Source: Lachnospiraceae bacterium (GTDB lineage Bacteria > Bacillota > Clostridia > Lachnospirales > Lachnospiraceae). Taken from it: DNA of 61,150 bases. Where the stretch lies: assembly GCA_017458765.1 (NCBI GenBank), contig JAFSZZ010000110.1:1-61150 (forward strand), read 5' to 3'. Below, one piece after another: positions 1 to 61,150 of this stretch (its first letter is position 1; each line of letters begins with the position of its first letter). The position numbers and the translations under genes were made by a program. The notes beneath the pieces are model-generated. The model was not told the DNA's origin and did not search any database. It was given only the letters and a program-made list of their open reading frames with translations.

Positions 1-45
1 GAGTGTGTGAAAGTTTTTCTGTAAATGAGATATCCTAAGATAATT

Positions 46-89
46 ACGAGCTGAATGGTGGTTAAATATCCATTGTTCAGCTCGTTTTG
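46..89 (+). terminator. Intrinsic terminator-like hairpin closing a + strand gene that lies left of the window
   Basis: 10-bp inverted repeat acgagctgaa (46-55) / ttcagctcgt (76-85) followed by TTTT. Confidence 0.45.
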
Positions 90-175
90 ACTATATATAA
101 TTCCGTGAATTTCGTCAAGAGTTATGTTAGAATGAATGCATACTATATTACAGAATAATCTGTTGAGGGATTGCA

Positions 176-640
176 ATGAGAAAAACAATGCTTAGGAAAA
201 AAGTGCATATTTTTATATTTGCTATTTTTTTCTGCTCAATATTATCAGCCTGTAGATATGGGGCTCCGGAAGAAAGCTATGCGGAGATTGTCTCTGATAT
301 TACAGCCGTTGTAAAAGATAATTACACAAGTGAAGATGCAGAAACGCCATTAATGATCAGTATAACTGAAATCGAGGAATTGACTGATAACGACAGTGAA
401 TTATATAAAGCTATTGAGGAATATGATGATGTTAAACAGTACAAGGTATATCTTCTGGATAATGATATGGTGTTAGTTGTTACGGATGTGATTTTCCAAG
501 GCGTAAAAGGATTTGTTGTTTCAGATGAAGAATTAGACGGTACTCTGACGGTTCCCGGATTGGGATTCGATGGTGACAGAGTAAGCATAATAAATAGGAT
601 CGAAGACAGTAATATATATTATTTTAGTGCTGGGCTTTAA
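176..640 (+). CDS. Putative secreted lipoprotein, function unknown
   Basis: Basic N-terminus, hydrophobic h-region and lipobox ILSAC (signal peptidase II type). Acidic mature part. No family recognised. Confidence 0.6.
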   Translation: MRKTMLRKKVHIFIFAIFFCSILSACRYGAPEESYAEIVSDITAVVKDNYTSEDAETPLMISITEIEELTDNDSELYKAIEEYDDVKQYKVYLLDNDMVLVVTDVIFQGVKGFVVSDEELDGTLTVPGLGFDGDRVSIINRIEDSNIYYFSAGL

Positions 641-671
641 GCTGTTATATCGGAAGATAATCGCACTAAGG

Positions 672-716
672 CTCTCTGGCTCTGTCCATAAGAACAAAGT
701 CAGAGAGATTTTTTAT
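672..716 (+). terminator. Possible terminator of the lipoprotein gene
   Basis: ctctctg (672-678) pairs with cagagag (701-707), followed by ATTTTTTATT. The loop is long (22 nt). Confidence 0.35.
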
Positions 717-732
717 TATTCAGGAAAGCTCC

Positions 733-830
733 GTGATAAACGGTCTTGTAAAACCTTCGTGCCTAATAATTGATGAAGTAGGCCGCTGTGTTTTCGATAA
801 AGAGAACACCCGCATGTTAGGACATATTTG
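733..830 (+). pseudogene. Shard of an IS21-type IstB helper ATPase (Walker B region only)
   Basis: The translation LIIDEVGRCVFDKENTRM resembles the IstB LLIIDE.G....D segment. The rest of the ORF is junk. Confidence 0.3.
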
Positions 831-913
831 CAAAAAGAATCATATTATAATAACAGATTATGAAAAGATTTATCCTATTTCGAATATAATCATCTTCTGC
901 ATGAGCGTCTTCA

Positions 914-1366
914 TTACACTCTTCTCTGCCGGGCAATCTCTACTGCGTCAGACATATGCGGCTCCTTTTTTACATAATCTGCAAGATAAGGAATACAAAA
1001 CATGACCTTTCCCTGTTCAGGAGCTGCTATTATGCCATTATTTATAAGACAGGCTCTGGTTTTGCTCAGTTTATTCTGGGTTGTACCCATACTACGTGAA
1101 ATATCAGCTGTTGCAGCCAGACGATCTTCATTAAGGCAATCTGACATTATTCTGAGATATTTCTTCTCCCCATTCGGTAATTCATCCAATAATGGTTTCA
1201 ATGCCCTTTGTTCATAGGCAAATATTGAATTTGCAATAGCCTCTGAAGCTTCATCTTCCGTGACAACATGTTTCTTTTCAGTATTGAGTTCATTTATCCG
1301 CAAAATAAGATGATATCCGAGAAGCTGCATCAAATAGGGATGTACGAAGCTTGCTTTTTTATTCAT
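914..1366 (-). pseudogene. C-terminal (winged-helix) part of an AAA-type ATP-binding protein; the ATPase domain is missing
   Basis: HPYLMQLLGY and a C-terminal HTH-like region, as in the common clostridial 'ATP-binding protein' family, but only 150 aa. Upstream DNA is a tandem repeat, not coding sequence. Confidence 0.4.
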
Positions 1367-1387
1367 AATACACCCAATGTTTGATTG

Positions 1388-1432
1388 TATGTCAAATATG
1401 TCAATTATGTAAAATATGTCAAATATGTATCA
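1388..1432. repeat. 5 x 9-bp tandem repeat TATGTCAAA
   Basis: Units read directly: tatgtcaaa tatgtcaat tatgtaaaa tatgtcaaa tatgtatca. Confidence 0.9.
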
Positions 1433-1502
1433 AGACGCATTTTCTGTCGAGCGGCCGGTGCCTTTTCTTCTGTGTCTTCCTTTACTACAAAAGCTTTACA
1501 GG

Positions 1503-1527
1503 GACATGGGGACGGTTCTACTGTCTT
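1503..1527. repeat. 25-nt repeat gacatggggacggttctactgtctt (solo copy)
   Basis: One or two mismatches to either arm of the palindrome at 4862-4925. Confidence 0.85.
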
Positions 1528-1580
1528 GTCGGGAAGACGCGGGAACGGCTCCGAGACACGGCAGGATAAGCATGACCGGA

Positions 1581-2774
1581 TTACTTATTGTACCGTATTT
1601 TTTCATATTCCCCCGTAAGACTGCCGAAATCACCCGGAATTCCCTTTTCATAAGTATCCGTCACATCTTTGAGCCTTTCCGCAGGTGTATGCTCCTTCCT
1701 GAAATGATACCCTCTCCTTTTCATCCGCTCCACTTCATTTCTGTACCTTCGCCTGATCCTCTCACTTTCCGTTACTGCACCAAACAGGTTTCTCAGTCGC
1801 CCTGCCCTTCCATGCTTTATCCTCTCGCTTATCTCCGTATGATCCTCGCGTTCAATACTTAACAGCTCATATCCGTGCCGCTCAAAATACATACGGATAA
1901 ACCTGATGACTGACTTTATCAGGAAATAAACAGCCGATGCAGCAAGCAACATGGAGAGGACCTTCTCAAGTGCTTCAATGAAGCTCGATATCCACTGTGG
2001 ATACGGTTTCACGGGAGGAAGACCGGTAAAGTCAATGCTTTCACTGACGACTTCCTCCTCCCCGGCTGCATCCGGAATCAATGACGCAATAAATATAATG
2101 ATCCTTCTGGCTATGTAACCGAAGAACTTTATTATCGCCCACAATGCATCAGCCATGGCCTGTGACTGTATGAGAAACATTCCTATAGTAAAAATTAATA
2201 TAAGCGGGAATACTATCATTCCGTTATGCCTAAACATTTCCTCAACCGGTGTATTGGCGTTTACCTGCGCATCATTCAGAAATTTTATACCGTTTGTGAG
2301 ATATACCCTGATGAAATACATGCCCATAAAGCATATTCCACATACGTATGACACTCTTGCCAGATGTTCAATCCCGTTATATGATGCAGCTCCGAATACA
2401 AACACAAATGCGATCACACACATGACATTCAGATGTATAAAGCTTCTCACGCCACCGTTCTTCCAGAATTCAAAATCCGTGATCACAAATACAGCTATCA
2501 GTATAAATCCTACAATCTTACATACCGTTCCAACCGGAATAAAAGCAAAGACTGTTATGCAGGCAAGATGTGCCGCAATAAACCATGACAGCTTAGTTAT
2601 GTAAACCCTCATAAGATAGAATATGCTTATCATTACAGGAATCATAATTGCGCAGAACAATCTTATGTCAACCTCAATCATGTAGCACAGACTTTCTGCC
2701 GCAACATAATAAAGAAGCATTAACATCAGATTGTTCAGCCACTCGGCTGCTACAAGATATCTTTCAGCGCGCAT
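1581..2774 (-). CDS. Polytopic membrane protein with a DUF4129-like C-terminal tail (third gene of the MoxR module)
   Basis: About 8 hydrophobic helices. The basic C-terminus ...HTPAERLKDV...YEKIRY resembles DUF4129. Overlaps the DUF58 gene by 11 nt. Confidence 0.6.
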   Translation of the reverse strand: MRAERYLVAAEWLNNLMLMLLYYVAAESLCYMIEVDIRLFCAIMIPVMISIFYLMRVYITKLSWFIAAHLACITVFAFIPVGTVCKIVGFILIAVFVITDFEFWKNGGVRSFIHLNVMCVIAFVFVFGAASYNGIEHLARVSYVCGICFMGMYFIRVYLTNGIKFLNDAQVNANTPVEEMFRHNGMIVFPLILIFTIGMFLIQSQAMADALWAIIKFFGYIARRIIIFIASLIPDAAGEEEVVSESIDFTGLPPVKPYPQWISSFIEALEKVLSMLLAASAVYFLIKSVIRFIRMYFERHGYELLSIEREDHTEISERIKHGRAGRLRNLFGAVTESERIRRRYRNEVERMKRRGYHFRKEHTPAERLKDVTDTYEKGIPGDFGSLTGEYEKIRYNK

Positions 2775-3894
2775 CCTTTACCGTCCACTTCACTATCCTC
2801 CTGTCACCCTTTTGAGTGACACGGGGTTCCACCATTCCGTATTCAGGTATTATCCACGAAACATTTGCTCCCCGGCTTTTCATACCTTCATACATATCAA
2901 CCATATCCTGCTTCCTGTAATTCGAAATGATAACGAATTCGGTATTATCGTAAGTCTTCTCCTGTTCCAGCCGTTTCAGCGTTTCTATCAGCTTAAGCGC
3001 ACTCTGCCCCTTATCTATCCGCGAAAGAGCCAGCTCGATATTCCCAAGATGCGAAAAGTCAGCGCCGGCTTCAATACTGACAACGTTACCGGTAACGGCA
3101 TCAAGCCCGTTTGTATATAAAGCCACCGGTATGTGTTCCGAAATGAACCTGTCCGCAAGGGCGGCCGCTATCCTTATCTCCTCTTCAATGAAAACATCCT
3201 CATGCCATCTGATATGACATTCCATGTTAAGGCAGAGGACTATACGCTGTGAAAATGTTGTGTTGAATATATTGACTCTTAACTCGGAGCTTCTCGCACT
3301 TGCCTTCCAGTTTATTCTGTTCATCGGATCATAGGACTGATACTCACGTATTCCGGCGAATTCAAAAGGATCTTCGTTCCTTCTGATGTTGTCTGTTATT
3401 TCTCCCATCAGTTCACGGGCAGAGACGGGTACTTCCTCAGGCGGTATCCGCAAAGGCAGTACACACACCATTTCTTCATGCTTAAGCGACTTAAGCATCA
3501 TACCCTTCAGGAACAGATCCTTACAGATAACATCCATACCGTTCATCCTGAAGCAGCCGCGCTGTGTACATACGAATCCATATTTACGGGTAATCCTTCT
3601 GTATGGAAGCAGCGAAAAATAATCATTCCTGTAATACTGATCCGTCACAGCCGAATTATCGTTTGATTTAAACCGGAAAGTCCTTGTGATCGCGAACTTG
3701 ATCTGTATAACCGGCAGAGGAAGCCATTTGTCATTGCTGATAACCTCTATCAGTTCATTTTCCTCTCCCGCCCTGACTACCGGTTTTTCGAAATCAACAG
3801 TAACGCTCAGGCCTCTGTCCCACAGTCTTTTATACAGATACATCTGGGCAAAATACATGAGGATTCCGCATAGCAGTGCTATAAACAGCTTCAT
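2764..3894 (-). CDS. DUF58 family protein (vWA-like partner of MoxR)
   Basis: N-terminal TM helix and a central ...EFAGIREYQSYDPMNRINWKASAR... motif typical of DUF58. There is a 4-nt overlap with moxR. Confidence 0.75.
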   Translation of the reverse strand: MKLFIALLCGILMYFAQMYLYKRLWDRGLSVTVDFEKPVVRAGEENELIEVISNDKWLPLPVIQIKFAITRTFRFKSNDNSAVTDQYYRNDYFSLLPYRRITRKYGFVCTQRGCFRMNGMDVICKDLFLKGMMLKSLKHEEMVCVLPLRIPPEEVPVSARELMGEITDNIRRNEDPFEFAGIREYQSYDPMNRINWKASARSSELRVNIFNTTFSQRIVLCLNMECHIRWHEDVFIEEEIRIAAALADRFISEHIPVALYTNGLDAVTGNVVSIEAGADFSHLGNIELALSRIDKGQSALKLIETLKRLEQEKTYDNTEFVIISNYRKQDMVDMYEGMKSRGANVSWIIPEYGMVEPRVTQKGDRRIVKWTVKDAR

Positions 3895-4844
3895 CTCCTA
3901 CTCCACTCTTCAGACGGAACTTCTATTGAATCAACAATCTCTTTGATCATCTTTTTCTTATCTTCCATGGAACGGCCGGAATACACTATGATCCTGTGAG
4001 AGAGCACGTATTCGCTCAGGTACTTGATATCATCCGGAAGAACATACTCTCTTCCCTTTATAAACGCATATGCCTTGGACGCTTTCAGAAGCCACAGCGT
4101 CCCTCTGGGACTGCCCCCCATACTTATTGAGGCATGCTCTCTTGTCTTCTGTACTATTTTAACCAGATACTCCTTCAGATCATCATGAACAAATACTCTG
4201 TCTGCCAGTTCCCGCAATTCGCAGATGTCTTCGCACGAGCATACCGGTTCTATCTTCTCGTTTACCTTTCCCTCGTTTATGACGTTCAACATACGGATTT
4301 CTTCTTCGGCACTGAGGGAGCCCATGGAAAGCCGCATAATGAACCTGTCAAGCTGAGCTTCGGGAAGCGGAAATGTACCGGTTGTTTCAACAGGGTTCTC
4401 CGTTGCCATTACAACAAACGGTTCACTTAGTCTGTAAGTATTGCCATCCACCGTGACCTGTCTTTCCTCCATGGCTTCAAGCAGGGCCGACTGCGTTCTC
4501 GGAGTGGCTCTGTTGATCTCGTCAGCAAGCATTATATTGGTCAGGATCGGTCCTTTGACGAATTCGAACTGTCCCTTTGCCTGGTTGTAAATATTCAGTC
4601 CGGTTATATCGGCCGGAAGCAGATCCGGGGTAAACTGGACTCTTGAGAACTCACCGTCTATGGAGGCTGCGAATGTCTTGGCCATCAGAGTCTTACCGGT
4701 TCCCGGCATATCTTCTATAAGAAGATGCCCTCCGGCTATCACACCCGTAAGTACAAGCTCTGTCACCTTTTCCTTACCCACTATCACGCCGTTTATGCTT
4801 TCCTTAAGCTTATTTAATGTCTCTATTCCCTTTTCGCGTTCCAT
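3891..4844 (-). CDS. MoxR-family AAA+ ATPase
   Basis: Walker A GMPGTGKT, Walker B LADEINRA, MoxR-type C-terminus. Start chosen at ATG 4844 (GGGAG RBS). The ORF track extends to a GTG at 4868. Confidence 0.85.
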   Translation of the reverse strand: MEREKGIETLNKLKESINGVIVGKEKVTELVLTGVIAGGHLLIEDMPGTGKTLMAKTFAASIDGEFSRVQFTPDLLPADITGLNIYNQAKGQFEFVKGPILTNIMLADEINRATPRTQSALLEAMEERQVTVDGNTYRLSEPFVVMATENPVETTGTFPLPEAQLDRFIMRLSMGSLSAEEEIRMLNVINEGKVNEKIEPVCSCEDICELRELADRVFVHDDLKEYLVKIVQKTREHASISMGGSPRGTLWLLKASKAYAFIKGREYVLPDDIKYLSEYVLSHRIIVYSGRSMEDKKKMIKEIVDSIEVPSEEWSRR

Positions 4845-4861
4845 AACTTCTCCCATTCCGT

Positions 4862-4925
4862 AAGACACGGGGACGGTTCTACGGTCTTATTTTCTGATAA
4901 GACAGTAGAACCGTCCCCGTGTCTT
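4862..4925. repeat. 64-bp palindrome (28-bp arms, 8-nt loop) between hydA and moxR; likely hydA terminator and REP-like element
   Basis: aagacacggggacggttctacggtctta / taagacagtagaaccgtccccgtgtctt, one mismatch. The arm sequence recurs at 1503-1527. Confidence 0.8.
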
Positions 4926-4947
4926 TTACCGTGTCTTACCCGAGAAC

Positions 4948-6636
4948 TTACACTCCTGCTCTGTGCAGAAGCTCGTGTTCGTGTCCTTTGATCAGGTCAT
5001 CCCATATACGCTCAATAAGCGGGTTCTCGTCAGTATAACGTATGCTTGAGAGCTGATCTACCTCATATATTCCGTTCATCCTTGCAGTCCTTGTATTGGG
5101 TCCCATCGGAACAGGCTGGCCGCCGCCGAGTATACATCCTCTCCTGCACGCCATAACCTCGACGAAATCATAATGAGCGGTCCCGTCCTTGATCCTGTCA
5201 AGCAGATCTGCAGCATTCTTAAGTCCATGGACAACGGCTATCTTTACTTCTCTTTCACCGAGCTTAACCGTTGCTTCCTTCATGCCCTCTTTACCGCGGA
5301 CACCCGAATATTTGATGTTTTCAAGAGTCGTATGATCCTTATCCGGAGCCAGATGGCGGAGAACCGCTTCAGTAACTCCTCCGGTGATACCAAAGATAGA
5401 AGCTCCGCCTGAAGCCATTGAAAACGGCATGTCGCAGGCTTCACTGTGTAGTGTATCGAATTTGATACCGACCTGTTTGATCATACGTATGATCTCCTGG
5501 GTGGTGATAACTATATCCGTATCCTGACGTCCGTTGGTGAAGTTATCGGGACGGTGTATCTCCGCTTTTTTCGCGGTACATGGCATGATCGCCACAATAT
5601 ATGTGGTCTTTCCCTCTTCCTTATCCTTCTTTGCAAAATACTCCTTTATTACGGGTGAGAACATTCCCATAGGCGACCGGCAGGTACTGATATTGTCTTT
5701 GAATTCAGGATATTTGGTCTCGCAGAACTTAACCCATCCCGGACAGCATGATGTAAACAGCGGAAGCTTCTCTCCCGACTCAAGCCTCTGAGCGAATTCC
5801 CTGGACTCTTCAATAACCGTAAGGTCTGCTCCGAAATTGGTATCATATACCTCGTCAAAGCCCATTATCCTGAGCGCCTTGACCAGCTTGCCCATTGCGT
5901 TCTCGCCCTTTGGCAGGTTGAACCTGTCACCTACGGCGATCCTTACGGCGGGAGCTATCTGGGCGACCACTCTTACATTAGGATCCTCGATCGCATTCCA
6001 GACCTCGGTAACGTTGGTCCTTATCGATATGGCTGCTGTGGGACATACTACGGCGCACTGTCCGCAGCCCACGCAGTCGGTCTCGGCAAGCTGCTTGCCG
6101 AAGGCAGGTGTTATCTGCATTTTTGAGCCTCTGTGGGCGAAATCAATAGCCCCGACAGCCTGATTCTCCGCACAGGTTCTTACACAGTCACCGCAGAGTA
6201 TACATTTGTTGGGATCCCTTACGATACACTCGGAGCTCATGTCTATCGGAAGCTCTTCCTTATTGTTAAGGAATCTCACTGCATGTACGCCTACTCTGTA
6301 GGCAAGGCTTTGAAGCTCGCACATTCCGTTTTTGGTACAGGTTGTACAGTCCCTGCAGTGTGAAGACAGAAGAAGCTCTATTATAAGCTTTCTGTACTGC
6401 TGCAGCTTCTTCGTGTTCGTATGAATGACCATTCCCGGACGGGGCTGCTCGGAACAGGATGCAAACATCTTGCCCCTCTCATCCTCAACCATGCACATTC
6501 TGCATGCGCCGTAAATGGACAGATCCGAATGATAGCAGAAGGTCGGTATATCTATTCCGGCTTTTCTTATAAGAGACAGAATATTCTTTTCACCTTCTAT
6601 AGGCACCTTGATGCCATCTATTGTCATATAATCCAT
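4948..6636 (-). CDS. hydA: [FeFe] hydrogenase catalytic subunit (group A3, bifurcating type)
   Basis: N-terminal 2Fe-2S and 4Fe-4S Cys motifs. H-cluster motifs TSCCPGW, MPCTAKKAE and EVMACRRGCILGGGQP. GGAGGA RBS. Confidence 0.9.
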   Translation of the reverse strand: MDYMTIDGIKVPIEGEKNILSLIRKAGIDIPTFCYHSDLSIYGACRMCMVEDERGKMFASCSEQPRPGMVIHTNTKKLQQYRKLIIELLLSSHCRDCTTCTKNGMCELQSLAYRVGVHAVRFLNNKEELPIDMSSECIVRDPNKCILCGDCVRTCAENQAVGAIDFAHRGSKMQITPAFGKQLAETDCVGCGQCAVVCPTAAISIRTNVTEVWNAIEDPNVRVVAQIAPAVRIAVGDRFNLPKGENAMGKLVKALRIMGFDEVYDTNFGADLTVIEESREFAQRLESGEKLPLFTSCCPGWVKFCETKYPEFKDNISTCRSPMGMFSPVIKEYFAKKDKEEGKTTYIVAIMPCTAKKAEIHRPDNFTNGRQDTDIVITTQEIIRMIKQVGIKFDTLHSEACDMPFSMASGGASIFGITGGVTEAVLRHLAPDKDHTTLENIKYSGVRGKEGMKEATVKLGEREVKIAVVHGLKNAADLLDRIKDGTAHYDFVEVMACRRGCILGGGQPVPMGPNTRTARMNGIYEVDQLSSIRYTDENPLIERIWDDLIKGHEHELLHRAGV

Positions 6637-6657
6637 TTAAGATCCTCCGTGCATTTG

Positions 6658-6693
6658 TCATAAGGGGTACCGCTTGCGGTGTATTCCTTATGA
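6658..6693. repeat. 36-nt hairpin tcataagg-N20-ccttatga immediately 5' of the hydA RBS
   Basis: Near-identical copy at 28475-28510. The inner ggtaccgcttgc also recurs at 6741-6752. Confidence 0.8.
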
Positions 6694-6785
6694 CTGTAAT
6701 CAAATTTCATAATCTGCTTTACACTACCATTTGTTATAAAGGTACCGCTTGCATCATATCCCTCAACCACCCTGCATCATGCTGC

Positions 6786-8669
6786 TCACGCGATCGAGAT
6801 TGCCTTGAACGGGCAGTTGTCGGCACAGGCGCCGCACTTGATACATTTGCTCTGATCTATCGTATAAGGTGATTTGATCTGGCCCGATATAGCTCCCACA
6901 GGACAGTTCCTTGCGCATTTACTGCAGCCCTTGCAGAGCTCCGGGGAGATCACATAGCTTGAAAGTGCCTTGCAGGTTCCCGTGCGGCATTTCTTATCGC
7001 GCACATGCTCTTCGTATTCATCACGGAATACCCGAAGCGTAGACAGTACAGGCAGCGCAGCTGATTTGCCCAGTCCGCACAGAGCCGTGTCCTTGATCGC
7101 ATTGCCCAGCTCCTCCAAAAGGTCGAGCTGTTCCATGGTGCCGCGTCCGTTTACAATGTCCTCAAGTATCTCCAGCATACGCATCGTGCCTTCCCTGCAT
7201 GGTACGCATTTGCCGCAGCTTTCATTCTGGGTAAAGTTCATGAAGAATCTGGCCACCTCGACCATACATGTGTCTTCATCCATGATGACCAGACCGCCCG
7301 AGCCTATCATTGCGCCCTTGGCTGACAGTGAATCAAAGTCAAGAGGAACGTCAAGGTCTGTTGAGATAAGGCAGCCACCGGAAGGACCTCCTATCTGCAC
7401 GGCCTTGAATTCCTTGCCGCCCTTTATTCCTCCGCCTATATCATATATTATCTCTCTTAAGGTGGTTCCCATGGGAACCTCTATAAGTCCTGTATTATTG
7501 ATGCTTCCCGTTACCGCAAAGGCCTTGGTTCCGGGGCTCTTCTCCGTTCCGATGGTGTGGTACCAGTCGGCTCCGTTAAGTATGATGAGCGGAACGTTGG
7601 CATAGGTCTCCACGTTGTTAAGGACGGTCGGCTTGCCGAAAAGTCCCTGCTCAACGGTACGCGGCGGCTTGGTCCTGGGCATTCCTCTCTCTCCCTCTAT
7701 GGATGCCGTAAGAGCGCTTCCTTCACCGCATACGAAGGCTCCCGCGCCTTTGTTGATATGAAGCCTGAATGAGAAATCCGAACCTAATATATTATCCCCG
7801 ATAAGCCCTGCTTCTTCCGCCTGGGCTATCGCTGTCTTAAGCCTTGCCACGGCAAGAGGATATTCGGCACGTACATAGATGTATCCTTCGGATGCTCCGA
7901 CAGCATATGCGGCTATCAGCATACCTTCTATCATCTTGTGGGGATCGCCCTCCATTACCGATCTGTCCATAAATGCACCGGGATCGCCCTCGTCACCGTT
8001 ACATACGACATATCTTGTCTTCTCCGCCTGTCTTGCCACCTGCTTCCATTTATAACCGGTCTGGAAGCCTCCGCCTCCGCGGCCCCGCAGGTTGGAATCG
8101 TATATTACGTTCACTACTTCTTCGGGTGTCATCGTGAACAGTGCCTTCTCCAGAGCCTTATATCCGCCGAAGGCAAGTGATTCTTCTATATGCTCTGCGC
8201 CTATGTGACCGCAGTTCTTAAGCACAAGACGCATCTGGCCTGCATAGAAGGGAATATCCTCCTGTGCGGGATAGGTAACTCCGTCCATCTTATACAGAAG
8301 ACGCTCAACGGGCTTTCCTTCCTTAATTGTTGTGTTGTATATTTCTTCGCAATCCTCTGCCTTTACCTTTATATACAGGTAGTTGTAGGGTTCGATCCTT
8401 ACAAGGGGACCCATCTCACAGAAGCCGTGGCATCCGCTCTTCTGAATATCTATATCACTGTCCGGATGTGCCGCTTCGGGTCCGAATACGATCTCCGCAT
8501 CGGTATCCTTTCCGCACAGTTCGCACATTTTCTCGTATATTCTCAGAGAACCGCCTGCCAGACAGCCTGTTCCCGCACATATAAGGATGCGGCATTTGAT
8601 ATTTGCTATACGTTCTTCTGCCCTGGCGCGTACAGCCGACAGATCTTCACGGGACTTAAGCTTATTCAT
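6786..8669 (-). CDS. hydB: NADH-binding hydrogenase subunit (NuoF-like, flavoprotein)
   Basis: RGRGGGGFQTGYKW FMN site, ESCGKCVPCREG cluster, C-terminal 2x CxxCxxCxxxCP. Overlaps hydC by 8 nt. Confidence 0.9.
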   Translation of the reverse strand: MNKLKSREDLSAVRARAEERIANIKCRILICAGTGCLAGGSLRIYEKMCELCGKDTDAEIVFGPEAAHPDSDIDIQKSGCHGFCEMGPLVRIEPYNYLYIKVKAEDCEEIYNTTIKEGKPVERLLYKMDGVTYPAQEDIPFYAGQMRLVLKNCGHIGAEHIEESLAFGGYKALEKALFTMTPEEVVNVIYDSNLRGRGGGGFQTGYKWKQVARQAEKTRYVVCNGDEGDPGAFMDRSVMEGDPHKMIEGMLIAAYAVGASEGYIYVRAEYPLAVARLKTAIAQAEEAGLIGDNILGSDFSFRLHINKGAGAFVCGEGSALTASIEGERGMPRTKPPRTVEQGLFGKPTVLNNVETYANVPLIILNGADWYHTIGTEKSPGTKAFAVTGSINNTGLIEVPMGTTLREIIYDIGGGIKGGKEFKAVQIGGPSGGCLISTDLDVPLDFDSLSAKGAMIGSGGLVIMDEDTCMVEVARFFMNFTQNESCGKCVPCREGTMRMLEILEDIVNGRGTMEQLDLLEELGNAIKDTALCGLGKSAALPVLSTLRVFRDEYEEHVRDKKCRTGTCKALSSYVISPELCKGCSKCARNCPVGAISGQIKSPYTIDQSKCIKCGACADNCPFKAISIA

Positions 8670-9144
8670 TTTCCGCCTCCTTTATCTTATTTATCGTTTC
8701 GGTTACTTTATCCGGAGTCATGGCGGGATGTACCTCGTCGTTGACCGTCATAACGGGAGCCAGACCGCATGCCCCGAGACAGGATACGGTTTCGACAGTG
8801 AAGAGCATGTCATCGGTTGTGCGCTTATCATCCGATAATCCCAGCTCCTTATACAGCTGCTCCAATATAAGAGTACCCTTCCTTACGTGACAGGCAGTGC
8901 CGTCGCATACCTTGATCACGTACTTACCCTTCTTGTCAAAGGAAAAATTCTCATAGAATGTGGCAACGGAATATGCTTTAGCCTCTGTTATTCCTATCTT
9001 CTGTGCAACATAGCTAAGAAGCTGCGGCGGGATATACCTGTAGACCGACTGAATGTCCTGCATTATCGGTATTAAGGATTCCTTGCCCTTTCCGTGTACG
9101 GATATTATCTCATCCGCCTTCTCATAAAATGATCTGTCCAGCAT
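8662..9144 (-). CDS. hydC: NuoE-like 2Fe-2S hydrogenase subunit
   Basis: CDGTACHVRKG ... VSCLGACGLAP thioredoxin-like 2Fe-2S motifs. Start moved to ATG 9144 (GGAGG 5 nt upstream); the ORF track start is 9204. Confidence 0.85.
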   Translation of the reverse strand: MLDRSFYEKADEIISVHGKGKESLIPIMQDIQSVYRYIPPQLLSYVAQKIGITEAKAYSVATFYENFSFDKKGKYVIKVCDGTACHVRKGTLILEQLYKELGLSDDKRTTDDMLFTVETVSCLGACGLAPVMTVNDEVHPAMTPDKVTETINKIKEAENE

Positions 9145-9207
9145 AGAACCTCCGCAATACTCAGAAATGTGTCCCGCGTTACGGGACTGATTATATGTGA
9201 CCATTTT

Positions 9208-9236
9208 ATTATATCATACAGAAGCGTTCGTGACAG
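9208..9236 (-). promoter_or_regulatory. Candidate extended -10 promoter of hydCBA
   Basis: Minus strand reads CTGTCA-N17-TGATATAAT, about 55 nt upstream of ATG 9144. Confidence 0.35.
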
Positions 9237-9242
9237 TATTTA

Positions 9243-9269
9243 AATTAAAATATCTGCCTTAAGGCAGAC
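9243..9269 (-). terminator. Terminator of the amidase gene
   Basis: tctgcc-ttaa-ggcaga hairpin followed on the minus strand by TATTTTAATTT. Confidence 0.55.
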
Positions 9270-9307
9270 CTGTAAGACAGATATTTCTGATGAAATTCAA
9301 TAATCTG

Positions 9308-10789
9308 TTAAAGAGTATGGTTAATATCCCTGCTCCACGGGATATCATAAGACCACGGCATGATCTGTTCGAAGGTATATGCCGCCGCAAGCACATCCTC
9401 ATCACGGAATTTCTTCCCTATTATCTGCATTCCCACGGGCAGCCCCGCTGCGGTAAGCCCTGCAGGGACCGACGCAGCCGGATTCCCGGTAAAATTCTCC
9501 ATAAAGGTCTCACAGAAGCCTATAAGCTGCTCCGTCCTATGTCCGTTAACTTCGTATGGGCCCTTTGTGTTTCCGTCATCTGCGTTCAGTACCGGAGCAC
9601 AGACCGTTACCGGGGAAATGATAAGATCGTATCTGTCGAATACATCCTGCAGGGCATCGAGCATTTCGGTGCGTATCTCATTAAACCGTCTGTAATCCAG
9701 TACGGTCGAGTGAAGAGCAATATCATTCCAGTAGATGAATTCCTCGGGGAGCTCGTCTCTGTGGTCTCCCACAAGATCAAAACCTTCCTGCTTCCACAGT
9801 TCCATATCGATCGCCGTATCAATACTGATACTTCTGCACCAAAGCTCCGCCATCTCGTTCTGCGAGCTCTTAAAGTTAAAGCTGACATCCTCATCAACCA
9901 CCGCTCCGGCTTCCCTGAACCGTATCGCAGCCATACGTACCTTCTGCGCTATCTCGTTATCAACCGTAAATACGCCGAAATCAGGCGTGAATGCGATCTT
10001 CATTCCGTAAAGAGGACGCTTCATAAGCTCTGTAAAACATCTGTATCCGTGGTCGATGCTTAACGGATCACGAGGATTATACCGTGCCATATATTCAAGC
10101 ATGACGGCACTGTCTTCCACAGTTCTTGTAATGGCTCCGTCAAAGCAGTACGGATGGGTAGCCATCCAGCCGTCGGGTCTGTTGACCGCAGGTATGGTGC
10201 CTACGGATGCTTTAAAGCCAAAGCAGCCGCACCACGCAGAGGGTATGCGGATAGACCCTCCTCCGTCGGAGCCCTGTCCTATAGGGATCATTCCGTCCGC
10301 AACTGCCGCCGCGCTTCCCCCGGATGAACCGCCGGAATTATACGTTGTATCGAAGGGTGTGGAGGTGGGACCGTACAGCTTATTGTCGCAGGTTCCGCGG
10401 AATGCAAAGGCCGGAGAGTTAGTTTTGCCTATGGCGATTGCTCCCGCTTCCCGTGCCGCTGTATAGAATGCCGAATCCTCTGTATCGGTACGTATCAGCG
10501 AGCGCACGCCTCCATGGGAATTGGTCCATCCCTTTTTGGAGGGAAGGAAATCTTTAAGTCCTACCGGGACGCCGGCAAGAGGACCTGCCTTTTCACCTGC
10601 GGCAAGCCTCTTTTCAAGCTTTTCTGCTTCATCGAGGGCTTCCTCTGTTTTTGTATATGTAAAGGCGTTAAGGCTTTCGTTTCTTTCCTCAATACGGTCC
10701 GCAAAATACCTAATAACCTCGGTCGGTGAAATATTTCCGCTATTTACTTCTCTTCCAAGCTCAACGCCTGACAGCTTATACAGTTCCAT
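9308..10789 (-). CDS. Amidase-signature family amidase (GatA-like)
   Basis: GGSSGGSAAAVA signature and a conserved upstream Lys/Ser context; 493 aa. Confidence 0.85.
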   Translation of the reverse strand: MELYKLSGVELGREVNSGNISPTEVIRYFADRIEERNESLNAFTYTKTEEALDEAEKLEKRLAAGEKAGPLAGVPVGLKDFLPSKKGWTNSHGGVRSLIRTDTEDSAFYTAAREAGAIAIGKTNSPAFAFRGTCDNKLYGPTSTPFDTTYNSGGSSGGSAAAVADGMIPIGQGSDGGGSIRIPSAWCGCFGFKASVGTIPAVNRPDGWMATHPYCFDGAITRTVEDSAVMLEYMARYNPRDPLSIDHGYRCFTELMKRPLYGMKIAFTPDFGVFTVDNEIAQKVRMAAIRFREAGAVVDEDVSFNFKSSQNEMAELWCRSISIDTAIDMELWKQEGFDLVGDHRDELPEEFIYWNDIALHSTVLDYRRFNEIRTEMLDALQDVFDRYDLIISPVTVCAPVLNADDGNTKGPYEVNGHRTEQLIGFCETFMENFTGNPAASVPAGLTAAGLPVGMQIIGKKFRDEDVLAAAYTFEQIMPWSYDIPWSRDINHTL

Positions 10790-10919
10790 ATTTGTTCCCT
10801 AATCCAATCGGATCTGATTCGCATTACCTGTTTTTCCTTGACCAAAGATGGTCTGATTTACCCTGTCCATAACTGCACTGAGTCTGTTTATAACCGCTCT
10901 CTGCCTGTTTCCGACTAAT

Positions 10920-11663
10920 CTAAGCATTGGCATTTATATGATCCAGATATCTCTGCCCCACCGAATTTCTGGTCCATGAGTCGGAAACCCTGTAGCCTAA
11001 CGGTGAAAATGCAGCCTCAAAGACCAGTTCAATGATCATCGAGGTTGTGGAACAGATAATGACCTGTGTCCAGTTCCATCCGAAAAATACATGTGATACC
11101 AGGGCTGAAAATACGAAATTATCAACCCACTGCGCCACACAGGTAGAAATAAGTGAGCGGGATGCAAATCCTTTATATCCACCGTGATCCGCCAGTCTTC
11201 CTATTAGCTGATTGAGCAGGGAATTAACTGTTGAGGACAGCAGCATTGCGATCGCCGAGCCCATTACCACATACCATGCACTTCCGAAGGTTGAATCAAT
11301 ACCGGCATTGATGTATTCTCCTACCATGGGATCGGGTGCCGAATAATATGCGGCCCAATGCCCCGGAGTCATTACCAGAAGCTTGAACATGATGACACTT
11401 ATGATATTTACGGCTATTGCCAACAGGGAAATCTTGATGGATGCCTTGGCACCGAAGCGCTTGCAAATGCAGTCCATACACAGAAATGATATCCATGATA
11501 ATGCGAGCCCGGTGTTGATACAGAAGTAATCGGACCGGTACAGCTCTCTGCCTGCCAACAGATTCATACAGACAACGGACAGGATAAATACAGAAACGAC
11601 CATGGAAGGCACGTTTCTAAGGAGGATCCTGTAATCCTCCATCTCTTTCTTTAAAGTATTCAT
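10920..11663 (-). CDS. yhhQ: VUT/YhhQ (DUF165) family queuosine-precursor transporter
   Basis: ~6-TM protein whose length, topology and C-terminal ...AQWVDNFVF... segment match the YhhQ family. AAAGGAG RBS. Confidence 0.6.
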   Translation of the reverse strand: MNTLKKEMEDYRILLRNVPSMVVSVFILSVVCMNLLAGRELYRSDYFCINTGLALSWISFLCMDCICKRFGAKASIKISLLAIAVNIISVIMFKLLVMTPGHWAAYYSAPDPMVGEYINAGIDSTFGSAWYVVMGSAIAMLLSSTVNSLLNQLIGRLADHGGYKGFASRSLISTCVAQWVDNFVFSALVSHVFFGWNWTQVIICSTTSMIIELVFEAAFSPLGYRVSDSWTRNSVGQRYLDHINANA

Positions 11664-11669
11664 TTTGTT

Positions 11670-11719
11670 CTCCTTTGGTTTTAGGTTTTACAAGCAGGAT
11701 ATCGGACCCGAACTGCTTG
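11670..11719 (-). promoter_or_regulatory. Candidate preQ1-I riboswitch in the yhhQ leader
   Basis: Minus strand reads AAGCAG-UUCGGGUCCGAUAUC-CUGCUU-GUAAAACCUAAAACCAAAGGAG. That is a P1 hairpin with a UUC-containing loop plus an A-rich tail that runs into the SD, as in preQ1-I. The loop is longer than in textbook examples. Confidence 0.35.
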
Positions 11720-11744
11720 GCGCCGTACTGACTGCGCATGTTTC

Positions 11745-11772
11745 ATTATAATTGTATTCTGCCAAAATGCAA
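11745..11772 (-). promoter_or_regulatory. Promoter of yhhQ
   Basis: Minus strand TTGCAT-N16-TATAAT, about 75 nt upstream of the start codon. Confidence 0.55.
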
Positions 11773-11789
11773 GTATTTTCTTTGCCATC

Positions 11790-12014
11790 TTAAGGAAGGT
11801 CGGGGCAGATAAGATAATAGACCCCGAAGGAGACGGCGGAGAGCGTTCGGCGCGCATTCTGATGTCATCAATGTACAGGGATTTCTATAAGCTTGACGAC
11901 AATATGTATATGATAGAGATGATGCCCAAAGAGGACTGGGTCGGCAAGAACTCCGCAGAAATACAGCAGCTTAAAGACAAGGTAAATAAAGAAAACCATG
12001 TAAAACCCCTGTAA
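11790..12014 (+). pseudogene. Remnant of the 3' part of a TrkA/KtrA-type K+ uptake regulator gene
   Basis: The frame reads ...LRKVGADKIIDPEGD...MYMIEMMPKEDWVGKNSAEIQQLKDK...*. This matches the end of TrkA-N and part of TrkA-C. There is no N-terminal Rossmann part and no start context. Confidence 0.4.
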
Positions 12015-12052
12015 TCATAGATACTCAGGTATCCTGGATTACAGGGGTTTTT
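12006..12052. terminator. Bidirectional terminator (trkA remnant / cysK)
   Basis: 11-bp stem cccctgtaatc / gattacagggg with TTTTT on the + side and a U-rich stretch on the minus side. Confidence 0.7.
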
Positions 12053-12146
12053 CATATCATTTTCAGATTAGTTTATGATCCTTTTTCTGTTCTTTTTATG
12101 ATTTCATATTCAACGGACAAAACTTAATTTTTCTATGAGTAACGGA

Positions 12147-13079
12147 TTATTCCGTAAACAGAGCTGTTGAATAGTATCTGTCGCCGCTGTCGGGAAGAAG
12201 AGCCACAATGGTCTTTCCCTTGTTTTCGGGCTTCTTGGCATATTCTATGGCTGCATGAAGCGCTGCTCCCGATGAAATACCCACAGATATTCCTTCCTTC
12301 TTTGCAAGGAGTTTGGCTGCCTTGAACGCATCATCGCTTGCTGCCTTGAATACCTCATCATATACCTTGGTATTAAGCACATCCGGGACGAATCCCGCGC
12401 CTATGCCCTGGATCTTATGAGATCCTGCCCTGCCCTCAGAAAGAACCGGTGAGTCTTCAGGCTCGAGAGCCACAACCTTAACATCGGGATTCTGCTCCTT
12501 GAGATACTCGCCTGTTCCGGTTACAGTACCGCCGGTACCAACGCCTGAAATGAAGATATCCACCTTTCCGTCTGTATCCTTCCAGATCTCGGGACCCGTA
12601 GTTGCCTTATGTATTGCGGGATTGGCAGGATTAACGAACTGTCCCGGTATGAAGCTGCCTTCGATCTCATTTGCCAGCTCTTCAGCCTTGGCAATGGCTC
12701 CCTTCATGCCCTTGGAGCCTTCGGTAAGTACGATCTCAGCACCGTAATTCTTAAGGATACTTCTTCTCTCAACGCTCATGGTCTCAGGCATTGTAAGAAT
12801 GATGCGGTATCCCTTGGCTGCAGCTATGGCTGCCAGTCCGATACCTGTATTACCGCTTGTGGGCTCGATGATAACAGAGCCTTCCTTAAGCAGACCCTTC
12901 TCCTCGGCATCCTCGATCATCGCCTTGGCGATACGGTCCTTTACGCTGCCTGCGGGATTGAAATATTCGAGCTTTACAAGTACTGTAGCCTCAAGGCCCA
13001 GATCCTTCTCGATATTTGTAACCTCAACAAGAGGCGTGTTGCCTACCAGTCCCAGTGTTCCCTTATAAATGTTTGACAT
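12147..13079 (-). CDS. cysK: Cysteine synthase A (O-acetylserine sulfhydrylase)
   Basis: PLP-lysine motif NPAGSVKDR, plus SGNTGIGLA and [10 protein letters not shown]; 310 aa. Confidence 0.92.
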
Positions 13080-13234
13080 GATCTACCTCCTATATTTACG
13101 TTTGATTATTTTCATCTGACTGTTCGAAACAGATACATTAAAAACCGTATGATTCAGAACAGTCATCAGTATTTTCATCTGTGATTGTAATACCCGTGCA
13201 ATATTCTGTCTAATCTCAATATATTATATTCGGC

Positions 13235-13251
13235 TATAGGCTGAACCTATA
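13235..13251. promoter_or_regulatory. 17-bp palindrome TATAGGCTGAACCTATA upstream of cysK (LysR T-N11-A type; Met-box-like)
   Basis: Perfect 6+6 arms. The same arms recur at 16007-16023 upstream of metY. Confidence 0.45.
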
Positions 13252-13285
13252 AATCATCTGCAGCATCTTATGACGCTACGGAATC

Positions 13286-14212
13286 TTATCCCAGTACCTT
13301 ATCCTTATATTTAATGATCTCTTCCAGATATTTCTGCCCGATCTCGCTGATTATGGATGATTTTCTTGCAATATAGCCTATGGTCATCTTCTCATCCGTA
13401 TCTACCTTGAGCGCACAGAAATCATCGCCGTTTAACTCCTCGCACAGGATGCCCGAACACAGCGTATAGCCGTTAACGCCCTTGGCAAGATTCAGCATCG
13501 TAGCTCTGTCGTTGGCTCTTATTATCTGCTTATACTGCCTGGTGCTTAAGACCTCTTCGGCATAATATGCCGAATTATATTCACCCTGATCAAAGACAAG
13601 ACAGGGGTACTCGTCAAGCTCCTCAAGCGTGACCGGTTCACCGGATTTAAGCTTCTCTTTGGCCAATGGGTTATCCTTGCTGATATATGCGTATATCGAG
13701 CAGTCAAACAGTGGCGTGAATTCCAGCCCGGCCTCCGAAAGCACCTTGCCTAGTACCTTACTGTTAAAATCATTCAGATACAGTATCCCGAGTTCGCTCT
13801 TCTGGTTCCTGACATTTGAAATGATCTCATGTGTCTTGGTCTCGTGCGCTTCGAATTCATATTCATCATATCCGTACTGATTAACCAGTTCGATAAATGC
13901 TTTTACGGCAAATGAATAATGCTGCATCGATACGGAGAACTGCCTCTTTATATTGGTCTTTGAGATATATTTCGCATCCAGTATATCGTACTGTTCCACA
14001 ACGGATCTCGCATAACCTAAGAATTCCGCTCCTTTAACGGTTAGCGAGATTCCGTTCTTGGATCTTATAAAGATATCAAAGCCTATTTCGTCTTCAAGCG
14101 CATGCATTGCGCCGGTAAGGCTCGGCTGCGATATGAACAGCTTCTTGGCAGCGTCGTTAAGCGAATTTTCCCTGGATATAGCTATGGCGTATTTTAATTG
14201 GTTAAGTGTCAT
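13286..14212 (-). CDS. LysR-family transcriptional regulator (MetR/MtaR/CysR-like by context)
   Basis: N-terminal LysR HTH (MTLNQLKYAIAI...ISQPSLTGAMHALEDEIG) plus a substrate-binding domain. Sits between cysK and metY. Confidence 0.85.
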   Translation of the reverse strand: MTLNQLKYAIAISRENSLNDAAKKLFISQPSLTGAMHALEDEIGFDIFIRSKNGISLTVKGAEFLGYARSVVEQYDILDAKYISKTNIKRQFSVSMQHYSFAVKAFIELVNQYGYDEYEFEAHETKTHEIISNVRNQKSELGILYLNDFNSKVLGKVLSEAGLEFTPLFDCSIYAYISKDNPLAKEKLKSGEPVTLEELDEYPCLVFDQGEYNSAYYAEEVLSTRQYKQIIRANDRATMLNLAKGVNGYTLCSGILCEELNGDDFCALKVDTDEKMTIGYIARKSSIISEIGQKYLEEIIKYKDKVLG

Positions 14213-14304
14213 GTTGTCTCCTGTGATCCTTGTGCTGAAGGTTTCTTAAACAATATACACCTACTAACCTGATAGGTCAACTGCTCGCTAATCATCATAT
14301 TACA

Positions 14305-14558
14305 TAACTATTCAGAACAGGCTCAAAATACTTCGTATTTTTCGCTGTTTTGGATTCATCCAGCATGTATACTAAATTCGAAAATACCTCATTAAGTATA
14401 CATGCATGGCTCACACTAAGCTCGAAAAAACCTCGCTAAGTGTTCTGCTCAAATACATAAATTTATAAAATATGCTGTTTACATGCCCTAAAGGACTAGC
14501 TTCGCGTCGCAGCATGACACATCATATTTTAAAATTTATGTGCTGTTCTGAATAGTTA
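14305..14558. mobile_element. 254-bp MITE-like element with 16-17-bp terminal inverted repeats TAACTATTCAGAACAG
   Basis: TIR-L 14305-14320 and TIR-R 14543-14558 (ctgttctgaatagtta). No ORF inside. The right TIR abuts the metY stop codon. Related ends occur at 42567-42621, 51612-51674 and 59285-59300. Confidence 0.6.
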
Positions 14559-15839
14559 TCATATTGCATTAAATCCGTTCTCAAGATCAGCGATGATATC
14601 ATCGATATGCTCCGTACCTATCGATAAGCGGATCGTGCTCTCGGATATTCCCGAATCCGCCAGCTCCTCTGCCGACAGCTGCGAGTGTGTGGTCGAAGCC
14701 GGATGTATCACAAGGCTCTTTACATCAGCCACATTTGCCAGAAGAGAGAATATCTTGAGATTATCTATGAACTTCCACGCTTCTTCTCTTCCGCCCTTTA
14801 TATCGAAGGTAAAGATCGAGCCTCCGCCGTTCTTAAAGAACTTCTCGTAAAGCGCGTGCTGAGGATGATCCGGCAGTGAAGGATGGTTAACCTTGACAAC
14901 CTTCGGATTATTATTAAGGTATTCAATAACCTTAAGTGTGTTCTCTATATGCCTCTCGAGACGGAGTGAAAGAGTCTCGACTCCCTGCAGGAGAAGGAAT
15001 GCGTTAAACGGTGAGATCGCAGCTCCCGTATCTCTTAAGAGAATGACTCTTATATATGTAACAAAGGTAACCGGACCGAGTGCATCATAGAAGGCCAGTC
15101 CGTGGTAGCTGGGGTTGGGCTCGCTAAGCTGCGGGAATTTACCGCCTTCCTTCCAGTTGAACTTACCGGAATCAACGATCACACCGCCGAGAGTGGTTCC
15201 GTGTCCTCCGATGAACTTGGTTGCGGAATGAACCACGATATCTGCTCCGTGCTCAATGGGCTTAATAAGATACGGTGTACCGAAGGTATTGTCTATCACG
15301 AGGGGGATTCCGTGCTTATGAGCTATCTCTGAGATCGCATCGATATCAGGGATATCACTGTTCGGGTTGCCGAGTGTTTCTATGAATATTCCTCTGGTGT
15401 TTTCCTTAATGGCTCCCTCAACCTCTGCAAGATCGTGAATGTTTACAAAAGTGGTTTCAATCCCGTACTGTGGAAGAGTATGTGCCAGAAGGTTGTAGCT
15501 TCCGCCGTAAATACTGTGCTGTGCTACTATATGTCCGCCGTTTGCAGCCAGGGCCTGGATCGTATATGAGATCGCTGCCGCTCCGGATGCTACTGCCAGT
15601 GCTGCCGATCCGCCTTCAAGCGCTGCCAGTCTCTTCTCAAGTACCTCCTGTGTTGAATTCGTGATCCTTCCGTATACATTACCCGCATCTGCCAGTCCGA
15701 AGCGGTCTGCTGCATGTTTACTGTTATGGAATACATATGATGTTGTCTGATAAATGGGAACCGCCCTTGAATCTGTTACCGGATCGGCTTCCTCCTGTCC
15801 AACGTGTAACTGTAATGTTTCGAATCTGTAATCACTCAT
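14559..15839 (-). CDS. metY: O-acetylhomoserine sulfhydrylase (aminocarboxypropyltransferase)
   Basis: Cys/Met-metabolism PLP family, [15 protein letters not shown]-lysine motif, 426 aa, GGAGGAAGG RBS. Confidence 0.88.
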
Positions 15840-16000
15840 CTTTCCTTCCTCCTTTTTGTATCCACCCGCTGTCCGGATGAAATTGTTTATAGTGTTTTTA
15901 TTCTCATTAAGAACAGTCTGTATACTGTTTGGCGTTTGCTGTTCCTGATGACTACACTATACGACTGGAGGAACCGGCTGTCTAATACAGGAAAAATATA

Positions 16001-16029
16001 GGACGTTATAGGTTTAACCTATAACGTCC
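16001..16029. terminator. 29-bp perfect palindrome: cbiL terminator that also carries the Met-box-like core TATAGGTTTAACCTATA
   Basis: ggacgttataggt-tta-acctataacgtcc, followed on the minus strand by TATATTTTTCC. The core at 16007-16023 matches 13235-13251. Confidence 0.6.
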
Positions 16030-16076
16030 CCGGTAACTGCTTATCTTAATCTTTATAGTAAACGAATTCAGTTCGT

Positions 16077-16967
16077 TCATTCCCGAATGATCACTACTGA
16101 CATATATCCCATGTCCTCAGGTATTTCGGAAGCCTTATATGCGATCCGTTCACCCGGAAGGCCGCATTCCGAGACCCAGTATACACTGCAGCCGTCCCGT
16201 GAACCGGCTTCCTTAATATAGTCCCTGAACGCCGGGTCGGTACGGGAAGGCTTCATTATTACCCGGGTTCCTTTAAGCTCTTTAATATCATTAAGATCGC
16301 ATTTACCGGGTATTATATGTATGGGCTCGTTATTCTGCGCAAGACTTATTCCGAGCCTTGCGGCAGATGCGCAGAAGGAAGGTATCCCGTTGATCCACTC
16401 CGTTTCATAACCCTCATCTTTAATAATGGAAGCAATATAATGGAAGGTGGAATATATGCACGGATCTCCTATCGCCAGAAATACCACGTTCTTTCCGCCT
16501 GCAATCAATGAACTAATCTTATCCGCGACATTAGTATGAAAGTTATGTAATGACTGTTTATCCATTTTCATGGGAAAGGGTTCGAATATACAGTCCTTGT
16601 CTGAAATATCTATAAATTGATTCTTATTACTATTGTTATTTACTATATGTTCTGTAGCTTTGCCGTCTGTATCTCTGCCGGAAATATCATCCGAAATATT
16701 ATCCGGATCAGCATTCGAAGTATTATCGGGAACAGTATCTGATACGGAATTAGTCTTAAAGTGAGAGCCTGTGCCCTTAAGTGATGCTATCTCACGGTTA
16801 AATATTTCGCATGCCTCTTCTGCTATCATATATGCACGGCATGCTTCCCTGCTCTTTGCCGGAAGCATTAGGATATCTGCGGTTTTAATAGCTTTAAGTG
16901 CCTTTAGGGTGATATGCTCCGGATCACCGGGTCCAACCCCAACGCCTGTCAGTTTTCCTGTTTTCAT
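16077..16967 (-). CDS. cbiL: Precorrin-2 / cobalt-factor II C20-methyltransferase with a ~60-aa low-complexity insert
   Basis: N-terminus KLTGVGVGPGDPEHITLKALKAI and a C-terminal tetrapyrrole methylase fold. D/N/S-rich insert (...DTVPDNTSNADPDNISDDISGRDTDGK...). ATG 16967 chosen; the ORF track start 17009 is a TTG. Confidence 0.7.
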   Translation of the reverse strand: MKTGKLTGVGVGPGDPEHITLKALKAIKTADILMLPAKSREACRAYMIAEEACEIFNREIASLKGTGSHFKTNSVSDTVPDNTSNADPDNISDDISGRDTDGKATEHIVNNNSNKNQFIDISDKDCIFEPFPMKMDKQSLHNFHTNVADKISSLIAGGKNVVFLAIGDPCIYSTFHYIASIIKDEGYETEWINGIPSFCASAARLGISLAQNNEPIHIIPGKCDLNDIKELKGTRVIMKPSRTDPAFRDYIKEAGSRDGCSVYWVSECGLPGERIAYKASEIPEDMGYMSVVIIRE

Positions 16968-17080
16968 GTGATTTCTCTTTCGGTCTGTTCTTATATCTGA
17001 TTTACGCAAGTGGTCTTACAGTTTGTATTTTTTTGCGGATTACGAAACACTATACGTACAGACTAATAATACATACGAAA

Positions 17081-20000
17081 TTAGTTCAAATGGATTTCAT
17101 CCGCATTAACTGCCCGTATAATATCATAATGTACATCTACCTGGTTAAACGGTACCGTTATATCGTTGGCCATGAATATGCGCATTATATTGTCATACAT
17201 GAACCACTGTACATCATATCTCTCGGCTTCATCACACATGAACCTGATCCTCAGATCGACAGAGCTGTCTGAGAAGTTCTGAATACCCTGGCATACAGGT
17301 ATACCCTTGAGGAATCTGTTGTCCTCATACAGCTGGAGGAACTCCTTGTTCAGAATTCTTCTGATACGTGGATAGTCCTCGTTATAAGGAACCGGAATAT
17401 TATAGAAGACGATAGAATATTTCATGGACATATTGGCAAATTCCTTAAGGGCATTGTTACATATGATCCGTACATTCTGATTGTCGTCCTCGTATCTGGT
17501 GGTACGAAGTCCTATTTCAATAACCTTTCCCCTTATGCCATCTACCAGTATATAATCACCTACATGCAGCGATCCCTCCATTACTATGAAAATACCGGCA
17601 AGCAGGTCACTCACAAGGCTCTGGGCTCCGAGACCTACAACGATCGATAAGATACCGGCAGATGCAAGAAGTCTGGTCGCCTGGATACCCAGAAGATACA
17701 GACAGTAGAACAGGACAAATACTATAGCAGCTGCCTTTATAAGCGAAGTAAAGAGGTGCATCATTGTCTCCACCCTGCTTCCGAAGGCCTGCGCGATCAG
17801 ATGTATGATATGCCCGAAGGCCTTAATGACCAGTCCGGATACTATCACTGTCAGGAATACGGCCGACAGAGAGAAGATGTGAATGCCTGTATCCCAGCCT
17901 CCGTTAAGGATATACAGGATGGCTGAATTGGAACCGAACCGGTATGCCTCATATGCGATGGACGCAAGGAATACTGCGCCTCCGAATAAGAGAGCCTTCT
18001 TAATAAGCATCTCAAACTTCTGGGTATTCGTACTTTTCTGCCATTCTTTTGAGGTTTCCCAATGACCGAATACAGCCAGAGGATCATGTTCCTCCCTGTA
18101 CAGCTCCTCAACATCCATATCATGTACCAGCAGAGTAAACAGTGACAGGATCAGCATGAGAACAAGGCCGAAAACAGAGCAGAATACCGCAGTCACAAAG
18201 CTGTTGAAATAAAGTCTGTCGGTAGGAATGGCAGTAGCTATATAATAATCATCCACCTGCCTGAAGCTTTGGAGATATCTTCTTCCGTTTATGCTCTGGA
18301 AGCCGTTATAATAACCGGTGAAAGCATTGTCGGAAATGCCCAGCTCACCTGCGCTCTTTCCGGTCAGGGAATCAATACCCGAATAAAATACCTTATAGGT
18401 TTCCTTATCCGGATCATCCCCCTTATCGGATTCAAACCCCATAAGAAATCCGTCATCGGATATTTTAGTATTGGACAGGATATATACCGGCGTGGCACTT
18501 TCGACCATATTGGCTTCTTCGTTGGGATCCAGCTCTATCTGCAGCAGCCCCCTGTGTCTGGTTATCTCGTTGCCGGTATAATCATCGTCAAGCTGCCGGA
18601 GATAATCCGTATATTTAACATATTCGGTGTTTCCGTTTTCATCAAGACGGGTATAATAATTAAGCGAACAGCCGATAAATTGCGACAGGATGCCTTCATC
18701 ACTGAGCATCGGGCGCTGGACGATCGTGTCCTTCCTTCCGTCGATAATGTCCCAGAATTCGTATGACTGTGCGTCTTCATTGTTGCTTAGGGAGAAGCTC
18801 CAGTAATCCGATGAAGTCGCCATGGTATATCCCGCATCGGATATAAGATATATGTTTTCCACCTGATTGGCTTCCTTAAGCTTATCCAGAGCCTTGGAAT
18901 TATTTATGACACTGACGGCGTTGTTGTAGTCATCCTTAATGACATCCCTGTTTCCGGAACCGTCCGAATTGCCGAGCGCCATCACGCTCGCGCTTTCCTT
19001 TGAATAGTCAAAATACTCATCTCCCTGCAGGGCCACTATAAATGCAATAAGCTTGGCTCTGCTTATGCTCTGCATATCATAATAAGCCAGGAAATCATTC
19101 CTGAGGTTTATGCTCTCCTCAATGTCTGTAGATATCTCCTCTTCTATTGAAACGGATTCGGAGAAAGCACCCGACAGCTTCATAAGAGACTGGATATACA
19201 TTGCGGATACGAATACGAGCATCGCTGAAACGATCACTATCGGAATGATCTTTTTTCCGAGCGCCCTGCTGTAATAGACGGGTTTTCCCTTATGCTTAAA
19301 CAGGCGTATCCTGAGCTGATCCTCATTGGAACGTAACATCTCTGAACGAACGAATGATGAATAGGCGGTAATAAGTACGAGAAAAATAAAAAGAAGGCTG
19401 AGATTCCACAGGATAACAGGGAAGTTACCTACATAAAGATCGGAAAGCGGGATACAGGCTATAAGATAATCATTGTTTCCGTATAACTCTGTTGAAAATG
19501 CCTTGGAGGAAACATAACAGTCGATACCGTTGATCTTCTTTGTTCCTTTGAATCCGTTTCTGAGTATATCGCTGTCAACACCCAGCGACTCAGGAGACGC
19601 GTCAGCAACATCAATGCCGTTTATTATCCCGTATTTTAAGCTGTCATTCTCGGAATCAACGACCAGTGCGAATCCGTTGTTCCCGATAGTCGTTACGTTA
19701 AGCCAGGCGGACAGATCAAACATTCTGAATGACGCCTTGTCGATTATTTCTGAGGAAAACCCAAGCATAATGTATTTGTTTCCGTCGGAGCCGTATGATC
19801 CGGGGATCATCTTGCAATACATATAAAGCTCGTCCCCGAAAACATCCTCTTCATTGTAATACGGATTGTTTATGGGGACACAGGAATCTCTCTCGTCACA
19901 CAGCCTGAGAAAATCTTCCTCCGATATATCAATAACATCACCTGTCAGTATATTTTCGCCGTTTTCGTTCGGATATGAGGATACGATTATATCTCCCCGT

Positions 20001-20404
20001 CTGTTAACGACCAGTAATACCTCGCAGTCCTCCATAGTGGCTGTGGCATTGGCCAGGAGCTCACTTCTGGCGATAGACGGCATGGCCTCCAGCTTCCTGT
20101 AGTTATCGTTTGAGTACGCCTTGACCAGGTTGTTAAGCATAATGAGATTGTTCTTGTCATAATAGCTTGCAAGAGCATTCACTTCATCGTTGTTGCTGAT
20201 TAGATTGTTTATCGTGGATGAGAAAAAACGGTTGTTATTCTCATCCTGTTCACGGATCGCTTCGATCCGGAGTATATATTCAAGAGTTATAAAGAACAGG
20301 ACAATACCTATTAAAATGATGGTAAGCATAAGCATTGCCCGCTTATGATATAAGCTCCGGTTTTTGTTTGAACTGTTTTTATCCTCCATTAGGATACCTC
20401 TCAT
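17081..20404 (-). CDS. Very large mechanosensitive (MscS-family) channel with ~800-aa extracytoplasmic/TM N-terminal region
   Basis: C-terminal MscS core (...LVSDLLAGIFIVMEGSLHVGDYILVDGIRGKVIEIGLRTTRY...). Several TM helices flank two large hydrophilic domains. Confidence 0.75.
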   Translation of the reverse strand: MRGILMEDKNSSNKNRSLYHKRAMLMLTIILIGIVLFFITLEYILRIEAIREQDENNNRFFSSTINNLISNNDEVNALASYYDKNNLIMLNNLVKAYSNDNYRKLEAMPSIARSELLANATATMEDCEVLLVVNRRGDIIVSSYPNENGENILTGDVIDISEEDFLRLCDERDSCVPINNPYYNEEDVFGDELYMYCKMIPGSYGSDGNKYIMLGFSSEIIDKASFRMFDLSAWLNVTTIGNNGFALVVDSENDSLKYGIINGIDVADASPESLGVDSDILRNGFKGTKKINGIDCYVSSKAFSTELYGNNDYLIACIPLSDLYVGNFPVILWNLSLLFIFLVLITAYSSFVRSEMLRSNEDQLRIRLFKHKGKPVYYSRALGKKIIPIVIVSAMLVFVSAMYIQSLMKLSGAFSESVSIEEEISTDIEESINLRNDFLAYYDMQSISRAKLIAFIVALQGDEYFDYSKESASVMALGNSDGSGNRDVIKDDYNNAVSVINNSKALDKLKEANQVENIYLISDAGYTMATSSDYWSFSLSNNEDAQSYEFWDIIDGRKDTIVQRPMLSDEGILSQFIGCSLNYYTRLDENGNTEYVKYTDYLRQLDDDYTGNEITRHRGLLQIELDPNEEANMVESATPVYILSNTKISDDGFLMGFESDKGDDPDKETYKVFYSGIDSLTGKSAGELGISDNAFTGYYNGFQSINGRRYLQSFRQVDDYYIATAIPTDRLYFNSFVTAVFCSVFGLVLMLILSLFTLLVHDMDVEELYREEHDPLAVFGHWETSKEWQKSTNTQKFEMLIKKALLFGGAVFLASIAYEAYRFGSNSAILYILNGGWDTGIHIFSLSAVFLTVIVSGLVIKAFGHIIHLIAQAFGSRVETMMHLFTSLIKAAAIVFVLFYCLYLLGIQATRLLASAGILSIVVGLGAQSLVSDLLAGIFIVMEGSLHVGDYILVDGIRGKVIEIGLRTTRYEDDNQNVRIICNNALKEFANMSMKYSIVFYNIPVPYNEDYPRIRRILNKEFLQLYEDNRFLKGIPVCQGIQNFSDSSVDLRIRFMCDEAERYDVQWFMYDNIMRIFMANDITVPFNQVDVHYDIIRAVNADEIHLN

Positions 20405-21549
20405 CCTTCCGCAAAATCGGTGTCCATCGATATGCTTAACCTGTAATCGGGGAATTCCTTCCGGACCTCTGCCACAACATCATCATATACCTTCCTGCGG
20501 TCCTTTGCATCAAAGCTTATAACAATATCGAACCGCAGGGTCTTCCTGTCCTTATCCATGTAGAATCCATGCATCTGAAGTATATGCTCATGTGAGAACA
20601 CTATATCATGTACCTGCTTTTTGGCCGCTATAATGTCATCATCCTTTGTGTTAACGGAATATACTCCTATCGCAGTCAGTATTACCCGGTGCTTTTGATA
20701 TACGGCCTCCTGTATGCTTCTGATGAGCTGATCGAGCATATCTGCCGAATATGTATCGGGCACTTCGATATGGATGGAACCGTTCCAGGAATCGGGACCG
20801 TAATTATTAAGTACCAGGTCATATGCGCCCTGGACATCCGGGAAGCCGATAACCGTCTCTTTGATACTCTTTGCTATCCCGGGATCGTTGCGTTCACCAA
20901 GGATCTGAGACACCGTATCCTTTAGCATGTCAAAGCCGGACTTTATGATAACCAGTGATATTATTGCGCCGAGCCAGGCTTCGACCGACAGCCCGGTTAT
21001 CAGGAAAAGGATCGCAGCAACAAGGGTGGACGCCGAAATTACCGAATCAAGAACCGCATCCTCTCCGGAATTGATAAGCGAGGATGAATTAACCTTCTCC
21101 CCCGTGCTCTTAACATATCGTCCAAGGATTATCTTTACAGCCACACCGGTCGCGACGATGATGAGTGAAACGGGTGAGTAGTCCGGAGTATCGGGACTGA
21201 TTATTTTCTTTACGGATTCGGTAAATGATGTTATACCCGCATACAGTACGATCACGGATATGATCATCGCGCTTAAATACTCTATGCGCCCATACCCGAA
21301 GGGGTGCTTCTTATCCGGTTCACGTCCCGCAAGCTTCGTACCTATTATGGTTATAAGCGAGCTTCCGGCATCGGATATATTGTTTACCGCATCCATAACT
21401 ATCGCTATCGAATGGCTCATGAGCCCTATGACTGCCTTGAATCCGGCCAGGAGCACATTCGCCGCGATACCTATGATGCTTGTTCTTATTATGATCTTTT
21501 CCCTTGAATCGTTGGCAGAGTCTTCTGTCTGCATTGCTTTGATCAACAT
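20401..21549 (-). CDS. Cation diffusion facilitator (CDF) family metal efflux transporter
   Basis: 6-TM domain with HSIAIVMDAVNNISD and a C-terminal cytoplasmic domain. The stop overlaps the MscS ATG (ATGA). Confidence 0.8.
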   Translation of the reverse strand: MLIKAMQTEDSANDSREKIIIRTSIIGIAANVLLAGFKAVIGLMSHSIAIVMDAVNNISDAGSSLITIIGTKLAGREPDKKHPFGYGRIEYLSAMIISVIVLYAGITSFTESVKKIISPDTPDYSPVSLIIVATGVAVKIILGRYVKSTGEKVNSSSLINSGEDAVLDSVISASTLVAAILFLITGLSVEAWLGAIISLVIIKSGFDMLKDTVSQILGERNDPGIAKSIKETVIGFPDVQGAYDLVLNNYGPDSWNGSIHIEVPDTYSADMLDQLIRSIQEAVYQKHRVILTAIGVYSVNTKDDDIIAAKKQVHDIVFSHEHILQMHGFYMDKDRKTLRFDIVISFDAKDRRKVYDDVVAEVRKEFPDYRLSISMDTDFAEG

Positions 21550-21574
21550 TGTAATTCCTCCACGGTCTTTAATA

Positions 21575-21619
21575 TTTGACTTTCTGAATGCATTTCCTTA
21601 TTTCATTCGGAAAGTCAAA
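21575..21619. repeat. Hairpin repeat family B (tttgactttctgaatg-13 nt-cattcggaaagtcaaa)
   Basis: 16-bp stem with one wobble. Homologous copies lie at 34872-34909 and, partial, at 34755-34787. Sits between fliB-like and the CDF gene. Confidence 0.75.
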
Positions 21620-21662
21620 GTATAACATATATTCGGTCACCGGAACCGAATTTTAAATATGT

Positions 21663-22922
21663 TTACGTCATCTCTTCAAATATTTCGTACAGATTGTTCT
21701 GTATGGTCTCGTTAAAAAATGCCTTGCGATTATATAATGCCGTTACGGATGCTATATCATCGGGGGAAATATCCGGCTTATTCAATCCGTCTGAAGATCC
21801 GTCTTCCGGTGTGTTTCTGCCTGTATTTACCGGGATCTTACGTTTCTCGGTCAGTACAAGAATAAGAAACAGGATCATGTTGACATGGATGATCCCAAGC
21901 GCGGTTATCCTGCGGAAGCTGTAGGTCTCATATGCATCAAGAAAATATTGGTACAGATAATAGGACAGATATGCACCCGGTAATCCTGACAGCAGAGGCC
22001 CGGAATTAAGGATCCCGTTCATCCTTCCGATAAGATCCGTATCAGTTCTTCTGTAATCACTTATAACATCTCTGGCATCCGATAGCAGACCGTATAATGC
22101 CGGTCCCGTCTTTTTCTGCCCGAAATAATAAAGGATCGTTTCGGTCAGGCGGCTTATTACATTAAGAGGGAAGGGAAAGATACTGCTCACACCGGATGAT
22201 GCGTCGCCGGCCTTTACCGGGGATGCGGACACTGCTCCATTCTTCAGGGTTTCATTCCTCAGGGCTTCGTATTCGCAGAGGGAAGGTATGACCGTAGCTT
22301 CGCCCTCTGCGGCATACAGGTCCTGAAGCCTGCAGGCGTATGAATAAATACGCTCCATTATTTCTGCATAATAAACCGTACCGGCCGTAGTGTCCCCGGT
22401 CATGTTTCTTATTTTATCGGATGATATTGCATCGATAATGTCTTTACGTATACTAAGCAGGGTATCAAGATAAGCAGTATCGTCATTGGTGGTACAGGGT
22501 CTGGTCTCAGGTTCTGCAGCATCTTCGATGATCCTGATATTTCCCATATTGCGGACGAAGATCCCTGCCGCCGCTATGCAGGAAAGATCCAGATAACGCT
22601 CTTCGAACTCCCCGTAATTACGATAGAACCGCGGGAAGCTCCTGCATGCCCAGGGAATGAAGTCGTGCCCCTTTTTAAGCTGCAGCCGGCACAGCCCCTC
22701 CTTCGTATGGAAGCGGCATTCTCCCGAGCTGAGATTGATCTTGTTCCTTGTATATCCTGCCGTGGCGGTAAACAGGCTTATTGCCAGCCTGCCCCTCTCT
22801 TCCCTGTACCTTATCAGATCCTCTTTATCAAGCGGAATAAGCCAGCCCTTGCAGCATGTCTGCGGGCATGCCCCTCCTATACATTCAAATTCGTCAAACC
22901 ATTCTATCTTATGTATTTTCAT
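21663..22922 (-). CDS. FliB-family (flagellin lysine-N-methylase-like) Cys-rich protein
   Basis: N-terminal FECIGGACPQTCCKGWLIPLDK matches the FliB F.C.G.AC...CCKGW motif. No flagellar genes nearby. Confidence 0.6.
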   Translation of the reverse strand: MKIHKIEWFDEFECIGGACPQTCCKGWLIPLDKEDLIRYREERGRLAISLFTATAGYTRNKINLSSGECRFHTKEGLCRLQLKKGHDFIPWACRSFPRFYRNYGEFEERYLDLSCIAAAGIFVRNMGNIRIIEDAAEPETRPCTTNDDTAYLDTLLSIRKDIIDAISSDKIRNMTGDTTAGTVYYAEIMERIYSYACRLQDLYAAEGEATVIPSLCEYEALRNETLKNGAVSASPVKAGDASSGVSSIFPFPLNVISRLTETILYYFGQKKTGPALYGLLSDARDVISDYRRTDTDLIGRMNGILNSGPLLSGLPGAYLSYYLYQYFLDAYETYSFRRITALGIIHVNMILFLILVLTEKRKIPVNTGRNTPEDGSSDGLNKPDISPDDIASVTALYNRKAFFNETIQNNLYEIFEEMT

Positions 22923-22957
22923 ATGATGACCGTGACTTAAGTCCGTCCGGTATTTCC

Positions 22958-25900
22958 TTAAGAACCGTTAACCTTACTCCTCTCTGTAACAAATCTGCTG
23001 AATTCCTCCTTCGAAACCGGCCTGGAGAAATAATATCCCTGTATGATATCACAGCCCATTTCCTTTAGTGTAAGATACTGTTCCTCTGTCTCCACACCCT
23101 CCGCTATAACGGGAACCTTAAGATGCTCCGCTATATCGATGATAAGCTCGATCATCCTCATATCCCTGTTCTCACTGAAGGCGTTATGTACAAAGGACAT
23201 ATCCATCTTAAGCGCGTCTATGGGGAGCTTCGAAAGCATTCCCAGTGATGAATATCCTGTTCCGAAATCATCCATTTCTATACCAAAGCCTGCATCCCTG
23301 AACCTGTTAACCATTGTAATAACCTGATCCGAATCCCCCGTATAAGCCGACTCGGTAATCTCAAGCAGCAGATCGGCAGGCGTAAGATCATATTTGTGAA
23401 GCAGCCTGTCAAAGACCTCGTTAAGATCGCTCCTTAACATATCTATTCTTGATACATTAACCGAAACAGGTACGGAGAAGCCGAACGTATCCTTGCAGTA
23501 CCTGATATAGGCAGCCGTTTCATCCCACACATAATGATCCAGTTCATAGATAAGACCATGCTCTTCGAGCAGCGGGATGAACAGACCGGGGCTTATGATC
23601 CCGAATTCGGGATGATCCCATCGAACAAGTGCCTCCGCGCTCTTAAGCAGGGGAACATCCGGCCTTATATCGAATTTCGGCTGGAAGAAGGTGGTGAACT
23701 GCATATCACCAAGTGAATTCTTGAAATCCTCGAGGAGCCTTTCCTTAAAGAGGATATCCTCATGCATTACCGAATCGTATTCCCCTATGGATGCGGCATA
23801 ATTACCCCTTATATTGTCCGCAGCCATCTTGGCTCTGTCGAACCTGCGCTCAATATCGATGGTTTTGTCGGCATCATAGTAAATACCGAGCCTTAAGGTT
23901 ACATTCCTGTCATTGTCCTCAGTCTCATCTATGTGTCCCAGACCTTCGGACAGCGCTTCAAGCACTCCGTTATAGTCATCCCGGTGAGGGACATAGATAA
24001 GGAACGTATCTGCGCCCTGACGGCAGCCGACACCCTTAAGCTGCCTGACCAGCTCTCTTACATTTTCACCTATGTTCTTAAGTATTTCATCTCCGTAATC
24101 CTTCCCGTAGCGTTCATTGATCATATGAAAACGGTTGACATCCACCACGACGGCGTCCATCGCTGTATCCGGATAATGGTGATCGAAGAGGTGCACATAT
24201 CTTATGAAATAATCAATGTTAAACAGGTTGGTAAGACCATCCCTCTCCGTCGAATGGATGATACTTCTTCCCTCCGAGAGCTCGATGCACTTATCCACCC
24301 TTGCCCTTATTATCTCCGCTGCAGGATACGGCTTGGGGATAAAATCGGCAGCTCCCAGCTGCAGGCATTCGACCTCTGCCCTCTGATCCGCAGTAAGTAC
24401 GATAAACGGGATATTTTTAAGAGCGGGATCTTCCTTTAGCCTGCCTATAAGCTCCACACCGTTCATTCTCGGCATTATTAGATCCATCATGATAAGAGCC
24501 AGATTGTCCCCATGCTCTCTTATCTGCTCCAGGGCTTCTATTCCGTCCAGGGCATACAGTATATCATAGCCTGACCTCAGTGAATTTCCGAGGATCTCGA
24601 GGTTTATCATCTCGTCATCGACTATGAGAACGCTTCTCCGAAGGTCGATGATCGTTTTTTCCTCCATCAGACTGTTCATCAGCTCCAGAGAATCCTCGTT
24701 TTCACCATCGTCTTCGGCTGCGTCTGCATCATCTCTGGAAGAAGCACCGAGGTTCTTAAGGAGCATCTTCTCTTCATACATCAGTTCATCGGCTCTTACA
24801 AAAACAGTATGTAAATCCTCATCCTCTCCGTGAATGAAATCTGAAATACCTCCCGATACCACAACCCCGCCATTCTCAATGTGGTCTACCGAGTGATCGT
24901 GAAGCAGTCTCATCAGCTCACTGCGCATATTATAATCACGGCCGGTCAGGATGGCTGCGAACTCGTCTCCGCCTATCCTGAAGACAGGACTGTGCTGGAA
25001 TATCTCTCCTATCATTTTACCGGCGTTTATAATCCATTCATCGCCGGCCTTATGCCCCAGGGTATCGTTTATCTGCTTAAGCCCGTTAACGTCGCAGACA
25101 ACCAGCGCAAAATCCCTTACAAGACCATCCCTTATATGAGCGTCAAGTTCCTTCTCCCTTTCGATGAAGGCATGCTTGTTCTTAAGACCGGTCATTGTAT
25201 CCGTGTTGGCCCGAAGCTCGCTCTCCATGAACCTCCTGTTCATATACCTGTGATTGGTCAGCATGATCAGGAGAACAAAGCCGAACATACCCATGGCAAT
25301 AAGCATTGTGCGGGTCGTCTCCCTGCCCTGCTCATCAAGCCTGTTCTCAACAAATTCCACCCTGGCTTCATCGTCCTCCTTCATCTCGCCTGTTTCGTAA
25401 TAATCCCTTACCTCTGTCTTTATCTTCGCATCCGACGACAGCATTGTCTGCCTCATCCATACGAAGGATACGAACAGAACAAGACTCAGAAGGACTATCC
25501 ATACAACAACCGACGATCCGAACCGTCTCTCATTATCCTTCCTAAGCACCAGTCTGAAGGATACGAAACCAAGCACGCTCCACGCGATAAAGAGAAGGAA
25601 GGTTTCCTTGGCGACCGTAGTCTCCGAGACAAAATTGGGGATCAGAAAATAGGCTTCGAAGAGGATCATAAAGACAAGACCGGCAAGACCCAGACATCTG
25701 CCCTTCTTATCCTCATTTTGGTGGCAGACCTTCATGGCGGCAGCGGAAACCACAGCATATACCAGAGTCGCTCCTATTGTCGTAACATCCACTATCCATC
25801 CTATGGCGGTTCTGCCGGTAAACGGAATGAGTATTGAGAACAGTACAACGAATCTTATCGCATTAGCAGGGATATTGTTATGATTAAGTTCAGCCATCCG

Positions 25901-26914
25901 GACGGGAAGTATATGATCCCTGGCCATTGAATAAAACAGCCTGCTTAAAGCATACATATTACCTATCAGACTGGTTATTACAAGAGAAAGCAGTGCAAGC
26001 ATAAGAATATCCACGCCCGCAGCCCCCAGATAGGCATGAGCAGCATAAAAAGGAGGAAGTGCTTCAAGCCCCGAAAGGCTGCCTATGTCATTTATATATT
26101 CAACCCAGCTCCCATATCTTTCGGGATATGCCGTTACCGAAAGAAGAGTCACCATTATATATATAACGGTTGTTACCATTACGGAGACGACCAAAAGACC
26201 GGGTATCTTCTTCCTGTCAAAAGACATTTCCTCGGTCGCATGTGAAATATTCTCGAATCCTATAAAGGCCCAGGGAGATATGACAGCTATTCCCAGTATC
26301 TGGGATATGGCGGACGTGTCATTCAGCAGCAAAGGTGCGGATGATACATTCCTGCCGAAGGATGCCGCCAGAAAACAGGCGGCTATACCGAAGGTGAAGG
26401 TGGCAGCCATGATGATCATCGCAAGATTAATGGCCCGTTTAAGGCGTATAATGAGACAGCCTATAAGAAGCAGTGAAAATATGGACAGCAGTGCTTCACC
26501 CATATATATATCATATCCGAACAGGGTATACAGCCTGCCTTTTTTGAAAACATCTCCCATGAAGATCCTTGCGAACAGAGGAAGTGACGTTGCGTTGGCC
26601 CAGAGGATGGCAAGATAGGTCATTGCAAGGAACCACGCGGTCAGGAATCCGTAGTCGAACCCGAAAACATCGCGGGAATAAGCATATGCGCCTCCGGCCT
26701 CCGGAAAGGCACGCATTAAAACAGCATAATTACGGCTTATTATGAGCATTACGGCTGCACCGCAGATAAGACCCAGCACGCTTCCGAGAGGACCCGCCTG
26801 GGCAAGATATGTATTACAGGTTACAACCAGCGATCCCCATCCGACGCTGGTTCCGATCGAAAACGCCAATGCTCCTTTAAGCGATAAGTGTTTATCAAGG
26901 CTCTGTCTGCTCAT
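22958..26914 (-). CDS. Multidomain c-di-GMP protein: APC-type amino-acid permease + GGDEF + REC + degenerate GGDEF + EAL
   Basis: 12-TM APC-like N-terminus; RIGGDEF; REC (VLIVDDE...MMDLIMPRMNG...LTAD); degenerate GADTF; EAL (EALVRW, EITES, DDFGTGYSS, EGVETEEQ). Start at ATG 26914 with an AAAGGAG RBS; the ORF track start is 26974. Confidence 0.85.
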   Translation of the reverse strand: MSRQSLDKHLSLKGALAFSIGTSVGWGSLVVTCNTYLAQAGPLGSVLGLICGAAVMLIISRNYAVLMRAFPEAGGAYAYSRDVFGFDYGFLTAWFLAMTYLAILWANATSLPLFARIFMGDVFKKGRLYTLFGYDIYMGEALLSIFSLLLIGCLIIRLKRAINLAMIIMAATFTFGIAACFLAASFGRNVSSAPLLLNDTSAISQILGIAVISPWAFIGFENISHATEEMSFDRKKIPGLLVVSVMVTTVIYIMVTLLSVTAYPERYGSWVEYINDIGSLSGLEALPPFYAAHAYLGAAGVDILMLALLSLVITSLIGNMYALSRLFYSMARDHILPVRMAELNHNNIPANAIRFVVLFSILIPFTGRTAIGWIVDVTTIGATLVYAVVSAAAMKVCHQNEDKKGRCLGLAGLVFMILFEAYFLIPNFVSETTVAKETFLLFIAWSVLGFVSFRLVLRKDNERRFGSSVVVWIVLLSLVLFVSFVWMRQTMLSSDAKIKTEVRDYYETGEMKEDDEARVEFVENRLDEQGRETTRTMLIAMGMFGFVLLIMLTNHRYMNRRFMESELRANTDTMTGLKNKHAFIEREKELDAHIRDGLVRDFALVVCDVNGLKQINDTLGHKAGDEWIINAGKMIGEIFQHSPVFRIGGDEFAAILTGRDYNMRSELMRLLHDHSVDHIENGGVVVSGGISDFIHGEDEDLHTVFVRADELMYEEKMLLKNLGASSRDDADAAEDDGENEDSLELMNSLMEEKTIIDLRRSVLIVDDEMINLEILGNSLRSGYDILYALDGIEALEQIREHGDNLALIMMDLIMPRMNGVELIGRLKEDPALKNIPFIVLTADQRAEVECLQLGAADFIPKPYPAAEIIRARVDKCIELSEGRSIIHSTERDGLTNLFNIDYFIRYVHLFDHHYPDTAMDAVVVDVNRFHMINERYGKDYGDEILKNIGENVRELVRQLKGVGCRQGADTFLIYVPHRDDYNGVLEALSEGLGHIDETEDNDRNVTLRLGIYYDADKTIDIERRFDRAKMAADNIRGNYAASIGEYDSVMHEDILFKERLLEDFKNSLGDMQFTTFFQPKFDIRPDVPLLKSAEALVRWDHPEFGIISPGLFIPLLEEHGLIYELDHYVWDETAAYIRYCKDTFGFSVPVSVNVSRIDMLRSDLNEVFDRLLHKYDLTPADLLLEITESAYTGDSDQVITMVNRFRDAGFGIEMDDFGTGYSSLGMLSKLPIDALKMDMSFVHNAFSENRDMRMIELIIDIAEHLKVPVIAEGVETEEQYLTLKEMGCDIIQGYYFSRPVSKEEFSRFVTERSKVNGS

Positions 26915-27082
26915 ATATGCTCCTTTAAATAAAAGATAACTACCCGGGAGTCGCGATGTCACATTTGAACACAAATGTACCGTCCCAGGCAGTTATCATT
27001 ATAACATAAATTAGAATTAAAAAATATAGTTATGACTCCTGAATCAAAGACATGCATAACCTCAGTTGATCATACAGCCCTG

Positions 27083-28459
27083 TCAGTCCGGATACTCTCC
27101 GTTAAAGCATGCCCGGCAGATAGGCAGATCCCCCACCATGTCTTTGAAATCATCTATCTTCATGTACTCAAGCGAATCCGCTCCTGTCATGTCCCTTATC
27201 TCTTCCTTCGAAAAGGAGTCGGCGATAAGCTGGTTGCCGGTCGGGATATCCGTTCCGTAATAGCAGGGGTACAGAAACGGCGGCGAGCTTATCCGCACAT
27301 GAACCTCATCCGCACCGGCCTTCTTAAGCATTTCTATAAGCTTTCTTATGGTGGTCCCCCTTACTATCGAATCGTCTATAAGAATTATCCTCTTCCCCTT
27401 TACCACACTTTTTAAGATGCTGAGCTTCTGTGCCACCGCGATCTCCCGCTCCTCCTGAGACGGCTTGATAAAGGTTCTTCCTATATAGCTGTTCTTGTGA
27501 AATACCGGCCTGAAAGGGATGCCTGATTCCAGTGAATAGCCTACGGCAGCGGTGATGCCTGATTCAGGAACACCTGTTACTATATCTGCTTCAACGGGAT
27601 TATGCCTTGCGAGCGACCTTCCTCCGTTAATCCTTGCGTTGTATACCTCTATACCATCGATACACGAATCGAGCCTTGCAAAATAAATATATTCAAAGAT
27701 ACAGTGGGCCTTCGTTTTCTGGACAAGCGATGTATCGGATGTTATTGAGTATTCGGTTACCGTGATCACCTCACCGGGTTCAATATCACGTACATATTCG
27801 GCTCCGACTGCATTAAGAGCGGCGCTTTCCGAGGCAAGAACATATCCGGTATCAAGCTTTCCGAGGCACATAGGCTTAAGTCCCAGAGGGTCTCTTATTC
27901 CCACGAGCTTTTTGGGGCTCATGACTATTATCGCATATCCGCCCTTAAGCTCACGGGACACATTCATCACAGCCTCTTCTATGGATGCTGTGCGCAGTCT
28001 TTCCTTTACTATTCTTGTGGCTATCACCTCTGAGTCGGAGGTGCCCTGGAAGGTCGATCCTTCCTGTTCAAGCTGCCTGCGGATCAGGGCTGCATTTCTT
28101 ATATTCCCGTTATGCACAAGAGCGAGGGTTCCTTTCAGATACTTGAGATAGAACGGCTGGGCATTCTGGATATTGCTTGCTCCCGTCGTTGAGTATCTGA
28201 CATGCCCTATGCCGATATTTCCGGTCAGCGTACTCAAAACATCTTCATGGAAGACCTCGCTTACGAGTCCCATTCCCTTATGTGTATTAATGTTTCCTTT
28301 GGCACCGTAGGTGTCGCATACAGCGATTCCTGCCGATTCCTGCCCTCTGTGCTGAAGAGCATTGAGCCCGTAATATATTTTACGCGCAACGTTGATTCTC
28401 TCTTTATCAAAGATACCGAATACCCCGCATTCCTCTCTTGGTTTATCTGTCATGTTCAT
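27083..28459 (-). CDS. purF: Amidophosphoribosyltransferase
   Basis: Propeptide then the CGVFGI nucleophile, the PRTase motif RIILIDDSIVRGTT and a C-terminal Cys cluster. Confidence 0.92.
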   Translation of the reverse strand: MNMTDKPREECGVFGIFDKERINVARKIYYGLNALQHRGQESAGIAVCDTYGAKGNINTHKGMGLVSEVFHEDVLSTLTGNIGIGHVRYSTTGASNIQNAQPFYLKYLKGTLALVHNGNIRNAALIRRQLEQEGSTFQGTSDSEVIATRIVKERLRTASIEEAVMNVSRELKGGYAIIVMSPKKLVGIRDPLGLKPMCLGKLDTGYVLASESAALNAVGAEYVRDIEPGEVITVTEYSITSDTSLVQKTKAHCIFEYIYFARLDSCIDGIEVYNARINGGRSLARHNPVEADIVTGVPESGITAAVGYSLESGIPFRPVFHKNSYIGRTFIKPSQEEREIAVAQKLSILKSVVKGKRIILIDDSIVRGTTIRKLIEMLKKAGADEVHVRISSPPFLYPCYYGTDIPTGNQLIADSFSKEEIRDMTGADSLEYMKIDDFKDMVGDLPICRACFNGEYPD

Positions 28460-28474
28460 TCTCCCTGAAATATT

Positions 28475-28510
28475 TCATAAGGGGTACCGTTTGCAGAGTA
28501 TTCCTTATGA
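28475..28510. repeat. Second copy of the 36-nt hairpin tcataagg-N20-ccttatga, immediately 5' of the purF RBS
   Basis: Differs from 6658-6693 at only 3-4 loop positions. Confidence 0.8.
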
Positions 28511-28621
28511 TATTGCATGTTCCGTGTATTACTCCGGTTTTATCCTGTGCTGTCTTTACACTCTGTTTAATTCACAGGTTCAGTTTCAGGCTTGTCCTGT
28601 AGGGTCTTTATACTGAGTATA

Positions 28622-28648
28622 GCGGCGCAGAAAGGAGCACTGCGCCGC
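28622..28648 (-). terminator. GC-rich hairpin downstream of amt (weak U-tail)
   Basis: gcggcgcag / ctgcgccgc 9-bp stem. Confidence 0.4.
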
Positions 28649-28789
28649 CGGACAAAGGATTTATAGTAGAGGGGCAAACCCTGAACTATCATCAGACGAT
28701 ATTCCTGTTATACTCGTATTTCTATAAAGATTCATTCCATAAATTTCTTTCACTAAATATCATTCTGCGAAATATCTCTGTTGAATGCT

Positions 28790-30544
28790 TTACTCTACAT
28801 CCTTAAGAGCCTCCAGGTCTTCCTCTCCCGTTCTTATCTTGATGACTTTCTCTACAGGATATACGAAGATCTTACCGTCGCCGATATGACCGGTGTAGAG
28901 AGCTTTCTTGGCTGCGTCGATAACATCCTTGATCGGAACATTACCTATGACAACCTCAACCTTAACCTTCGGGGTAAGGGTTGCATCAACCTCAACTCCA
29001 CGGTATTTCGCACCGCCGCCCTTCTGGACGCCGCAGCCCATGACCTGAGTCACCGTCATGCCTGTTATGCCGGCTTCGTTGAGCATCTTCTTAAGCACAT
29101 CGTATCTTGACAGCTTCGCAATGATAACGACCTTGTTCATTCCGGTATCGATGAACGGCTGTGTTACAACAGGAACTGCAGCGTTGATCTTCGCGGGCGT
29201 TGCCTGATCGTACTCACCGACACCAAGATCTGTGTTCTCGTTTACTTCCATAGTCATCGTGTTTGCTATATCCATGATCGCAAAGCCCGAATAAGCCGAA
29301 TCAAGGCCGTGCTCCGTACTGTCAAGACCCTGGATCTCTTCCTCCTCAGATACCCTGAGTCCTATGGTCTTTTTGATGATCGTGTAAGCAATGATTATGG
29401 TAACAACAGTCCAGACAATGGTAACAGCCATTCCGCCGAGCTGCTTGATGAGCTGTCCTGCTCCTCCGCCGTAGAAGAGACCTTCTTCAATACCTGCCAC
29501 TGCAAAGCCGGGCGCTGATGATGTTGCAAAAAGACCTACCGCTACCGTACCCCAGATACCATTCATCATATGTACCGCAACAGCACCTACCGGGTCGTCA
29601 ACGTGTACAACATTATCAGTAAACCATACACCGAATACTACTAAAAGACCGCCTACAAGACCTATGATCGCCGCTCCTGCACAGTCGGTAACATCACACG
29701 GTGCCGTGATGGCCACAAGACCTGCAAGTGAAGCGTTCAGACACATTGAAACATCGGGCTTGCCATATTTGATCCAGGTAAAGATCATACAGGTTACGGT
29801 TGCCACTGCGGGAGCCACCGTTGTTGTAAGGAAGACGGAACCCAAAGTGGGAATATCCGTTGCTGCAGCTCCGTTGAAGCCGTACCATCCAAACCAGAGA
29901 ATGAAAACACCAAGTGCGGCCACTACAAGGTTATGTCCCGGAAAAGCGTTGACTTTTACTATTTTTCCTGATTTATCCTTTGTGAATTTACCGATACGGG
30001 GACCTAACATCCATGCGCCGATCAGGGCACAGATACCGCCTACCATATGAATACAGTTACTGCCTGCGTAATCGTGGAAGCCCCACTGTGCCAGGAAGCC
30101 GCCGCCCCAGGTCCAGTGAGCCTCGATCGGATAGATGATCGCAGAGATCACTGCCGAATACACACAGTATGCGGAGAACTTGGTCCTCTCAGCCATCGAA
30201 CCGGATACGATCGTTGCTGTTGTCGCACAGAACACAAGGTTAAATACGAAGGATGAATAATCGAAATCCGCGAAATTCGTAAACACATCAAAGGTAAAAC
30301 GTCCCAGGAAACCGCCAAGCATGTTCTCGCCGAGCATTATCGAAGCACCGCAGATGAACCACATAACCGTTCCTATGCAGAAGTCCATAAGGTTCTTCAT
30401 TATAATGTTTCCCGAGTTCTTAGCCCTGGTGAAGCCGGCCTCGCACATCGCAAAGCCTGCCTGCATCCAGAATACAAGCGCTGCTCCGATAAGGAACCAT
30501 ACGCCAAACACTTTCTCATCCAGAATACCCATCATTTCTTCCAT
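28790..30544 (-). CDS. amt: Ammonium transporter fused to a C-terminal PII (GlnK/GlnB) domain
   Basis: 11-TM Amt core (~420 aa), a linker, then a full PII fold: MNKVVIIAKLSRYDVLKKML...GCGVQKGGGAKYRGVE (T-loop)...GDGKIFVYPVEKVIKIRTGE. Confidence 0.88.
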   Translation of the reverse strand: MEEMMGILDEKVFGVWFLIGAALVFWMQAGFAMCEAGFTRAKNSGNIIMKNLMDFCIGTVMWFICGASIMLGENMLGGFLGRFTFDVFTNFADFDYSSFVFNLVFCATTATIVSGSMAERTKFSAYCVYSAVISAIIYPIEAHWTWGGGFLAQWGFHDYAGSNCIHMVGGICALIGAWMLGPRIGKFTKDKSGKIVKVNAFPGHNLVVAALGVFILWFGWYGFNGAAATDIPTLGSVFLTTTVAPAVATVTCMIFTWIKYGKPDVSMCLNASLAGLVAITAPCDVTDCAGAAIIGLVGGLLVVFGVWFTDNVVHVDDPVGAVAVHMMNGIWGTVAVGLFATSSAPGFAVAGIEEGLFYGGGAGQLIKQLGGMAVTIVWTVVTIIIAYTIIKKTIGLRVSEEEEIQGLDSTEHGLDSAYSGFAIMDIANTMTMEVNENTDLGVGEYDQATPAKINAAVPVVTQPFIDTGMNKVVIIAKLSRYDVLKKMLNEAGITGMTVTQVMGCGVQKGGGAKYRGVEVDATLTPKVKVEVVIGNVPIKDVIDAAKKALYTGHIGDGKIFVYPVEKVIKIRTGEEDLEALKDVE

Positions 30545-30599
30545 AATATTTCTCCTCTCTTCATGTCATTTAAAGTGGTCTTAAGATATTTCATATAAT

Positions 30600-30637
30600 G
30601 ACAAAGGCGCCAACCGATCGGGTTGACGCCTTTGTCT
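30600..30637 (-). terminator. Class-2 hairpin (AGACAAAGGCGTCAACCC...GGTTGGCGCC) between glnN and amt
   Basis: 16-bp stem. The 5' 19 nt match 17/19 with the hairpin at 49753-49793. Confidence 0.55.
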
Positions 30638-30763
30638 GTTTAAATATTCATTCGCAATTCCGTGCTGCTTCGCATCACTTCCTGCTCATGTTGGGGCGGG
30701 TTAATAAACCTTTCATACTTACACAAGCAAGCTTGTGACGTTTTCAGGTTTTTAACCCCGGAA

Positions 30764-32869
30764 TTACACGTAGAACAGAATATCTTCATACTTCGGATAT
30801 GGGAGTATTCCGTCGGGAAGGTATACCTCCAGCGAATCCGCCACACTTCTTACCTGCTCCATATCCTTAAGGATCTCATCATGATAGAACCTGGCCTGTG
30901 CCAGTGAATCCTCCATACTTTCGGCCTTGTCCGTATCATCGGAAAGCTTGCCCACAAGATCGAACAGCCTGTCATATCCGTCGCTTAAGATCCTTATCAT
31001 CTTCATATCCGCCTTGCAGCCAAGATGTGAATCAAGTGCAGATTTTGCGGTTACCGATGCAGTCAGCTGATCCGCGTACTCACCGACCGCAGGCATGAAC
31101 TCTGTAAGTACCATATCCTTAAGAGTCAGGCTCTCGATATGAATAGTCTTGGAGTAATTCTCAAGCAGGATCTCATATCTTGATTCAAGCTCGCTCTCCG
31201 AGAAAATATGATGCTTTTCAAACAGAGCCTTATTCTTATCGGCAACGAAGGCCGGAAGGGCTTCCGGTGTGGATCTTAAGTTGTACAGCCCTCTCTTTTC
31301 TGCCTCCTTAACCCACTCGTCTGTATATCCGTTACCGTTGAAGATCACTCTCTCATGAGCCGTTATAGACTCTTTTACAAGCTCATGAACAGCCGACTCG
31401 ATCCCATCCTCCGGAACATCCTTAAGCTTCTCATAGAACCTTCCAAGTACTTCCGCTACCGCGGTGTTAAGGATCACATTCGGACCCGATACGGATAACG
31501 AGGATCCGAGCGATCTGAACTCGAACTTGTTACCTGTAAAGGCAAACGGTGAAGTCCTGTTCCTGTCGGTATTATCCTTTGTAAAGTGCGGCAGAACCGT
31601 AGTTCCGATGTTCATCTTTGTTGTTCCGCTCTTTTCAAAGAAGGTGTCATTTTTAATGGATTCAACCACCTTCTCAAGCTCTTCTCCGAGGAAGATCGAA
31701 ATGATGGCCGGAGGTGCCTCGTTGGCTCCCAGTCTGTGATCATTCCCGGGACTTGCAACGGATACTCTCATAAGATCGGCATATTCATCCACTGCTTCTA
31801 TTATCGCTGCCAGGAAGATAAGGAACTGTGTATTGTCGGCCGGTGTCTTGCCCGGATCAAGCAGGTTAACTCCGGTGTTTGTGATCATTGACCAGTTGTT
31901 ATGCTTACCGGAACCGTTGATACCTGCGAAGGGTTTCTCGTGGAGCAGACATACAAGGTCATGCTTCTCAGCCACTTTTTTCATTATTTCCATCGTCAGC
32001 TGGTTGTGATCGACCGCTATATTTGTCGTATCGAATACCGGAGCAAGCTCATGCTGGCAGGGTGCCACTTCATTGTGCTTGGTCTTGGCGGGAATACCGA
32101 GCTTCCACAGCTCAAGATCCAGATCATGCATATATGCGGCCACTCTGGGCTTGATCGCTCCGAAATAATGATCCTCCATCTCCTGACCCTTGGGAGGCAG
32201 AGCTCCCAGAAGTGTCCTTCCTGTAAATATCAGATCCTTACGCTGCTTATATGCTTCCTTCTCGATAAGGAAGTATTCCTGCTCGGGTCCCACCGTGGTG
32301 GATACGCCCGTAACATCTGTCTGTCCTATCTTGTTAAGTACTCTTGTAGCTTCCTTTGAAAGCGCATCCATAGATCTTAGAAGCGGTGTCTTCTTATCCA
32401 GCGCTTCACCTGTGTACGAGCAGAAGGCTGTCGGGATATACAGGGTTCCGTCCTTGATAAATGCGGGTGATGTGGGATCCCATGCCGTATAGCCTCTTGC
32501 CTCGAAGGTCGCCCTCAGTCCGCCCGAAGGGAAGCTCGAAGCATCAGGCTCGCCCTTCACGAGCTCCTTGCCGGAGAAATCCATGATGACCTCCCCGTTT
32601 CCTACGGGTGTGATGAAGCTGTCATGCTTCTCCGCCGTGAAGCCGGTCATAGGCTGGAACCAGTGAGTGTAATGTGTTGCTCCGTTCTCAACTGCCCACT
32701 CCTTCATGGCTACCGCAACCGAATTGGCCACATCAAGCTCCAGATGTGTATTATTCTCAATGGTCTTCCTCAAAGCTTTGTAAATATCCTTGGGAAGCTT
32801 GTCTCTCATGACCTTGTCATTAAATACGAGACTCCCGTACAGTTCAGGTATCCTTTGTTCTTTGTTCAT
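30764..32869 (-). CDS. glnN: Glutamine synthetase type III
   Basis: ~700 aa. The N-terminus [25 protein letters not shown] is typical of GSIII. Start at ATG 32869 with an AAAGGAGGAG RBS; the ORF track start is 32953. Confidence 0.88.
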
Positions 32870-32887
32870 GTTAGTCTCCTCCTTTTT

Positions 32888-32930
32888 GCTTTTATAAAGA
32901 AAAAGGTGCCAACTTTTCTGAGCTGACACC
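32888..32930 (-). terminator. Second hairpin plus U-tract inside the glnN leader, 20-60 nt before the start codon
   Basis: Minus strand GGTGTCAGCT-cagaaa-AGTTGGCACC then TTTTTCTTTAT. Confidence 0.5.
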
Positions 32931-32971
32931 ATTGTCTTTTGAAAACACATCATAAGGTTATCACGTTTTTA

Positions 32972-33052
32972 TAAAGAAAAATCGCCTCGGAAATATTTCC
33001 GAAGCGACCTTGCTTACATGAGAAATTATAAACTAATACGTAAATAAGTCAA
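32972..33052 (-). promoter_or_regulatory. glnN promoter plus class-1 leader module
   Basis: Minus strand TTGACT-N16-TATAAT-7nt-GTAAGC AAGGTC GCTTCGGAAATATTTCCGAGGCG-ATTTTTCTTT. Aligns without gaps to 34911-34986 and 51685-51765. Confidence 0.7.
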
Positions 33053-33111
33053 TATAGTAAAATTTTCAAATTTTTCAAGCAATTTTGAATAAATTTCGTA
33101 ATTTTACACAA

Positions 33112-34614
33112 TCATGAATATCCCATTAGCGACTCATCCACCGCCCCGGCGGCTGCCTTACCCTCACTTATTGCCCATACGACAAGTGACTGGCCGCGGT
33201 GCATGTCACCTGTAGTAAATACACGGTCACGGCTTGTAGCGTATGCGCCTTCTGCCGTAGCCACGTTGGTTCTTCCGTTTATATCCACCTTAAACGCATC
33301 GGTCACATATTTCTGCGAACCCAGGAAGCCGGCTGCGATAAGCACAAGATCAGCCTTAAGTTCACCTTCGCTTCCCTCTACCGGAACCATCTGCATGCGT
33401 CCCGTTGTCTCATCCTTCTTCGGGGCAAGCTTAACGGTCTTAACCGATGTAAGATTACCCTTCTTATCCTTTACGAATTCAGTAACAGTCGTTTGGTAAA
33501 CTCTCGGATCGGAACCGAACATGAATATGGCCTCCTCCTGACCGTAATCCGTCTTAAGGATCTTCGGCCATTCGGGCCAGGGATTGGAGACGGCACGGCT
33601 CTCGCAGGGCTTGGGCATCATCTCAAGCTGTATGACTGATGCGGCGCCCAGCCGTATCGACGTTCCGACACAGTCATTCCCCGTATCTCCACCACCTATG
33701 ACAACCACGCTCTTACCCTTAAGGCTCTTAAACGAGAAATCCTTCTTGTCGAAGATCTTCGAATAATCATATCCTTCATCGATTATATTCTTTGTAACCT
33801 CTGTAAGAAAATCAACCGCGAAATATATTCCCTTCGCATCTCTTCCGGGTACGTTTATATCCCTTGGATTGGCTGCACCGCAGGCAAGGATCACACGGTC
33901 ATATTCCTTGAGCAGTTCGTCTGCCGTTACATCATTGCCTACATCGACACCGTACTTAAAGATAATACCGCTCTCCTCCATCAGGCTTATCCTTCTGTCA
34001 ATAACACGCTTATCGAGCTTCATATTGGGTATTCCGTATCTTAACAGACCGCCTGCCCTGTCCCGTCTTTCGTATACGGTAACCAGGTGACCTCTCTTGT
34101 TGAGCCAGTATGCGGCCGACAGACCTGAAGGACCGGAGCCTATTACGGCAACCTTCTTCCCTGTACGTACTGCGGGCTTATCCGGCTTCACAAGACCGTT
34201 GGCATATGCATACTCAATTACCGTCTTCTCATTTTCCTTCGTTGATACGGGATCCGAGTGTACCGAAACCGTGCATGCAGCCTCACACAGAGCGGGACAT
34301 ACCCTCGAGGTGAACTCCGGGAAGCAGTGTGTCTTGGACAGCCGTATATATGCCTGCTCAAGGTTCCCGTGATATACATAGTCGTTTATTTCCGGTACAA
34401 GATTGTGCAGGGGACAGCCTGACGCCATTCCTGCGATCATGGTGCCCGCCTGACAGAACGGAACCCCGCATGCCATACATCTTGCGCCCTGAAGCATCTG
34501 TTCCTTTGTAGGGAGCAGAACGTGAAATTCATCGAAATCCTTTATTCGTACAGAGGGCTCTCTTACAGCACCCTCTTTTCTCTCATATTCCATAAATCCT
34601 GTCGGTTTACCCAT
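33112..34614 (-). CDS. gltD: Glutamate synthase small (NADPH) subunit
   Basis: N-terminal Fe-S Cys clusters and two dinucleotide folds (VAVIGSGPSGLSAA, VVVIGGGDTGNDC). Confidence 0.9.
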   Translation of the reverse strand: MGKPTGFMEYERKEGAVREPSVRIKDFDEFHVLLPTKEQMLQGARCMACGVPFCQAGTMIAGMASGCPLHNLVPEINDYVYHGNLEQAYIRLSKTHCFPEFTSRVCPALCEAACTVSVHSDPVSTKENEKTVIEYAYANGLVKPDKPAVRTGKKVAVIGSGPSGLSAAYWLNKRGHLVTVYERRDRAGGLLRYGIPNMKLDKRVIDRRISLMEESGIIFKYGVDVGNDVTADELLKEYDRVILACGAANPRDINVPGRDAKGIYFAVDFLTEVTKNIIDEGYDYSKIFDKKDFSFKSLKGKSVVVIGGGDTGNDCVGTSIRLGAASVIQLEMMPKPCESRAVSNPWPEWPKILKTDYGQEEAIFMFGSDPRVYQTTVTEFVKDKKGNLTSVKTVKLAPKKDETTGRMQMVPVEGSEGELKADLVLIAAGFLGSQKYVTDAFKVDINGRTNVATAEGAYATSRDRVFTTGDMHRGQSLVVWAISEGKAAAGAVDESLMGYS

Positions 34615-34787
34615 AATATTCCTCCTTTTGTTTGCAGTACATGTTCAGAACAGGCCGGAGTGAAGCGTAGACCCGCTTGCTGTGGATTCTTTATGGCATT
34701 ACCTGTTTTGAACAATTACTATTTGTCATAAGTCTGCGGATACCTTATTTCTGCATGCATTTCCTTGTTTGCATTAGGAAAGTCATA

Positions 34788-34819
34788 GAATAGCGAATTT
34801 CATCAGAAATTCGGTATTC
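34788..34819. repeat. 32-nt palindrome family C (gaatagcgaatttc-atca-gaaattcggtattc)
   Basis: A second copy at 42692-42723 matches at 29/32 positions. Confidence 0.8.
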
Positions 34820-34871
34820 GTACTGGACCAGGCTCTGCTGAAAGCAGAGGCGTGTCATGCGGAACGCATGA

Positions 34872-34909
34872 TTTCCGAATGCATTTCCTTGTTTGCATTC
34901 GGAAAGTCA
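34872..34909. repeat. Hairpin repeat family B copy (tttccgaatgc-12 nt-gcattcggaaa)
   Basis: Homologous to 21575-21619. A partial copy lies at 34755-34787. Confidence 0.75.
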
Positions 34910-34910
34910 T

Positions 34911-34986
34911 AAAAAAAAACGCCCCGGATATTCCGAAGCGTCTTTGCTAACAATACTAATTATATGTCACAGATGTTTAATGTCAA
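34911..34986 (-). promoter_or_regulatory. gltD promoter plus class-1 leader module (also serves as terminator of the kinase gene)
   Basis: Minus strand TTGACA-N16-TATAAT-7nt-GTTAGC AAAGAC GCTTCGGAATATCCGGGGCG-TTTTTTTTT. The -35 starts 10 nt after the kinase stop codon. Confidence 0.7.
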
Positions 34987-34995
34987 GGGCAACAT

Positions 34996-37320
34996 TTACA
35001 ATTTCATGATATTTCTGATCATATCTTCAAGTGCCCGGGCCTGAATGGGCTTTGTAAGGAATTCATCAAAGCCCTCCGAAAGATACATCTCCCGGGCTCC
35101 AAGGATAGCATTTGCAGTGAGCGCCACAACGGGAGTCTTCTTTTCACTGCCGCGGTTACGCTCTCTTTCACGATACAGTCTGAGTGTTTCGATACCGTCC
35201 ATTTCAGGCATCATATGGTCAAGGAAGATAATGTCATAATCCCTCTCTTCAGTAAGCTTAAGCATATCCTTACCGCTGTATACTTCGTCTATCGTCATTC
35301 CGGAGTTCTTTAACAGGAGCGCGAATACACGGCAGTTAACCTTGCTGTCGTCAACCACAAGTATCTTAACACCCGGAGCGTGCAGGGTTTCTCCATCTGT
35401 ATTTTTATTATCTTCTGTTTTCCTTATACTGCTGAACTCACCTATGGGGGTCGGATCGATCACTCTCTGCTTAATGGTAAAAGAGAACCTGGACCCGCTC
35501 CCGTATACGCTCGAAACCTCAAGCCCGGAGCCCATCAGGGAAAGCAGTGACCGGGTAATGCTCAGGCCCAGGCCGGTTCCTTCGATGTTGCGGTTCCTGT
35601 CTTCCTCGAACCTTTGATATTCACCAAAAAGACGGTCAAGGTCTTCGGGCTTTATCCCTATTCCCGTATCCTCGACAACGAAGGTCAGCTTTATTAATTC
35701 GTAATCCAAGTCGCCCTTAACGGAAAACCTGATACTGCCTTCATTCGTATATTTCACCGCATTGCTTAGAAGATTAACAAGTATCTGTCTTATCTTCCTC
35801 TCATCACCGGACAGCCTGACCGGAATGGAACTGTCGATATCGACATTCAGGTCGAGCTTCTTCTCACTTGCTTTAAGAGTGATCATGTTGATGCAGTCAT
35901 ATATAAGCCGGGAAGTTTCATACTCGGCATCTATAAGCTCCATCTGCCCGGCGCGTATCCTGGAAAGATCGAGAATATCGTTAACCAGGGAAAGAAGTGT
36001 TTCACCGGCACTTTTTATATCTCCCGAATAACGGCGGATTTCCGGCTCGGTGCTTTCACGCAGTATCATTGTATTCATGCCGAGCATGGTGTTTATCGGC
36101 GTACGGATCTCATGGGACATATTGGCAAGGAAACGGGCTTCTGCTTCACTGGCCATTTCGGCAGCTCGCTTATCCCTGTTGATCTTCATCAGGTCCTGAA
36201 GCGTATTGACTATTGAAATTATCAGCATGTAAATGAGTCCGACGGAAAGGAGTGTCGTATGGAACTGGTCGTTCTTCATGAAATATATGATTATCTGGCC
36301 TACTGAAGCAATTACTATTCCAAGCATGCCCATAGCAACCAGAGGGTATTCCTTAACGCGCCCGGTAAACAGGTCTTTAACCATTGTTCCTATGATTATT
36401 GCAATGGTTATGAAGCATGTTACAGCCATTGCCGTAAAGCTTTCGGAAAAATCAACCAGCCTGAAGACATGAAGGAAAAGACACACCGCACAGTCGATCA
36501 CCGCAATATATCCTGCGATAGTGTACAGTTTATGGTACTTTTCCTTCTGTATGATATCCATATAGATGATAAAGGGAATGGGTAACAGAAGCAGCGCCGC
36601 AAAGGTCATGTTGTTTATGACGGATACGGCCGGGAAAATAAGCTGGCGCACCTGGATATTGGCTACCAGCCAGACCGCTACGAGAGTTATTGCACACCCA
36701 AGGTACATAAGGGTAAGCTTGCGATGCTGAAAAATACCCACAAAGAAGCATACCACCGTACTGAGAAAGCCCAGCAGAAGAGTCAGAAACGCTACTGTTA
36801 TCTCAAGCCCGAGTTCCCTGGCAAGCGTATACCATATATCCATCCTGCTTCCCATGGTGACCGGATAGAATACGCCTGAAAATGTCGAATCGGTCACTGC
36901 TTCAACAGTGAGGTATTTACCGGCATCTCCGGGTTTTAGGTCACAGAATACATATGCGGGTGATGTGTACTTCCCGATATAGCGGGTATCCTTGGTTGAG
37001 TACTCTATCCTCAGTTCATCGCCGACATACATCTTAATATCCTGCCTGGCGGTGTGAAAACACAGGCTCTCGTTATTTACCATGTCTTCATCGATCAAAG
37101 TTCTTATGACCACCTTCTCTCCGCGTTCAACATCGAGATTGACAGGCAGTGTGATCTCGGTTACCGATCCGTCATTGTGTATCCATTCCCATACGCCGTC
37201 ATAATTCTCCTTATGGTAATCATTGTTAGGCGCGTCTTTGGGAAAGAAAATGCTGCCGATAATAAAATAACCGAATATCAGTACGAAAAAAACAGTGAAG
37301 CAGATCTTGATAGTTTTCAT
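34996..37320 (-). CDS. Hybrid sensor histidine kinase/response regulator with a 7TMR-DISM-type sensor
   Basis: Signal/TM, ~150-aa extracytoplasmic domain and 7 TM helices. H-box MSHEIRTPINTMLGM; N and G boxes (LLSNAVKYT, DTGIGI, GTGLGLSI). C-terminal REC (ILVVDDS...FLDHMMPEMDG...ALTAN). Confidence 0.85.
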   Translation of the reverse strand: MKTIKICFTVFFVLIFGYFIIGSIFFPKDAPNNDYHKENYDGVWEWIHNDGSVTEITLPVNLDVERGEKVVIRTLIDEDMVNNESLCFHTARQDIKMYVGDELRIEYSTKDTRYIGKYTSPAYVFCDLKPGDAGKYLTVEAVTDSTFSGVFYPVTMGSRMDIWYTLARELGLEITVAFLTLLLGFLSTVVCFFVGIFQHRKLTLMYLGCAITLVAVWLVANIQVRQLIFPAVSVINNMTFAALLLLPIPFIIYMDIIQKEKYHKLYTIAGYIAVIDCAVCLFLHVFRLVDFSESFTAMAVTCFITIAIIIGTMVKDLFTGRVKEYPLVAMGMLGIVIASVGQIIIYFMKNDQFHTTLLSVGLIYMLIISIVNTLQDLMKINRDKRAAEMASEAEARFLANMSHEIRTPINTMLGMNTMILRESTEPEIRRYSGDIKSAGETLLSLVNDILDLSRIRAGQMELIDAEYETSRLIYDCINMITLKASEKKLDLNVDIDSSIPVRLSGDERKIRQILVNLLSNAVKYTNEGSIRFSVKGDLDYELIKLTFVVEDTGIGIKPEDLDRLFGEYQRFEEDRNRNIEGTGLGLSITRSLLSLMGSGLEVSSVYGSGSRFSFTIKQRVIDPTPIGEFSSIRKTEDNKNTDGETLHAPGVKILVVDDSKVNCRVFALLLKNSGMTIDEVYSGKDMLKLTEERDYDIIFLDHMMPEMDGIETLRLYRERERNRGSEKKTPVVALTANAILGAREMYLSEGFDEFLTKPIQARALEDMIRNIMKL

Positions 37321-37479
37321 GTATTGTTAAGCCCTTATCTATGGCCTCAAAGAGGCTTCCACATCCGGTTTCATCTCCGGGGTGCTTCAGCAAAGCTTTA
37401 TCCACCGTCACCCCTGATATGGATTGTAGCATATAAACCCGGCCGGGACAACGGTGATACAGAAGAAGAATTTTCCCAA

Positions 37480-38706
37480 CTACCAGATAAGGTCTTTTGC
37501 ATGCATGGGCCACGAATTGATCCTTATACTTGAGATCTTCCCGTCCCTGACCCGCACGACCCTGTTGGCCATTTTAGCGATCTCCACATTGTGGGTAACC
37601 ATGACAACGGTAGTTATTTTTTCGCTGATAAGCTTCTCTATAAGTTCAAGGACCTCCTGGCCGGTAGAAAAGTCAAGAGCTGCCGTTGGCTCGTCTGCAA
37701 GTATTATGCGGGGTCTTTTAACGATCGCCCTTGCGATGGAAACCCTCTGCTGCTGACCGCCGCTCATCATGGACGGATAGTTGTTTGCTCTGTCCGAAAG
37801 CCCCACCATGTCAATAGCTTCCTTTGAGCTTCCCGAATTTTTACACAGCTCCGCGATAAACTGCACATTTTCCAGCGCCGTCAGATTGGGCATAAGATTG
37901 TATGCCTGGAAGATAAATCCTATGGAATCGCGCCGGAAATCCACCAGCTCCTTGTCGCTTGGGTGGGAAAAATCTTTTCCGTCAACGGATATAGAGCCGC
38001 CTGTCGGGCTGTCCATTCCGCCAATAATATTGAGCAGTGTTGACTTTCCGCATCCGCTCTCGCCCAGAATGACCAGAAGCTCGTTTTCATATATATCCAG
38101 ATCTATCCCCTTTAGGATATGTATGACATCAAGACCTGAGGGATAATCCTTTGTTATGCTCCGAAGGGACATTATTGCCTTTTTGTTAACATCCGGCGCA
38201 TAGCTGTATCCCTTCTCATCCATAAGAAGGGAAGCCAATCCGGCAAAAGAATGAATAAGTGATATATCATCTTCCGAATACCTCTCGTTCTCAGGTCTGT
38301 TAAAGATCTCCACACAGCCGATCACTTCTTTCCGAAGCTGCATTGGCATAAACAAAAGATTCTTAACCTCGATCCCCGTTATCTCATCCTTGCCTGCGGG
38401 AAATCTGTCATCCCCGGATGTATCGTAGATCACTGCGGGCTCAAAGCTGTTACAGGCTGCTCCTACAAGTCCCTGACCGTATTCGATGGAAAATCCCGTA
38501 ATGTCTGTTTCTCCGATCGACAGGATACTGTAGATGCGCCCTGAATCACGGTTTTTAAGCCACATTGCTCCCGCTTCGGCATGCATTTCCTTCATAAGAG
38601 TCTCCATAGCATCGGAAATGTTGCTTTCCAGGGCCACCCCCGGATCACCCTCCAAAAGCTGCATTATTTTGTATAATATCCGGATGTTTTCTTGTTTAAA
38701 TGCCAT
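37480..38706 (-). CDS. ABC transporter ATP-binding protein (MacB/LolD type) with an N-terminal GAF domain
   Basis: aa 1-170 are GAF-like (...GQGLVGAACNSFEPAVIYDTSGDDRF...VIGCVEIFNR). Then Walker A GESGCGKST, signature MSGGQQQRVSIARA and Walker B ILADEPT. GGAGGAG RBS. Confidence 0.85.
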   Translation of the reverse strand: MAFKQENIRILYKIMQLLEGDPGVALESNISDAMETLMKEMHAEAGAMWLKNRDSGRIYSILSIGETDITGFSIEYGQGLVGAACNSFEPAVIYDTSGDDRFPAGKDEITGIEVKNLLFMPMQLRKEVIGCVEIFNRPENERYSEDDISLIHSFAGLASLLMDEKGYSYAPDVNKKAIMSLRSITKDYPSGLDVIHILKGIDLDIYENELLVILGESGCGKSTLLNIIGGMDSPTGGSISVDGKDFSHPSDKELVDFRRDSIGFIFQAYNLMPNLTALENVQFIAELCKNSGSSKEAIDMVGLSDRANNYPSMMSGGQQQRVSIARAIVKRPRIILADEPTAALDFSTGQEVLELIEKLISEKITTVVMVTHNVEIAKMANRVVRVRDGKISSIRINSWPMHAKDLIW

Positions 38707-38718
38707 GATCTCCTCCGT

Positions 38719-41700
38719 TTAATACTTATTGATATCCGTAAGCGGAACCTTATTTACCTTCCTGAATGCGATAAAGTTAATGATGACGGAAAACAGGACA
38801 TTTATCATAACCGATGCCGTCCATGCAAGAATAAACGGCCGGCGCACAAACATAAATGCATCTGTTTCAATATTTTTGATAATGATACCGGTGACGGGCA
38901 TGCCAACTGCCAGTGCAGTCACAATAGCCAGAAGACCGGTAAGGATCACTTCTCTTGCAAGATAACCGATGACCTGTGAGTTATAAAATCCGTTCACACG
39001 CATTGTAAGAAGCTCTCTCATCCTGTGAGCCACAAGAATATTGCTTAAGTTCAGCAGGATCATGAACGACAGCATGATCGAGAAGAGGATAACTATGACG
39101 ACCACGGAATTATAGACACTGACTACCGCGAGATTACGATCCCTCAGATTACTGGTCAGTTCCGCCGAGGAAACGCCCGGAAGCTCTGCCAGCCGGTTCC
39201 TTAAGGCCGCGGCATCGGCGCCGGTACCGTTGATCTTGATATAATAGGTATTGTATACAGGGGCTGTTCCAAGCTGTTTCATGTAATAATCCTTAGTCAT
39301 TATCATGGTCTTACCGGCATAGAGCATGAATATCCCCTTTACGGAAACCTCCGAATAAGTCAGTTCCCCACTGACAAGACTGACTGTACTGCCCACGGAA
39401 AGACTGTTTTTATCCTCCATTTCCCTGGTCACAAGAACACCGTCATCAAAGACATTTATTTCTTTCCCTTTGGGGTCTTTCAGTACATAAAATCTTCCAA
39501 ACTCATCCTTGTCATCTACACAGATCATGCTTGTGAGAACCTGCGAGCCTCCCTCGGATATCACTCCCGCGGTAATGGGCAGATAAAGCGTGTCGTAAGG
39601 AGCCAGCTCCTGCTTTATCACTTCTTTTTCTTCATCCGTTATTGTTCCGGATTCCGTTAACGTCAGGTCAAATTGCCAGATGTTATGCATCTGTCTTGCC
39701 AGAGCCCCTTCATAGGCAAGCTTTATATCAATTCCGAAACCGACAAGAAATACACACATGACGATTGTGACCACAGAAACGATCTCCCGTCCTATGTCCG
39801 TGAACAGATTGTTGATTATAAGATTCAGATAAATACTCTTTGAAAGCGATCTGCCGGCCTTTTTCCTGTATCTTGCGACCGGTTCGTTTCCGCTTATCAA
39901 TCCTACAGCCGAGCATCTTATGTATCTGTGGCATGACCAGAGAACAGCAATTACGGTTATCATCACTTCAAGTGAAGGCAGAAGTATTATCATGAAGATA
40001 TTATGTCCTGTATTGTCAAGCGGGAAGGCAAGATTGTTTTTCATTGTGTTGATAAGAAATCTCTCTATGACAAAAGCTCCCCCGATACCCGTGAGCGCAC
40101 CGATAAGAGCGGCGGATACACCAAAGACAAGGTACTTTCTCATGATCTCGGATTCGTACATTCCGAAAGCCTTGCAGGTTCCGATCTGGGCTTTCTGTTC
40201 CTCTATGATAATAGTCATGGTGAAAAAACATACTATCGCTATTATCGATGCATATAAAGGAGTAAAGGCTCCGAAGAAGCCCTCCAGTGATGATATGAAC
40301 GACTTGGTCTGGACATACGGAAAGTTGACATCCCTTGTCTGGACTATGGAATTAAGCGGTGAGTTCCGTACTTCATCAAGCTGTGTCTTAAGCTCCGAAA
40401 GCTTCTCGCCGGATTCCTTTTTGGCATCTTCATATTTCCGGTTGGCATCAGCCAGTTTATTCTTGCCATCTGCTTTCCCGGCGGCATATTCATCCTTTGC
40501 CTTTTTAAGCTCATCCTCAAGCTCCTTAAGAGTTGCTTCACCCTCTTTTGTTTTTTCCTCAAGCTGCGCTCTTGCATCCGCAAGCTTTCTTGCACCGTCG
40601 GCCTTTTTTTCCTCAAATTCTTTTCTTGCGTCCTCAAGCTGCTTTTGCGCTTCCGCTTCCTTGCTGTCAAATTCGGCCTGAGCATCCTCAAGCTGTTTTT
40701 TTCCTTCTTTGTAAGTGCTCCATCCCTCATCAAGTTTCTTTCTGGCTTCATTAAGCTGTTCTTTTCCGAGTTCATACTTGTTCCTGTAATCCTCAAGCTG
40801 TTTTTCCCCGTCCTCTATTTTGGCGAGCAGGGTTCTGAAGTCAGATATTCTCACTACATCTTCAAATTCCTTCAATTTTTCACGGTTAATGGTCCTTGTC
40901 AGTTCATCATAAATGTCCAGCACGGCATAGCATCTTGAAACAGTATCTTTTCCCTTGCAATTCTCAAGCCGGTATATGAGTTCCTCTATTTTGGAGCTGA
41001 TCGGGTCTGATAATATAATATCATCATCCGGTTCTGTCAGCTCGTCTGTTATGAGTTCATCATTTAACAGCTCCGGAGTGTCATCTTTAGTTACATCATC
41101 CACCGGATCCTCGCCGGATTCTATAGTCAGATCATCCCACGTCTTCCTTTCGACTTCGATATCCCCACTTAAGACTTCGATATCTTTATTTTCCGGAAGC
41201 GCTTCCGTGATTTCAATGATCTCCGTGTCAGCCGGATCGATCATATCCCTCGTTTGTGAAAGAGTAGAGGATATTTTTTTAAGTATGCCGATCATTTGGT
41301 CTATCCTTAAAGCGTTTACCTTACCGTTTATCTGACTTAAGGCACTTTCATACAACTCAAGACCCTTATCCAGCTCTTCCTTTCCCTGCGCAAGCTTCCG
41401 TTCTCCCTCACTGTATTCGGCCTCTTTTTCGTTAAGTGTTTTTTCGCCCTGCTCAAGCTCCTTATAGCCCTCGGCCAGCTCTTCTTTAGCTTTGGCCAGC
41501 TCTTCTTCCATCTGTTTTTTTGCATCTGCAAGCTGCTTTTCTCCATCTTCTGACAGGGTATTGTATTCTTTTTCGCCTTCTTCTATTTTTCTTTCGGCTT
41601 CGGCAAGCTCCTCCTCTCCCTGGGCTCTTAATTCGTTCAGTTTTTTTTCTCCGTCCTCTATCTGTTTCTTTGCATCGGCCAGGGTGTCATTATATTGTGC

Positions 41701-42528
41701 CGTTGCTTCATCAAGCTCACTTTTTCCTTTCTCAAGCTCCTCATCCACCCTGTGCTCCGCGTTTTCATATTCTTTATCGAGCTCCTCATTAAGCGAAACG
41801 CTCCTGACCTCCAGCATGGAATCGGCTTCACTCTCAAGAACCTCTTTTATCTTGCCGCTTAACGATTTGTAAGCACTCTTAAAGGTATTTCCCGTAATAT
41901 CGGCATCCACAAGAATATTGGAATAGTCAAAAGACAGCCCGGAGGTGTCAAAGCATGACAACGGAATAACGATATAATCTGTATCTATGTTGACCATATA
42001 GTCGGGGTGCGAAGCCACTCCCGTTATCCTGAATCTGTTATTTGACAGGATCCCTTCAAACCTTGTTGCCGAGATGTTTATCTCGATTTCGTCGCCTGTC
42101 TTTGCTCCGAGCTTGCCAAGGGCACTGTAAGAAACAGCGCATTCATCAGGCGCTGACGGAAGTGCCCCCTGCGTTACGGTGGGGACACTGATCCTGTCGG
42201 TTATTGAGATCAGAGTTATTCCCGTGCTGTTCTCTCCCTTGGTAGCGATCCCCGCTACACTGATCTGACCTTCGGCGTCATTTATATGCTCAAGGTTCTT
42301 AACCCGTTCGATCTCGTCCTCTTTGATACCGATATTACTCGATATATCGAAGTCCTTGAAATTCTGTCCTGTAATATAAGCATTGCCGGCTTTTGTTACG
42401 GTGGCCGAACCAAAATAAAGTCCGAGTATAAGGGTTGTCCCGATGAAGACTATCGTAACAATGGACAGCCAGGATACTATTCTTTTTCCGATATTGCGCA
42501 GTGCGTCTTTAAGCCATATTTTTCGCAT
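38719..42528 (-). CDS. FtsX/MacB-type ABC permease (two FtsX modules) with a ~490-aa coiled-coil insert in the first extracytoplasmic domain
   Basis: MRKIWLKDALRNIGKR N-terminus, 2 x (TM + extracytoplasmic domain + 3 TM). aa ~240-730 are E/K/A/L-rich heptads interrupted by an acidic segment. Confidence 0.8.
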   Translation of the reverse strand: MRKIWLKDALRNIGKRIVSWLSIVTIVFIGTTLILGLYFGSATVTKAGNAYITGQNFKDFDISSNIGIKEDEIERVKNLEHINDAEGQISVAGIATKGENSTGITLISITDRISVPTVTQGALPSAPDECAVSYSALGKLGAKTGDEIEINISATRFEGILSNNRFRITGVASHPDYMVNIDTDYIVIPLSCFDTSGLSFDYSNILVDADITGNTFKSAYKSLSGKIKEVLESEADSMLEVRSVSLNEELDKEYENAEHRVDEELEKGKSELDEATAQYNDTLADAKKQIEDGEKKLNELRAQGEEELAEAERKIEEGEKEYNTLSEDGEKQLADAKKQMEEELAKAKEELAEGYKELEQGEKTLNEKEAEYSEGERKLAQGKEELDKGLELYESALSQINGKVNALRIDQMIGILKKISSTLSQTRDMIDPADTEIIEITEALPENKDIEVLSGDIEVERKTWDDLTIESGEDPVDDVTKDDTPELLNDELITDELTEPDDDIILSDPISSKIEELIYRLENCKGKDTVSRCYAVLDIYDELTRTINREKLKEFEDVVRISDFRTLLAKIEDGEKQLEDYRNKYELGKEQLNEARKKLDEGWSTYKEGKKQLEDAQAEFDSKEAEAQKQLEDARKEFEEKKADGARKLADARAQLEEKTKEGEATLKELEDELKKAKDEYAAGKADGKNKLADANRKYEDAKKESGEKLSELKTQLDEVRNSPLNSIVQTRDVNFPYVQTKSFISSLEGFFGAFTPLYASIIAIVCFFTMTIIIEEQKAQIGTCKAFGMYESEIMRKYLVFGVSAALIGALTGIGGAFVIERFLINTMKNNLAFPLDNTGHNIFMIILLPSLEVMITVIAVLWSCHRYIRCSAVGLISGNEPVARYRKKAGRSLSKSIYLNLIINNLFTDIGREIVSVVTIVMCVFLVGFGIDIKLAYEGALARQMHNIWQFDLTLTESGTITDEEKEVIKQELAPYDTLYLPITAGVISEGGSQVLTSMICVDDKDEFGRFYVLKDPKGKEINVFDDGVLVTREMEDKNSLSVGSTVSLVSGELTYSEVSVKGIFMLYAGKTMIMTKDYYMKQLGTAPVYNTYYIKINGTGADAAALRNRLAELPGVSSAELTSNLRDRNLAVVSVYNSVVVIVILFSIMLSFMILLNLSNILVAHRMRELLTMRVNGFYNSQVIGYLAREVILTGLLAIVTALAVGMPVTGIIIKNIETDAFMFVRRPFILAWTASVMINVLFSVIINFIAFRKVNKVPLTDINKY

Positions 42529-42566
42529 CTGAGATGATCAATCGATTAATTTAAGATTATTGTAAC

Positions 42567-42621
42567 GTAACTATTCAGAACAGGTAATGTCATAAGGTTA
42601 TGTGCTGTTCTGAATAGTTAC
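42567..42621. repeat. 55-bp mini-palindrome made of the two family-A terminal inverted repeats
   Basis: gtaactattcagaacag-21 nt-ctgttctgaatagttac. The same ends occur in the 14305-14558 element. Confidence 0.8.
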
Positions 42622-42691
42622 ATAATATCACATTTTTGGCCGTAAGTGGCAATTGGATATAGTACAAAATTTTTAAGACGAAAATTTTTAA

Positions 42692-42723
42692 GAATCCCGA
42701 ATTTCTGATGAAATTAACTATTC
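42692..42723. repeat. Family C palindrome, second copy
   Basis: gaatcccgaatttctgatgaaattaactattc; its reverse complement matches 34788-34819 at 29/32. Confidence 0.8.
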
Positions 42724-42792
42724 TGTAGCTAAGATGATAAAAATGCGATATAATCTCAGAAGACTGATTTTCTGGTTTGGGGAAGACATTTA

Positions 42793-43530
42793 GTGAAACA
42801 TCCTGTATATCTTATAATAAAAAAAATCGCATCCCTTCTAACACCGGTATATAAAACAGAGGGGACGGATGATCTTCCTGAGGGTCCTAAAGTTTTTGTC
42901 GGCAACCACTCTCAGGCCTATGGTCCCATTGCCGCAGAACTGTATTTTCCGGGAGAGCATTACATCTGGTGCATCAGTGATATGATGGAAAAAGACAAGG
43001 TGGCTGATTATGCCTACAGGGACTTCTGGTCACAAAAGCCGGCTTATTTAAGACCTTTTTACAGGCTGCTTTCATATATGCTTCCCGGGATTTCAAGGAT
43101 TGTTTTTACAAATGCCGGAACAATACCGGTATATCGTGATACCCGTATCCTGAAAACCTTTCAGCTTTCCTGTGACAGGCTTAATGAGGGAGCTTCGGTT
43201 GTCATTTTTCCCGAAGAATATACAGAGTATAATAATATCGTACACAGATTCCAAAGAGGCTTTGTCCGTATCGGCAGGTATTTCTACAGGCAGACCGGGA
43301 AGTGTATCCCGTTTGTACCCGTTTATGTTTGCCCTAAGCTTGGGAGGCTTGTTTTTGGTAAGCCGGTACTCTATTCACCTGACAACGCTATGGATGCTGA
43401 GGCCGAAAGGATATGCTCATACCTTCAGGACAGTATTTCGGAGCTTGCTTATAAAATGCAAAGACACCATGTGGTGCCATATCCGAATGTCTCAAGAAAG
43501 GATTATCCGCTTAACGAGAGAATTAAATGA
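42793..43530 (+). CDS. PlsC/LPLAT-family acyltransferase (variant motif)
   Basis: VGNHSQAYGP (an NH box without the canonical Asp) and VIFPEEYT (an FPEGT-like box). GTG start with GGGGAAG upstream. Confidence 0.55.
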   Translation: MKHPVYLIIKKIASLLTPVYKTEGTDDLPEGPKVFVGNHSQAYGPIAAELYFPGEHYIWCISDMMEKDKVADYAYRDFWSQKPAYLRPFYRLLSYMLPGISRIVFTNAGTIPVYRDTRILKTFQLSCDRLNEGASVVIFPEEYTEYNNIVHRFQRGFVRIGRYFYRQTGKCIPFVPVYVCPKLGRLVFGKPVLYSPDNAMDAEAERICSYLQDSISELAYKMQRHHVVPYPNVSRKDYPLNERIK

Positions 43531-44207
43531 AAACACCAGTTATTGATTACAAAAAATTACGTTTGACGAATATTGCAGGCAGGGAATACCGTCATCTGCT
43601 GCTGCTCATCGGGTGGCCTGTATATTTTTTCATGTACTTTGTTACGGAAAGGCTCATACCGGAAAGCAGATGCCATGTTGTTCACAGTGTTATCGATGAT
43701 CTCATCCCATTTAATGAATATTTTGTACTGTTCTATGTTTCATGGTACTTTTTTATGGTTTGGTCACTGCTTGTTTTTATGCTTTATGATATAAAGAGCT
43801 TCGTAAAAGCTCAGAGTCTGATAGTCGGTATGCAGATAACAGCGGTTGCCACATATATCATATGGCCCTCGGTACATTATCTGAGACCGGATCATTTTGA
43901 ACATTCCAATCTCTGCACATGGCTTTTGGGGGTCATTTATTCAAGTGATACTCCGACGGGAGTATGTCCTTCGCTCCATGTGGGTTATACACTGGCAATA
44001 CTGTCGGCATGGTATAAGGCAGGGGATGTTAAGCTGTCAAAAAAAGCATTTGTAACGGTCTGGGCATTGCTTATATGTATTTCGGTATGCTTTGTTAAGC
44101 AGCATTCCTTTACGGATGTATGGGCGGCACTGGTTTTATATCTATTTCTTGAAATGATTACACTATTTGGGAGGAAATTGAAAATTGGGAAAACGCAGAC
44201 TGGGTGA
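43527..44207 (+). CDS. PAP2_C / sphingomyelin-synthase-like membrane phosphotransferase
   Basis: 6 TM. Motifs CPSLHVGYT and KQHSFTDVWAAL correspond to the SGH and H..D boxes of the PAP2 superfamily. ATGA overlap with the upstream gene. Confidence 0.6.
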   Translation: MKTPVIDYKKLRLTNIAGREYRHLLLLIGWPVYFFMYFVTERLIPESRCHVVHSVIDDLIPFNEYFVLFYVSWYFFMVWSLLVFMLYDIKSFVKAQSLIVGMQITAVATYIIWPSVHYLRPDHFEHSNLCTWLLGVIYSSDTPTGVCPSLHVGYTLAILSAWYKAGDVKLSKKAFVTVWALLICISVCFVKQHSFTDVWAALVLYLFLEMITLFGRKLKIGKTQTG

Positions 44208-45036
44208 CAGAAATGACGCTACGCTTATCAGGGATATTGATGCCATGCATTATATAATGCCGCTTATCATGCCAAACAGGTGTGATAATGAGGCACATAT
44301 GAAGCTTTCCGTAGATATCTCATTAACCGAGAAATATGTCAGGGAATACAATAGAAATCACCCTGATCAGTGGATATCCGTTTTTGATATCGTAATAGCC
44401 GCAGCGCTTAAAATGATAAGGCTGAGGCCGCATGCCAACCGCTTTATCACAAATAACAATATTTATCAGAGAAACAATATTTCAGCCGCCTTTACCGTAA
44501 AAAAAGACTTCCGGGACGATGGTGATGAAACGCTTGCAAGGATCGAGGTTGACGATAACGATGATCTTGAGAGCATAATACAAAAAGTCAGGAGCAGGAT
44601 AGCCCTGTGCAAGATTCAGGACGATGAGGCTACCGATGCCATGAATCTCATTAAGAAGATCCCCGGTAAGCACATTGTCGGCATGATCGCAAGATTTCTG
44701 GACCGGCACGGATGGATGCCACAGTCCATTATTTCGGGAGATCCTTACCAGTCCTCGGTAGTTCTTGCCAATCTGGGTTCTTTGGGTATGGATATCGGAT
44801 ATCACCATCTGATAAACTGGGGTACTACCTCTTTATTCATAATCGTGGGCTCAAAGAAAAACAGGAACCGGTTAAACAAGGACGGAACCGTTACCACAAA
44901 AAGAGAGCTGGATCTTGCCTTCACTATAGACGAAAGAATATCCGACGGCTTCTACTACGCCCGTTCATTGAGACTGATAAAAACACTGATAGAAAACCCG
45001 AAGCTTTTGGAAGGTCCCCTTTCCAGGGAACTGTAG
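44185..45036 (+). CDS. Stand-alone 2-oxoacid dehydrogenase E2 / CAT-like acyltransferase catalytic-domain protein
   Basis: C-terminal FTIDERISDGFYYARSL aligns to the E2 DHRxxDG box but with Glu in place of His. 23-nt overlap with the upstream gene. Confidence 0.5.
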   Translation: MGKRRLGDRNDATLIRDIDAMHYIMPLIMPNRCDNEAHMKLSVDISLTEKYVREYNRNHPDQWISVFDIVIAAALKMIRLRPHANRFITNNNIYQRNNISAAFTVKKDFRDDGDETLARIEVDDNDDLESIIQKVRSRIALCKIQDDEATDAMNLIKKIPGKHIVGMIARFLDRHGWMPQSIISGDPYQSSVVLANLGSLGMDIGYHHLINWGTTSLFIIVGSKKNRNRLNKDGTVTTKRELDLAFTIDERISDGFYYARSLRLIKTLIENPKLLEGPLSREL

Positions 45037-45067
45037 CGAAATGACCGGGTAATTCCGCTGCAGTTCC
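45027..45067. terminator. Bidirectional terminator between the convergent lipid operon and gltB
   Basis: 12-bp stem ggaactgtagcg / cgctgcagttcc (1 mismatch). Contains the stop codon of the + gene. Confidence 0.55.
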
Positions 45068-45081
45068 TAAATCACCTCAGA

Positions 45082-48000
45082 TCAGAGGATATGTGGAACA
45101 GGCTTTGGAGCCTGATTATGTGTGCTTGCGTAGAAGGCTTCGATCTGTGCTTCTTCGTAGGACATACCCTTCTCCTCGAACTGACCCGTCAGGATCATCA
45201 GCTTCCTGTAATCCTCGGGGATTATCTTCTTAAATCTGGGAAGATAAGCATCGAAATTATCGAGGATATCCTTAGCCTTAAGCGAACCGGTATAATTGTA
45301 ATGCTTCGTGAGCATTCCCTTTAATTCATTACAGTCATTCTTATTCTCAACCGGCTCCATGAGCACAAGATCCCTGTTAAGGTTTCTGTAAAGTGTGTTG
45401 TGTTCATCAAGGACATAGGCAACACCGCCGCTCATTCCGGCTGCAAAGTTCTTGCCGGTGGGACCTATGACAACCACGCGTCCTCCTGTCATGTATTCAC
45501 AGCCGTGCTCTCCCACACCCTCAACTACGGCATATGCGCCCGAGTTCCTGACTGCGAACCTTTCACCTGCCATTCCTTCGAAATAAGCCTCGCCCGAGGT
45601 TGCGCCATACAGTGCGACATTACCTATGATTATATTGTTCTCGGCGTCATAGCCCGCATTTTCGGGAGCACGTACTATGATCTTGCCGCCGGACAGTCCC
45701 TTGCCAATGTAATCGTTGCTGTCACCGTACAGATTAAGTGTGAGCCCCTTCGGTATAAATGCACCGAAGCTCTGCCCTCCGTGTCCGTGGCAGTCAAGTA
45801 CGATCGTATCTTCATTAAGTCCTTCGGGCACCTGTCTTGTTATCTCGCTTCCGAGCAGAGTGCCGAAGGTCCTGTCCGTATTTGTAAGCGTGATCTTCTC
45901 GCGGCATACCTTTCCCGATCTGATCGCATCCATGACAGATCTCTTATTTAACAGACAGCTCTCATCCTTGGTCTTTTCAAGCTCAAAATCAAATACCCTG
46001 GCAGGATCGAATACACGTGCATCCGATTCTTCATACTCAAGGATCCCTGAAATATCTATCTTCGCGGCATTGCCGCCAAGCCCGTCCTTACGTTTAAGCA
46101 GGTCTGTACGTCCGGCCATTTCGGATATCGTATGCACTCCGAGTCTTGCCATATATTCCCTTAATTCCTGTGCGATAAAGCGCATGAAGTTCTCCACATA
46201 TTCCGCCTTGCCGGTAAACCGCTTGCGAAGCTCCGGGTTCTGCGTTGCCACTCCGAAGGGACAGGTATCAAGATTACATACCCTCATCATCGCACAGCCG
46301 AGAGTCACAAGAGGTGCAGTTGCAAAGCCGAATTCCTCAGCTCCAAGAAGAGCCGCGATCGCCACATCCCTTCCGCTCATCAGCTTGCCGTCAGTCTCTA
46401 TTACCACACGGTCCCTTAATCCGTTACGGATAAGCGTCTTGTGGGTTTCTGCAAGTCCCAGTTCCCAGGGAAGTCCCGCATTATGTATGGAGCTTATCGG
46501 AGCTGCACCCGTACCGCCGTCGTATCCGGATATAAGGATAACCTGAGCTCCTGCCTTGGCAACGCCGGCAGCTATGGTTCCCACTCCCGCTTCCGATACC
46601 AGCTTGACGCTGATACGTGCGTTTTTATTTGAATTCTTAAGGTCGTAGATAAGCTGTGCCAGATCCTCGATAGAGTATATGTCATGATGAGGCGGCGGTG
46701 ATATAAGGCTTACGCCGGGTGTTGAATGCCTGGTCTTGGCGATCCAGGGATATACCTTGCCGGCCGGAAGATGACCGCCTTCACCGGGCTTGGCTCCCTG
46801 TGCCATCTTGATCTGTATTTCCTTTGCACTTACAAGATATTTGCTTGTAACACCGAACCTTCCGCTGGCCACCTGCTTGATCGCAGAGCTGCGGTTTTCA
46901 GTGCCGGATCCGGAACCTGAATAGCCCGCCTTATTTCCTTCGCCTTTAAACATACCCGACGATTCCATACGCTCGTCGCTCTCACCGCCCTCGCCGCTGT
47001 TTGACTTTCCATGAAGCCGGTTCATTGCAACGGCAAGCGCCTCATGAGCCTCCTCGGATATGGAACCGTATGACATTGCGCCTGTCTTAAACCTTGTAAC
47101 GATGCTGTCTACGCTCTCGACCTCGGAAATATCTATTCCCTGTTCCGGATAATTAAAATCAATGATACTGCGTATATAGCCTGTCCGCTCACTGTCCACC
47201 ATTTCGGTATATTTCCTGAACTTGCCGTAATCGCCCTCTCTGGTGGCACTCTGGAGCATATGGATGGTCTGCGGATTGTATCTGTGCTCTTCACCCTGCG
47301 AACGCATCTTGTGGCGTCCTATCGAATCGGGGGTCAGATCGGCTTCAAGTCCCAGCGGATCGAACGCCTTCGAATGCTGCTCATCCGCTGCTGTTGCGAT
47401 ATCATCAAGAGAAATACCGCCTATCCTGCTGACCGTACCGGTGAAATATCTGTCTATTACCTTCTGCGATATACCGAGGCATTCGAAGATCTTGGAGCCC
47501 TGATAGGACTGCACTGTTGAGATTCCCATCTTCGATGCTATCTTGATTATGCCCCCGAGGACCGCCCTGTCATAGTCATCAACCGCTGCGTAGTAATCCT
47601 TATCAAGACTTCCTTCATCTATAAGTTCGCCGATCACCGCATGGGCAAGATACGGATTGACAGCACTCGCACCGTAGCCTAACAGCAGTGCGAAATGATG
47701 TACTTCCCTTGGCTCGCCGGATTCAAGCACCAGTGACATGGCAGTGCACTTTTTGGTATCGACCAGATGCTTATGGACTGCAGCAACAGCAAGAAGCGAA
47801 GGGATCGCGACATGATTCTCATCAACACCCCTGTCGGAAAGTATGAGTATATTGGCACCCTCGCGGTATACCTTGTCAACCTCGACGAAAAGATGATCAA
47901 TAACACGAGTTATCGGAGTGCTCTTGTAATACAGTATGGATACCCTGGCCACCTTGAAGCCGGGCCTGTTCATCTTTTCTATCTTGAGAAGGTCAAGATC

Positions 48001-49719
48001 GGTAAGGATGGGATTCTCGACCTTCAGCATATGGCAGTTATGAGCCTGCTCCTCAAGAAGATTACCGTTCTTGCCAAGGTAGACAGTCGTTGAGGTTACT
48101 ATCTTCTCCCTGGCAGCATCGATAGGCGGATTGGTAACCTGGGCAAACATCTGCTTGAAATAGTTAAACAACGGTTGATATTGTTTGGAGAGTACCGCTA
48201 TCGGCGTATCGATACCCATAGCTCCTATGTTTTCGGCACCTGTAAGTGCCATGGTCTCGATGCTTTCCCTGCATTCTTCATAGGTATACCCGAAGGCCTT
48301 CTTAAGCTGCTGCTTCTCTCTGTCTGTATAAGAAGTGACTTTGCAGTTAGGGATTTTCAGCTCATGCAGGGTGAGCAGGTTGGAATCAAGCCATTCACCG
48401 TATGGCTCCTTATTGGCGTAGTATTCCTTGAGTTCTTCATCGGACACTATTCTGCCCTGTACGGTGTCAATCAGCAGCATTTTGCCGGGATGCAGGCGTT
48501 CCTTCTTTAGGATGTGTTCCTCCGGTAATTCCAGAACTCCCACCTCCGATGAAAGTATCAGCCTGTCGTCATCCATTATGTAATATCTTGAGGGTCTCAG
48601 ACCGTTCCTGTCAAGGATCGCACCCATTACATCACCGTCCGAGAACAGTATCGATGCCGGACCGTCCCAGGGCTCCATCATGGTTGCGTAATACTGATAG
48701 AAATCACGCACCTCCTGGGATATCGTATCGTTGTGCGCCCATGGCTCGGGAACCATCATCATGGCGGCCAGCGGAAGGTCGATCCCACTCATAGACAGGA
48801 ATTCGAGCGTATTGTCAAACATTGCCGAATCGGAACCCCACGCCGGGATAACGGGTAATACCTTGGTCATATCCTCTGAACTGAACATACCGGTATACAT
48901 GGTTTCCTCACGGGCAAGCATCTTGTCAACGTTACCCTTGATTGTATTTATCTCCCCGTTATGCACCATCATCCTGTTGGGATGCGCCTTTTCCCAGCTG
49001 GGGGTCGTATTGGTGGAGAAACGTGAGTGTACCATGGCAATCGCCGACTTATATGAAGCATCGTCAAGATCCGTAAAGAAGGTACGGAGCTGACCGACAA
49101 GGAACATTCCCTTGTACACGATCGTACGGCATGACAGTGAGCATACGTAGGTATTGTCGGTACTCTGCTCGAATACACGTCTTATAACATACAGCTTTCT
49201 GTCGAAATCCTTATCTGTTTCCGTTTCTTCGGGACGCCCCACGAAGCCCTGATAAATAGCCGGCATACAGTCACGCGCCCGCTTGCCGAGTACTTTCTCA
49301 TCAACTTTAACTTTACGCCATCCAAGAAAGTCACAGCCCTCTTTTCTTACTATCACCTCAAACATCTTCATGGCGCGCTTCCTTAACAGCTCATCAACCG
49401 GAAAGAAGAACATACCTACGCCGTAACCGCGCTTCTTTTGAAGCTCTATACCAAGCTCCTTACATTCCTTTACAAAGAATTCATGGGGGATACGTGTGAG
49501 TATGCCTACACCGTCGCCCGTCTCACCGGACGCATCCTTTCCGGCGCGGTGTTCAAGATGTTCAACTATCTTTAATGCATCCGATACCACGGCGTGATCG
49601 TCCTTACCGTTTATGTTCACGATAGCTCCGATACCGCAGTTCTCATGTTCATCAAGCATAGCATGGTTCCGGATATCCTCCGGGTTATCATTTAATAAAT
49701 CCTTTGTCTGATCTGCCAT
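45082..49719 (-). CDS. gltB: Glutamate synthase large subunit
   Basis: Ntn amidotransferase domain (HENCGIGAIV), a central FMN/3Fe-4S domain and a C-terminal GXGXG beta-helix; 1545 aa; AAGGAGGA RBS. Confidence 0.93.
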   Translation of the reverse strand: MADQTKDLLNDNPEDIRNHAMLDEHENCGIGAIVNINGKDDHAVVSDALKIVEHLEHRAGKDASGETGDGVGILTRIPHEFFVKECKELGIELQKKRGYGVGMFFFPVDELLRKRAMKMFEVIVRKEGCDFLGWRKVKVDEKVLGKRARDCMPAIYQGFVGRPEETETDKDFDRKLYVIRRVFEQSTDNTYVCSLSCRTIVYKGMFLVGQLRTFFTDLDDASYKSAIAMVHSRFSTNTTPSWEKAHPNRMMVHNGEINTIKGNVDKMLAREETMYTGMFSSEDMTKVLPVIPAWGSDSAMFDNTLEFLSMSGIDLPLAAMMMVPEPWAHNDTISQEVRDFYQYYATMMEPWDGPASILFSDGDVMGAILDRNGLRPSRYYIMDDDRLILSSEVGVLELPEEHILKKERLHPGKMLLIDTVQGRIVSDEELKEYYANKEPYGEWLDSNLLTLHELKIPNCKVTSYTDREKQQLKKAFGYTYEECRESIETMALTGAENIGAMGIDTPIAVLSKQYQPLFNYFKQMFAQVTNPPIDAAREKIVTSTTVYLGKNGNLLEEQAHNCHMLKVENPILTDLDLLKIEKMNRPGFKVARVSILYYKSTPITRVIDHLFVEVDKVYREGANILILSDRGVDENHVAIPSLLAVAAVHKHLVDTKKCTAMSLVLESGEPREVHHFALLLGYGASAVNPYLAHAVIGELIDEGSLDKDYYAAVDDYDRAVLGGIIKIASKMGISTVQSYQGSKIFECLGISQKVIDRYFTGTVSRIGGISLDDIATAADEQHSKAFDPLGLEADLTPDSIGRHKMRSQGEEHRYNPQTIHMLQSATREGDYGKFRKYTEMVDSERTGYIRSIIDFNYPEQGIDISEVESVDSIVTRFKTGAMSYGSISEEAHEALAVAMNRLHGKSNSGEGGESDERMESSGMFKGEGNKAGYSGSGSGTENRSSAIKQVASGRFGVTSKYLVSAKEIQIKMAQGAKPGEGGHLPAGKVYPWIAKTRHSTPGVSLISPPPHHDIYSIEDLAQLIYDLKNSNKNARISVKLVSEAGVGTIAAGVAKAGAQVILISGYDGGTGAAPISSIHNAGLPWELGLAETHKTLIRNGLRDRVVIETDGKLMSGRDVAIAALLGAEEFGFATAPLVTLGCAMMRVCNLDTCPFGVATQNPELRKRFTGKAEYVENFMRFIAQELREYMARLGVHTISEMAGRTDLLKRKDGLGGNAAKIDISGILEYEESDARVFDPARVFDFELEKTKDESCLLNKRSVMDAIRSGKVCREKITLTNTDRTFGTLLGSEITRQVPEGLNEDTIVLDCHGHGGQSFGAFIPKGLTLNLYGDSNDYIGKGLSGGKIIVRAPENAGYDAENNIIIGNVALYGATSGEAYFEGMAGERFAVRNSGAYAVVEGVGEHGCEYMTGGRVVVIGPTGKNFAAGMSGGVAYVLDEHNTLYRNLNRDLVLMEPVENKNDCNELKGMLTKHYNYTGSLKAKDILDNFDAYLPRFKKIIPEDYRKLMILTGQFEEKGMSYEEAQIEAFYASTHNQAPKPVPHIL

Positions 49720-49752
49720 TTATATTTCCTCCTTATGACGGTTTACAGCCTC

Positions 49753-49793
49753 AAAAAAGCGCCAATCCTGCAATAGGATTGACGCCGTTGTCT
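49753..49793 (-). terminator. Class-2 hairpin plus U-tract between asnB and gltB
   Basis: Minus strand AGACAACGGCGTCAATCC-tattgca-GGATTGGCGC-TTTTTTG. Homologous to 30600-30637. Confidence 0.65.
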
Positions 49794-49854
49794 TAAAATA
49801 AAAAAGAAAATTCACTTTTGCATCCACTGTTTCAACGCTTGACCGGTGCATGGC

Positions 49855-51585
49855 TCATTCGCCGGAAGCACCGTAGTTACTCAGAACCCTCGCGGACGGG
49901 TCGTTCACGTCACAGCCTTCCCATTCTTTATTCGGCATCCAGAAATCCTTGACCATCTGCGACTGCCCCGGGTAATATTTCTCGAATATCTCGCGGTACA
50001 GAAGCGACTCCTTGGTAAACGGTCTTGCATGATCATATTTTTTGATCAGCTCTTCATATTCTTTATCAGAATATTTGCCTTCTGCATATTCCTTCAGGTG
50101 ATCCACCATCGAATGACCCACCGCATCGGAGAATGCCGCCTTCTCCCTCATCAGGATATCATACGGAAGGAAATCACCCTCGAAAGCATGCCTTAACAGG
50201 TACTTTCCCTTGTTATAAACATTCATCTTCTTGGCAGGATCTATACTCATGACATATTTAACAAAGTCAAGATCGCCAAACGGTACCCTCGCCTCCAGTG
50301 AGTTGACCGATATACATCTGTCGGCTCGGAGTACATCATACATATGTATCTCATGGATACGCTTGACAGCTTCCTTCTGGAATTCCTCAGGCGAGGGTGC
50401 AAAATCGGTGTACTTATATCCGAACAGTTCATCCGAGATTTCGCCTGTAAGGAGTACCCTGATATCGGTCTGTTCGTGTATAGCCTTGCAGACAAGGTAC
50501 ATTCCCATGCTGGCTCTTATGGTCGTGATATCGTAGGTTCCAAGAAGCTTAATAACGTTCGGAAGCTCGCGGATAACGTCTTCCTTCGTGATTATTACCT
50601 CTGTGTGATCACTGCCCAGATAGTCAGCTACCTGCTTCGCATATTTAAGATCGATGGCATCTGTGTTCATACCGATCGCGAAGGTCTTTATCGGCCTGTC
50701 TGACAGCTTGGAAGCTACCGCACATACAAGCGAGCTGTCAAGTCCTCCGCTTAACAGGAAGCCTACCGGAGCATCGGAATCAAGCCTCTTCTCAATACCC
50801 TTGACCAGTCTGTCATGAATGTTCCTGCATACTGTATCAAGGTCATCATCCACTACCTTATCGACCCTTGTTATATCGTTGTAGCAGACGAACTCTCCGT
50901 CTTTATAATAATGGCCCGGCGGGAACGGAAAGATCTCATCCACCAGTCCGACAAGGTTCTTTGCCTCGGATGCGAATACGATTTCCTTGTCCTTGGCTGC
51001 CTTATACTCTTCATCGGAAGTTTTACCTGTTGTACCTGATTTATATGCAATTCTTCCTTCACCTTTTATCCTTTCATCGGTTATTCCTTCATCGGCTCTT
51101 ATCCTTTCGCCGGTTATTCCTTCATCGGCTGTTATCCCGGACTTCACATGCCCATAATACAGCGGCCGTATGCCGATCGGGTCACGCGCGGCTATGAATG
51201 ATCTCTCTTTCCCGTCATATATTATGCATGCGAACTCGGCATCCAGCTTCTCAAACATATCCGTACCGTACTGCTCATACATGGGCAACAGCAGCTCACA
51301 GTCGGAATCACTCTTAAATGTATAGCCCTTTTTCTTAAGCTCCTCCTTTATGGGACGAAAGCCATATATTTCACCGTTGCAGACAAGGAAATTACTGTTA
51401 AGGTTAAACGGCTGCATACCCTCCTCGCTAAGTCCCATTATCGACAGACGCTCAAATCCCATGATTCCGCCCGGAATATCAATTATCCTCTGCATATCCG
51501 GCCCCCTCGATATCGTCCTGTCGAAATGTTCCCTGAATTCATCCTTTGTAAGGCTTTTGCCAAGATAACCCATTATGGAACACAT
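49855..51585 (-). CDS. asnB: Asparagine synthase (glutamine-hydrolysing) with a repeat-encoded insert
   Basis: MCSIMGY (Cys2 nucleophile) and the PP-loop FLLSGGLDSS. Insert ...GITADEGITGERIRADEGITDERIKGEG... AAAGGAGG RBS. Confidence 0.9.
   Translation of the reverse strand: MCSIMGYLGKSLTKDEFREHFDRTISRGPDMQRIIDIPGGIMGFERLSIMGLSEEGMQPFNLNSNFLVCNGEIYGFRPIKEELKKKGYTFKSDSDCELLLPMYEQYGTDMFEKLDAEFACIIYDGKERSFIAARDPIGIRPLYYGHVKSGITADEGITGERIRADEGITDERIKGEGRIAYKSGTTGKTSDEEYKAAKDKEIVFASEAKNLVGLVDEIFPFPPGHYYKDGEFVCYNDITRVDKVVDDDLDTVCRNIHDRLVKGIEKRLDSDAPVGFLLSGGLDSSLVCAVASKLSDRPIKTFAIGMNTDAIDLKYAKQVADYLGSDHTEVIITKEDVIRELPNVIKLLGTYDITTIRASMGMYLVCKAIHEQTDIRVLLTGEISDELFGYKYTDFAPSPEEFQKEAVKRIHEIHMYDVLRADRCISVNSLEARVPFGDLDFVKYVMSIDPAKKMNVYNKGKYLLRHAFEGDFLPYDILMREKAAFSDAVGHSMVDHLKEYAEGKYSDKEYEELIKKYDHARPFTKESLLYREIFEKYYPGQSQMVKDFWMPNKEWEGCDVNDPSARVLSNYGASGE
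51068..51141. repeat. 2.2 x 33-bp in-frame tandem repeat inside asnB
   Basis: tatcctttcatcggttattccttcatcggctct / tatcctttcgccggttattccttcatcggctgt / tatcccgg. Confidence 0.9.
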
Positions 51586-51611
51586 TTTTCTTTGCCTCCT
51601 TTAATATGTCT

Positions 51612-51674
51612 CAACTATTCAGAACGACACATATATTATAAATATAGTGCGCCGAGTCATTATCTGAACAGTTG
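51612..51674. repeat. Degenerate family-A inverted-repeat pair in the asnB leader
   Basis: caactattcagaacg ... cattatctgaacagttg. The internal cacatatattataaatat resembles the right end of the 14305-14558 element. Confidence 0.55.
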
Positions 51675-51684
51675 CCTGAATTTA

Positions 51685-51765
51685 CAAAAGAAGAAGGCGC
51701 CTCGACTTACGTCGAAGCGCCCTCGCTTACAGTAAATATTATATAAACAGTTTTCCGGTTGTCAA
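51685..51765 (-). promoter_or_regulatory. asnB promoter plus class-1 leader module
   Basis: Minus strand TTGACA-N16-TATAAT-7nt-GTAAGC GAGGGC GCTTCGACGTAAGTCGAGGCGCC-TTCTTCTTTTG. Confidence 0.7.
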
Positions 51766-51856
51766 GATTTTTTTTACAAGCTTTTTTACAAGCTTTTATA
51801 CAAGCTTATTTACAAGCTTTTTTCATAAGCTATTTTTCATAATCTTTTTACAAGCC
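51766..51856. repeat. 7 x ~12-bp tandem T-tract repeat (TTTTTTACAAGC) abutting the asnB -35
   Basis: TACAAGC/CATAAGC cores at 51775, 51787, 51799, 51811, 51824, 51838 and 51849. Confidence 0.85.
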
Positions 51857-51940
51857 ATTTAATAAACTGATTCTCATAAACTATTTTTTACATATTTGTT
51901 TTGGGTTATATATGTTTAGTATCTGTGTGTTTTCTCCGGC

Positions 51941-52107
51941 GAACACGCAATAATTGGATTTGTCTCGATTTGCGTGTCGAAAAAAATTACGCTGCGAGAA
52001 ATTTACACGCGGTTTTCCGCTTTTATCCCCATTTGCGTGTCCGGACTTTCAGCCACGAAAAAAATTCGACACGCGGATTAAGGTGAAGCTGCAAAATGCG
52101 TGTCTGG
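51941..52107. repeat. 3 x ~63-bp degenerate unit, each an inverted repeat ACACGC-N23/24-GCGTGT
   Basis: ACACGC at 51943, 52005 and 52069. GCGTGT at 51972, 52035 and 52098. Confidence 0.8.
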
Positions 52108-52127
52108 ATCAACAATTTAAAGAAATG

Positions 52128-52285
52128 ATAGTATGATTAAAGGGTCAAAAGCCTGTCAACACCACAAGCTTGCGACGCGTAGCTAGTCCTTTAGGGCTTG
52201 ATGGTGGGTAGGATTGTGAGAGTGCGAAGCACGGAACAATCCGTTAATCAAAAAAAGTATAGTTTTGACCCCTAAATCATAGTAT
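52128..52285. mobile_element. 158-bp MITE-like element with ~23-bp imperfect terminal inverted repeats
   Basis: atagtatgattaaagggtcaaaa ... ttttgacccctaaatcatagtat (20/23). The internal 27-mer tgcgacgcgtagctagtcctttagggc is shared (1 mismatch, inverted) with 14485-14511. Confidence 0.5.
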
Positions 52286-52331
52286 TGAAAAGAAATCACC
52301 CATTACAAAGAAACCATTCATTACAAAGACA

Positions 52332-53981
52332 TCACTCATTGTAAACCTTCAGATCCAGCATGTTTTCAGATCTGGCCACTATCAGGGCTGCCGCCATATC
52401 GCCTGTTATATTGGTCATCGTATCGAACATATCCAGGACCGGATATATAGGTATGATAAGTCCCAATGCTTCAACAGGCACTCCCAGCACCTTAAGTATT
52501 ATACCTATGCATAAAAGGCCTGAACCGGGGACTCCCGGAGCACCAAGCGAAAGAAGTACAATAGTGATAAAAAGCGGCAGAATACTCGATGCCGGAATAT
52601 CTATTCCGTAGGCTCTGGCAAGAAAAATCCCCAGGATAACCTGAAGCATGCAGGCTGCGTCCATATTTATGGTCGCACCGAGCGGAATAGAGAAATTGGC
52701 AATTGCCGGAGATATACCAAGCTTTTCCGTGCAAACCCTCATATTGGTAGGTACCGCCGCGGAACTGGAGGTAAGGGTAAAGCCGGTAAGCATACCCTCC
52801 CTGGCTTTTTTGTAGAACTTAAGCGGATTTAACCGGCCCATTATCAGAATAAGCAAACCGTATACTATCATAATACCCGCACAGGAAAGAATCTGAAGCA
52901 TAACCGCACCCAGAAGTGACAGAAACGCATCGGTTTTCAATTCCGTTATCATAAGTGCTATGGAACAGAATGCCACAGCAGGAATAAACTTTGCGATAAG
53001 GCTTGTTATCGTTAGGAAAAGGGAATTCAAGCTCTCAAATAATTCCTTCAGATTAGCTGCACTTTCTCCCAATAATCCAAGGCTCACTCCGCACAGTATC
53101 GCCAGAAGAATAAGCTGAAGCGTACTTGTTTTCAAGAAAGGCTCAAGGAAATTGGAAGGGACTATATCTACTATGGTATCTATAAGGGATGTATTCGCCT
53201 CAGTATTTATGTTAACCTGATCCATAACCTGATTTCCGGAAAGGGCGAATCCCGGTTCTCCCGGCTTAAAAGTCATTGAAATCCCCAGTGCAAGGAATAA
53301 GGCAAACGTAGTTGTCAGAAAATACATGCTTACTATTTTTATTCCCAGCTTTCCGAAACGTGAAGCATTATCAAACTGCGTGAAGCATGTGACTATAGAG
53401 AAAAAAACGACCGGTGCGATGATTATTTTCAGGGCACTCATAAACATGGTCCTGAACGGGGAAAGAATAAAGGAGCATAATCCGGTGCTTATTGGTCCGG
53501 GTATAACAAACTTTGCCAGAAGGCCGAATATAACACCAAGAAACATGCCCCAAAGGGTTGTATAAAGAGTCTTCTTTGAGTTGTCCGAAAGGATCCTGAC
53601 GCTGTTCACGCCGTTCCTGTTGCCATACTTATACTTCTCGCCGTAAGCCTTCAGAACCACTGCTCTTATGGCATCAACCGTCATTCCGTCTTCTGAGGTA
53701 TCCCCTTCATCAAGCTCCTGTGAATAGATATCGAACCCCTCCCCCTTCATGCTAAGGGTAACGCTGACCTCACCCATCATTCTTTTAATATCGACCAGGA
53801 ATTGACTGTTACCGTTTGCATGCCGGATAAACCTTGTCAGGGTCTCTTCAAACAGAAGTTCATTTCTCAGAATCTGTTTCTTATCAATCCCCATCCCGAC
53901 AAGAGAGTCATGGATAAATGTGTTCGCCTCATCCATGTAACCGGATTTATCTGTTGAAAATAATTTCCTTACTCTTTTCAT
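52332..53981 (-). CDS. Dicarboxylate/amino acid:cation symporter (DAACS) with a ~135-aa cytoplasmic N-terminal extension
   Basis: DAACS core motifs TSSSAAVPTNM and IPLGATINMDAA. The N-terminal soluble domain has no match I can name. Confidence 0.8.
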   Translation of the reverse strand: MKRVRKLFSTDKSGYMDEANTFIHDSLVGMGIDKKQILRNELLFEETLTRFIRHANGNSQFLVDIKRMMGEVSVTLSMKGEGFDIYSQELDEGDTSEDGMTVDAIRAVVLKAYGEKYKYGNRNGVNSVRILSDNSKKTLYTTLWGMFLGVIFGLLAKFVIPGPISTGLCSFILSPFRTMFMSALKIIIAPVVFFSIVTCFTQFDNASRFGKLGIKIVSMYFLTTTFALFLALGISMTFKPGEPGFALSGNQVMDQVNINTEANTSLIDTIVDIVPSNFLEPFLKTSTLQLILLAILCGVSLGLLGESAANLKELFESLNSLFLTITSLIAKFIPAVAFCSIALMITELKTDAFLSLLGAVMLQILSCAGIMIVYGLLILIMGRLNPLKFYKKAREGMLTGFTLTSSSAAVPTNMRVCTEKLGISPAIANFSIPLGATINMDAACMLQVILGIFLARAYGIDIPASSILPLFITIVLLSLGAPGVPGSGLLCIGIILKVLGVPVEALGLIIPIYPVLDMFDTMTNITGDMAAALIVARSENMLDLKVYNE

Positions 53982-54015
53982 TGATCGCCCTCTTTCTCCT
54001 CAAAAATTCCTTACA

Positions 54016-54112
54016 GTAATCACTCCAAGAAATCACTCCCGGTAATCACTCCCAGAAATCACTCCCGGTAATCATTCCCAATAATCACCTCCACAATCAC
54101 TTCCAGAAATCC
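54016..54112. repeat. 7.5 x 13-bp tandem repeat G[TA]AATCACTCCC[GA]; the minus strand reads YGGGAGTGATTWC (SD-like)
   Basis: Units at 54016, 54029, 54042, 54055, 54068, 54081 and 54094. Unit 7 contains the stop codon of the upstream symporter. Confidence 0.9.
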
Positions 54113-55503
54113 AGTTCATCCTCCGAAAGGCCGATATTTCTTGCATAAAACACAGGGGACTTGCCTTCCTTTCTCTGACGTTCATAATCCTTAAGTGTAT
54201 CGATGGCTACCTTGCCAAGAATCATACATGACGGCAGATTGATAAGCGTCATGCCGCCCATGGTTATATCTGCAAGCGCCCAGGCCGCATTCATGGGAAT
54301 GACTGCTCCTATCAGCACAACCATCGAACAGCCTATATAGAAATACCGGGTAAACTGTTTGGATGGGATTTTTTTGTGATTCAGATAAACAAGGGCATTC
54401 TCAACATAATAGAGGTTTCCGAGTAATGTGGTAAACGCAAAAAGTATCATTGACAGAGTAATGAATACAGGCCCTGCCTTGCCGAATACGGTTGATATGG
54501 CGTTCTGCACATAAGGTGCGCCCGATACGGCTTCGCTTCGTTCCACCCCGCTTGAAAGACACATAAGAGCCGTGGCCGTACATAACAGCAGCGTATCGAT
54601 ATATACTGACAGCGTCTGTACCAGCCCCTGCTTCGCAGGATGCGATACCCTGGCCGTGGCGGAAGCATTCGGAGCCGAACCAACGCCTGCTTCATTGGAA
54701 TAAAGGCCGCGCTTAATACCATAAACCATACATGATCCTGCAATACCTCCGAAAATGGACTTAAAATCAAATGCATCGGTAAAGATCATGACGAACATGG
54801 CCGGTACCGATTTTATATTAAAAAGAATTACTATAAGGGAAATGATAACATATGAAATTCCCATAAAAGGAACTATAAGACCTGTAAGACGCACTATGCG
54901 TCGTCCGCCTCCAAGCAGGCAGTATCCTGTAAATGCTGCAAGTATGCAGCCTATGATAACAGGAGTTATATCCGGATTATAGAACGAATATACTTCAAAG
55001 GTTGACTGAAGATTGTAGGAACACAGGAGATTAAATCCCACTGCATAGGTGGCAATGAGAAAGATACAGAAAAGCTTGGAAAGAACCGGTGCATGAAGTG
55101 CCCGCTCGATATAATATGCGGGACCTCCGTATGACCCTCCGTAATAGTTCTTTTTTTTATAAACCTGAGCAAGGGTACTTTCAATGAAGGCAGATGATGC
55201 GCCGATAATACACATGATCCACATCCAGAAACAGGCTCCCGGGCCTCCGAGGCATATGGCTGTTGATACCCCCACTATATTCCCGGTGCCTACGCGGGAT
55301 GCTGTGGAAACCAGCATTGCCTGCAGGGATGAAATATTCTTCTTATCCTCAGCAGGTTCCTTAAGCAGACGTACAGATTCGGCAAACAGACGTATCTGAA
55401 CCCCCTTTGTCAGCACTGTAAAATAAATACCTGCAAGCGCCATAACTATTATAAGTATGGGATAATACATGACGCTGTCGATCTTATCCAATATTTCAAC
55501 CAT
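54097..55503 (-). CDS. Alanine/glycine:cation symporter (AGCS) family
   Basis: GGPGACFWMWI and RGLYSNEAGVGSAPN motifs. Start placed at ATG 55503 (GGGAG RBS). The ORF track start 55614 lies inside a recombinase-gene fragment. Confidence 0.85.
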   Translation of the reverse strand: MVEILDKIDSVMYYPILIIVMALAGIYFTVLTKGVQIRLFAESVRLLKEPAEDKKNISSLQAMLVSTASRVGTGNIVGVSTAICLGGPGACFWMWIMCIIGASSAFIESTLAQVYKKKNYYGGSYGGPAYYIERALHAPVLSKLFCIFLIATYAVGFNLLCSYNLQSTFEVYSFYNPDITPVIIGCILAAFTGYCLLGGGRRIVRLTGLIVPFMGISYVIISLIVILFNIKSVPAMFVMIFTDAFDFKSIFGGIAGSCMVYGIKRGLYSNEAGVGSAPNASATARVSHPAKQGLVQTLSVYIDTLLLCTATALMCLSSGVERSEAVSGAPYVQNAISTVFGKAGPVFITLSMILFAFTTLLGNLYYVENALVYLNHKKIPSKQFTRYFYIGCSMVVLIGAVIPMNAAWALADITMGGMTLINLPSCMILGKVAIDTLKDYERQRKEGKSPVFYARNIGLSEDELDFWK

Positions 55504-55610
55504 TGACTCTGCTCCCTGTATGTCCGGCCTGTTTAATAAGCTCATAATCTCTTCTTTATTATATCTGCCGCTTAAATACAGTTCAAGAGCTTTATCAGGA
55601 TGCCATGATA

Positions 55611-55682
55611 TCACTTGGATTTAATGGATTTCTCATATCGGGAAGCCCTGTCATAGAACGTTGTCCTCGCCATATTGCACAT
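55611..55682 (-). pseudogene. 72-bp fragment of the 3' end of a serine recombinase gene (left copy of the direct repeat)
   Basis: 69/72 identical to 60745-60816. Encodes ...MCNMARTTFYDRASRYEKSIKSK*. Confidence 0.8.
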
Positions 55683-55861
55683 GATTACATATTTACACTA
55701 TAATGTTATTACAATTTTGCTTTCTTATGCATATATTGAAACTGCTCGAGAGTTCCATAAATTGTTAGCAGTGACAGATAAACGGAACCCCATACGTTTA
55801 TCTTAAAGGGTTTATTTTACCTATCTTTGCATAGTATTCATCCAAGCGCTTCATATGTTGT

Positions 55862-56008
55862 TCAGTCTTTATTATCAAAGCCTTTTGATATAAGATATGC
55901 TCCTACATCATCCCAGCCATGTTTATACGAAGGTTTGCCATAGAAAACTTTCAAATCCGCTTCTACCAAATCAAACGAATACTCCCGTAAAAATGTATCA
56001 ACCGGCAT
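55862..56008 (-). pseudogene. vapD: Truncated vapD-like (Cas2-fold endoribonuclease) gene, N-terminal half only
   Basis: The 48-aa ORF MPVDTFLREYSFDLVEADLKVFYGKPSYKHGWDDVGAYLISKGFDNKD* follows the VapD pattern FDL...L.K.YG.P.....DD....L...GF, then stops. It lacks the QGSVY half. Confidence 0.45.
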
Positions 56009-56318
56009 AAGAGCATTCAAACCCCATTTCTCTTTCTACATCTATCATATTACTTCTTAATCCATTATCGTCTGTCTCCCATCTGGTTACATACTTCATA
56101 AACCAAGGCATATCTTCCAATAATGATATTAAAAAGCTTTCATCTCCAAATTTTGATGTAGATAACTCTTGCAGAAGATTTCCATCCTCATCCTTCTTAT
56201 TCGTTTCAACTATATAGCTGTCAATGCTCTTGACTGCAGTTTCCAATTCCTCGTATTTATCACCAAGACCATCCTGAACCATTTTATTTGTATTTATGGA
56301 GAAAAGCATCCTAAACAT
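55998..56318 (-). CDS. Hypothetical protein upstream of and overlapping the vapD-like gene
   Basis: ATG 56318 with a GAGGTGAT RBS. The stop overlaps the vapD-like ATG (ATGCCGGTTGA). No recognisable family. Confidence 0.4.
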   Translation of the reverse strand: MFRMLFSINTNKMVQDGLGDKYEELETAVKSIDSYIVETNKKDEDGNLLQELSTSKFGDESFLISLLEDMPWFMKYVTRWETDDNGLRSNMIDVEREMGFECSYAG

Positions 56319-56489
56319 CTGTATCACCTCTTCTCTATTATCAACCCGATTAACGAACGTCAAAAAATATCCTTCTGATTTAATCATATAATACAATAGT
56401 ATTACGAGTGTTTCAAGCCTGGCAGATATGAGGATCATGTATATTTACAAATAATTGACACACTCACGCTGTAATGATATTATAATAAA

Positions 56490-56582
56490 TGAATGGGCAT
56501 TATCCGTACAGCAACGGTTAGCCCTCAATGTTTTTGGTTAGAATAACCGCCAAGTTTGTCAGGGCTAGGCGGTTATTTTGCG
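56490..56582 (+). ncRNA. Candidate antisense sRNA A (antitoxin-like), convergent with small ORF 56573-56659
   Basis: TTGACA-N17-TATTAT at 56455-56483. Terminator aataaccgcc / ggcggttatt plus TTTT at 56542-56580. No ORF. Confidence 0.45.
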
Positions 56583-56659
56583 TTCTTACCAAGTTTGTAT
56601 CCCACTCCGAACACTGTTAGTAACAATGTCATCAATGCGGCGAATTCTATTATGGTCAT
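56573..56659 (-). CDS. 28-aa hydrophobic peptide (type I toxin-like), MTIIEFAALMTLLLTVFGVGYKLGKNAK
   Basis: ATG with GAAGGGA upstream, a single TM helix and a basic tail. Paralogous to the 57356-57457 peptide. The stop codon lies in the sRNA A terminator. Confidence 0.45.
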   Translation of the reverse strand: MTIIEFAALMTLLLTVFGVGYKLGKNAK

Positions 56660-57355
56660 CTTGCATCAGTCCCTTCTGTCTTATTTCCCCATTTCGATTC
56701 CTCCATATCGGGGGATGAAACCGGTCTACAGTGTCAGAGGGCAACCGCCACCGTTTAGATAATACCCAATCACTATATAAATGTACCAAACATAGGTTTT
56801 GGTGTCAATCATTATTTATACGCAATGCGATATCTGGCAAAACTGCCGTATCTAAACGGATCTCCCTGTATCATTAACCTGTAACTTCATAACTGCAGCA
56901 GGGGGGCTTTTGTAACAGTTTGTGGTACCATCCCACGTATTTTCATGACTTCTACCCTCTTGTTCCCATTAAATCTTATGGTTTACCTCACTATTTCTTG
57001 GAAAGCCGCTTCTCTTTTCTTTTGCCCATGAAATCACACCTTCATACGCCAATGTGTACAACTAACACATTTCTACTAACACCAGCTAATTAACTACACG
57101 GGAAGTTATCCCTCCCGCTTTTCAATTTCTACTATCAACCACAATTATAAATTCCTGATTTACAATCACCCTCTCATCACGTTATTCTATCTTCTGGATG
57201 TCACATTTAGCACGAAAGTGTGGTGGACGGCAGGCTTTCCGGATTTTATGTTCGGAGGTCTTAAGTATTCAATTGTAATAACTATACCTCCGATCTTGGA
57301 ACTGTAGTACTGGAGCTCACGCTCTTAGTCTTCACCCGGAAAGGAGGGAGTCCAT

Positions 57356-57457
57356 ATGTTGACGCTTGAAGGATTAATCGCAGTATTCAGCCTTGTGCTG
57401 ACAGCGTTCGGTCTCGGATACGCCATCGGACGCAACGATAGTAATACACAAGAATAG
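57356..57457 (+). CDS. 33-aa hydrophobic peptide (type I toxin-like), MLTLEGLIAVFSLVLTAFGLGYAIGRNDSNTQE
   Basis: Strong RBS AAGGAGGGAG 6 nt upstream and a single TM helix. Shares E5 and LT.FG.GY..G[KR]N with the 56573-56659 peptide. Confidence 0.55.
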   Translation: MLTLEGLIAVFSLVLTAFGLGYAIGRNDSNTQE

Positions 57458-57546
57458 CCGCCCCGGTGTGCAAAACTTAGGCGGCTATCTCGTATAGTCT
57501 TTATCTAAGGATTGCCTGCCGTTTAGCCGGTGGCATCCTTTTTTCT
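57447..57546 (-). ncRNA. Candidate antisense sRNA B (antitoxin-like), convergent with small ORF 57356-57457
   Basis: Minus strand TTGACA-N18-TATTAT-like box (TAATAT) at 57554-57583. Hairpin atagccgcc / ggcggctat at 57454-57488 followed by TCTTGTGTATT. Confidence 0.4.
57508..57545 (+). terminator. Terminator of the small-ORF B mRNA
   Basis: aggat(t)gcc / ggcatcct stem followed by TTTTTTC. Confidence 0.45.
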
Positions 57547-57727
57547 TGTCTTTATATTAACATCTACCGTAGAGCTTTGTCAAACTGAAAATACGAACTT
57601 GTTGCCAAACACTTGTTAACATTTTTGCAACATTTTCTTTACAATTTCTTAATAGAGTCCTTAATCAATGTGGTCAAATTATGTTCGTGGGGTCAGGTAC
57701 CAAGGTATGTTTCAAAAATGACGGTTA

Positions 57728-59080
57728 TCAGATGAGCCCTACTATCATTATCACAAGCACGAGCACGGGAAGAACAAATTGGAGGAATGGCTTAAGCTTC
57801 GGTGAAAGCTTCATTCCGCTTCCTTCGTTTACTTCCGCAAGATACTTATCAAATCCCCATCCGTTCTTAGAAACGCAGAAAAGAATGTAGATCAGCGAAC
57901 CGATAGGAAGAAGGAGATTGCTCACTATGAAGTCTTCGGAATCAAGAACATCTCTTGCTCCGATGATATGCAGATCCGACCAGATGTTGTATCCAAACAC
58001 ACACGGAAGGCTTGCGACAAGCACAAATATCAGGTTGCAGATAACGCTCTTTTTTCTGCTCCATCCCCAGTTATCAAGCGGCCATGCAACAAGGTTCTCG
58101 AATACGGCCGTTACTGTCGAAAAGCTTGCAAATGACATGAATATAAAAAAGAGAGTTCCCCATATCCTGCCCCCGGGCATGTTGATGAACAGCTCCGGCA
58201 GCGTCATGAATATGAGCGAAGGTCCCTGATCAGACGAAACACCGTAAGCACTGCATGCCGGGAAAATGATCAATCCGGCAAATATAGCCACAAATGTATC
58301 AAGGCATATGATATGGATCGATTCCGATACAATGGTTTTTTCTTTTGACATGTAGCTTCCGAAGATCTCCATTGCGGCTATTCCGAGACTAAGCGTGAAA
58401 AATGCCTGGTTCATCGCGCCTTCTATAAGATTGAACCATCCGACACTCTCCACATTTTCAACGTTCGGAGCAAGATAAAACTTCAATCCCTCTCCACCTC
58501 CGGGAAGCAATATGGAATGAACGGCAAGTACTATTATAAGGACGAGGAGCCCCGCCATCATTATCTTCGTGATCCTCTCAAGTCCGTTCTGCACGCCAAA
58601 GCTTAGTACAACAAATCCAAGTACGACCGTGATGATCATAAATACAGCCATTTCCGCAGGATTACCAAGCATCGCTCCGAACACTTCTCCTGCGCTTCCC
58701 GATTGAGCACCGGAAAACTTGCCGGTAAGGAACTTCCATGCATACGAAAGCATCCAGCCGGAAACAGTCGTGTAATACATCATCAGAAGATAGCATCCGA
58801 TTATGCAGAACCACCCGTGAATGTGCCACTTATGGCCTTCTTTTTCCAGCGCCTTATAACTTAATACCGCACTCTCCCTGCTGGCACGTCCGACAGCCAG
58901 CTCCATCGTCATAACAGGCAGTCCCATAATGACCAGGAACAGCAGATAAAACAGAACAAAGATCGCTCCTCCGTTCTGTCCGGCCATATACGGGAACTTC
59001 CACACGTTACCGATCCCGATGGCACATCCCGCACTTACGAATATAAAGCCAATCCTCGATCCGAATTTCTCTCTTTCCAC
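57728..59080 (-). CDS. Sodium-dependent transporter, NSS/SNF family
   Basis: N-terminal FIFVSAGCAIGIGNVWKFPY motif and 11-12 TM helices. Confidence 0.88.
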   Translation of the reverse strand: MEREKFGSRIGFIFVSAGCAIGIGNVWKFPYMAGQNGGAIFVLFYLLFLVIMGLPVMTMELAVGRASRESAVLSYKALEKEGHKWHIHGWFCIIGCYLLMMYYTTVSGWMLSYAWKFLTGKFSGAQSGSAGEVFGAMLGNPAEMAVFMIITVVLGFVVLSFGVQNGLERITKIMMAGLLVLIIVLAVHSILLPGGGEGLKFYLAPNVENVESVGWFNLIEGAMNQAFFTLSLGIAAMEIFGSYMSKEKTIVSESIHIICLDTFVAIFAGLIIFPACSAYGVSSDQGPSLIFMTLPELFINMPGGRIWGTLFFIFMSFASFSTVTAVFENLVAWPLDNWGWSRKKSVICNLIFVLVASLPCVFGYNIWSDLHIIGARDVLDSEDFIVSNLLLPIGSLIYILFCVSKNGWGFDKYLAEVNEGSGMKLSPKLKPFLQFVLPVLVLVIMIVGLI

Positions 59081-59284
59081 AATATCGTCCTCCTCATGTT
59101 TTGTACTTCCGTAACTATGTAATTATAGTTTATCCTAATCCGTCAAGATATGAGGCTATATTCCTGTAACAAATATTACCGTCTTCAAATTCTTCACCGT
59201 TATACAAGACAACCCTTTTCGTTATCTCTCCATACCTAAACTCTGTTTCCGAACACCTTTTTTCATCAATGTGTTCATGGTGTG

Positions 59285-59300
59285 CTGTTCTGAATAGTTA
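59285..59300. repeat. Solo family-A terminal repeat ctgttctgaatagtta supplying the stop codon of the HTH gene
   Basis: Identical to 14543-14558 and 42605-42620. Confidence 0.75.
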
Positions 59301-59924
59301 CAACAAATCTTCGATATCGCAGTACAGTGCTCTGCTCAGCCTTACTACCACATCGGTACGCGCATGAGCAATATTCTTCTGTCCCTGTTCATACTGCTGT
59401 ATCGTCCTTAAGGGTACACCCGTTTTGTCGGCAAGCTCTTTCTGACTGATACCGGCATATTTTCTCAAACGCTTGAATGTCTGCTGTTTCCTGATATCAC
59501 TGAGTTCATTGATGTAGTCTACAAATTGTGATATATCCATCTCATGATACTTGGGATACATTAAATACAGGTCAGATATAGGGGCTATACTGTTGATATA
59601 CTTGAATGATCTGGTACTTATCCATTGATAATATGAAAGGCTCCATCCAATCCAGTATTCACAGCTCCTTTCAATCGAAAAATCATGATCGTGAAGCGGT
59701 TCACTGCGATATTCACTTATCACAGCGTAAGCCAGCTCATGCCCGGACATTCCGGCAATAACAGAAGATTCTCCTCTCTCAAATCTCGAAGAATAAGGGG
59801 AATCAAGAAACATATCATAGAATCCGGAAAGATCATACCCATAAGAAGAAACGGCCACATCAAACATATGTGCCATTGACGTCTGAGCTTTATACAGCAA
59901 TGTCTCATCATACGAACAGATCAT
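59298..59924 (-). CDS. Two-domain protein: unknown N-terminal domain + C-terminal XRE-family HTH
   Basis: C-terminus LRKYAGISQKELADKTGVPLRTIQQYEQGQKN is a classic HTH_3. 17-nt overlap with the upstream DUF3990 gene. Confidence 0.75.
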   Translation of the reverse strand: MICSYDETLLYKAQTSMAHMFDVAVSSYGYDLSGFYDMFLDSPYSSRFERGESSVIAGMSGHELAYAVISEYRSEPLHDHDFSIERSCEYWIGWSLSYYQWISTRSFKYINSIAPISDLYLMYPKYHEMDISQFVDYINELSDIRKQQTFKRLRKYAGISQKELADKTGVPLRTIQQYEQGQKNIAHARTDVVVRLSRALYCDIEDLL

Positions 59925-60582
59925 CCCGCTTCATCTCCCTGTCAATTATCTGCATCAGATATATCTCGCCTTTGCTCCACGGTTTACGGCGTAGATCTCT
60001 GTACTCCTCTCTGGCCTTAGTATCTCTCATTTCCTTAGATGGATAATACCTGGCAGAATAAGCTCTGTAATAACCCTTAAAGATAATCCTCTCAAAAGCC
60101 CTCTTACTGATCAGCACAACCTGATCTCCGAGATTTCCGAGCAAAAGAGCCTTCTCCAGAGTTCTGATAGAGATCGTATTATTCAGAAAATCCTGTGCAA
60201 ATGAAAAATAAGAGTCGTCTGCACGGTATCCTTTTATCACATCAAAGGATCTGTAATCAAAACTAAAGTTATCCCTTAAATACCTTATTGCCTCACTACC
60301 GAAATCGGACTGTATATCAAAGCGCCTGTTTTCCAGTAGAATCCACAACCAGTCAAGAATACAGTACTCGGAACTGTTAAGATTAAGGATATGAAGGCCA
60401 TCCGTATCGAGCGTATACTCATTGACGTACCCATCATTATCAAGATTCACGGCCCACTCTCCGGCCAGATCAAAATCTTTAGTACAATAAAATCCCGAAC
60501 CGTAATCATTATTTGGCTTTCCTGATCCGAACTTTGGCTTTTCAATTTCCCTTGCGGATCCATGATACAATATCTCATTCAT
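59908..60582 (-). CDS. DUF3990-family protein
   Basis: The N-terminus MNEILYHGS...DYGSGFYCT...AGEWA matches my recollection of the DUF3990 signature. Confidence 0.6.
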   Translation of the reverse strand: MNEILYHGSAREIEKPKFGSGKPNNDYGSGFYCTKDFDLAGEWAVNLDNDGYVNEYTLDTDGLHILNLNSSEYCILDWLWILLENRRFDIQSDFGSEAIRYLRDNFSFDYRSFDVIKGYRADDSYFSFAQDFLNNTISIRTLEKALLLGNLGDQVVLISKRAFERIIFKGYYRAYSARYYPSKEMRDTKAREEYRDLRRKPWSKGEIYLMQIIDREMKRDDLFV

Positions 60583-60588
60583 AAAACC

Positions 60589-60612
60589 ATTGTACTCCCT
60601 CAGGAGTACAAT
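60589..60612. promoter_or_regulatory. Perfect palindrome ATTGTACTCC-ctca-GGAGTACAAT just upstream of the DUF3990 start (operator or RBS-sequestering hairpin)
   Basis: 10-bp arms, 4-bp spacer, ending 7 nt from the ATG. Confidence 0.45.
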
Positions 60613-60659
60613 TGCAAGTCTTTTAGATATATGCCAAATACAATGCCCTGAAAATATAA

Positions 60660-60700
60660 ACCCCGCAGTCCATGGTTCTAATCACCACAGAATGCGGGGT
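60660..60700 (-). terminator. Terminator downstream of the recombinase fragment
   Basis: accccgca / tgcggggt stem followed on the minus strand by TTTATATTTT. Confidence 0.55.
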
Positions 60701-60744
60701 ATTAAATGCAGGATATATGATCCCTTCTTACCCGGGTCCCTGAA

Positions 60745-60955
60745 TCACTTGGATTTCATAGACTTCTCATATCGGGAAGCCCTGTCATAGAACGTTGTCC
60801 TCGCCATATTGCACATATCGGCGGCTTCACTGACAGTCAGTTCTTTTCTCTTATATCTGAGGAATATCTCGTCGAAATTATCCGGCAGATCGACTCCCGG
60901 CCTGCCGAACTGAACACCCTTGGCCATGGCCCTGGAAATTCCCTCCGCCTGCCGG
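60745..60955 (-). pseudogene. C-terminal (HTH) fragment of a serine recombinase/resolvase; the catalytic domain is missing
   Basis: ...GISRAMAKGVQFGRPGVDLPDNFDEIFLRYKRKELTVSEAADMCNMARTTFYDRASRY... Confidence 0.6.
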
Positions 60956-61105
60956 CTACAGGGATATATCGGAATCCTCCATGTCAATATACTTGGTAAC
61001 GGTCTTCCTGTTATATCCGGTGATCCGGGAAATCTCTGTAACGCTGCATATTCCATGGCGGTAATACAGCTCACGGATCTTCTGTTTTTCTTCATTTGAT
61101 AACAT
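60956..61105 (-). pseudogene. N-terminal HTH fragment (49 codons) of an IS21-type IstA transposase, fused out of frame to the resolvase fragment
   Basis: MLSNEEKQKIRELYYRHGICSVTEISRITGYNRKTVTKYIDMEDSDISL* has the typical IstA N-terminus and then stops. Confidence 0.45.
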
Positions 61106-61150
61106 ATGCCCAAACACCCCATGGCGATAATTATGCGCAATATAACAGGC

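Follow-up and report, generated by a model that had tools for sequence, protein, structure and literature searches.

How are nitrogen-assimilation genes expressed when their promoters fire almost directly into an intrinsic terminator? The question is raised by a stretch of 61,150 nucleotides (hereafter the window, meaning that stretch at its full length), which homologues of its GlnN protein place in Lachnospiraceae. Judged from the letters of the DNA, each of three nitrogen-assimilation operons in this gut/rumen bacterium appears to begin at a strong promoter with a terminator directly behind it, a stop that a small conserved hairpin can apparently override. All three are encoded on the minus strand, and Pfam searches agree with the gene names proposed in an earlier note on this DNA. 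The controlled genes are glnN, encoding a type III glutamine synthetase (GSIII; 30764–32869), and downstream of it amt-PII, an ammonium transporter gene fused to P-II (28790–30544); gltD, encoding the small subunit of glutamate synthase (33112–34614); and the asnB-gltB operon (45082–51585), with asnB at 51585–49855 and gltB at 49719–45082.

The promoter-proximal modules of glnN, gltD and asnB align without gaps on the minus strand, and the positions and letters reported for them earlier proved exact, as did the common spacing, with 16 nt within the promoter and GTWAGC following TATAAT at a distance of 7 nt. The glnN module (32972–33052; covariance model score 61.6 bits) comprises the −35 box TTGACT (33052–33047), the −10 box TATAAT (33030–33025), the antiterminator hairpin AAGC-AAGGUC-GCUU (33015–33002), a terminator stem at about 33011–32978 and a U-tract reaching 32973. 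The gltD module (34911–34986; 55.1 bits) is built of a TTGACA −35 box (34986–34981), a −10 box (34964–34959), the hairpin (U)AGC-AAAGAC-GCU(U) (34949–34936), the terminator (34945–34915) and a tract of nine U (34919–34911). The asnB-gltB module (51685–51765; 56.3 bits) has its −35 box at 51765–51760, its −10 box at 51743–51738, the hairpin AAGC-GAGGGC-GCUU at 51728–51715, a terminator extending to 51696 and a U-rich tail to 51685. A covariance model derived from nine copies finds, within the window, these three strong copies and no others. The degenerate 53-nt pattern TTGACW-N16-TATAAT-N7-GTWAGC-N3-G-N-CGCTTCG likewise matches exactly three sites, the three modules, and has no match in 100 dinucleotide-preserving shuffles; the short core GTWAGCNNNGNCGCTTCG matches the same three sites with no mismatch. 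Between 28 and 36 kb, the two module promoters are the best promoter matches (one at 12 of 12 positions, the other at 11 of 12), and the hairpins that follow them are the top terminator-like sites in a consensus scan. The terminator hairpins of the three modules fold with −18.1, −22.6 and −27.8 kcal/mol, at z-scores of −5.4 to −6.1.

The small hairpin and the terminator are mutually exclusive, as had been proposed: in both folding and alignment, the 3′ half of the hairpin forms part of the 5′ arm of the terminator. The alternative pairing was described earlier as AAGC and GCTT around six nucleotides, which is the case in glnN and asnB; in gltD only three base pairs form, with an outer U·U in UAGC/GCUU. 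The first U of CGCUUCG takes part in a U·G wobble in all three copies, as can be read directly from them. The covariation claimed for the terminator stem on the strength of these copies is one-sided within the window, where A-U alternates with G·U, and becomes compensatory only with the addition of relatives. In an alignment of 102 copies, 99.7% of the cells of the terminator are paired, and three of its pairs are compensatory. The two folds are of very unequal stability, the hairpin alone reaching −0.7 to −2.0 kcal/mol in the window modules against −18 to −29 kcal/mol for the terminator; therefore termination would be the default, and a stabilising factor would be needed for the hairpin to prevail. 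When the hairpin is enforced, the residual terminator stem is reduced to 4–6 bp and lies 7–9 nt from the U-tract, that is, detached from it.

The module extends well beyond the window. We scanned one genome per species with the pattern TATAAT-N9-13-AGCRARGNCGCTTYGR, which matched at least 117 loci. At least about 100 of the matches listed combine a −35 box with a terminator and U-tract and count as complete modules, almost all of them in Clostridia; the carriers include Lachnospiraceae, Blautia, Butyrivibrio, Lachnospira, Eisenbergiella, Acetatifactor and Ruminococcus, as well as Faecalibacterium, Gemmiger, Oscillospiraceae, Clostridium disporicum and Anaerovoracaceae. Roughly ten of the matches listed fall in unrelated phyla and have no terminator, a number close to chance expectation. 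The covariance model gives 102 matches at E≤0.001 in 89 sources (88 fetched loci and the window, the near-identical metagenome-assembled genomes L075 and L087 being covered as 8-kb pieces), most of which were first found with a pattern that fixes R at the first and G at the fourth position of the loop. A −35 and −10 promoter lies immediately upstream of 96 of the 102. In relatives with GlnN identities of 93%, 86% and 77% to that of the window, the module precedes glnN, gltB and a purF-like amidotransferase gene, and internal variants of it precede amt-PII.

A covariance model and a genome scan had been suggested in the earlier note as a check on the proposed regulon, and the matches of the model place the module before glnA, gltBD, asnB and amt. 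The genes preceded by 83 of the 102 matches are glnN, amt-PII, gltBD, asnB, the purF-like amidotransferase gene, pyrG, glnA or a gene for an ANTAR-domain protein, and the module is therefore not a feature of random genes. The first downstream reading frame is glnN in 34 cases, purF-like in 25, amt-PII in 12, asnB in four, gltD in three, gltB in two, and glnA, pyrG and the ANTAR gene in one each; among the remaining first reading frames are carA and purC, together with genes for a CN hydrolase resembling NAD synthetase, two diaminopimelate enzymes and LivJ-type binding proteins. In the pattern scan, 15 Faecalibacterium-type loci among the matches listed precede a gene for a LivJ-type binding protein. 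The module marks a nitrogen and glutamine-amidotransferase regulon.

This distribution bears on one alternative explanation of the locus, namely that the hairpins are the ordinary terminators of the upstream genes (a hybrid kinase gene and gltD), placed after embedded promoters and without any switch, and that their similarity reflects a repeat family or common ancestry. The module terminators are indeed the only terminator-like sites after the stop codons of the kinase gene (34996) and of gltD (33112). The asnB module, however, stands apart: some 570 nt separate its −35 box (51765) from the closest gene upstream on the same strand, a symporter gene that stops at 52332. Nor would ordinary termination account for at least about 100 copies in many genera lying specifically before nitrogen genes, for a 5′ flank and hexaloop conserved independently of the needs of a terminator, or for the enrichment of the alternative pairing. 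We regard this as the least probable of the explanations considered here, with next to no weight.

The enrichment of the alternative pairing can be seen in copies that the search pattern did not select. Where the loop motif lies on the 5′ shoulder of a terminator, it is flanked by a stem of at least 4 bp in 32 of 239 cases, against 414 of 17178 elsewhere (odds ratio 6.3, p=1.7e-14, with pattern-selected copies masked). The canonical AAGC/GCUU stem is nearly invariant across the 102 copies and hence uninformative on covariation; support for the pairing comes from non-canonical copies. Those not selected by the pattern retain the loop while the stem changes to ACGC/GCGU, AGAC/GUCU, CCAC/GUGG or UGAC/GUCA, and further changed stems with the loop kept are AAAC/GUUU, GCAG/CUGC and CAGC/GCUG. 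G·U pairs occur in the stems GAGC/GCUU, UUCGU/GCGAA, AAGGC/GCUUU and GGAC/GUCU. The loop itself is conserved in the 102 covariance-model matches: A at position 1 in 87% (89 of 102, with G in 13), A at position 2 in 99%, and G at position 4 and C at position 6 in 100% (for G4, 102 of 102). Copies found without the constraint on R1 and G4 agree with the A1/G4 signature. The conservation of G4-N5-C6 could partly reflect pairing within the terminator instead of contact with a protein.

Faecalibacterium copies arrange the same competition differently: the terminator that rivals their hairpin draws on the 5′ stem and loop of the hairpin, not on its loop and 3′ stem. This overlap topology independently shows that the competition between hairpin and terminator is the selected feature.

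Conservation of this kind also bears on whether the element acts as DNA or as RNA. The earlier note had left room for AAGC-N6-GCTT to be an operator at +1, and such a palindromic site might be bound by a dimeric repressor or activator with the terminator as a constant feature; the element does abut the promoter in 96 of 102 copies, and in most copies AAGC and GCTT form a perfect inverted repeat. An operator would not, however, be expected to have a conserved and asymmetric spacer, which is what the loop amounts to, or half-sites that vary in a compensatory way, some of the variants being G·U pairs that are mismatches in DNA. Internal copies occur in operon spacers with no promoter, and the element always overlaps an arm of the terminator, in two topologies including the Faecalibacterium form. 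A constitutive terminator of −20 kcal/mol, 45 nt past a consensus promoter, would moreover silence the genes unless overridden. The palindromic DNA operator was rejected on its conserved asymmetric spacer and on half-sites that covary, G·U-equivalent positions included, and we consider it very improbable. The evidence speaks for a hairpin that acts as RNA and is recognised by way of its loop, because the loop is conserved and asymmetric, the stem covaries with wobbles, the orientation is fixed and the internal copies are promoter-less.

Three such weaker units are found in the window itself. Together with the three strong modules they make six units on three transcription units, the weaker ones having GAC/GUC stems, and the six loops read AAGGUC, AAAGAC, GAGGGC, AAUGGU, AAAGGC and AACGGC. 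A second attenuator unit lies in the glnN leader (32896–32936, minus strand) and has a terminator and U-tract of its own: the hairpin GAC-AAUGGU-GUC (32936–32925) overlaps the terminator GGUGUCA..UGGCACC (32930–32905), which is followed by U5CUUU. The relative L017 carries a homologous unit, GAC-AATGGC-GTC, at the same place. Between asnB and gltB, an internal attenuator (49753–49792, minus strand) with a strong terminator is formed by the hairpin GAC-AACGGC-GUC (49792–49781), overlapping the terminator GGCGUCAAUCCU..AGGAUUGGCGC (49786–49759), and six U. The unit between glnN and amt-PII (30600–30636, minus strand) has the hairpin GAC-AAAGGC-GUC (30636–30625) inside a 16-bp hairpin extending to 30600, and a weak U-tract, UUUGUCAUUAU. 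Units equivalent to it are present in the glnN-amt spacers of five relatives (L001, L003, L004, L017 and L021).

If the hairpin requires a stabilising factor, the gene content of the regulon offers a candidate. Relatives encode a protein of 180 amino acids that ends in an ANTAR domain (Pfam E=6e-14), and its gene directly follows the GSI gene glnA in every locus retrieved (L001, L057, L125, L126, L127–129, L130 and L131–133). Six of the retrieved lineages have a close ANTAR homologue, and in all of them a module scoring 37.7–55.9 bits (55.9 in L001 and 37.7 in L057) lies before its operon; no module was found in the distant glnA-ANTAR lineage L127–129. The operons take the forms purF-like-pyrG-Impact-glnA-ANTAR, asnB-pyrG-carAB-glnA-ANTAR and glnA-ANTAR. 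Two other lineages (L093 and L096) have the module directly before an ANTAR gene encoding 194 amino acids. On the 75-kb contig JAILLY010000114, whose GlnN is 86% identical to that of the window, modules precede glnN, gltB and asnB-pyrG-carAB-glnA-ANTAR. The window has no ANTAR gene among reading frames of at least 100 amino acids from 8662 to its end, the span covered by Pfam, and the hybrid histidine kinase encoded upstream of gltD has no ANTAR domain in Pfam; the presence of an ANTAR gene in the genome to which the window belongs is inferred from its relatives.

The predicted structure of the 180-residue protein (pLDDT 86) has its best matches in Rv1626, in EutV with and without RNA, and in AmiR, and its N-terminal domain has a receiver fold. 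In the family alignment an acidic pocket is missing and strand 3 does not end in Asp (IIVVM-x-K; VIICG-x-R), and because of these absences we read the domain as a probable pseudo-receiver, as in AmiR. Residues that contact RNA in EutV are partly retained: K143, K149, E160 and M172 (essential in EutV) are kept, Y164, which stacks on G4 in EutV, is replaced by H (H or Y across the family), and R168, R175 and R177 are changed to Q, G and S. Several observations run against the ANTAR reading: the window reading frames scanned include no ANTAR gene, the first hairpin (P1) of known ANTAR targets is absent although EutV needs it for antitermination in vitro (PMC8934654), G occupies the first loop position in 13% of the copies, several EutV contacts are changed, and no module was found in L127–129.

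Some of these observations would suit an attenuator switch worked by another trans-acting factor, such as an RNA-binding protein, a factor linked to P-II or glutamine synthetase, or a small RNA recognising the AARGNC loop, with the ANTAR genes as mere members of the nitrogen regulon. No ANTAR gene was found among the window reading frames scanned, the module lacks P1, A2 and C6 of the loop are conserved beyond the A1/G4 rule, and several EutV contact residues are not kept in the linked protein. Against such a factor, an A1/G4 hexaloop overlapping a terminator is a specific ANTAR signature (PMC3369936), the ANTAR protein is the only regulator that recurs inside module-controlled operons (eight loci in different lineages), and the loci examined show no recurrence of any other regulator that binds RNA. 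Another trans-acting factor thus seems to us unlikely, if the most serious of the alternatives.

We consider it probable that each module is a protein-dependent attenuator, a one-hairpin variant of NitR/ANTAR antitermination that abuts its promoter; the anatomy of the modules, their exclusive folds, their conservation and the content of the regulon bear out the suggestion that a dedicated transcription attenuator is common to a nitrogen regulon. A near-consensus promoter of the sigma-A type would start the RNA 0–5 nt upstream of a hairpin of 14 nt, consisting of the 4-bp stem AAGC/GCUU and the hexaloop R-A-N-G-N-C. By default, the 3′ half of the hairpin and loop bases 4–6 would pair with downstream nucleotides to form the strong intrinsic terminator, and transcription would stop after about 45 nt. 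When nitrogen is limiting, a dimeric protein with a pseudo-receiver and an ANTAR domain might clamp the nascent hexaloop hairpin; both the binding and the direction of the response are surmised here. The clamp would withhold the base of the terminator stem, leaving the shortened residual stem (4–6 bp) at its distance of 7–9 nt from the U-tract, and RNA polymerase would then read through into glnN, gltD or asnB-gltB. The weaker GAC/GUC-stem copies would repeat the decision inside the operons, once in the leader of glnN and once each in the glnN-amt and asnB-gltB spacers. Control of the regulator would presumably be exerted by the adjacent GlnA, or by another partner, and not by phosphorylation.

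Only tentatively do we extend this to a fuller proposal, which on present evidence we would rate as rather doubtful: that a single 14-nt hexaloop hairpin at the 5′ end of the transcript suffices for ANTAR antitermination without a recruitment hairpin, that the activity of a non-phosphorylatable pseudo-receiver regulator is set by GSI GlnA, a ‘trigger enzyme’ that would sense glutamine, and that the circuit is the main nitrogen control of the Clostridia that dominate gut and rumen (Lachnospiraceae, Blautia, Faecalibacterium and Ruminococcus). To our knowledge, nitrogen control in the abundant gut and rumen Firmicutes is largely uncharacterised. If the proposal is true, their nitrogen-assimilation regulon includes glnN, amt-PII, gltBD, asnB, the purF-like amidotransferase gene, pyrG, carAB and glnA. 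There would be at least about a hundred one-hairpin attenuators, and at each of them the protein would have to act while no more than about 30 nt are transcribed. The module is compact, with promoter and switch in about 80 bp, and can be used for reporters and for tests of mechanism.

How far the module departs from known systems can be judged by comparison. The exclusion of several of them in the earlier note stands. The GlnR/TnrA box TGTNAN7TNACA has window matches at 310, 22052 and 41079, none of them near the promoters of nitrogen genes. No Rfam 15 match, and thus no glutamine riboswitch, is found on the modules at the gathering score; no Rfam family, including glutamine riboswitches and the T-box, matches at E≤1 over 30400–35200, and the loci of 11 relatives give no Rfam match. 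The only Rfam matches in the window are two borderline ones to Clostridiales-1, neither located on a module. No description of the module was found in the literature searched. With the RAT sites of BglG/LicT the module shares a single antiterminator hairpin, here proposed to be stabilised by a protein, that overlaps the 5′ arm of a terminator. RAT, on the other hand, is about 29 nt long, has internal loops, is bound by a CAT domain and has no hexaloop signature, and among the module-linked genes no regulator of the CAT/PRD type was found in the loci examined.

The earlier conclusion that the module matches no known system goes too far, since its loop has the ANTAR A1/G4 signature, its 3′ stem overlaps the terminator exactly as in the second ANTAR hairpin (P2), and in relatives the regulon includes a glnA-ANTAR pair, similar to that of NitR, with a module of its own in front. 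P2 is defined by just these features, a hexaloop bearing A1 and G4 and a 3′ stem shared with a terminator (PMC3369936, PMC3369931), and other Firmicutes are known to have glutamate synthase, glutamine synthetase, P-II and ammonium transporters in ANTAR regulons (PMC3369931). The characterised antiterminators EutV, NasR, AmiR and NasT all use two hexaloops (PMC8934654; for NasT, PMC10783516), their canonical targets being the eut leaders for EutV, nasF for NasR, amiE for AmiR and NalA for NasT (PMC3369931, PMC3369936, PMC8934654, PMC10783516). Like these targets, the module has a short-stem hairpin with a 6-nt loop bearing A1 and G4, the 3′ stem of which belongs to the 5′ arm of an intrinsic terminator; it is associated with genes of nitrogen metabolism, occurs repeatedly within a regulon and also in the interior of operons, and the regulon, in relatives, encodes an ANTAR-domain regulator.

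Unlike the canonical targets, the module has one hexaloop hairpin and no room for the ‘recruitment’ hairpin P1, and the earlier statement that it is not a canonical two-hairpin target applies to promoter-proximal and internal copies alike. The −10 box lies 9–13 nt from the AGC of the 5′ half of the stem (8–12 nt from its first base) in all promoter-proximal copies, and P1 cannot exist there if the RNA begins, as predicted, 0–5 nt before the hairpin. Upstream of the promoter-less internal copies, no second A..G.. hexaloop hairpin occurs within 70 nt. Two weak A..G.. hexaloop matches with at least 3 bp are seen in promoter-proximal copies, located only in the −35 or −10 region. The loop differs as well: A1 was reported as essential for the targets of NasR and EutV, whereas the module tolerates G1 (13%, including asnB of the window), its A2 and C6 are also conserved, and loop bases 4–6 belong to the terminator stem. 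The dual-hairpin ANTAR search of 2012 had no matches at nitrogen genes in the three Lachnospiraceae genomes it covered, and isolated ones near hypothetical proteins in Butyrivibrio, Roseburia and Eubacterium eligens.

The linked ANTAR protein resembles AmiR of the AmiR/AmiC system of P. aeruginosa in its composition of pseudo-receiver, coiled coil and ANTAR domain and in having no phospho-acceptor pocket, and it is likely to be controlled, as in AmiR/AmiC, by a partner protein instead of phosphorylation. The adjacent GSI GlnA is a candidate for such a partner; the AmiR target is described as two hairpins, whereas the module has one. NitR of C. saccharobutylicum (glnA-nitR, gltAB) is a further likeness. 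This ANTAR protein reportedly switches on GS/GOGAT genes through antitermination when nitrogen is scarce (Stutz et al. 2007, cited in PMC6316151). The two systems share a small ANTAR gene immediately downstream of GSI glnA (here in relatives only) and a host of the class Clostridia, and by gene content the predicted targets of the module fit GS/GOGAT control. They differ in that the main targets of the module, besides gltBD, are GSIII glnN, amt-PII, asnB and the purF-like amidotransferase gene, and in that its hosts are Lachnospiraceae and Oscillospiraceae, not Clostridium sensu stricto.

The comparison with EutV touches on the number of hairpins itself. The EutV dimer grips only one hexaloop, both P1 and the length of the linker are required for antitermination in vitro, and the role of single-hexaloop sites in natural antitermination was explicitly left open by the authors (PMC8934654); the module looks like a natural answer to that question. 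Most likely, the single-hexaloop, promoter-abutting form is what is new here, and antitermination of the ANTAR/NitR type is what was already known.

Two terminators of the promoter-and-leader module, in which an AAGC-N6-GCUU hexaloop hairpin overlaps the terminator stem, also follow the genes upstream of them. The module terminator is the sole terminator-like site after gltD (33112-32972), and likewise after the hybrid histidine kinase gene (34996-34911). Therefore, control of read-through at these sites would couple the neighbouring transcription units as well. The 300-nt gltD leader itself carries, 3' of the predicted attenuator, two copies of an element of about 40 nt with the pattern ATGACTTTCC-G/T-AATGCAAACAAGGAAATGCAT (34909-34870 and 34786-34747, minus strand), each of which can form a hairpin.

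In the loci fetched from other genomes, the hairpin also occurs with other terminators and gene contexts. Faecalibacterium loci (L012, L036, L040, L053, L055, L056 and others) possess a variant module that retains the AAGC-AAGGUC-GCUU hairpin; its terminator is formed by AAGCAAGGUC paired with GACCUUGCUU, the overlap topology differs, and a gene for a LivJ-type periplasmic binding protein lies downstream. For several variant-module contigs the label is Barnesiella, Bacteroides or Oxalobacter; these have probably been mis-binned. Complete modules (AAGC-AAAGAC-GCUU and terminator) with an ATTTACA-type -35 are found on three contigs labelled Bacteroides or Bacteroidaceae (L025, L076, L104). No ORF is present within about 900 nt downstream of these three modules, and the next ORF beyond that distance is a RidA-like gene.

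Directly 5' of the -35 box of the asnB module, at 51770-51855, a 12-nt unit (AAGCTTGTAAAA on the minus strand) occurs seven times in tandem. This stretch could serve as a binding array or an UP-like element, or consist of phased A-tracts. The stop codon of the sodium:dicarboxylate symporter gene (52332-52334) lies within another tandem repeat, made up of 2.9 copies of an 18-nt unit (52289-52340), which continues downstream of the codon. The nitrogen cluster is adjoined by the gene for an unusual 1338-aa fusion protein combining an amino-acid permease with GGDEF, receiver and EAL domains (22958-26974, minus strand).

Two matches to the orphan RNA family Clostridiales-1 are borderline against its threshold of 48 bits: 52134-52250 on the plus strand (49.6 bits) and 30624-30766 on the minus strand (48.2 bits). 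The loci of 11 relatives contain no Clostridiales-1 match. The minus-strand match occupies the spacer between glnN and amt and, at its 3' end, shares sequence with the internal hexaloop unit, a weaker GAC-AAAGGC-GUC copy of the module hairpin.

Follow-up and report, generated by a model that had tools for sequence, protein, structure and literature searches.

The asnB promoter in a 61,150-nt stretch of Lachnospiraceae DNA, referred to here as the window, leads directly into a short hairpin. The two together form a module that recurs before other nitrogen genes and appears, from its distribution, to be a common cis-element of the Lachnospiraceae nitrogen-assimilation regulon. We are highly confident that the module is a regulated, promoter-proximal attenuator of that regulon. 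The first nucleotides of its predicted RNA can fold in two mutually exclusive ways, and, most probably, the module serves as the RNA target for an antiterminator protein of the ANTAR type. On balance we lean towards a full model that would combine a constitutive promoter, early termination by default and antitermination by a NitR-like ANTAR protein under nitrogen limitation.

The asnB leader and related copies

The top promoter-like site between positions 49000 and 56000 was the asnB promoter, which scored 12/12 in the consensus scan. Both hexamers were present, and the spacer fell within the 16-18 nt range of sigma-70/sigma-A promoters. The -10 hexamer is followed by seven nucleotides, ATTTACT, and then by GTAAGCGAGG, whose first base is 51730. 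The predicted 5' end of the asnB transcript is GUAAGCGAGG. Matches among sequencing runs were low-depth assembled contigs of related strains or came from unclassified runs, and none covered 51621-52125. Past ATTTACT, the order from 5' to 3' is GTAAGCGAGG, GCGCTTCGAC, GTAA, GTCGAGGCGCC and TTCTTCTTTTG. The features of this locus and of two further copies in the window are as follows.

51760-51765, minus strand: -35 hexamer TTGACA of the asnB promoter (consensus scan 12/12, 16-nt spacer)
51738-51743, minus strand: -10 hexamer TATAAT (consensus scan; whole promoter identical in the orthologue L241)
51730, minus strand: predicted transcription start, a G, the 8th nucleotide past the -10 hexamer (promoter geometry only)
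51715-51728, minus strand: candidate antiterminator mini-hairpin AAGC[GAGGGC]GCUU, +3 to +16 (4-bp stem, hexaloop)
51693-51724, minus strand: terminator hairpin, 14 pairs, with an 11-bp core GGCGCUUCGAC/GUCGAGGCGCC and loop GUAA (folding and family covariation)
51686-51695, minus strand: U-rich tract UUCUUCUUUU, overlapping the last pairs of the extended stem (sequence)
51583-51692, minus strand: remaining asnB leader, with the Shine-Dalgarno sequence AGGAGG at 51595-51599 and ATG at 51583-51585
45082-51585, minus strand: genes under the asnB copy, asnB (49855-51585) and gltB, glutamate synthase large subunit (45082-49719) (Pfam)
32969-33052, minus strand: second module copy, before the type III glutamine synthetase gene glnN (30764-32869), then amt-PII and purF (49.2 bits)
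34906-34986, minus strand: third module copy, before the glutamate synthase small subunit gene (33112-34614) (45.6 bits)

The core stem, GGCGCTTCGAC / GTCGAGGCGCC, has 11 bp including one U.G pair and is capped by the GUAA loop; TTCTTCTTTT comes after the extended stem. Nine of the 14 pairs in the extended stem are G-C and the U-tract UUCUUCUUUU follows directly, which is the anatomy of an intrinsic terminator. The 46-nt RNA starting at 51730 folded with an energy of -27.8 kcal/mol (z = -5.8), and none of 200 shuffled sequences was equally stable. The hairpin lies about 100 nt upstream of asnB-gltB. A preliminary description of this DNA had recognized TTGACA-N16-TATAAT, a gap of 7 nt, GTAAGC GAGGGC and an 11-bp stem, and every one of these elements was recovered in its place on the minus strand. 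It had also called the loop a GNRA loop. This is correct for the asnB copy (GUAA), but the feature was not conserved: the loop is AUUG in L241, and loop length across the family ranged from 3 to ~25 nt. Finally, it had argued that no preceding gene could account for the hairpin as its terminator. Upstream on this strand, the first gene, which codes for a sodium:dicarboxylate symporter, ends at 52332, 566 nt before the -35 hexamer, so the asnB hairpin is not the symporter terminator and the argument stands.

Downstream of the terminator, the asnB leader contains a large second hairpin that was not kept in orthologues, and L241 has a shorter leader that is unrelated here. In the predicted fold of the full leader, the U-rich tract after the terminator paired with the Shine-Dalgarno region and enclosed a hairpin of ~70 nt (51600-51692, minus strand). 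This hairpin region, unconserved in L241, may be an inserted palindrome. Within asnB itself, a 33-bp in-frame tandem repeat (51054-51137, 2.2-2.6 copies) lies in an insertion of ~50 aa, and AsnB has 576 aa compared with 526 aa in most orthologues.

The other side of the promoter is also rich in repeats. Seven tandem copies of the 12-bp unit GCTTGTAAAAAA (51770-51855, minus strand) lie directly upstream of the asnB -35 hexamer, and may represent phased A-tracts (curved DNA or an UP element) or protein sites. Because the repeat was absent from the closest orthologous promoter, that of L241, we rejected it as a part of the module. About 5-6 repeats like TTGCGTGTC / GACACGCAA, in both orientations, occupy 51940-52110 between the tandem repeat and a Clostridiales-1 RNA (RF01699). 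Two copies of this RNA were found, at 52134-52250 on the plus strand and 30624-30766 on the minus strand, with scores of 49.6 and 48.2 bits, just above threshold. The former is on the strand opposite to the asnB promoter, ~370 nt upstream of it, and its part at ~52201-52244 matched many unrelated contigs in rumen RNA runs. The latter fills the glnN-amt intergenic space in sense orientation. Clostridiales-1 RNA was absent from 17 related loci and was discarded as a general partner of the module. An 18-bp tandem repeat (52289-52340, 2.9 copies) was also noted at the 3' end of the symporter gene and just beyond it.

The shared motif GTAAGCRAGGNCGCTTCG, allowing up to 3 mismatches, occurred three times in the window against 0.17 expected, and the pattern of promoter plus GTAAGC occurred twice against 0.00 expected. 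A covariance model built from relatives retrieved exactly these three window copies (E = 8e-10 to 3e-8), in all of which the parts have the same order. Since they precede asnB-gltB, glnN-amt-PII-purF and the GOGAT small subunit gene, all three copies head nitrogen-assimilation operons; Pfam and NCBIfam checks of the downstream genes covered the window genes. In a search of all 4227 Rfam families, the asnB module stayed below every gathering threshold, and the only gathering-level matches in the window were the two Clostridiales-1 RNAs, both elsewhere. The Enterococcus sRNA Ref55 (RF02838) matched the asnB copy with 30.1 bits against a threshold of 43, and the other two copies were unmatched. 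We rejected this identity and took the match as a generic terminator similarity.

Some neighboring features of the other two copies were also observed. In the glnN leader, a second terminator-like hairpin, GGTGTCAGC...GTTGGCACC followed by TTTTTC (32905-32930, minus strand), lies between the module and the start codon and could act as a second checkpoint. The 335-nt leader of the GOGAT small subunit gene contains a direct repeat of ~45 nt (34750-34905, minus strand), each copy of which can form a hairpin of 9-10 bp, CCGAATGCA...TGCATTCGG; this repeat may be a different leader element. Following the glnN-amt-purF genes, 22958-26974 on the minus strand encodes a 1338-aa protein with amino-acid-permease, GGDEF, receiver and EAL parts. 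In the closest relative (L241, 1-2329), the orthologue of this protein ends ~70 nt before the asnB module. Binding of cyclic di-GMP to the ANTAR protein NasT has been reported (PMC10783516), and on that footing a link between amino-acid sensing, cyclic di-GMP and the switch is conceivable.

The module was then followed beyond the window. A first scan of reference genomes (596 Gb) relied on an 18-nt pattern that was too loose: nearly all of its 120 matches were chance occurrences in unrelated phyla, and the real ones were confined to two Blautia loci. In each of the two Blautia genomes a pair of divergent modules was present, one heading glnN and the other purF. A more specific pattern, applied to metagenome contigs, yielded 120 loci, of which 93 contained the full module, chiefly from gut and rumen samples. 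The family thus gained about 100 further copies with the arrangement TTGACA-N16/17-TAnnnT, 9-11 nt, motif, hairpin and U-tract, and with U runs of 5-9 in the other members. Among 54 non-redundant copies, the -35 hexamer was TTGACA in 47, the spacer was 16 or 17 nt in 45, and the motif began 9-11 nt past the -10 box in 45. This nearly fixed distance places the element at the very start of the predicted transcript. It also bears out the earlier proposal that the hairpin is part of a shared leader module, as does the recurrence of the module before asnB orthologues that were picked by protein similarity alone. A covariance model built from 41 copies added almost no further copies within the collected loci.

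Among 65 non-redundant copies whose downstream gene could be called, similarity to the window proteins and the N-terminal sequence identified the first downstream ORF as glnN in 32 cases, amt-PII in 15 and purF in three, with one case each of ureA, pyrG, dapF, an amino-acid ABC ATPase, asnB and gltD. The module was always in sense orientation, 60-340 nt upstream of the nitrogen gene, and no other good promoter lay between. The gene order asnB-gltB was also found in L244, and asnB-pyrG-purF-gltB in L253 and L254. When all ORFs around ~95 module loci were clustered in search of a regulator, only enzymes and unrelated two-component and PTS genes recurred. A GlnR/TnrA-type operator was considered and rejected on inspection: TGTGT-N8-ACACA occurs in some Blautia promoters, with a spacing of 18 rather than 17 bp, and was unconserved.

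Two predicted folds of the leader RNA

The terminator hairpin was examined for conservation at the RNA level. In an alignment of 41 sequences, 98.1% of the cells paired and 47 cells showed a double change; none of 500 shuffles matched either the pairing or the covariation. Sliding the partner by one column reduced pairing to 56-61%. The search pattern itself accounted for much of the sequence invariance in the metagenome set, so we assembled a second, less pattern-shaped set of 14 leaders, consisting of the three window copies and copies obtained through protein homology, a partner in the locus or the covariance model. In this set 97.8% of the cells paired, with 20 double-change cells, and again none of 500 shuffles scored as high. 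About one cell in eight (~12%) was G.U or U.G. Such a pair would be A.C on the opposite strand, so the structure has been selected in the sense RNA. The covariance model likewise scored the reverse strand 25-40 bits lower. Overall, the evidence favours a sense-strand RNA hairpin over a DNA operator or a symmetric insulator, and the sense-strand specificity of the G.U pairs upholds the preliminary view that the structure belongs to the leader.

The two arms of the terminator behaved differently. The 5' tail and 5' arm, RUAAGC RARGNY GCUUYG, were almost invariant, whereas the 3' arm drifted through wobble-compatible changes. This is the pattern expected if the 5' part pairs with two partners and is also read by a protein. 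A second partner is indeed available. The AAGC of the tail is complementary to GCUU in the 5' arm, so that the first 16-18 nt of the predicted transcript, with the family consensus AAGC[RARGNY]GCUU, can fold into a mini-hairpin of 4-5 bp with a six-base loop. Its loop and 3' strand (+7 to +16) lie inside the terminator 5' arm (+7 to +20), which makes the two folds mutually exclusive. The first 18 nt of the asnB leader alone folded into the mini-hairpin with -4.8 kcal/mol, and the first 18-19 nt did so in all ten leaders that were folded (-1.6 to -5.1 kcal/mol). The four core pairs formed in 54 of 56 cells of the 14-leader set, with one compensatory U-A. In the variant L141, the change of A-U to U-A keeps the mini-hairpin and creates an A.C mismatch in the terminator.

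Statistical support for the mini-hairpin was weaker. Its covariation in the 14-leader set was not significant (80 of 500 shuffles were as good), since the element hardly varies, and the folding energy of the asnB copy was no better than that of shuffled sequences (z = -0.9).

A1 and G4 have been reported as the determinants of ANTAR hexaloops (PMC3369931). All 14 leaders presented a short stem of at least 3 bp with a hexaloop, as in ANTAR-target RNA, and loop positions 2 (A) and 4 (G) were invariant among them. Eight of the 14 had A1, as did nearly all metagenome copies. The glnN, amt, gltD and aminotransferase-operon leaders have A at position 1. The window asnB copy has G there, as does every one of the five other asnB-type leaders, of which four precede asnB orthologues and the fifth is a further copy in L241. 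These asnB-type leaders (window asnB, two in L241, and one each in L253, L254 and L244) share AAGCGARGG. In the G1 loops, G1 can pair with C6 or U6 to leave a tetraloop. The G1 subclass may differ in affinity, or may simply reflect common descent. No tandem second hexaloop hairpin was found upstream, where only 1-4 nt separate the predicted start from the mini-hairpin, and the family alignment contained no conserved one in the apical part or the 3' arm of the terminator.

ANTAR genes and the proposed mechanism

No ANTAR gene was found in the 61-kb window, and no module lay within 6 kb of the ANTAR genes in Blautia-type loci. An ANTAR gene turned up independently of the hexaloop reasoning, in the genomic contexts of asnB orthologues: on one such contig, a gene for a receiver plus ANTAR protein lies two genes upstream of the module. 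In two Lachnospiraceae MAGs (L253 and L254), a module precedes genes for an aminotransferase, a GS-like protein (390 aa), a REC-ANTAR protein (195 aa) and glmS, and a second module stands before the adjacent asnB-pyrG-purF-gltB. In Blautia and other Lachnospiraceae, the ANTAR gene directly follows a GS-like gene of 387-391 aa at the end of carA-carB nitrogen clusters. The succession from GS-like to ANTAR gene was always immediate, with a gap of 11-28 nt (L253, 8803-10588; L247-L252, ~4815-6591).

The ANTAR proteins matched Rv1626 and EutV. Their receivers have an invariant Asn at the position of the phospho-acceptor Asp and lack the acidic pair, which marks them as pseudo-receivers of the AmiR-like kind. 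Such proteins are probably controlled by a partner. The residue aligned near the G4-stacking tyrosine of EutV was an invariant histidine, in an alignment counted by eye with an uncertain numbering offset. The truncated GS-like neighbor fell far short of the GlnA model cutoff. Going by gene adjacency only, and by the example of AmiC-AmiR and NasS-NasT, it may be the sensor partner of the ANTAR protein.

In the full model, the near-consensus sigma-A promoter would fire constitutively, with the transcript starting at or beside G51730. The mini-hairpin, being transcribed first, would form first and would sequester 10-11 of the 14 nt of the terminator 5' arm. Unless held, it would then give way to the terminator, which is far more stable. 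To judge from its anatomy, a strong intrinsic terminator would have formed by about +45, so that the default product would be an RNA of ~45 nt and asnB-gltB would be off. Under nitrogen limitation, a pseudo-receiver ANTAR protein, presumed to be NitR/AmiR-like and encoded elsewhere in the same genome, would bind the hexaloop hairpin and block the terminator, and RNA polymerase would read into the operon. The product of the GS-like neighbor gene in relatives would be a possible sensor partner. The idea of termination and antitermination in this leader, raised in the preliminary description, fits the findings.

Some observations tell against the full model. A single hexaloop hairpin lies between the predicted start and the terminator, compared with two in canonical ANTAR leaders. 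The asnB class has G1, and the covariation of the mini-hairpin was non-significant. The window holds no ANTAR gene, and the Blautia ANTAR genes have no module nearby. Furthermore, the window for capture would last only ~25 nt of synthesis, which is short without a recruitment hairpin.

An alternative is a regulated attenuator that works without ANTAR. In that case, the reader of the invariant 5' 18-20 nt would be a different trans factor, for which the truncated GS-like protein, a PII-linked protein or a small RNA are candidates, or these nucleotides would form a minimal riboswitch for a nitrogen metabolite fused to the terminator. The single hairpin, the variable loop position 1, the absence of an ANTAR gene from the window and from the surroundings of most modules, and the lack of an Rfam match at threshold all agree with it. 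Very small riboswitches embedded in terminators are known, for example the HMP-PP/thiS class. However, in two genomes the ANTAR operon is itself headed by a module and sits beside a module-controlled operon, the hexaloop carries the ANTAR determinant G4 and mostly A1, and 20 nt with a variable apical loop offer scant room for a ligand pocket. We consider this reading rather unlikely. One form of it, in which the 5'-terminal 18-20 nt would not be an ANTAR site but a new minimal class of regulatory RNA, fused to its terminator and starting at the first nucleotides of the transcript, we judge unlikely. Such an element could be read directly by a nitrogen metabolite or by another factor such as the truncated GS-like protein and, if real, would be the master cis-element of nitrogen control in a dominant bacterial group of the gut and rumen.

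It is quite unlikely that the structure is unregulated and acts as an mRNA-stabilizing 5' hairpin, as a dampener that constitutively lowers the output of a strong promoter, or as an insulator that terminates transcription in both directions and lies at the promoter by chance. In minimum-free-energy folds, the A-rich 5' tail did pair with the U-tract and beyond to give a long blunt hairpin, and the reverse strand also scored weakly as a hairpin. A stabilizer, however, needs neither a U-tract nor an invariant 5' arm, and the reverse-strand deficit of 25-40 bits speaks against an insulator. The restriction to nitrogen operons across families, the fixed position relative to the start site and the sense-specific G.U pairs are also difficult to reconcile with an unregulated structure.

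An inverted repeat that abuts the promoter, with one half nearly invariant, might alternatively act at the DNA level, as an operator spanning +1 to +40 and bound by a repressor of the nitrogen regulon, the RNA hairpin being incidental. This is very improbable: the two halves lie anywhere from 3 to ~25 nt apart, the second half does not keep its sequence but changes in G.U-compatible ways, and a U-tract always follows. Equally improbable is a stand-alone sRNA gene whose product would be the terminated ~45-nt hairpin RNA, for instance a decoy titrating a regulator as EutX/Rli55 titrates EutV: the strong promoter, the strong terminator and the sub-threshold Ref55 similarity of the asnB copy (30 bits vs 43) would suit it, but the module is always in sense, 60-340 nt before a nitrogen gene with no other good promoter between, and the other two window copies lack a Ref55 match. 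A promoter-bound antiterminator of the Q type was rejected, as no -10-like pause element with the key bases was present.

Comparison with known systems

The ANTAR-controlled leaders are the nearest known counterparts of the module. The leaders of eut in Enterococcus (EutV), nasF in Klebsiella (NasR) and amiE in Pseudomonas (AmiR) resemble it in a hexaloop with G4 and usually A1, in a hairpin whose 3' strand doubles as the 5' strand of an intrinsic terminator, and in the association with nitrogen-metabolism genes and, for the modules of two MAGs, with an ANTAR gene in the same cluster. The module differs from them in having one hairpin and no recruitment hairpin P1. Its hairpin is also only 2-4 nt from the predicted start, the closing pairs are GC/GC, and the asnB subclass has G1. 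Canonical ANTAR leaders contain two hairpins joined by a linker of 5-12 nt, and antitermination by EutV needed both (PMC3369931, PMC8934654). The minimal ANTAR binding unit is nevertheless a single hexaloop, in which G4 is flipped out onto an aromatic residue (PMC8934654). If our full model is true, the module would be a natural case in which antitermination works through one ANTAR hexaloop right at the 5' end of a transcript, an arrangement suggested to be possible by the 2022 structural work and absent among known ANTAR leaders. For Butyrivibrio, Eubacterium eligens and Roseburia, the hit table of the 2012 dual-hairpin survey gives only 'hypothetical protein(s)', and under the Lachnospiraceae names checked there it places no match before nitrogen-assimilation genes. 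To that extent, the survey is consistent with a single-hairpin element that a dual-hairpin search would miss.

NitR of C. acetobutylicum and C. saccharobutylicum is a regulator with receiver-like and ANTAR parts in a GS-GOGAT cluster. For the clusters of this kind in C. acetobutylicum and C. thermocellum, an ANTAR regulator of the NitR type has been put forward (PMC4676874). NitR and Clo1313_2030 of C. thermocellum are like the proteins found here in that a receiver-like and ANTAR protein is encoded beside a glutamine-synthetase gene, in a clostridial nitrogen-assimilation cluster and with antitermination as the proposed mode of action (PMC4676874). They are unlike them in that the GS neighbor linked to the module is a truncated 390-aa paralogue below the GlnA cutoff and the receiver has no phospho-acceptor Asp. 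No defined RNA target of NitR or Clo1313_2030 was found in the searchable literature. The AmiC-AmiR and NasS-NasT pairs share with the present one an ANTAR protein that phosphorylation cannot control, or does not, and whose gene adjoins that of a candidate ligand-sensing partner. The difference is that the partner here, as gene adjacency suggests, would be a GS-like protein.

Two systems outside the ANTAR group are also similar in design. The Bacillus subtilis pyrG leader has a terminator near the start site that events at the transcript's 5' end override, and pyrG itself is a member of the module regulon. Neither leader has space for an antiterminator upstream, so it is the RNA's own 5' end that competes with the terminator 5' arm. 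In B. subtilis pyrG this occurs when G residues are added reiteratively in a CTP-sensitive manner. The window copies begin with GUAAGC and have no homopolymer run, which makes slippage of the pyrG kind implausible, and reiterative transcription was rejected. The RAT sites of BglG/LicT are also single weak hairpins that overlap a terminator and are stabilized by a protein. They differ in their size of ~29 nt, their internal loops and unrelated sequence, and in the CAT-PRD proteins that bind them, which are tied to the sugar PTS.

In the human colon and the rumen, Lachnospiraceae rank with the most abundant bacteria, and their nitrogen sensing is largely uncharted. The apparent regulon of the cassette includes GS-III, Amt-PII, GOGAT, asparagine synthetase, PurF, PyrG and urease, and a common cis-element would offer a simple sequence handle by which to predict the nitrogen regulon from genomic and metagenomic sequences. 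That a truncated glutamine-synthetase-like protein is paired with a pseudo-receiver ANTAR protein suggests a glutamine-sensing circuit. With ~85 bp for promoter plus switch, the cassette may also be an attractive genetic part for anaerobes. ANTAR systems cluster on nitrogen metabolism, and ANTAR control of nitrogen genes is an established theme (PMC3369931). Such control and NitR-like proteins in clostridial clusters were thus already known. Relative to the sources searched, what is new is the compact cassette of promoter and switch, the placement of its single hexaloop at the very beginning of the predicted transcript, its apparent role as the shared leader of the Lachnospiraceae nitrogen regulon, and the pairing of a GS-like gene with a pseudo-receiver ANTAR gene.

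Follow-up and report, generated by a model that had tools for sequence, protein, structure and literature searches.

Gene calling placed no gene in a 1.3-kb gap of a Lachnospiraceae bacterium chromosome in which an earlier sequence-only reading had reported two small modules (A and B), and we asked whether these modules are type I toxin-antitoxin-like loci, whether they belong to a wider family, and how their RNAs might act. The window (the whole 61,150-nt stretch analyzed, GCA_017458765.1 JAFSZZ010000110.1:1-61150) carries both modules within this single gene-free chromosomal stretch, as two diverged copies whose peptide mRNAs run divergently. The locus is ordinary chromosome with transporter genes on both sides, and other metagenome contigs of the same organism were identical over the 1.29-kb region. 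All features reported for both modules were located at their positions and exceeded chance, in that a joint pattern of peptide motif and hairpin matched twice in the window and in none of 100 shuffles. No third copy of the conserved 3' element, even a cryptic one, turned up when the window was searched. The sequence CCAAGTTTGT occurs as a 10-nt direct repeat at 56550 and 56589, which is about the chance expectation for 1.25 kb.

The peptide mRNA of module A is predicted to start from a TG-extended promoter, TTGACA-17-TACATT (56780-56808, minus strand), which was called by the promoter scan and lines up with the toxin-mRNA promoter conserved in the family described below. Its predicted full length is ~288 nt (56486-56773, minus strand; ends deduced from promoter and terminator), and its MFE fold (-103.2 kcal/mol, z = -6.9) and its centroid structure both contain a 5'-3' panhandle. 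The 5' strands of this long-range pairing (56737-56767, minus strand) are homologous to columns 83-91 and 112-131 of our family alignment (A4, 47 sequences). In helix 1, GGGTATTATC (56767-56758, minus strand) pairs with GGATAATGCCC (56505-56495, minus strand), while the 5' strand of helix 2 is AACGG..GCCCTC (56755-56737, minus strand), of which GCCCTC doubles as an anti-Shine-Dalgarno (anti-SD) element. The pairing of AACGG with CCGTT and GCCCTC with GAGGGC had been described before and stands, but the longer helix GGGTATTATC/GGATAATGCCC had been overlooked. ORF A is present on the minus strand at 56573-56659 as claimed, and encodes 28 aa (MTIIEFAALMTLLLTVFGVGYKLGKNAK) with one transmembrane segment, a short basic tail and a retained T..F..GY..G motif. 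The hairpin containing its stop codon (AATAACCGCC/GGCGGTTATT, 16-nt loop; 56542-56580, both strands) is directly followed on the plus strand by TTTGCGTTCTT, forming the predicted terminator of an antisense RNA. The 3' strands of the long-range pairing (GAGGGC TAACCGTT ... GGATAATGCCC; 56495-56526, minus strand) double as the mRNA terminator hairpin, and the closest relative of this element is in Butyrivibrio sp. AE3009 (L095). A TG-extended antisense promoter, TTGACA-17-TATTAT (56455-56483, plus strand, 11/12), would give an RNA of ~99 nt (56490-56588, plus strand; ends likewise deduced) with two hairpins (z = -3.3), covering by complementarity the entire 3' UTR and the final codons of ORF A.

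Module B has the same design on the opposite strand. Its predicted mRNA promoter, TTTACA-18-TATTCT (57159-57188, plus strand; promoter scan), has a TTTACA box that also occurs in the related loci L123-L127, and the predicted full-length mRNA of ~350 nt (57196-57545, plus strand) folds with an MFE of -127.9 kcal/mol (z = -5.2), again with the panhandle in the MFE and centroid structures. The bipartite 5'-3' complementarity claimed for B is present, and appears in the MFE structure as well: its 5' strands (57196-57242, plus strand) comprise GGATGTCAC (57196-57204), which forms eight Watson-Crick pairs and one G-U pair with GTGGCATCC, and ACGGCAGGC (57227-57235), which pairs at nine of nine positions with GCCTGCCGT. 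These 3' partners are both arms of the mRNA's own terminator hairpin, a point the sequence-only reading had missed. This hairpin and its T-run span 57509-57545 (plus strand), with GCCTGCCGT at 57514-57522 and GTGGCATCC at 57530-57538, and the terminator scan called it at 57516-57535 with the T-run after. Within the 5' UTR, the segment 57224-57242 is complementary to the SD region (duplex -22.9 kcal/mol, z = -4.2, reached in 0 of 500 shuffles). The hairpin tcggaggt/acctccga does exist at 57252-57293 (plus strand), pairing an SD-like GGAGG with an anti-SD CCUCC; in the MFE fold, this CCUCC was paired with the real SD instead of GGAGG. Equivalents of the hairpin were found in L041, L124, and L125. 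ORF B (57356-57457, plus strand) encodes 33 aa (MLTLEGLIAVFSLVLTAFGLGYAIGRNDSNTQE) and is preceded by the SD sequence AAGGAGGGAG (57341-57350), both as claimed; its C-terminal tail, RNDSNTQE, is non-basic, in contrast to most type I toxins. The B hairpin (ATAGCCGCC/GGCGGCTAT, 17-nt loop; 57454-57488, both strands) also contains the stop codon, as had been reported for both modules, and on the minus strand, where its U-tail is weak, it is predicted to terminate the antisense RNA. The antisense promoter, TTGACA-18-TAATAT, is TG-extended (57554-57583, minus strand, 10/12) and the predicted RNA is ~104 nt (57444-57547, minus strand; ends deduced) with two hairpins (z = -6.8).

The peptides of A and B share 39% identity. 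Their proposed relationship was borne out by a family comparison, which places them as diverged members of one family. The motif offered as evidence of paralogy held in part: T..F..GY..G is invariant, although the locus search pattern itself demanded T, F, G, Y, and G, whereas Glu5 is unconserved across the family. Relatives were gathered by tblastn, DNA patterns, and profile search, recovering ~55 further loci with the same architecture. All loci come from one pattern demanding CCGCC/GGCGG and T.F[GA].GY..G, and those positions therefore carry no independent information. Approximately half of 120 genome-pattern matches were discarded, as chance matches in GC-rich genomes or as a recurrent match to the C-terminus of a conserved Oscillospiraceae membrane protein. 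Carriers are Lachnospiraceae (Lachnospira, Coprococcus, Blautia, Butyrivibrio, Oribacterium, and others), Anaerovoracaceae, Negativicutes, and two phage contigs, and the peptide profile search returned 240 protein clusters at 50% identity (E <= 1e-3), the exact window B peptide being absent from the protein collection searched. Several copies per genome were seen in the window, L010 (tandem), L100, and Coprococcus UMGS2033 (three copies), and decayed copies (L059, L033, L050, L122) had lost the toxin 5' part and retained the antisense side. The copy in Lachnospira eligens ATCC 27750 (NC_012780.1, around 160,258-160,347) is flanked by two MATE transporter genes. Besides this strain, cultivable carriers include Butyrivibrio sp. 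AE3009, Oribacterium sp. KHPX15, and Blautia wexlerae. Copy locations include one megaplasmid and the two phage contigs; with phage matches numbering only two, any link to mobile elements is weak.

Judged by its substitution pattern, the 28-36 aa ORF is coding and under purifying selection. Start, stop, and length are conserved, and a strong, correctly spaced SD precedes the ORF in almost all loci. Variability by codon position was 0.29/0.17/0.58, and the synonymous share of differing codon pairs was 45% in frame versus 9% and 4.5% in the other frames. The 13 codons outside the search pattern behaved similarly (variability 0.37/0.23/0.63; synonymous share 35% versus 8.7% and 2.8%). The peptides are hydrophobic, with a top 19-aa Kyte-Doolittle window above 2.0. 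A small hydrophobic ORF with coding-type substitutions is thus kept in ~55 loci from many genera.

At the RNA level, compensatory changes in related loci back the nested 5'-3' pairing, the stop-codon hairpin, and a 5'-UTR hairpin, and the mRNA 5'-3' panhandle is, by this comparative measure, kept by compensatory changes. In alignment A4, helix 1, formed by the two extreme ends of the mRNA, had changes in both partners at seven of nine pairs. Of its cells, 98.1% were paired, and its one-sided changes comprised 18 wobble cells versus 8 non-pairs. Five of six pairs were compensatory in the 5'-UTR hairpin, as were four pairs of the stop-codon hairpin (helix 5) outside the core fixed by the search pattern. 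None of 500 shuffles reached any of the five measures, and slid controls were 26-51% paired. The competing local structures had few such changes (0 of 6 compensatory pairs in the local 5' hairpin, 1 of 7 in the local terminator). Among the four sequences of the B subtype, both helices were 100% paired, with one compensatory and one wobble change per helix, and the panhandle was present in the MFE folds of A, B, and the tandem locus L010. Many family members, A and B not among them, have a T-run after the stop-codon hairpin in the mRNA sense too, implying that part of their mRNA may end there, lacking the 3' strand of the panhandle.

The antisense promoter is conserved too. The convergent promoters proposed at 56455-56483 and 57583-57554 proved to be the two best sigma-70-like sites of the region, and are conserved at the expected place in the family: the antisense promoter scored 10/12 or better in 42 of 47 loci (shuffled controls mostly 7-8), carried the TG extension in 40 of the 47, and outscored the toxin promoter across these loci. 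Predicted antisense RNAs have a median length of 90 nt and range from about 90 to 105 nt. By these sequence features, each module carries a predicted antisense gene, equipped with a separate promoter and terminator, whose RNA would be complementary to the peptide mRNA.

The suggestion that this may be a new family held up against every collection consulted (Pfam, NCBIfam, PADLOC, PHROGs, PDB, and Rfam). There was no significant Pfam match for 29 family members (E <= 10) and no significant NCBIfam match for the two window peptides, in either case including holin-like toxins, and profiles from Pfam, NCBIfam, PADLOC, PHROGs, and PDB returned only weak, non-significant matches to unrelated families (E >= 0.014), mostly membrane proteins. 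Rfam gave no relevant match in the window region (E <= 10) or in nine family loci (E <= 1); a sub-threshold porB match to the B hairpin (23.6 bits versus a gathering threshold of 35.1, E = 0.56) was judged to be chance. Alignment of the family profile with hhalign gave probabilities of 0.3% for Fst, 0.4% for BsrG, and 0.5% for TxpA, using approximate reference sequences. The MTxxE-type N-terminus presumably resembles that of Hol-Tox. Family proteins carry only the database name "hypothetical protein". Our literature search found no paper on the family peptides or on type I toxin-antitoxin systems in these genera, and a small-protein census and a peptide-antibiotic paper do not mention the family. 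A listing in Fozo et al. 2010 is possible, in supplementary tables that reportedly contain more than 2,000 candidate toxins.

Taken together, modules A and B are probably both type I toxin-antitoxin-like loci from a family not described before, a reading to which we assign a probability of roughly two in three. The label "type I toxin-antitoxin-like" is justified, and we infer that the modules may be actual toxin-antitoxin pairs, with a toxic peptide neutralized by the antisense RNA.

The most serious competitor, which we consider unlikely though deserving of attention, is that the ORF encodes a small, conserved membrane protein serving in housekeeping or regulation (e.g., as an accessory subunit or a transporter modulator). 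A cis-antisense RNA would then adjust its expression, and the protein would be non-toxic, with no part in addiction, killing, or defense. The window copy does lie among transporter genes and that of L. eligens between MATE genes, just two matches are in phages, and the tail of window peptide B is non-basic. Neighboring genes nevertheless differ between loci, so that no partner protein is evident, and the pattern of one to three copies per genome, tandem duplicates, and decayed copies retaining the antisense side does not favor such a role. Near-identical non-coding sequence also recurs across families, and even classes, of Bacillota, suggesting horizontal spread, and an elaborate translational lock-down with an antisense promoter stronger than that of the mRNA is typical of toxin genes. 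A different reading of the RNA, which seems to us improbable, would have the mRNA end at the stop-codon hairpin, with the second hairpin belonging to the antisense RNA only; the repeat would then be an antisense 5' end mimicking the mRNA 5' end, recognized for example by a shared protein or RNase that binds both 5' ends, and no pairing in cis would occur. In many members, TTATTTTT follows the stop-codon hairpin in the mRNA sense and could make it a bidirectional terminator, and the antisense 5' end (GGUGCUACC..CGGUUAGCC) is by construction almost identical to the mRNA 5' end. However, the A and B hairpins have no mRNA-sense T-run (CTAACCAAAAAC, CTCGTATAGTC), the second hairpin of B is a canonical terminator with TTTTTT, and the first hairpin is a poor terminator, given its loop of 16-17 nt. 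Helix 1 changes affecting one side only are moreover mostly G-U-compatible, which fits pairing and not sequence identity, and the panhandle is the dominant feature of both the MFE and the centroid folds.

Two further readings were rejected, and we attach hardly any weight to either. That the unit is a miniature transposable element, its terminal inverted repeats acting as DNA and its ORF and promoters incidental, might be suggested by ~25-bp inverted repeats around a ~290-bp unit found in multiple copies across taxa, but conservation runs past both repeats into the two promoters, ORF substitutions are of coding type, and the repeat arms accept G-T mismatches yet retain RNA pairing. The copies are also diverged (39% identity between the A and B peptides), unlike near-identical active MITEs, and we saw no target-site duplications. 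A structured RNA that is entirely non-coding, with the ORF as by-product, would account for the non-coding parts, especially GGCTAACCGTCTATCGGTAGCACC, exceeding the ORF in nucleotide conservation; it fits poorly with dominant third-position variation, with a synonymous share of 35-45% in frame against 3-9% off frame, and with a strong, well-spaced SD in almost all loci alongside the kept start, stop, and length.

Under the toxin-antitoxin-like reading, a moderately strong promoter would produce an mRNA of ~290-350 nt with a structured 5' UTR of ~110-160 nt, encoding a single-pass membrane peptide of 28-36 aa, and a stronger convergent promoter just past the mRNA 3' end would produce an RNA of ~90-105 nt that is fully complementary to the 3' UTR and last codons and ends at the hairpin with the stop codon. 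By burying both mRNA ends, the panhandle would stabilize the mRNA; it would also occupy a 5' element (the helix-2 strand and the neighboring CCUYCUCC/GCCCUC) that has a second complementary partner in the SD region. The antisense RNA may make first contact at the large, sequence-conserved loop of the stop-codon hairpin and then zip along the 3' UTR, displacing the mRNA 5' end. The resulting long antisense-mRNA duplex could be an RNase III substrate, and the freed 5' element would shut the ribosome-binding site. Once the short-lived antisense RNA was lost, stable panhandle mRNA would be translated and the peptide could damage the membrane.

Three partners would in this model compete for one sequence, a mechanism undescribed for type I systems, which we put forward as a tentative possibility. 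In one state the 5' element would pair with the mRNA 3' end, giving the stable panhandle with an available ribosome-binding site; in the other it would pair with the SD region and block translation. The antisense RNA, whose 5' end is a near copy of the mRNA 5' end, would seize the 3' end and so choose the state. Structure predictions are consistent with parts of this scheme. The median duplex energy of the 5' element with the SD region was -14.4 versus -8.9 kcal/mol for shuffles, but the anti-SD helix was only 78.7% paired across the family. With the 3' UTR masked, the average predicted accessibility of the SD fell from 0.28 to 0.21 (0.57 to 0.16 in window A), a small effect. Other points weigh against the scheme: the SD is mostly paired already when the mRNA folds freely (mean accessibility 0.28), and the paired accessibility test overstates significance because the tested sequences are related. 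If the model is true, a 3'-bound antisense RNA silences translation ~250 nt upstream via strand displacement inside the mRNA, and losing the antisense RNA versus losing the mRNA 3' end would have opposite outcomes.

The carriers, Lachnospiraceae and relatives, are among the most abundant human gut and rumen bacteria, and the family occurs in many of their genera, often in multiple copies that gene callers miss or label "hypothetical protein". Naming it would improve annotation and provide a covariation-supported RNA model for genome searches. It also adds candidates for phage defense, element stabilization, and stress-induced dormancy in gut commensals, and offers a compact system for asking how an antisense RNA at one mRNA end governs the other.

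Known type I systems resemble the family in different respects. Those of Clostridioides difficile (CD2517.1/RCd8 and relatives) comprise small hydrophobic toxins with cis-antisense RNAs (PMC6563280, PMC5961336), and a 2019 review of Clostridia type I systems, centered on C. difficile, states that homologs of known toxins were not found in most clostridial species (PMC6563280). These type I systems come from the class Clostridia, which also includes carriers of our family. The C. difficile toxins are ~50 aa with lysine-rich tails and form a separate family, and no library expected to contain them gave a match to ours. With fst/RNA II (par, pAD1), the family shares its occurrence in Bacillota, a ~33-aa peptide, convergent transcription, and an antisense terminator hairpin near the ORF end whose loop is a plausible first contact, while showing no significant Pfam match that would place it in Fst/Ldr. 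In par, direct DNA repeats provide complementarity outside the terminator, which lets RNA II bind the 5' end of the mRNA. The family repeats are instead inverted; as a consequence, pairing is predicted between the two ends of the mRNA itself, and it is the mRNA 5' end that the antisense RNA resembles.

Gram-positive type I families typically have an antisense RNA that lies on the 3' side and overlaps in part (bioRxiv 10.1101/2021.04.14.439843). The Bacillus subtilis systems bsrG/SR4, bsrE/SR5, txpA/RatA, and yonT/SR6 share with the family their occurrence in Bacillota, a small membrane peptide, extended -10 boxes, and a convergent 3'-side antisense RNA overlapping the 3' UTR and ORF end, and SR6, at 100 nt, is near the family antisense RNAs in size. 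When bound at the bsrG 3' site, SR4 recruits RNase III and remodels the ribosome-binding site (PMC5848175). By analogy, this dual action (RNase III cleavage and hiding of the ribosome-binding site) corresponds to the mechanism proposed for the family. The BsrG, BsrE, TxpA, and YonT toxins have no detectable sequence relation to the family peptide. To our knowledge, no covarying mRNA 5'-3' panhandle has been described for these 3'-overlapping systems.

Long-distance 5'-3' pairing of the mRNA is instead shared with hok/Sok of enterobacterial plasmids and with aapA1/IsoA1 of Helicobacter pylori, as a functional analogy only; hok and aapA1 are controlled by such pairing (PMC5416894). The likeness extends to mRNA folding as the chief translation control and to loop-loop contacts that begin antisense binding (PMC5416894). 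The family has no mok-like leader ORF, and its peptides are unrelated to those of either system. Both systems are Gram-negative and their antisense RNAs target the 5' region, whereas the family antisense gene lies at the 3' end. The hok and aapA1 mRNAs become active once the 3' strand of the pairing has been trimmed off; in the family, trimming would instead free the anti-SD element and would not open the ribosome-binding site. The family antisense RNA is itself complementary to the 3' strand of the pairing and must therefore compete with the mRNA's own 5' end. The predicted design thus joins a 3'-overlapping antitoxin with a 5'-3' panhandle, elements hitherto described from different phyla.

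The region 56439-57727 lacks a long ORF and carries two small ones, lying where the sequence-only reading had placed them: ORF A (56573-56659, minus strand), encoding MTIIEFAALMTLLLTVFGVGYKLGKNAK, and ORF B (57356-57457, plus strand), encoding MLTLEGLIAVFSLVLTAFGLGYAIGRNDSNTQE and preceded by AAGGAGGGAG. The convergent promoters claimed for the two modules were the top two sigma-70-like sites within 55900-58000 in a promoter scan, both with a TG extension: TTGACA-17-TATTAT for module A (56455-56483, plus strand, 11/12) and TTGACA-18-TAATAT for module B (57583-57554, minus strand, 10/12). The same scan gave plausible promoters for the peptide mRNAs, namely TTGACA-17-TACATT in module A (56808-56780, minus strand) and TTTACA-18-TATTCT in module B (57159-57188, plus strand); from the position of the latter, mRNA B is predicted to start at about 57196, the first base of GGATGTCAC. 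The hairpins that contain the stop codons are present at 56542-56580 (module A) and 57454-57488 (module B), as are the complementary segments described with them. With RNA ends inferred by promoter and terminator rules, the predicted antisense RNAs of modules A (56490-56588, plus strand, z = -3.3) and B (57547-57444, minus strand, z = -6.8) each fold into two hairpins. Aligned in mRNA sense, the modules are collinear from promoter to promoter and fit one family pattern, which bears out the proposed relationship between them.

Two further observations concern the surrounding sequence. The ~350-bp spacer between the divergent peptide-mRNA promoters (56810-57158) has no ORF, Rfam match or family-related sequence, and holds a short direct repeat, ATTTCTACTA(A/T)CA, at 57069 and 57125. 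In the 5' UTR of module A (minus strand), a strong Shine-Dalgarno (SD) sequence, GGAGGA (56704-56699), lies 6 nt ahead of a mini-ORF of three codons, ATG GGG AAA TAA (56692-56681), at a site where the family consensus is TACATAGAAATCC..GGAAATCT, without such an ORF; the mini-ORF may act as a decoy or leader, or may have arisen by chance.

A tblastn search, suggested earlier as a check, recovered homologous loci with the ORF present: an unannotated ORF, 50% identical, on a Lachnospira eligens megaplasmid, flanked by two MATE transporter genes, and another on a phage contig from human faeces, both with the same element order as the window modules. A joint pattern (peptide motif T.F[GA].GY..G with a downstream CCGCC...GGCGG hairpin) matched the window exactly twice, with 0 matches expected from shuffles, and returned at least 120 stretches from one-genome-per-species contigs. 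About half of the matches listed were chance and were discarded. Some 20 loci (e.g. L017, L023, L044, L052 and L079, from Oscillospiraceae and other Clostridia) were set aside as unrelated; these are the 3' end of a conserved ~340-aa membrane-protein gene (...SKFLMV.ALAAIGLNTSF..MKK.GI.PM.HGFIISALVV.VA...) with a CCGCC/GGCGG terminator directly after it. The remaining matches listed are short ORFs, 28-36 aa long, whose consensus reads MLTIE.LIAV.SLCLT.FGLGY.IG..N.K.QK, and among them the carriers were Lachnospiraceae (Coprococcus, Agathobacter, Blautia, Butyrivibrio, Acetatifactor, Waltera, Hespellia, Oribacterium), Anaerovoracaceae and Mogibacterium, Saccharofermentans and Evtepia, and the Negativicutes Schwartzia and Phascolarctobacterium. 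A profile of the two window peptides retrieved 240 clusters at E <= 1e-3 from 1.84 billion cluster representatives; family proteins occur on up to 1,000 or more contigs, named solely 'hypothetical' or 'uncharacterised protein', and IMG/VR yielded a single locus. The module B subtype is shared by Oribacterium sp. KHPX15 and five metagenome contigs, and the nearest relative of the module A 3' element is in Butyrivibrio sp. AE3009 (L095).

Judged by its substitution pattern, the small ORF is a conserved, coding gene. Pairwise differences between family members were 0.29/0.17/0.58 per codon position, and 45% of differing codon pairs were synonymous in frame versus 9% and 4.5% in the other frames. 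Because all loci were recovered with one pattern, which prescribes five peptide positions as well as the core of the hairpin and could bias this result, the test was rerun with only the 13 codons that precede the motif and lie outside the pattern, giving 0.37/0.23/0.63 per position and 35% synonymous versus 8.7% and 2.8% off frame. Each peptide has one strongly hydrophobic segment (19-aa Kyte-Doolittle mean > 2.0) and a short polar tail.

We scored two alternative structures, long-range pairing and local hairpins, on the family alignment of 47 sequences. In helix 1, the 9 nt that open the mRNA (GGUGCUACC) pair with the 9 nt immediately preceding the U-rich tail (GGUAGCACC), with both sides changed in 7/9 pairs and 98.1% of cells paired; in helix 2 (CGGUUAGCC with GGCUAACCG) both sides changed in 2/9 pairs, with 96% paired. 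Both sides also changed in 5/6 pairs of the 5'-UTR hairpin, and the stop-codon hairpin has four covarying pairs beyond its pattern-fixed core. All five summary measures of the long-range structure were better than 500/500 shuffles, a test inflated by the relatedness of the sequences, and sliding the partners by 1-3 columns reduced pairing to 26-51%. The competing local hairpins fared far worse: the 5' hairpin had compensatory changes in 0/6 pairs and the local terminator in 1/7. The predicted panhandle (mRNA 5' end with its own 3' end), UTR hairpin and stop-codon hairpin are, by this covariation, maintained through compensatory change.

Both nested 5'-3' helices proposed for module B were 100% paired in all four complete sequences of its subtype, each with a single compensatory C-G to U-A change and a single wobble change; with four sequences in all, covariation power is low. 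For module A, the AACGG/GCCCUC pairs stood, and an overlooked helix joins GGGUAUUAUC (56767-56758) to GGAUAAUGCCC (56505-56495); the module follows the pairing logic of the family in very different sequence. The panhandle appeared in the minimum-free-energy fold of the full-length mRNAs A (z = -6.9) and B (z = -5.2) and of one typical member. The stop-codon hairpin loop is 16-17 nt long, and most loci conserve its 3' half (AAACUU, mRNA sense). This first hairpin could double as an mRNA terminator in many family members, modules A and B excepted, and part of the transcripts would then be without the panhandle.

The predicted convergent antisense promoter is likewise conserved across the family. 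It scored at least 10/12 in 42/47 aligned loci, on the opposite strand downstream of the ORF and at the same alignment position, versus mostly 7-8 in shuffled controls; 40/47 loci carry the TG extension, and the toxin promoter (that of the peptide mRNA) scored lower. The median length predicted for the antisense RNA is ~90 nt.

The helix-2 strand and adjacent bases are also complementary to the SD region. In module B, 57224-57242 matches 57336-57354 (-22.9 kcal/mol, z = -4.2, reached by 0/500 shuffles); across the family the median duplex energy was -14.4 versus -8.9 kcal/mol in shuffles (median z -2.1), and the anti-SD helix was 78.7% paired, with 4/7 compensatory pairs. When pairing of the 3' UTR was barred to mimic a bound antisense RNA, the predicted accessibility of the SD fell from 0.28 to 0.21 on average, from 0.57 to 0.16 in module A and from 0.21 to 0.01 in L010, an uncultured Lachnospiraceae MAG. 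The effect is small and model-dependent, and is therefore a hint that antisense binding at the 3' UTR may lower SD accessibility.

More than one copy per genome was found in the window, L010, a further related locus (L100) and Coprococcus UMGS2033 (three). L010 (4050-4853) holds two complete units arranged as a direct tandem, their starts 414 bp apart. The peptides are identical and the UTRs nearly so, and the antisense promoter of unit one lies shortly before the toxin promoter of unit two. A decayed copy in Oribacterium sp. NK2B42 (L059, ~3380-3600) has lost its promoter and 5' UTR together with the first third to half of the ORF, and retains intact the ORF 3' part, stop-codon hairpin, second hairpin and antisense promoter; it may be an orphan antitoxin gene. 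In three other loci (L033, L050, L122) the 5' UTR or promoter is gone, and neighbour genes vary from locus to locus. Multiple copies, decayed copies and varying neighbours are typical of toxin-antitoxin loci.

Several neighbouring genes deserve mention. Adjoining module A is a 146-aa ORF (55862-56438, minus strand) with no Pfam match, whose true start is probably further in, at ~56315 (MFRMLF..., after GAGGTGAT); a promoter-like site (56416-56388) falls within its annotated N-terminus and is followed by an overlapping 48-52-aa ORF (55862-56020). Gene callers predict the same pair (146 aa and 48 aa) on other contigs, and the two form a two-gene cassette. Overlapping genes at 59298-60582 (minus strand) code for a 224-aa DUF3990 protein and for a protein of 208 aa that has a Cro/C1-type HTH at its C-terminus, a pair also kept on a same-organism metagenome contig (L129). 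In a Blautia sp. (L083, 4171-6002), a group II intron (Rfam RF02005, 161 bits; RF00029) lies ~1-3 kb from the family locus.

We propose that the panhandle would shield both mRNA ends, giving a long-lived message, and would hold the anti-SD element occupied. The antisense RNA would dock on the 16-17-nt loop of the stop-codon hairpin and extend along the 3' UTR, displacing the mRNA 5' end; RNase III would then cut the ~100-bp mRNA-antisense duplex, and the 5' element, once displaced, would close off the ribosome-binding site.

The suspicion that the peptides belong to a new family gained support. The two window peptides had no match in Pfam or NCBIfam, and Rfam gave none for the window region and no relevant one in nine family loci. 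Against toxin families in Pfam, PADLOC, PHROGs or PDB chains, 29 family members had at most weak, non-significant matches, and hhalign with the family profile gave probabilities of 0.3% for Fst, 0.4% for BsrG, 0.5% for TxpA and 9.6% for PepA1. With no significant match in profile libraries, hhalign or Rfam, membership in any named family was rejected; no paper describing the family turned up in literature searches, whose reach stopped short of the candidate lists in the supplement of Fozo et al. 2010. The original observation is confirmed, and comparison across the family supports its type I toxin-antitoxin-like interpretation. From sequence evidence, we file the modules as a new family inside the known type I toxin-antitoxin class, with toxicity and rescue predicted.

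What is new is a widespread family of a known kind of system; the competition mechanism, if true, would be the novel part. Gram-positive type I families usually have a partially overlapping antisense RNA on the 3' side, a layout that the Bacillus 3'-overlap systems share with the present family; SR4/bsrG is a precedent for two-fold action from a 3' site (PMC5848175). To this layout the present family adds panhandle-like 5'-3' pairing as in hok and aapA1, which are precedents for control via such pairing (PMC5416894). In aapA1 and hok, however, the antisense RNA is aimed at the 5' region and 3' trimming activates translation, unlike what we propose here.
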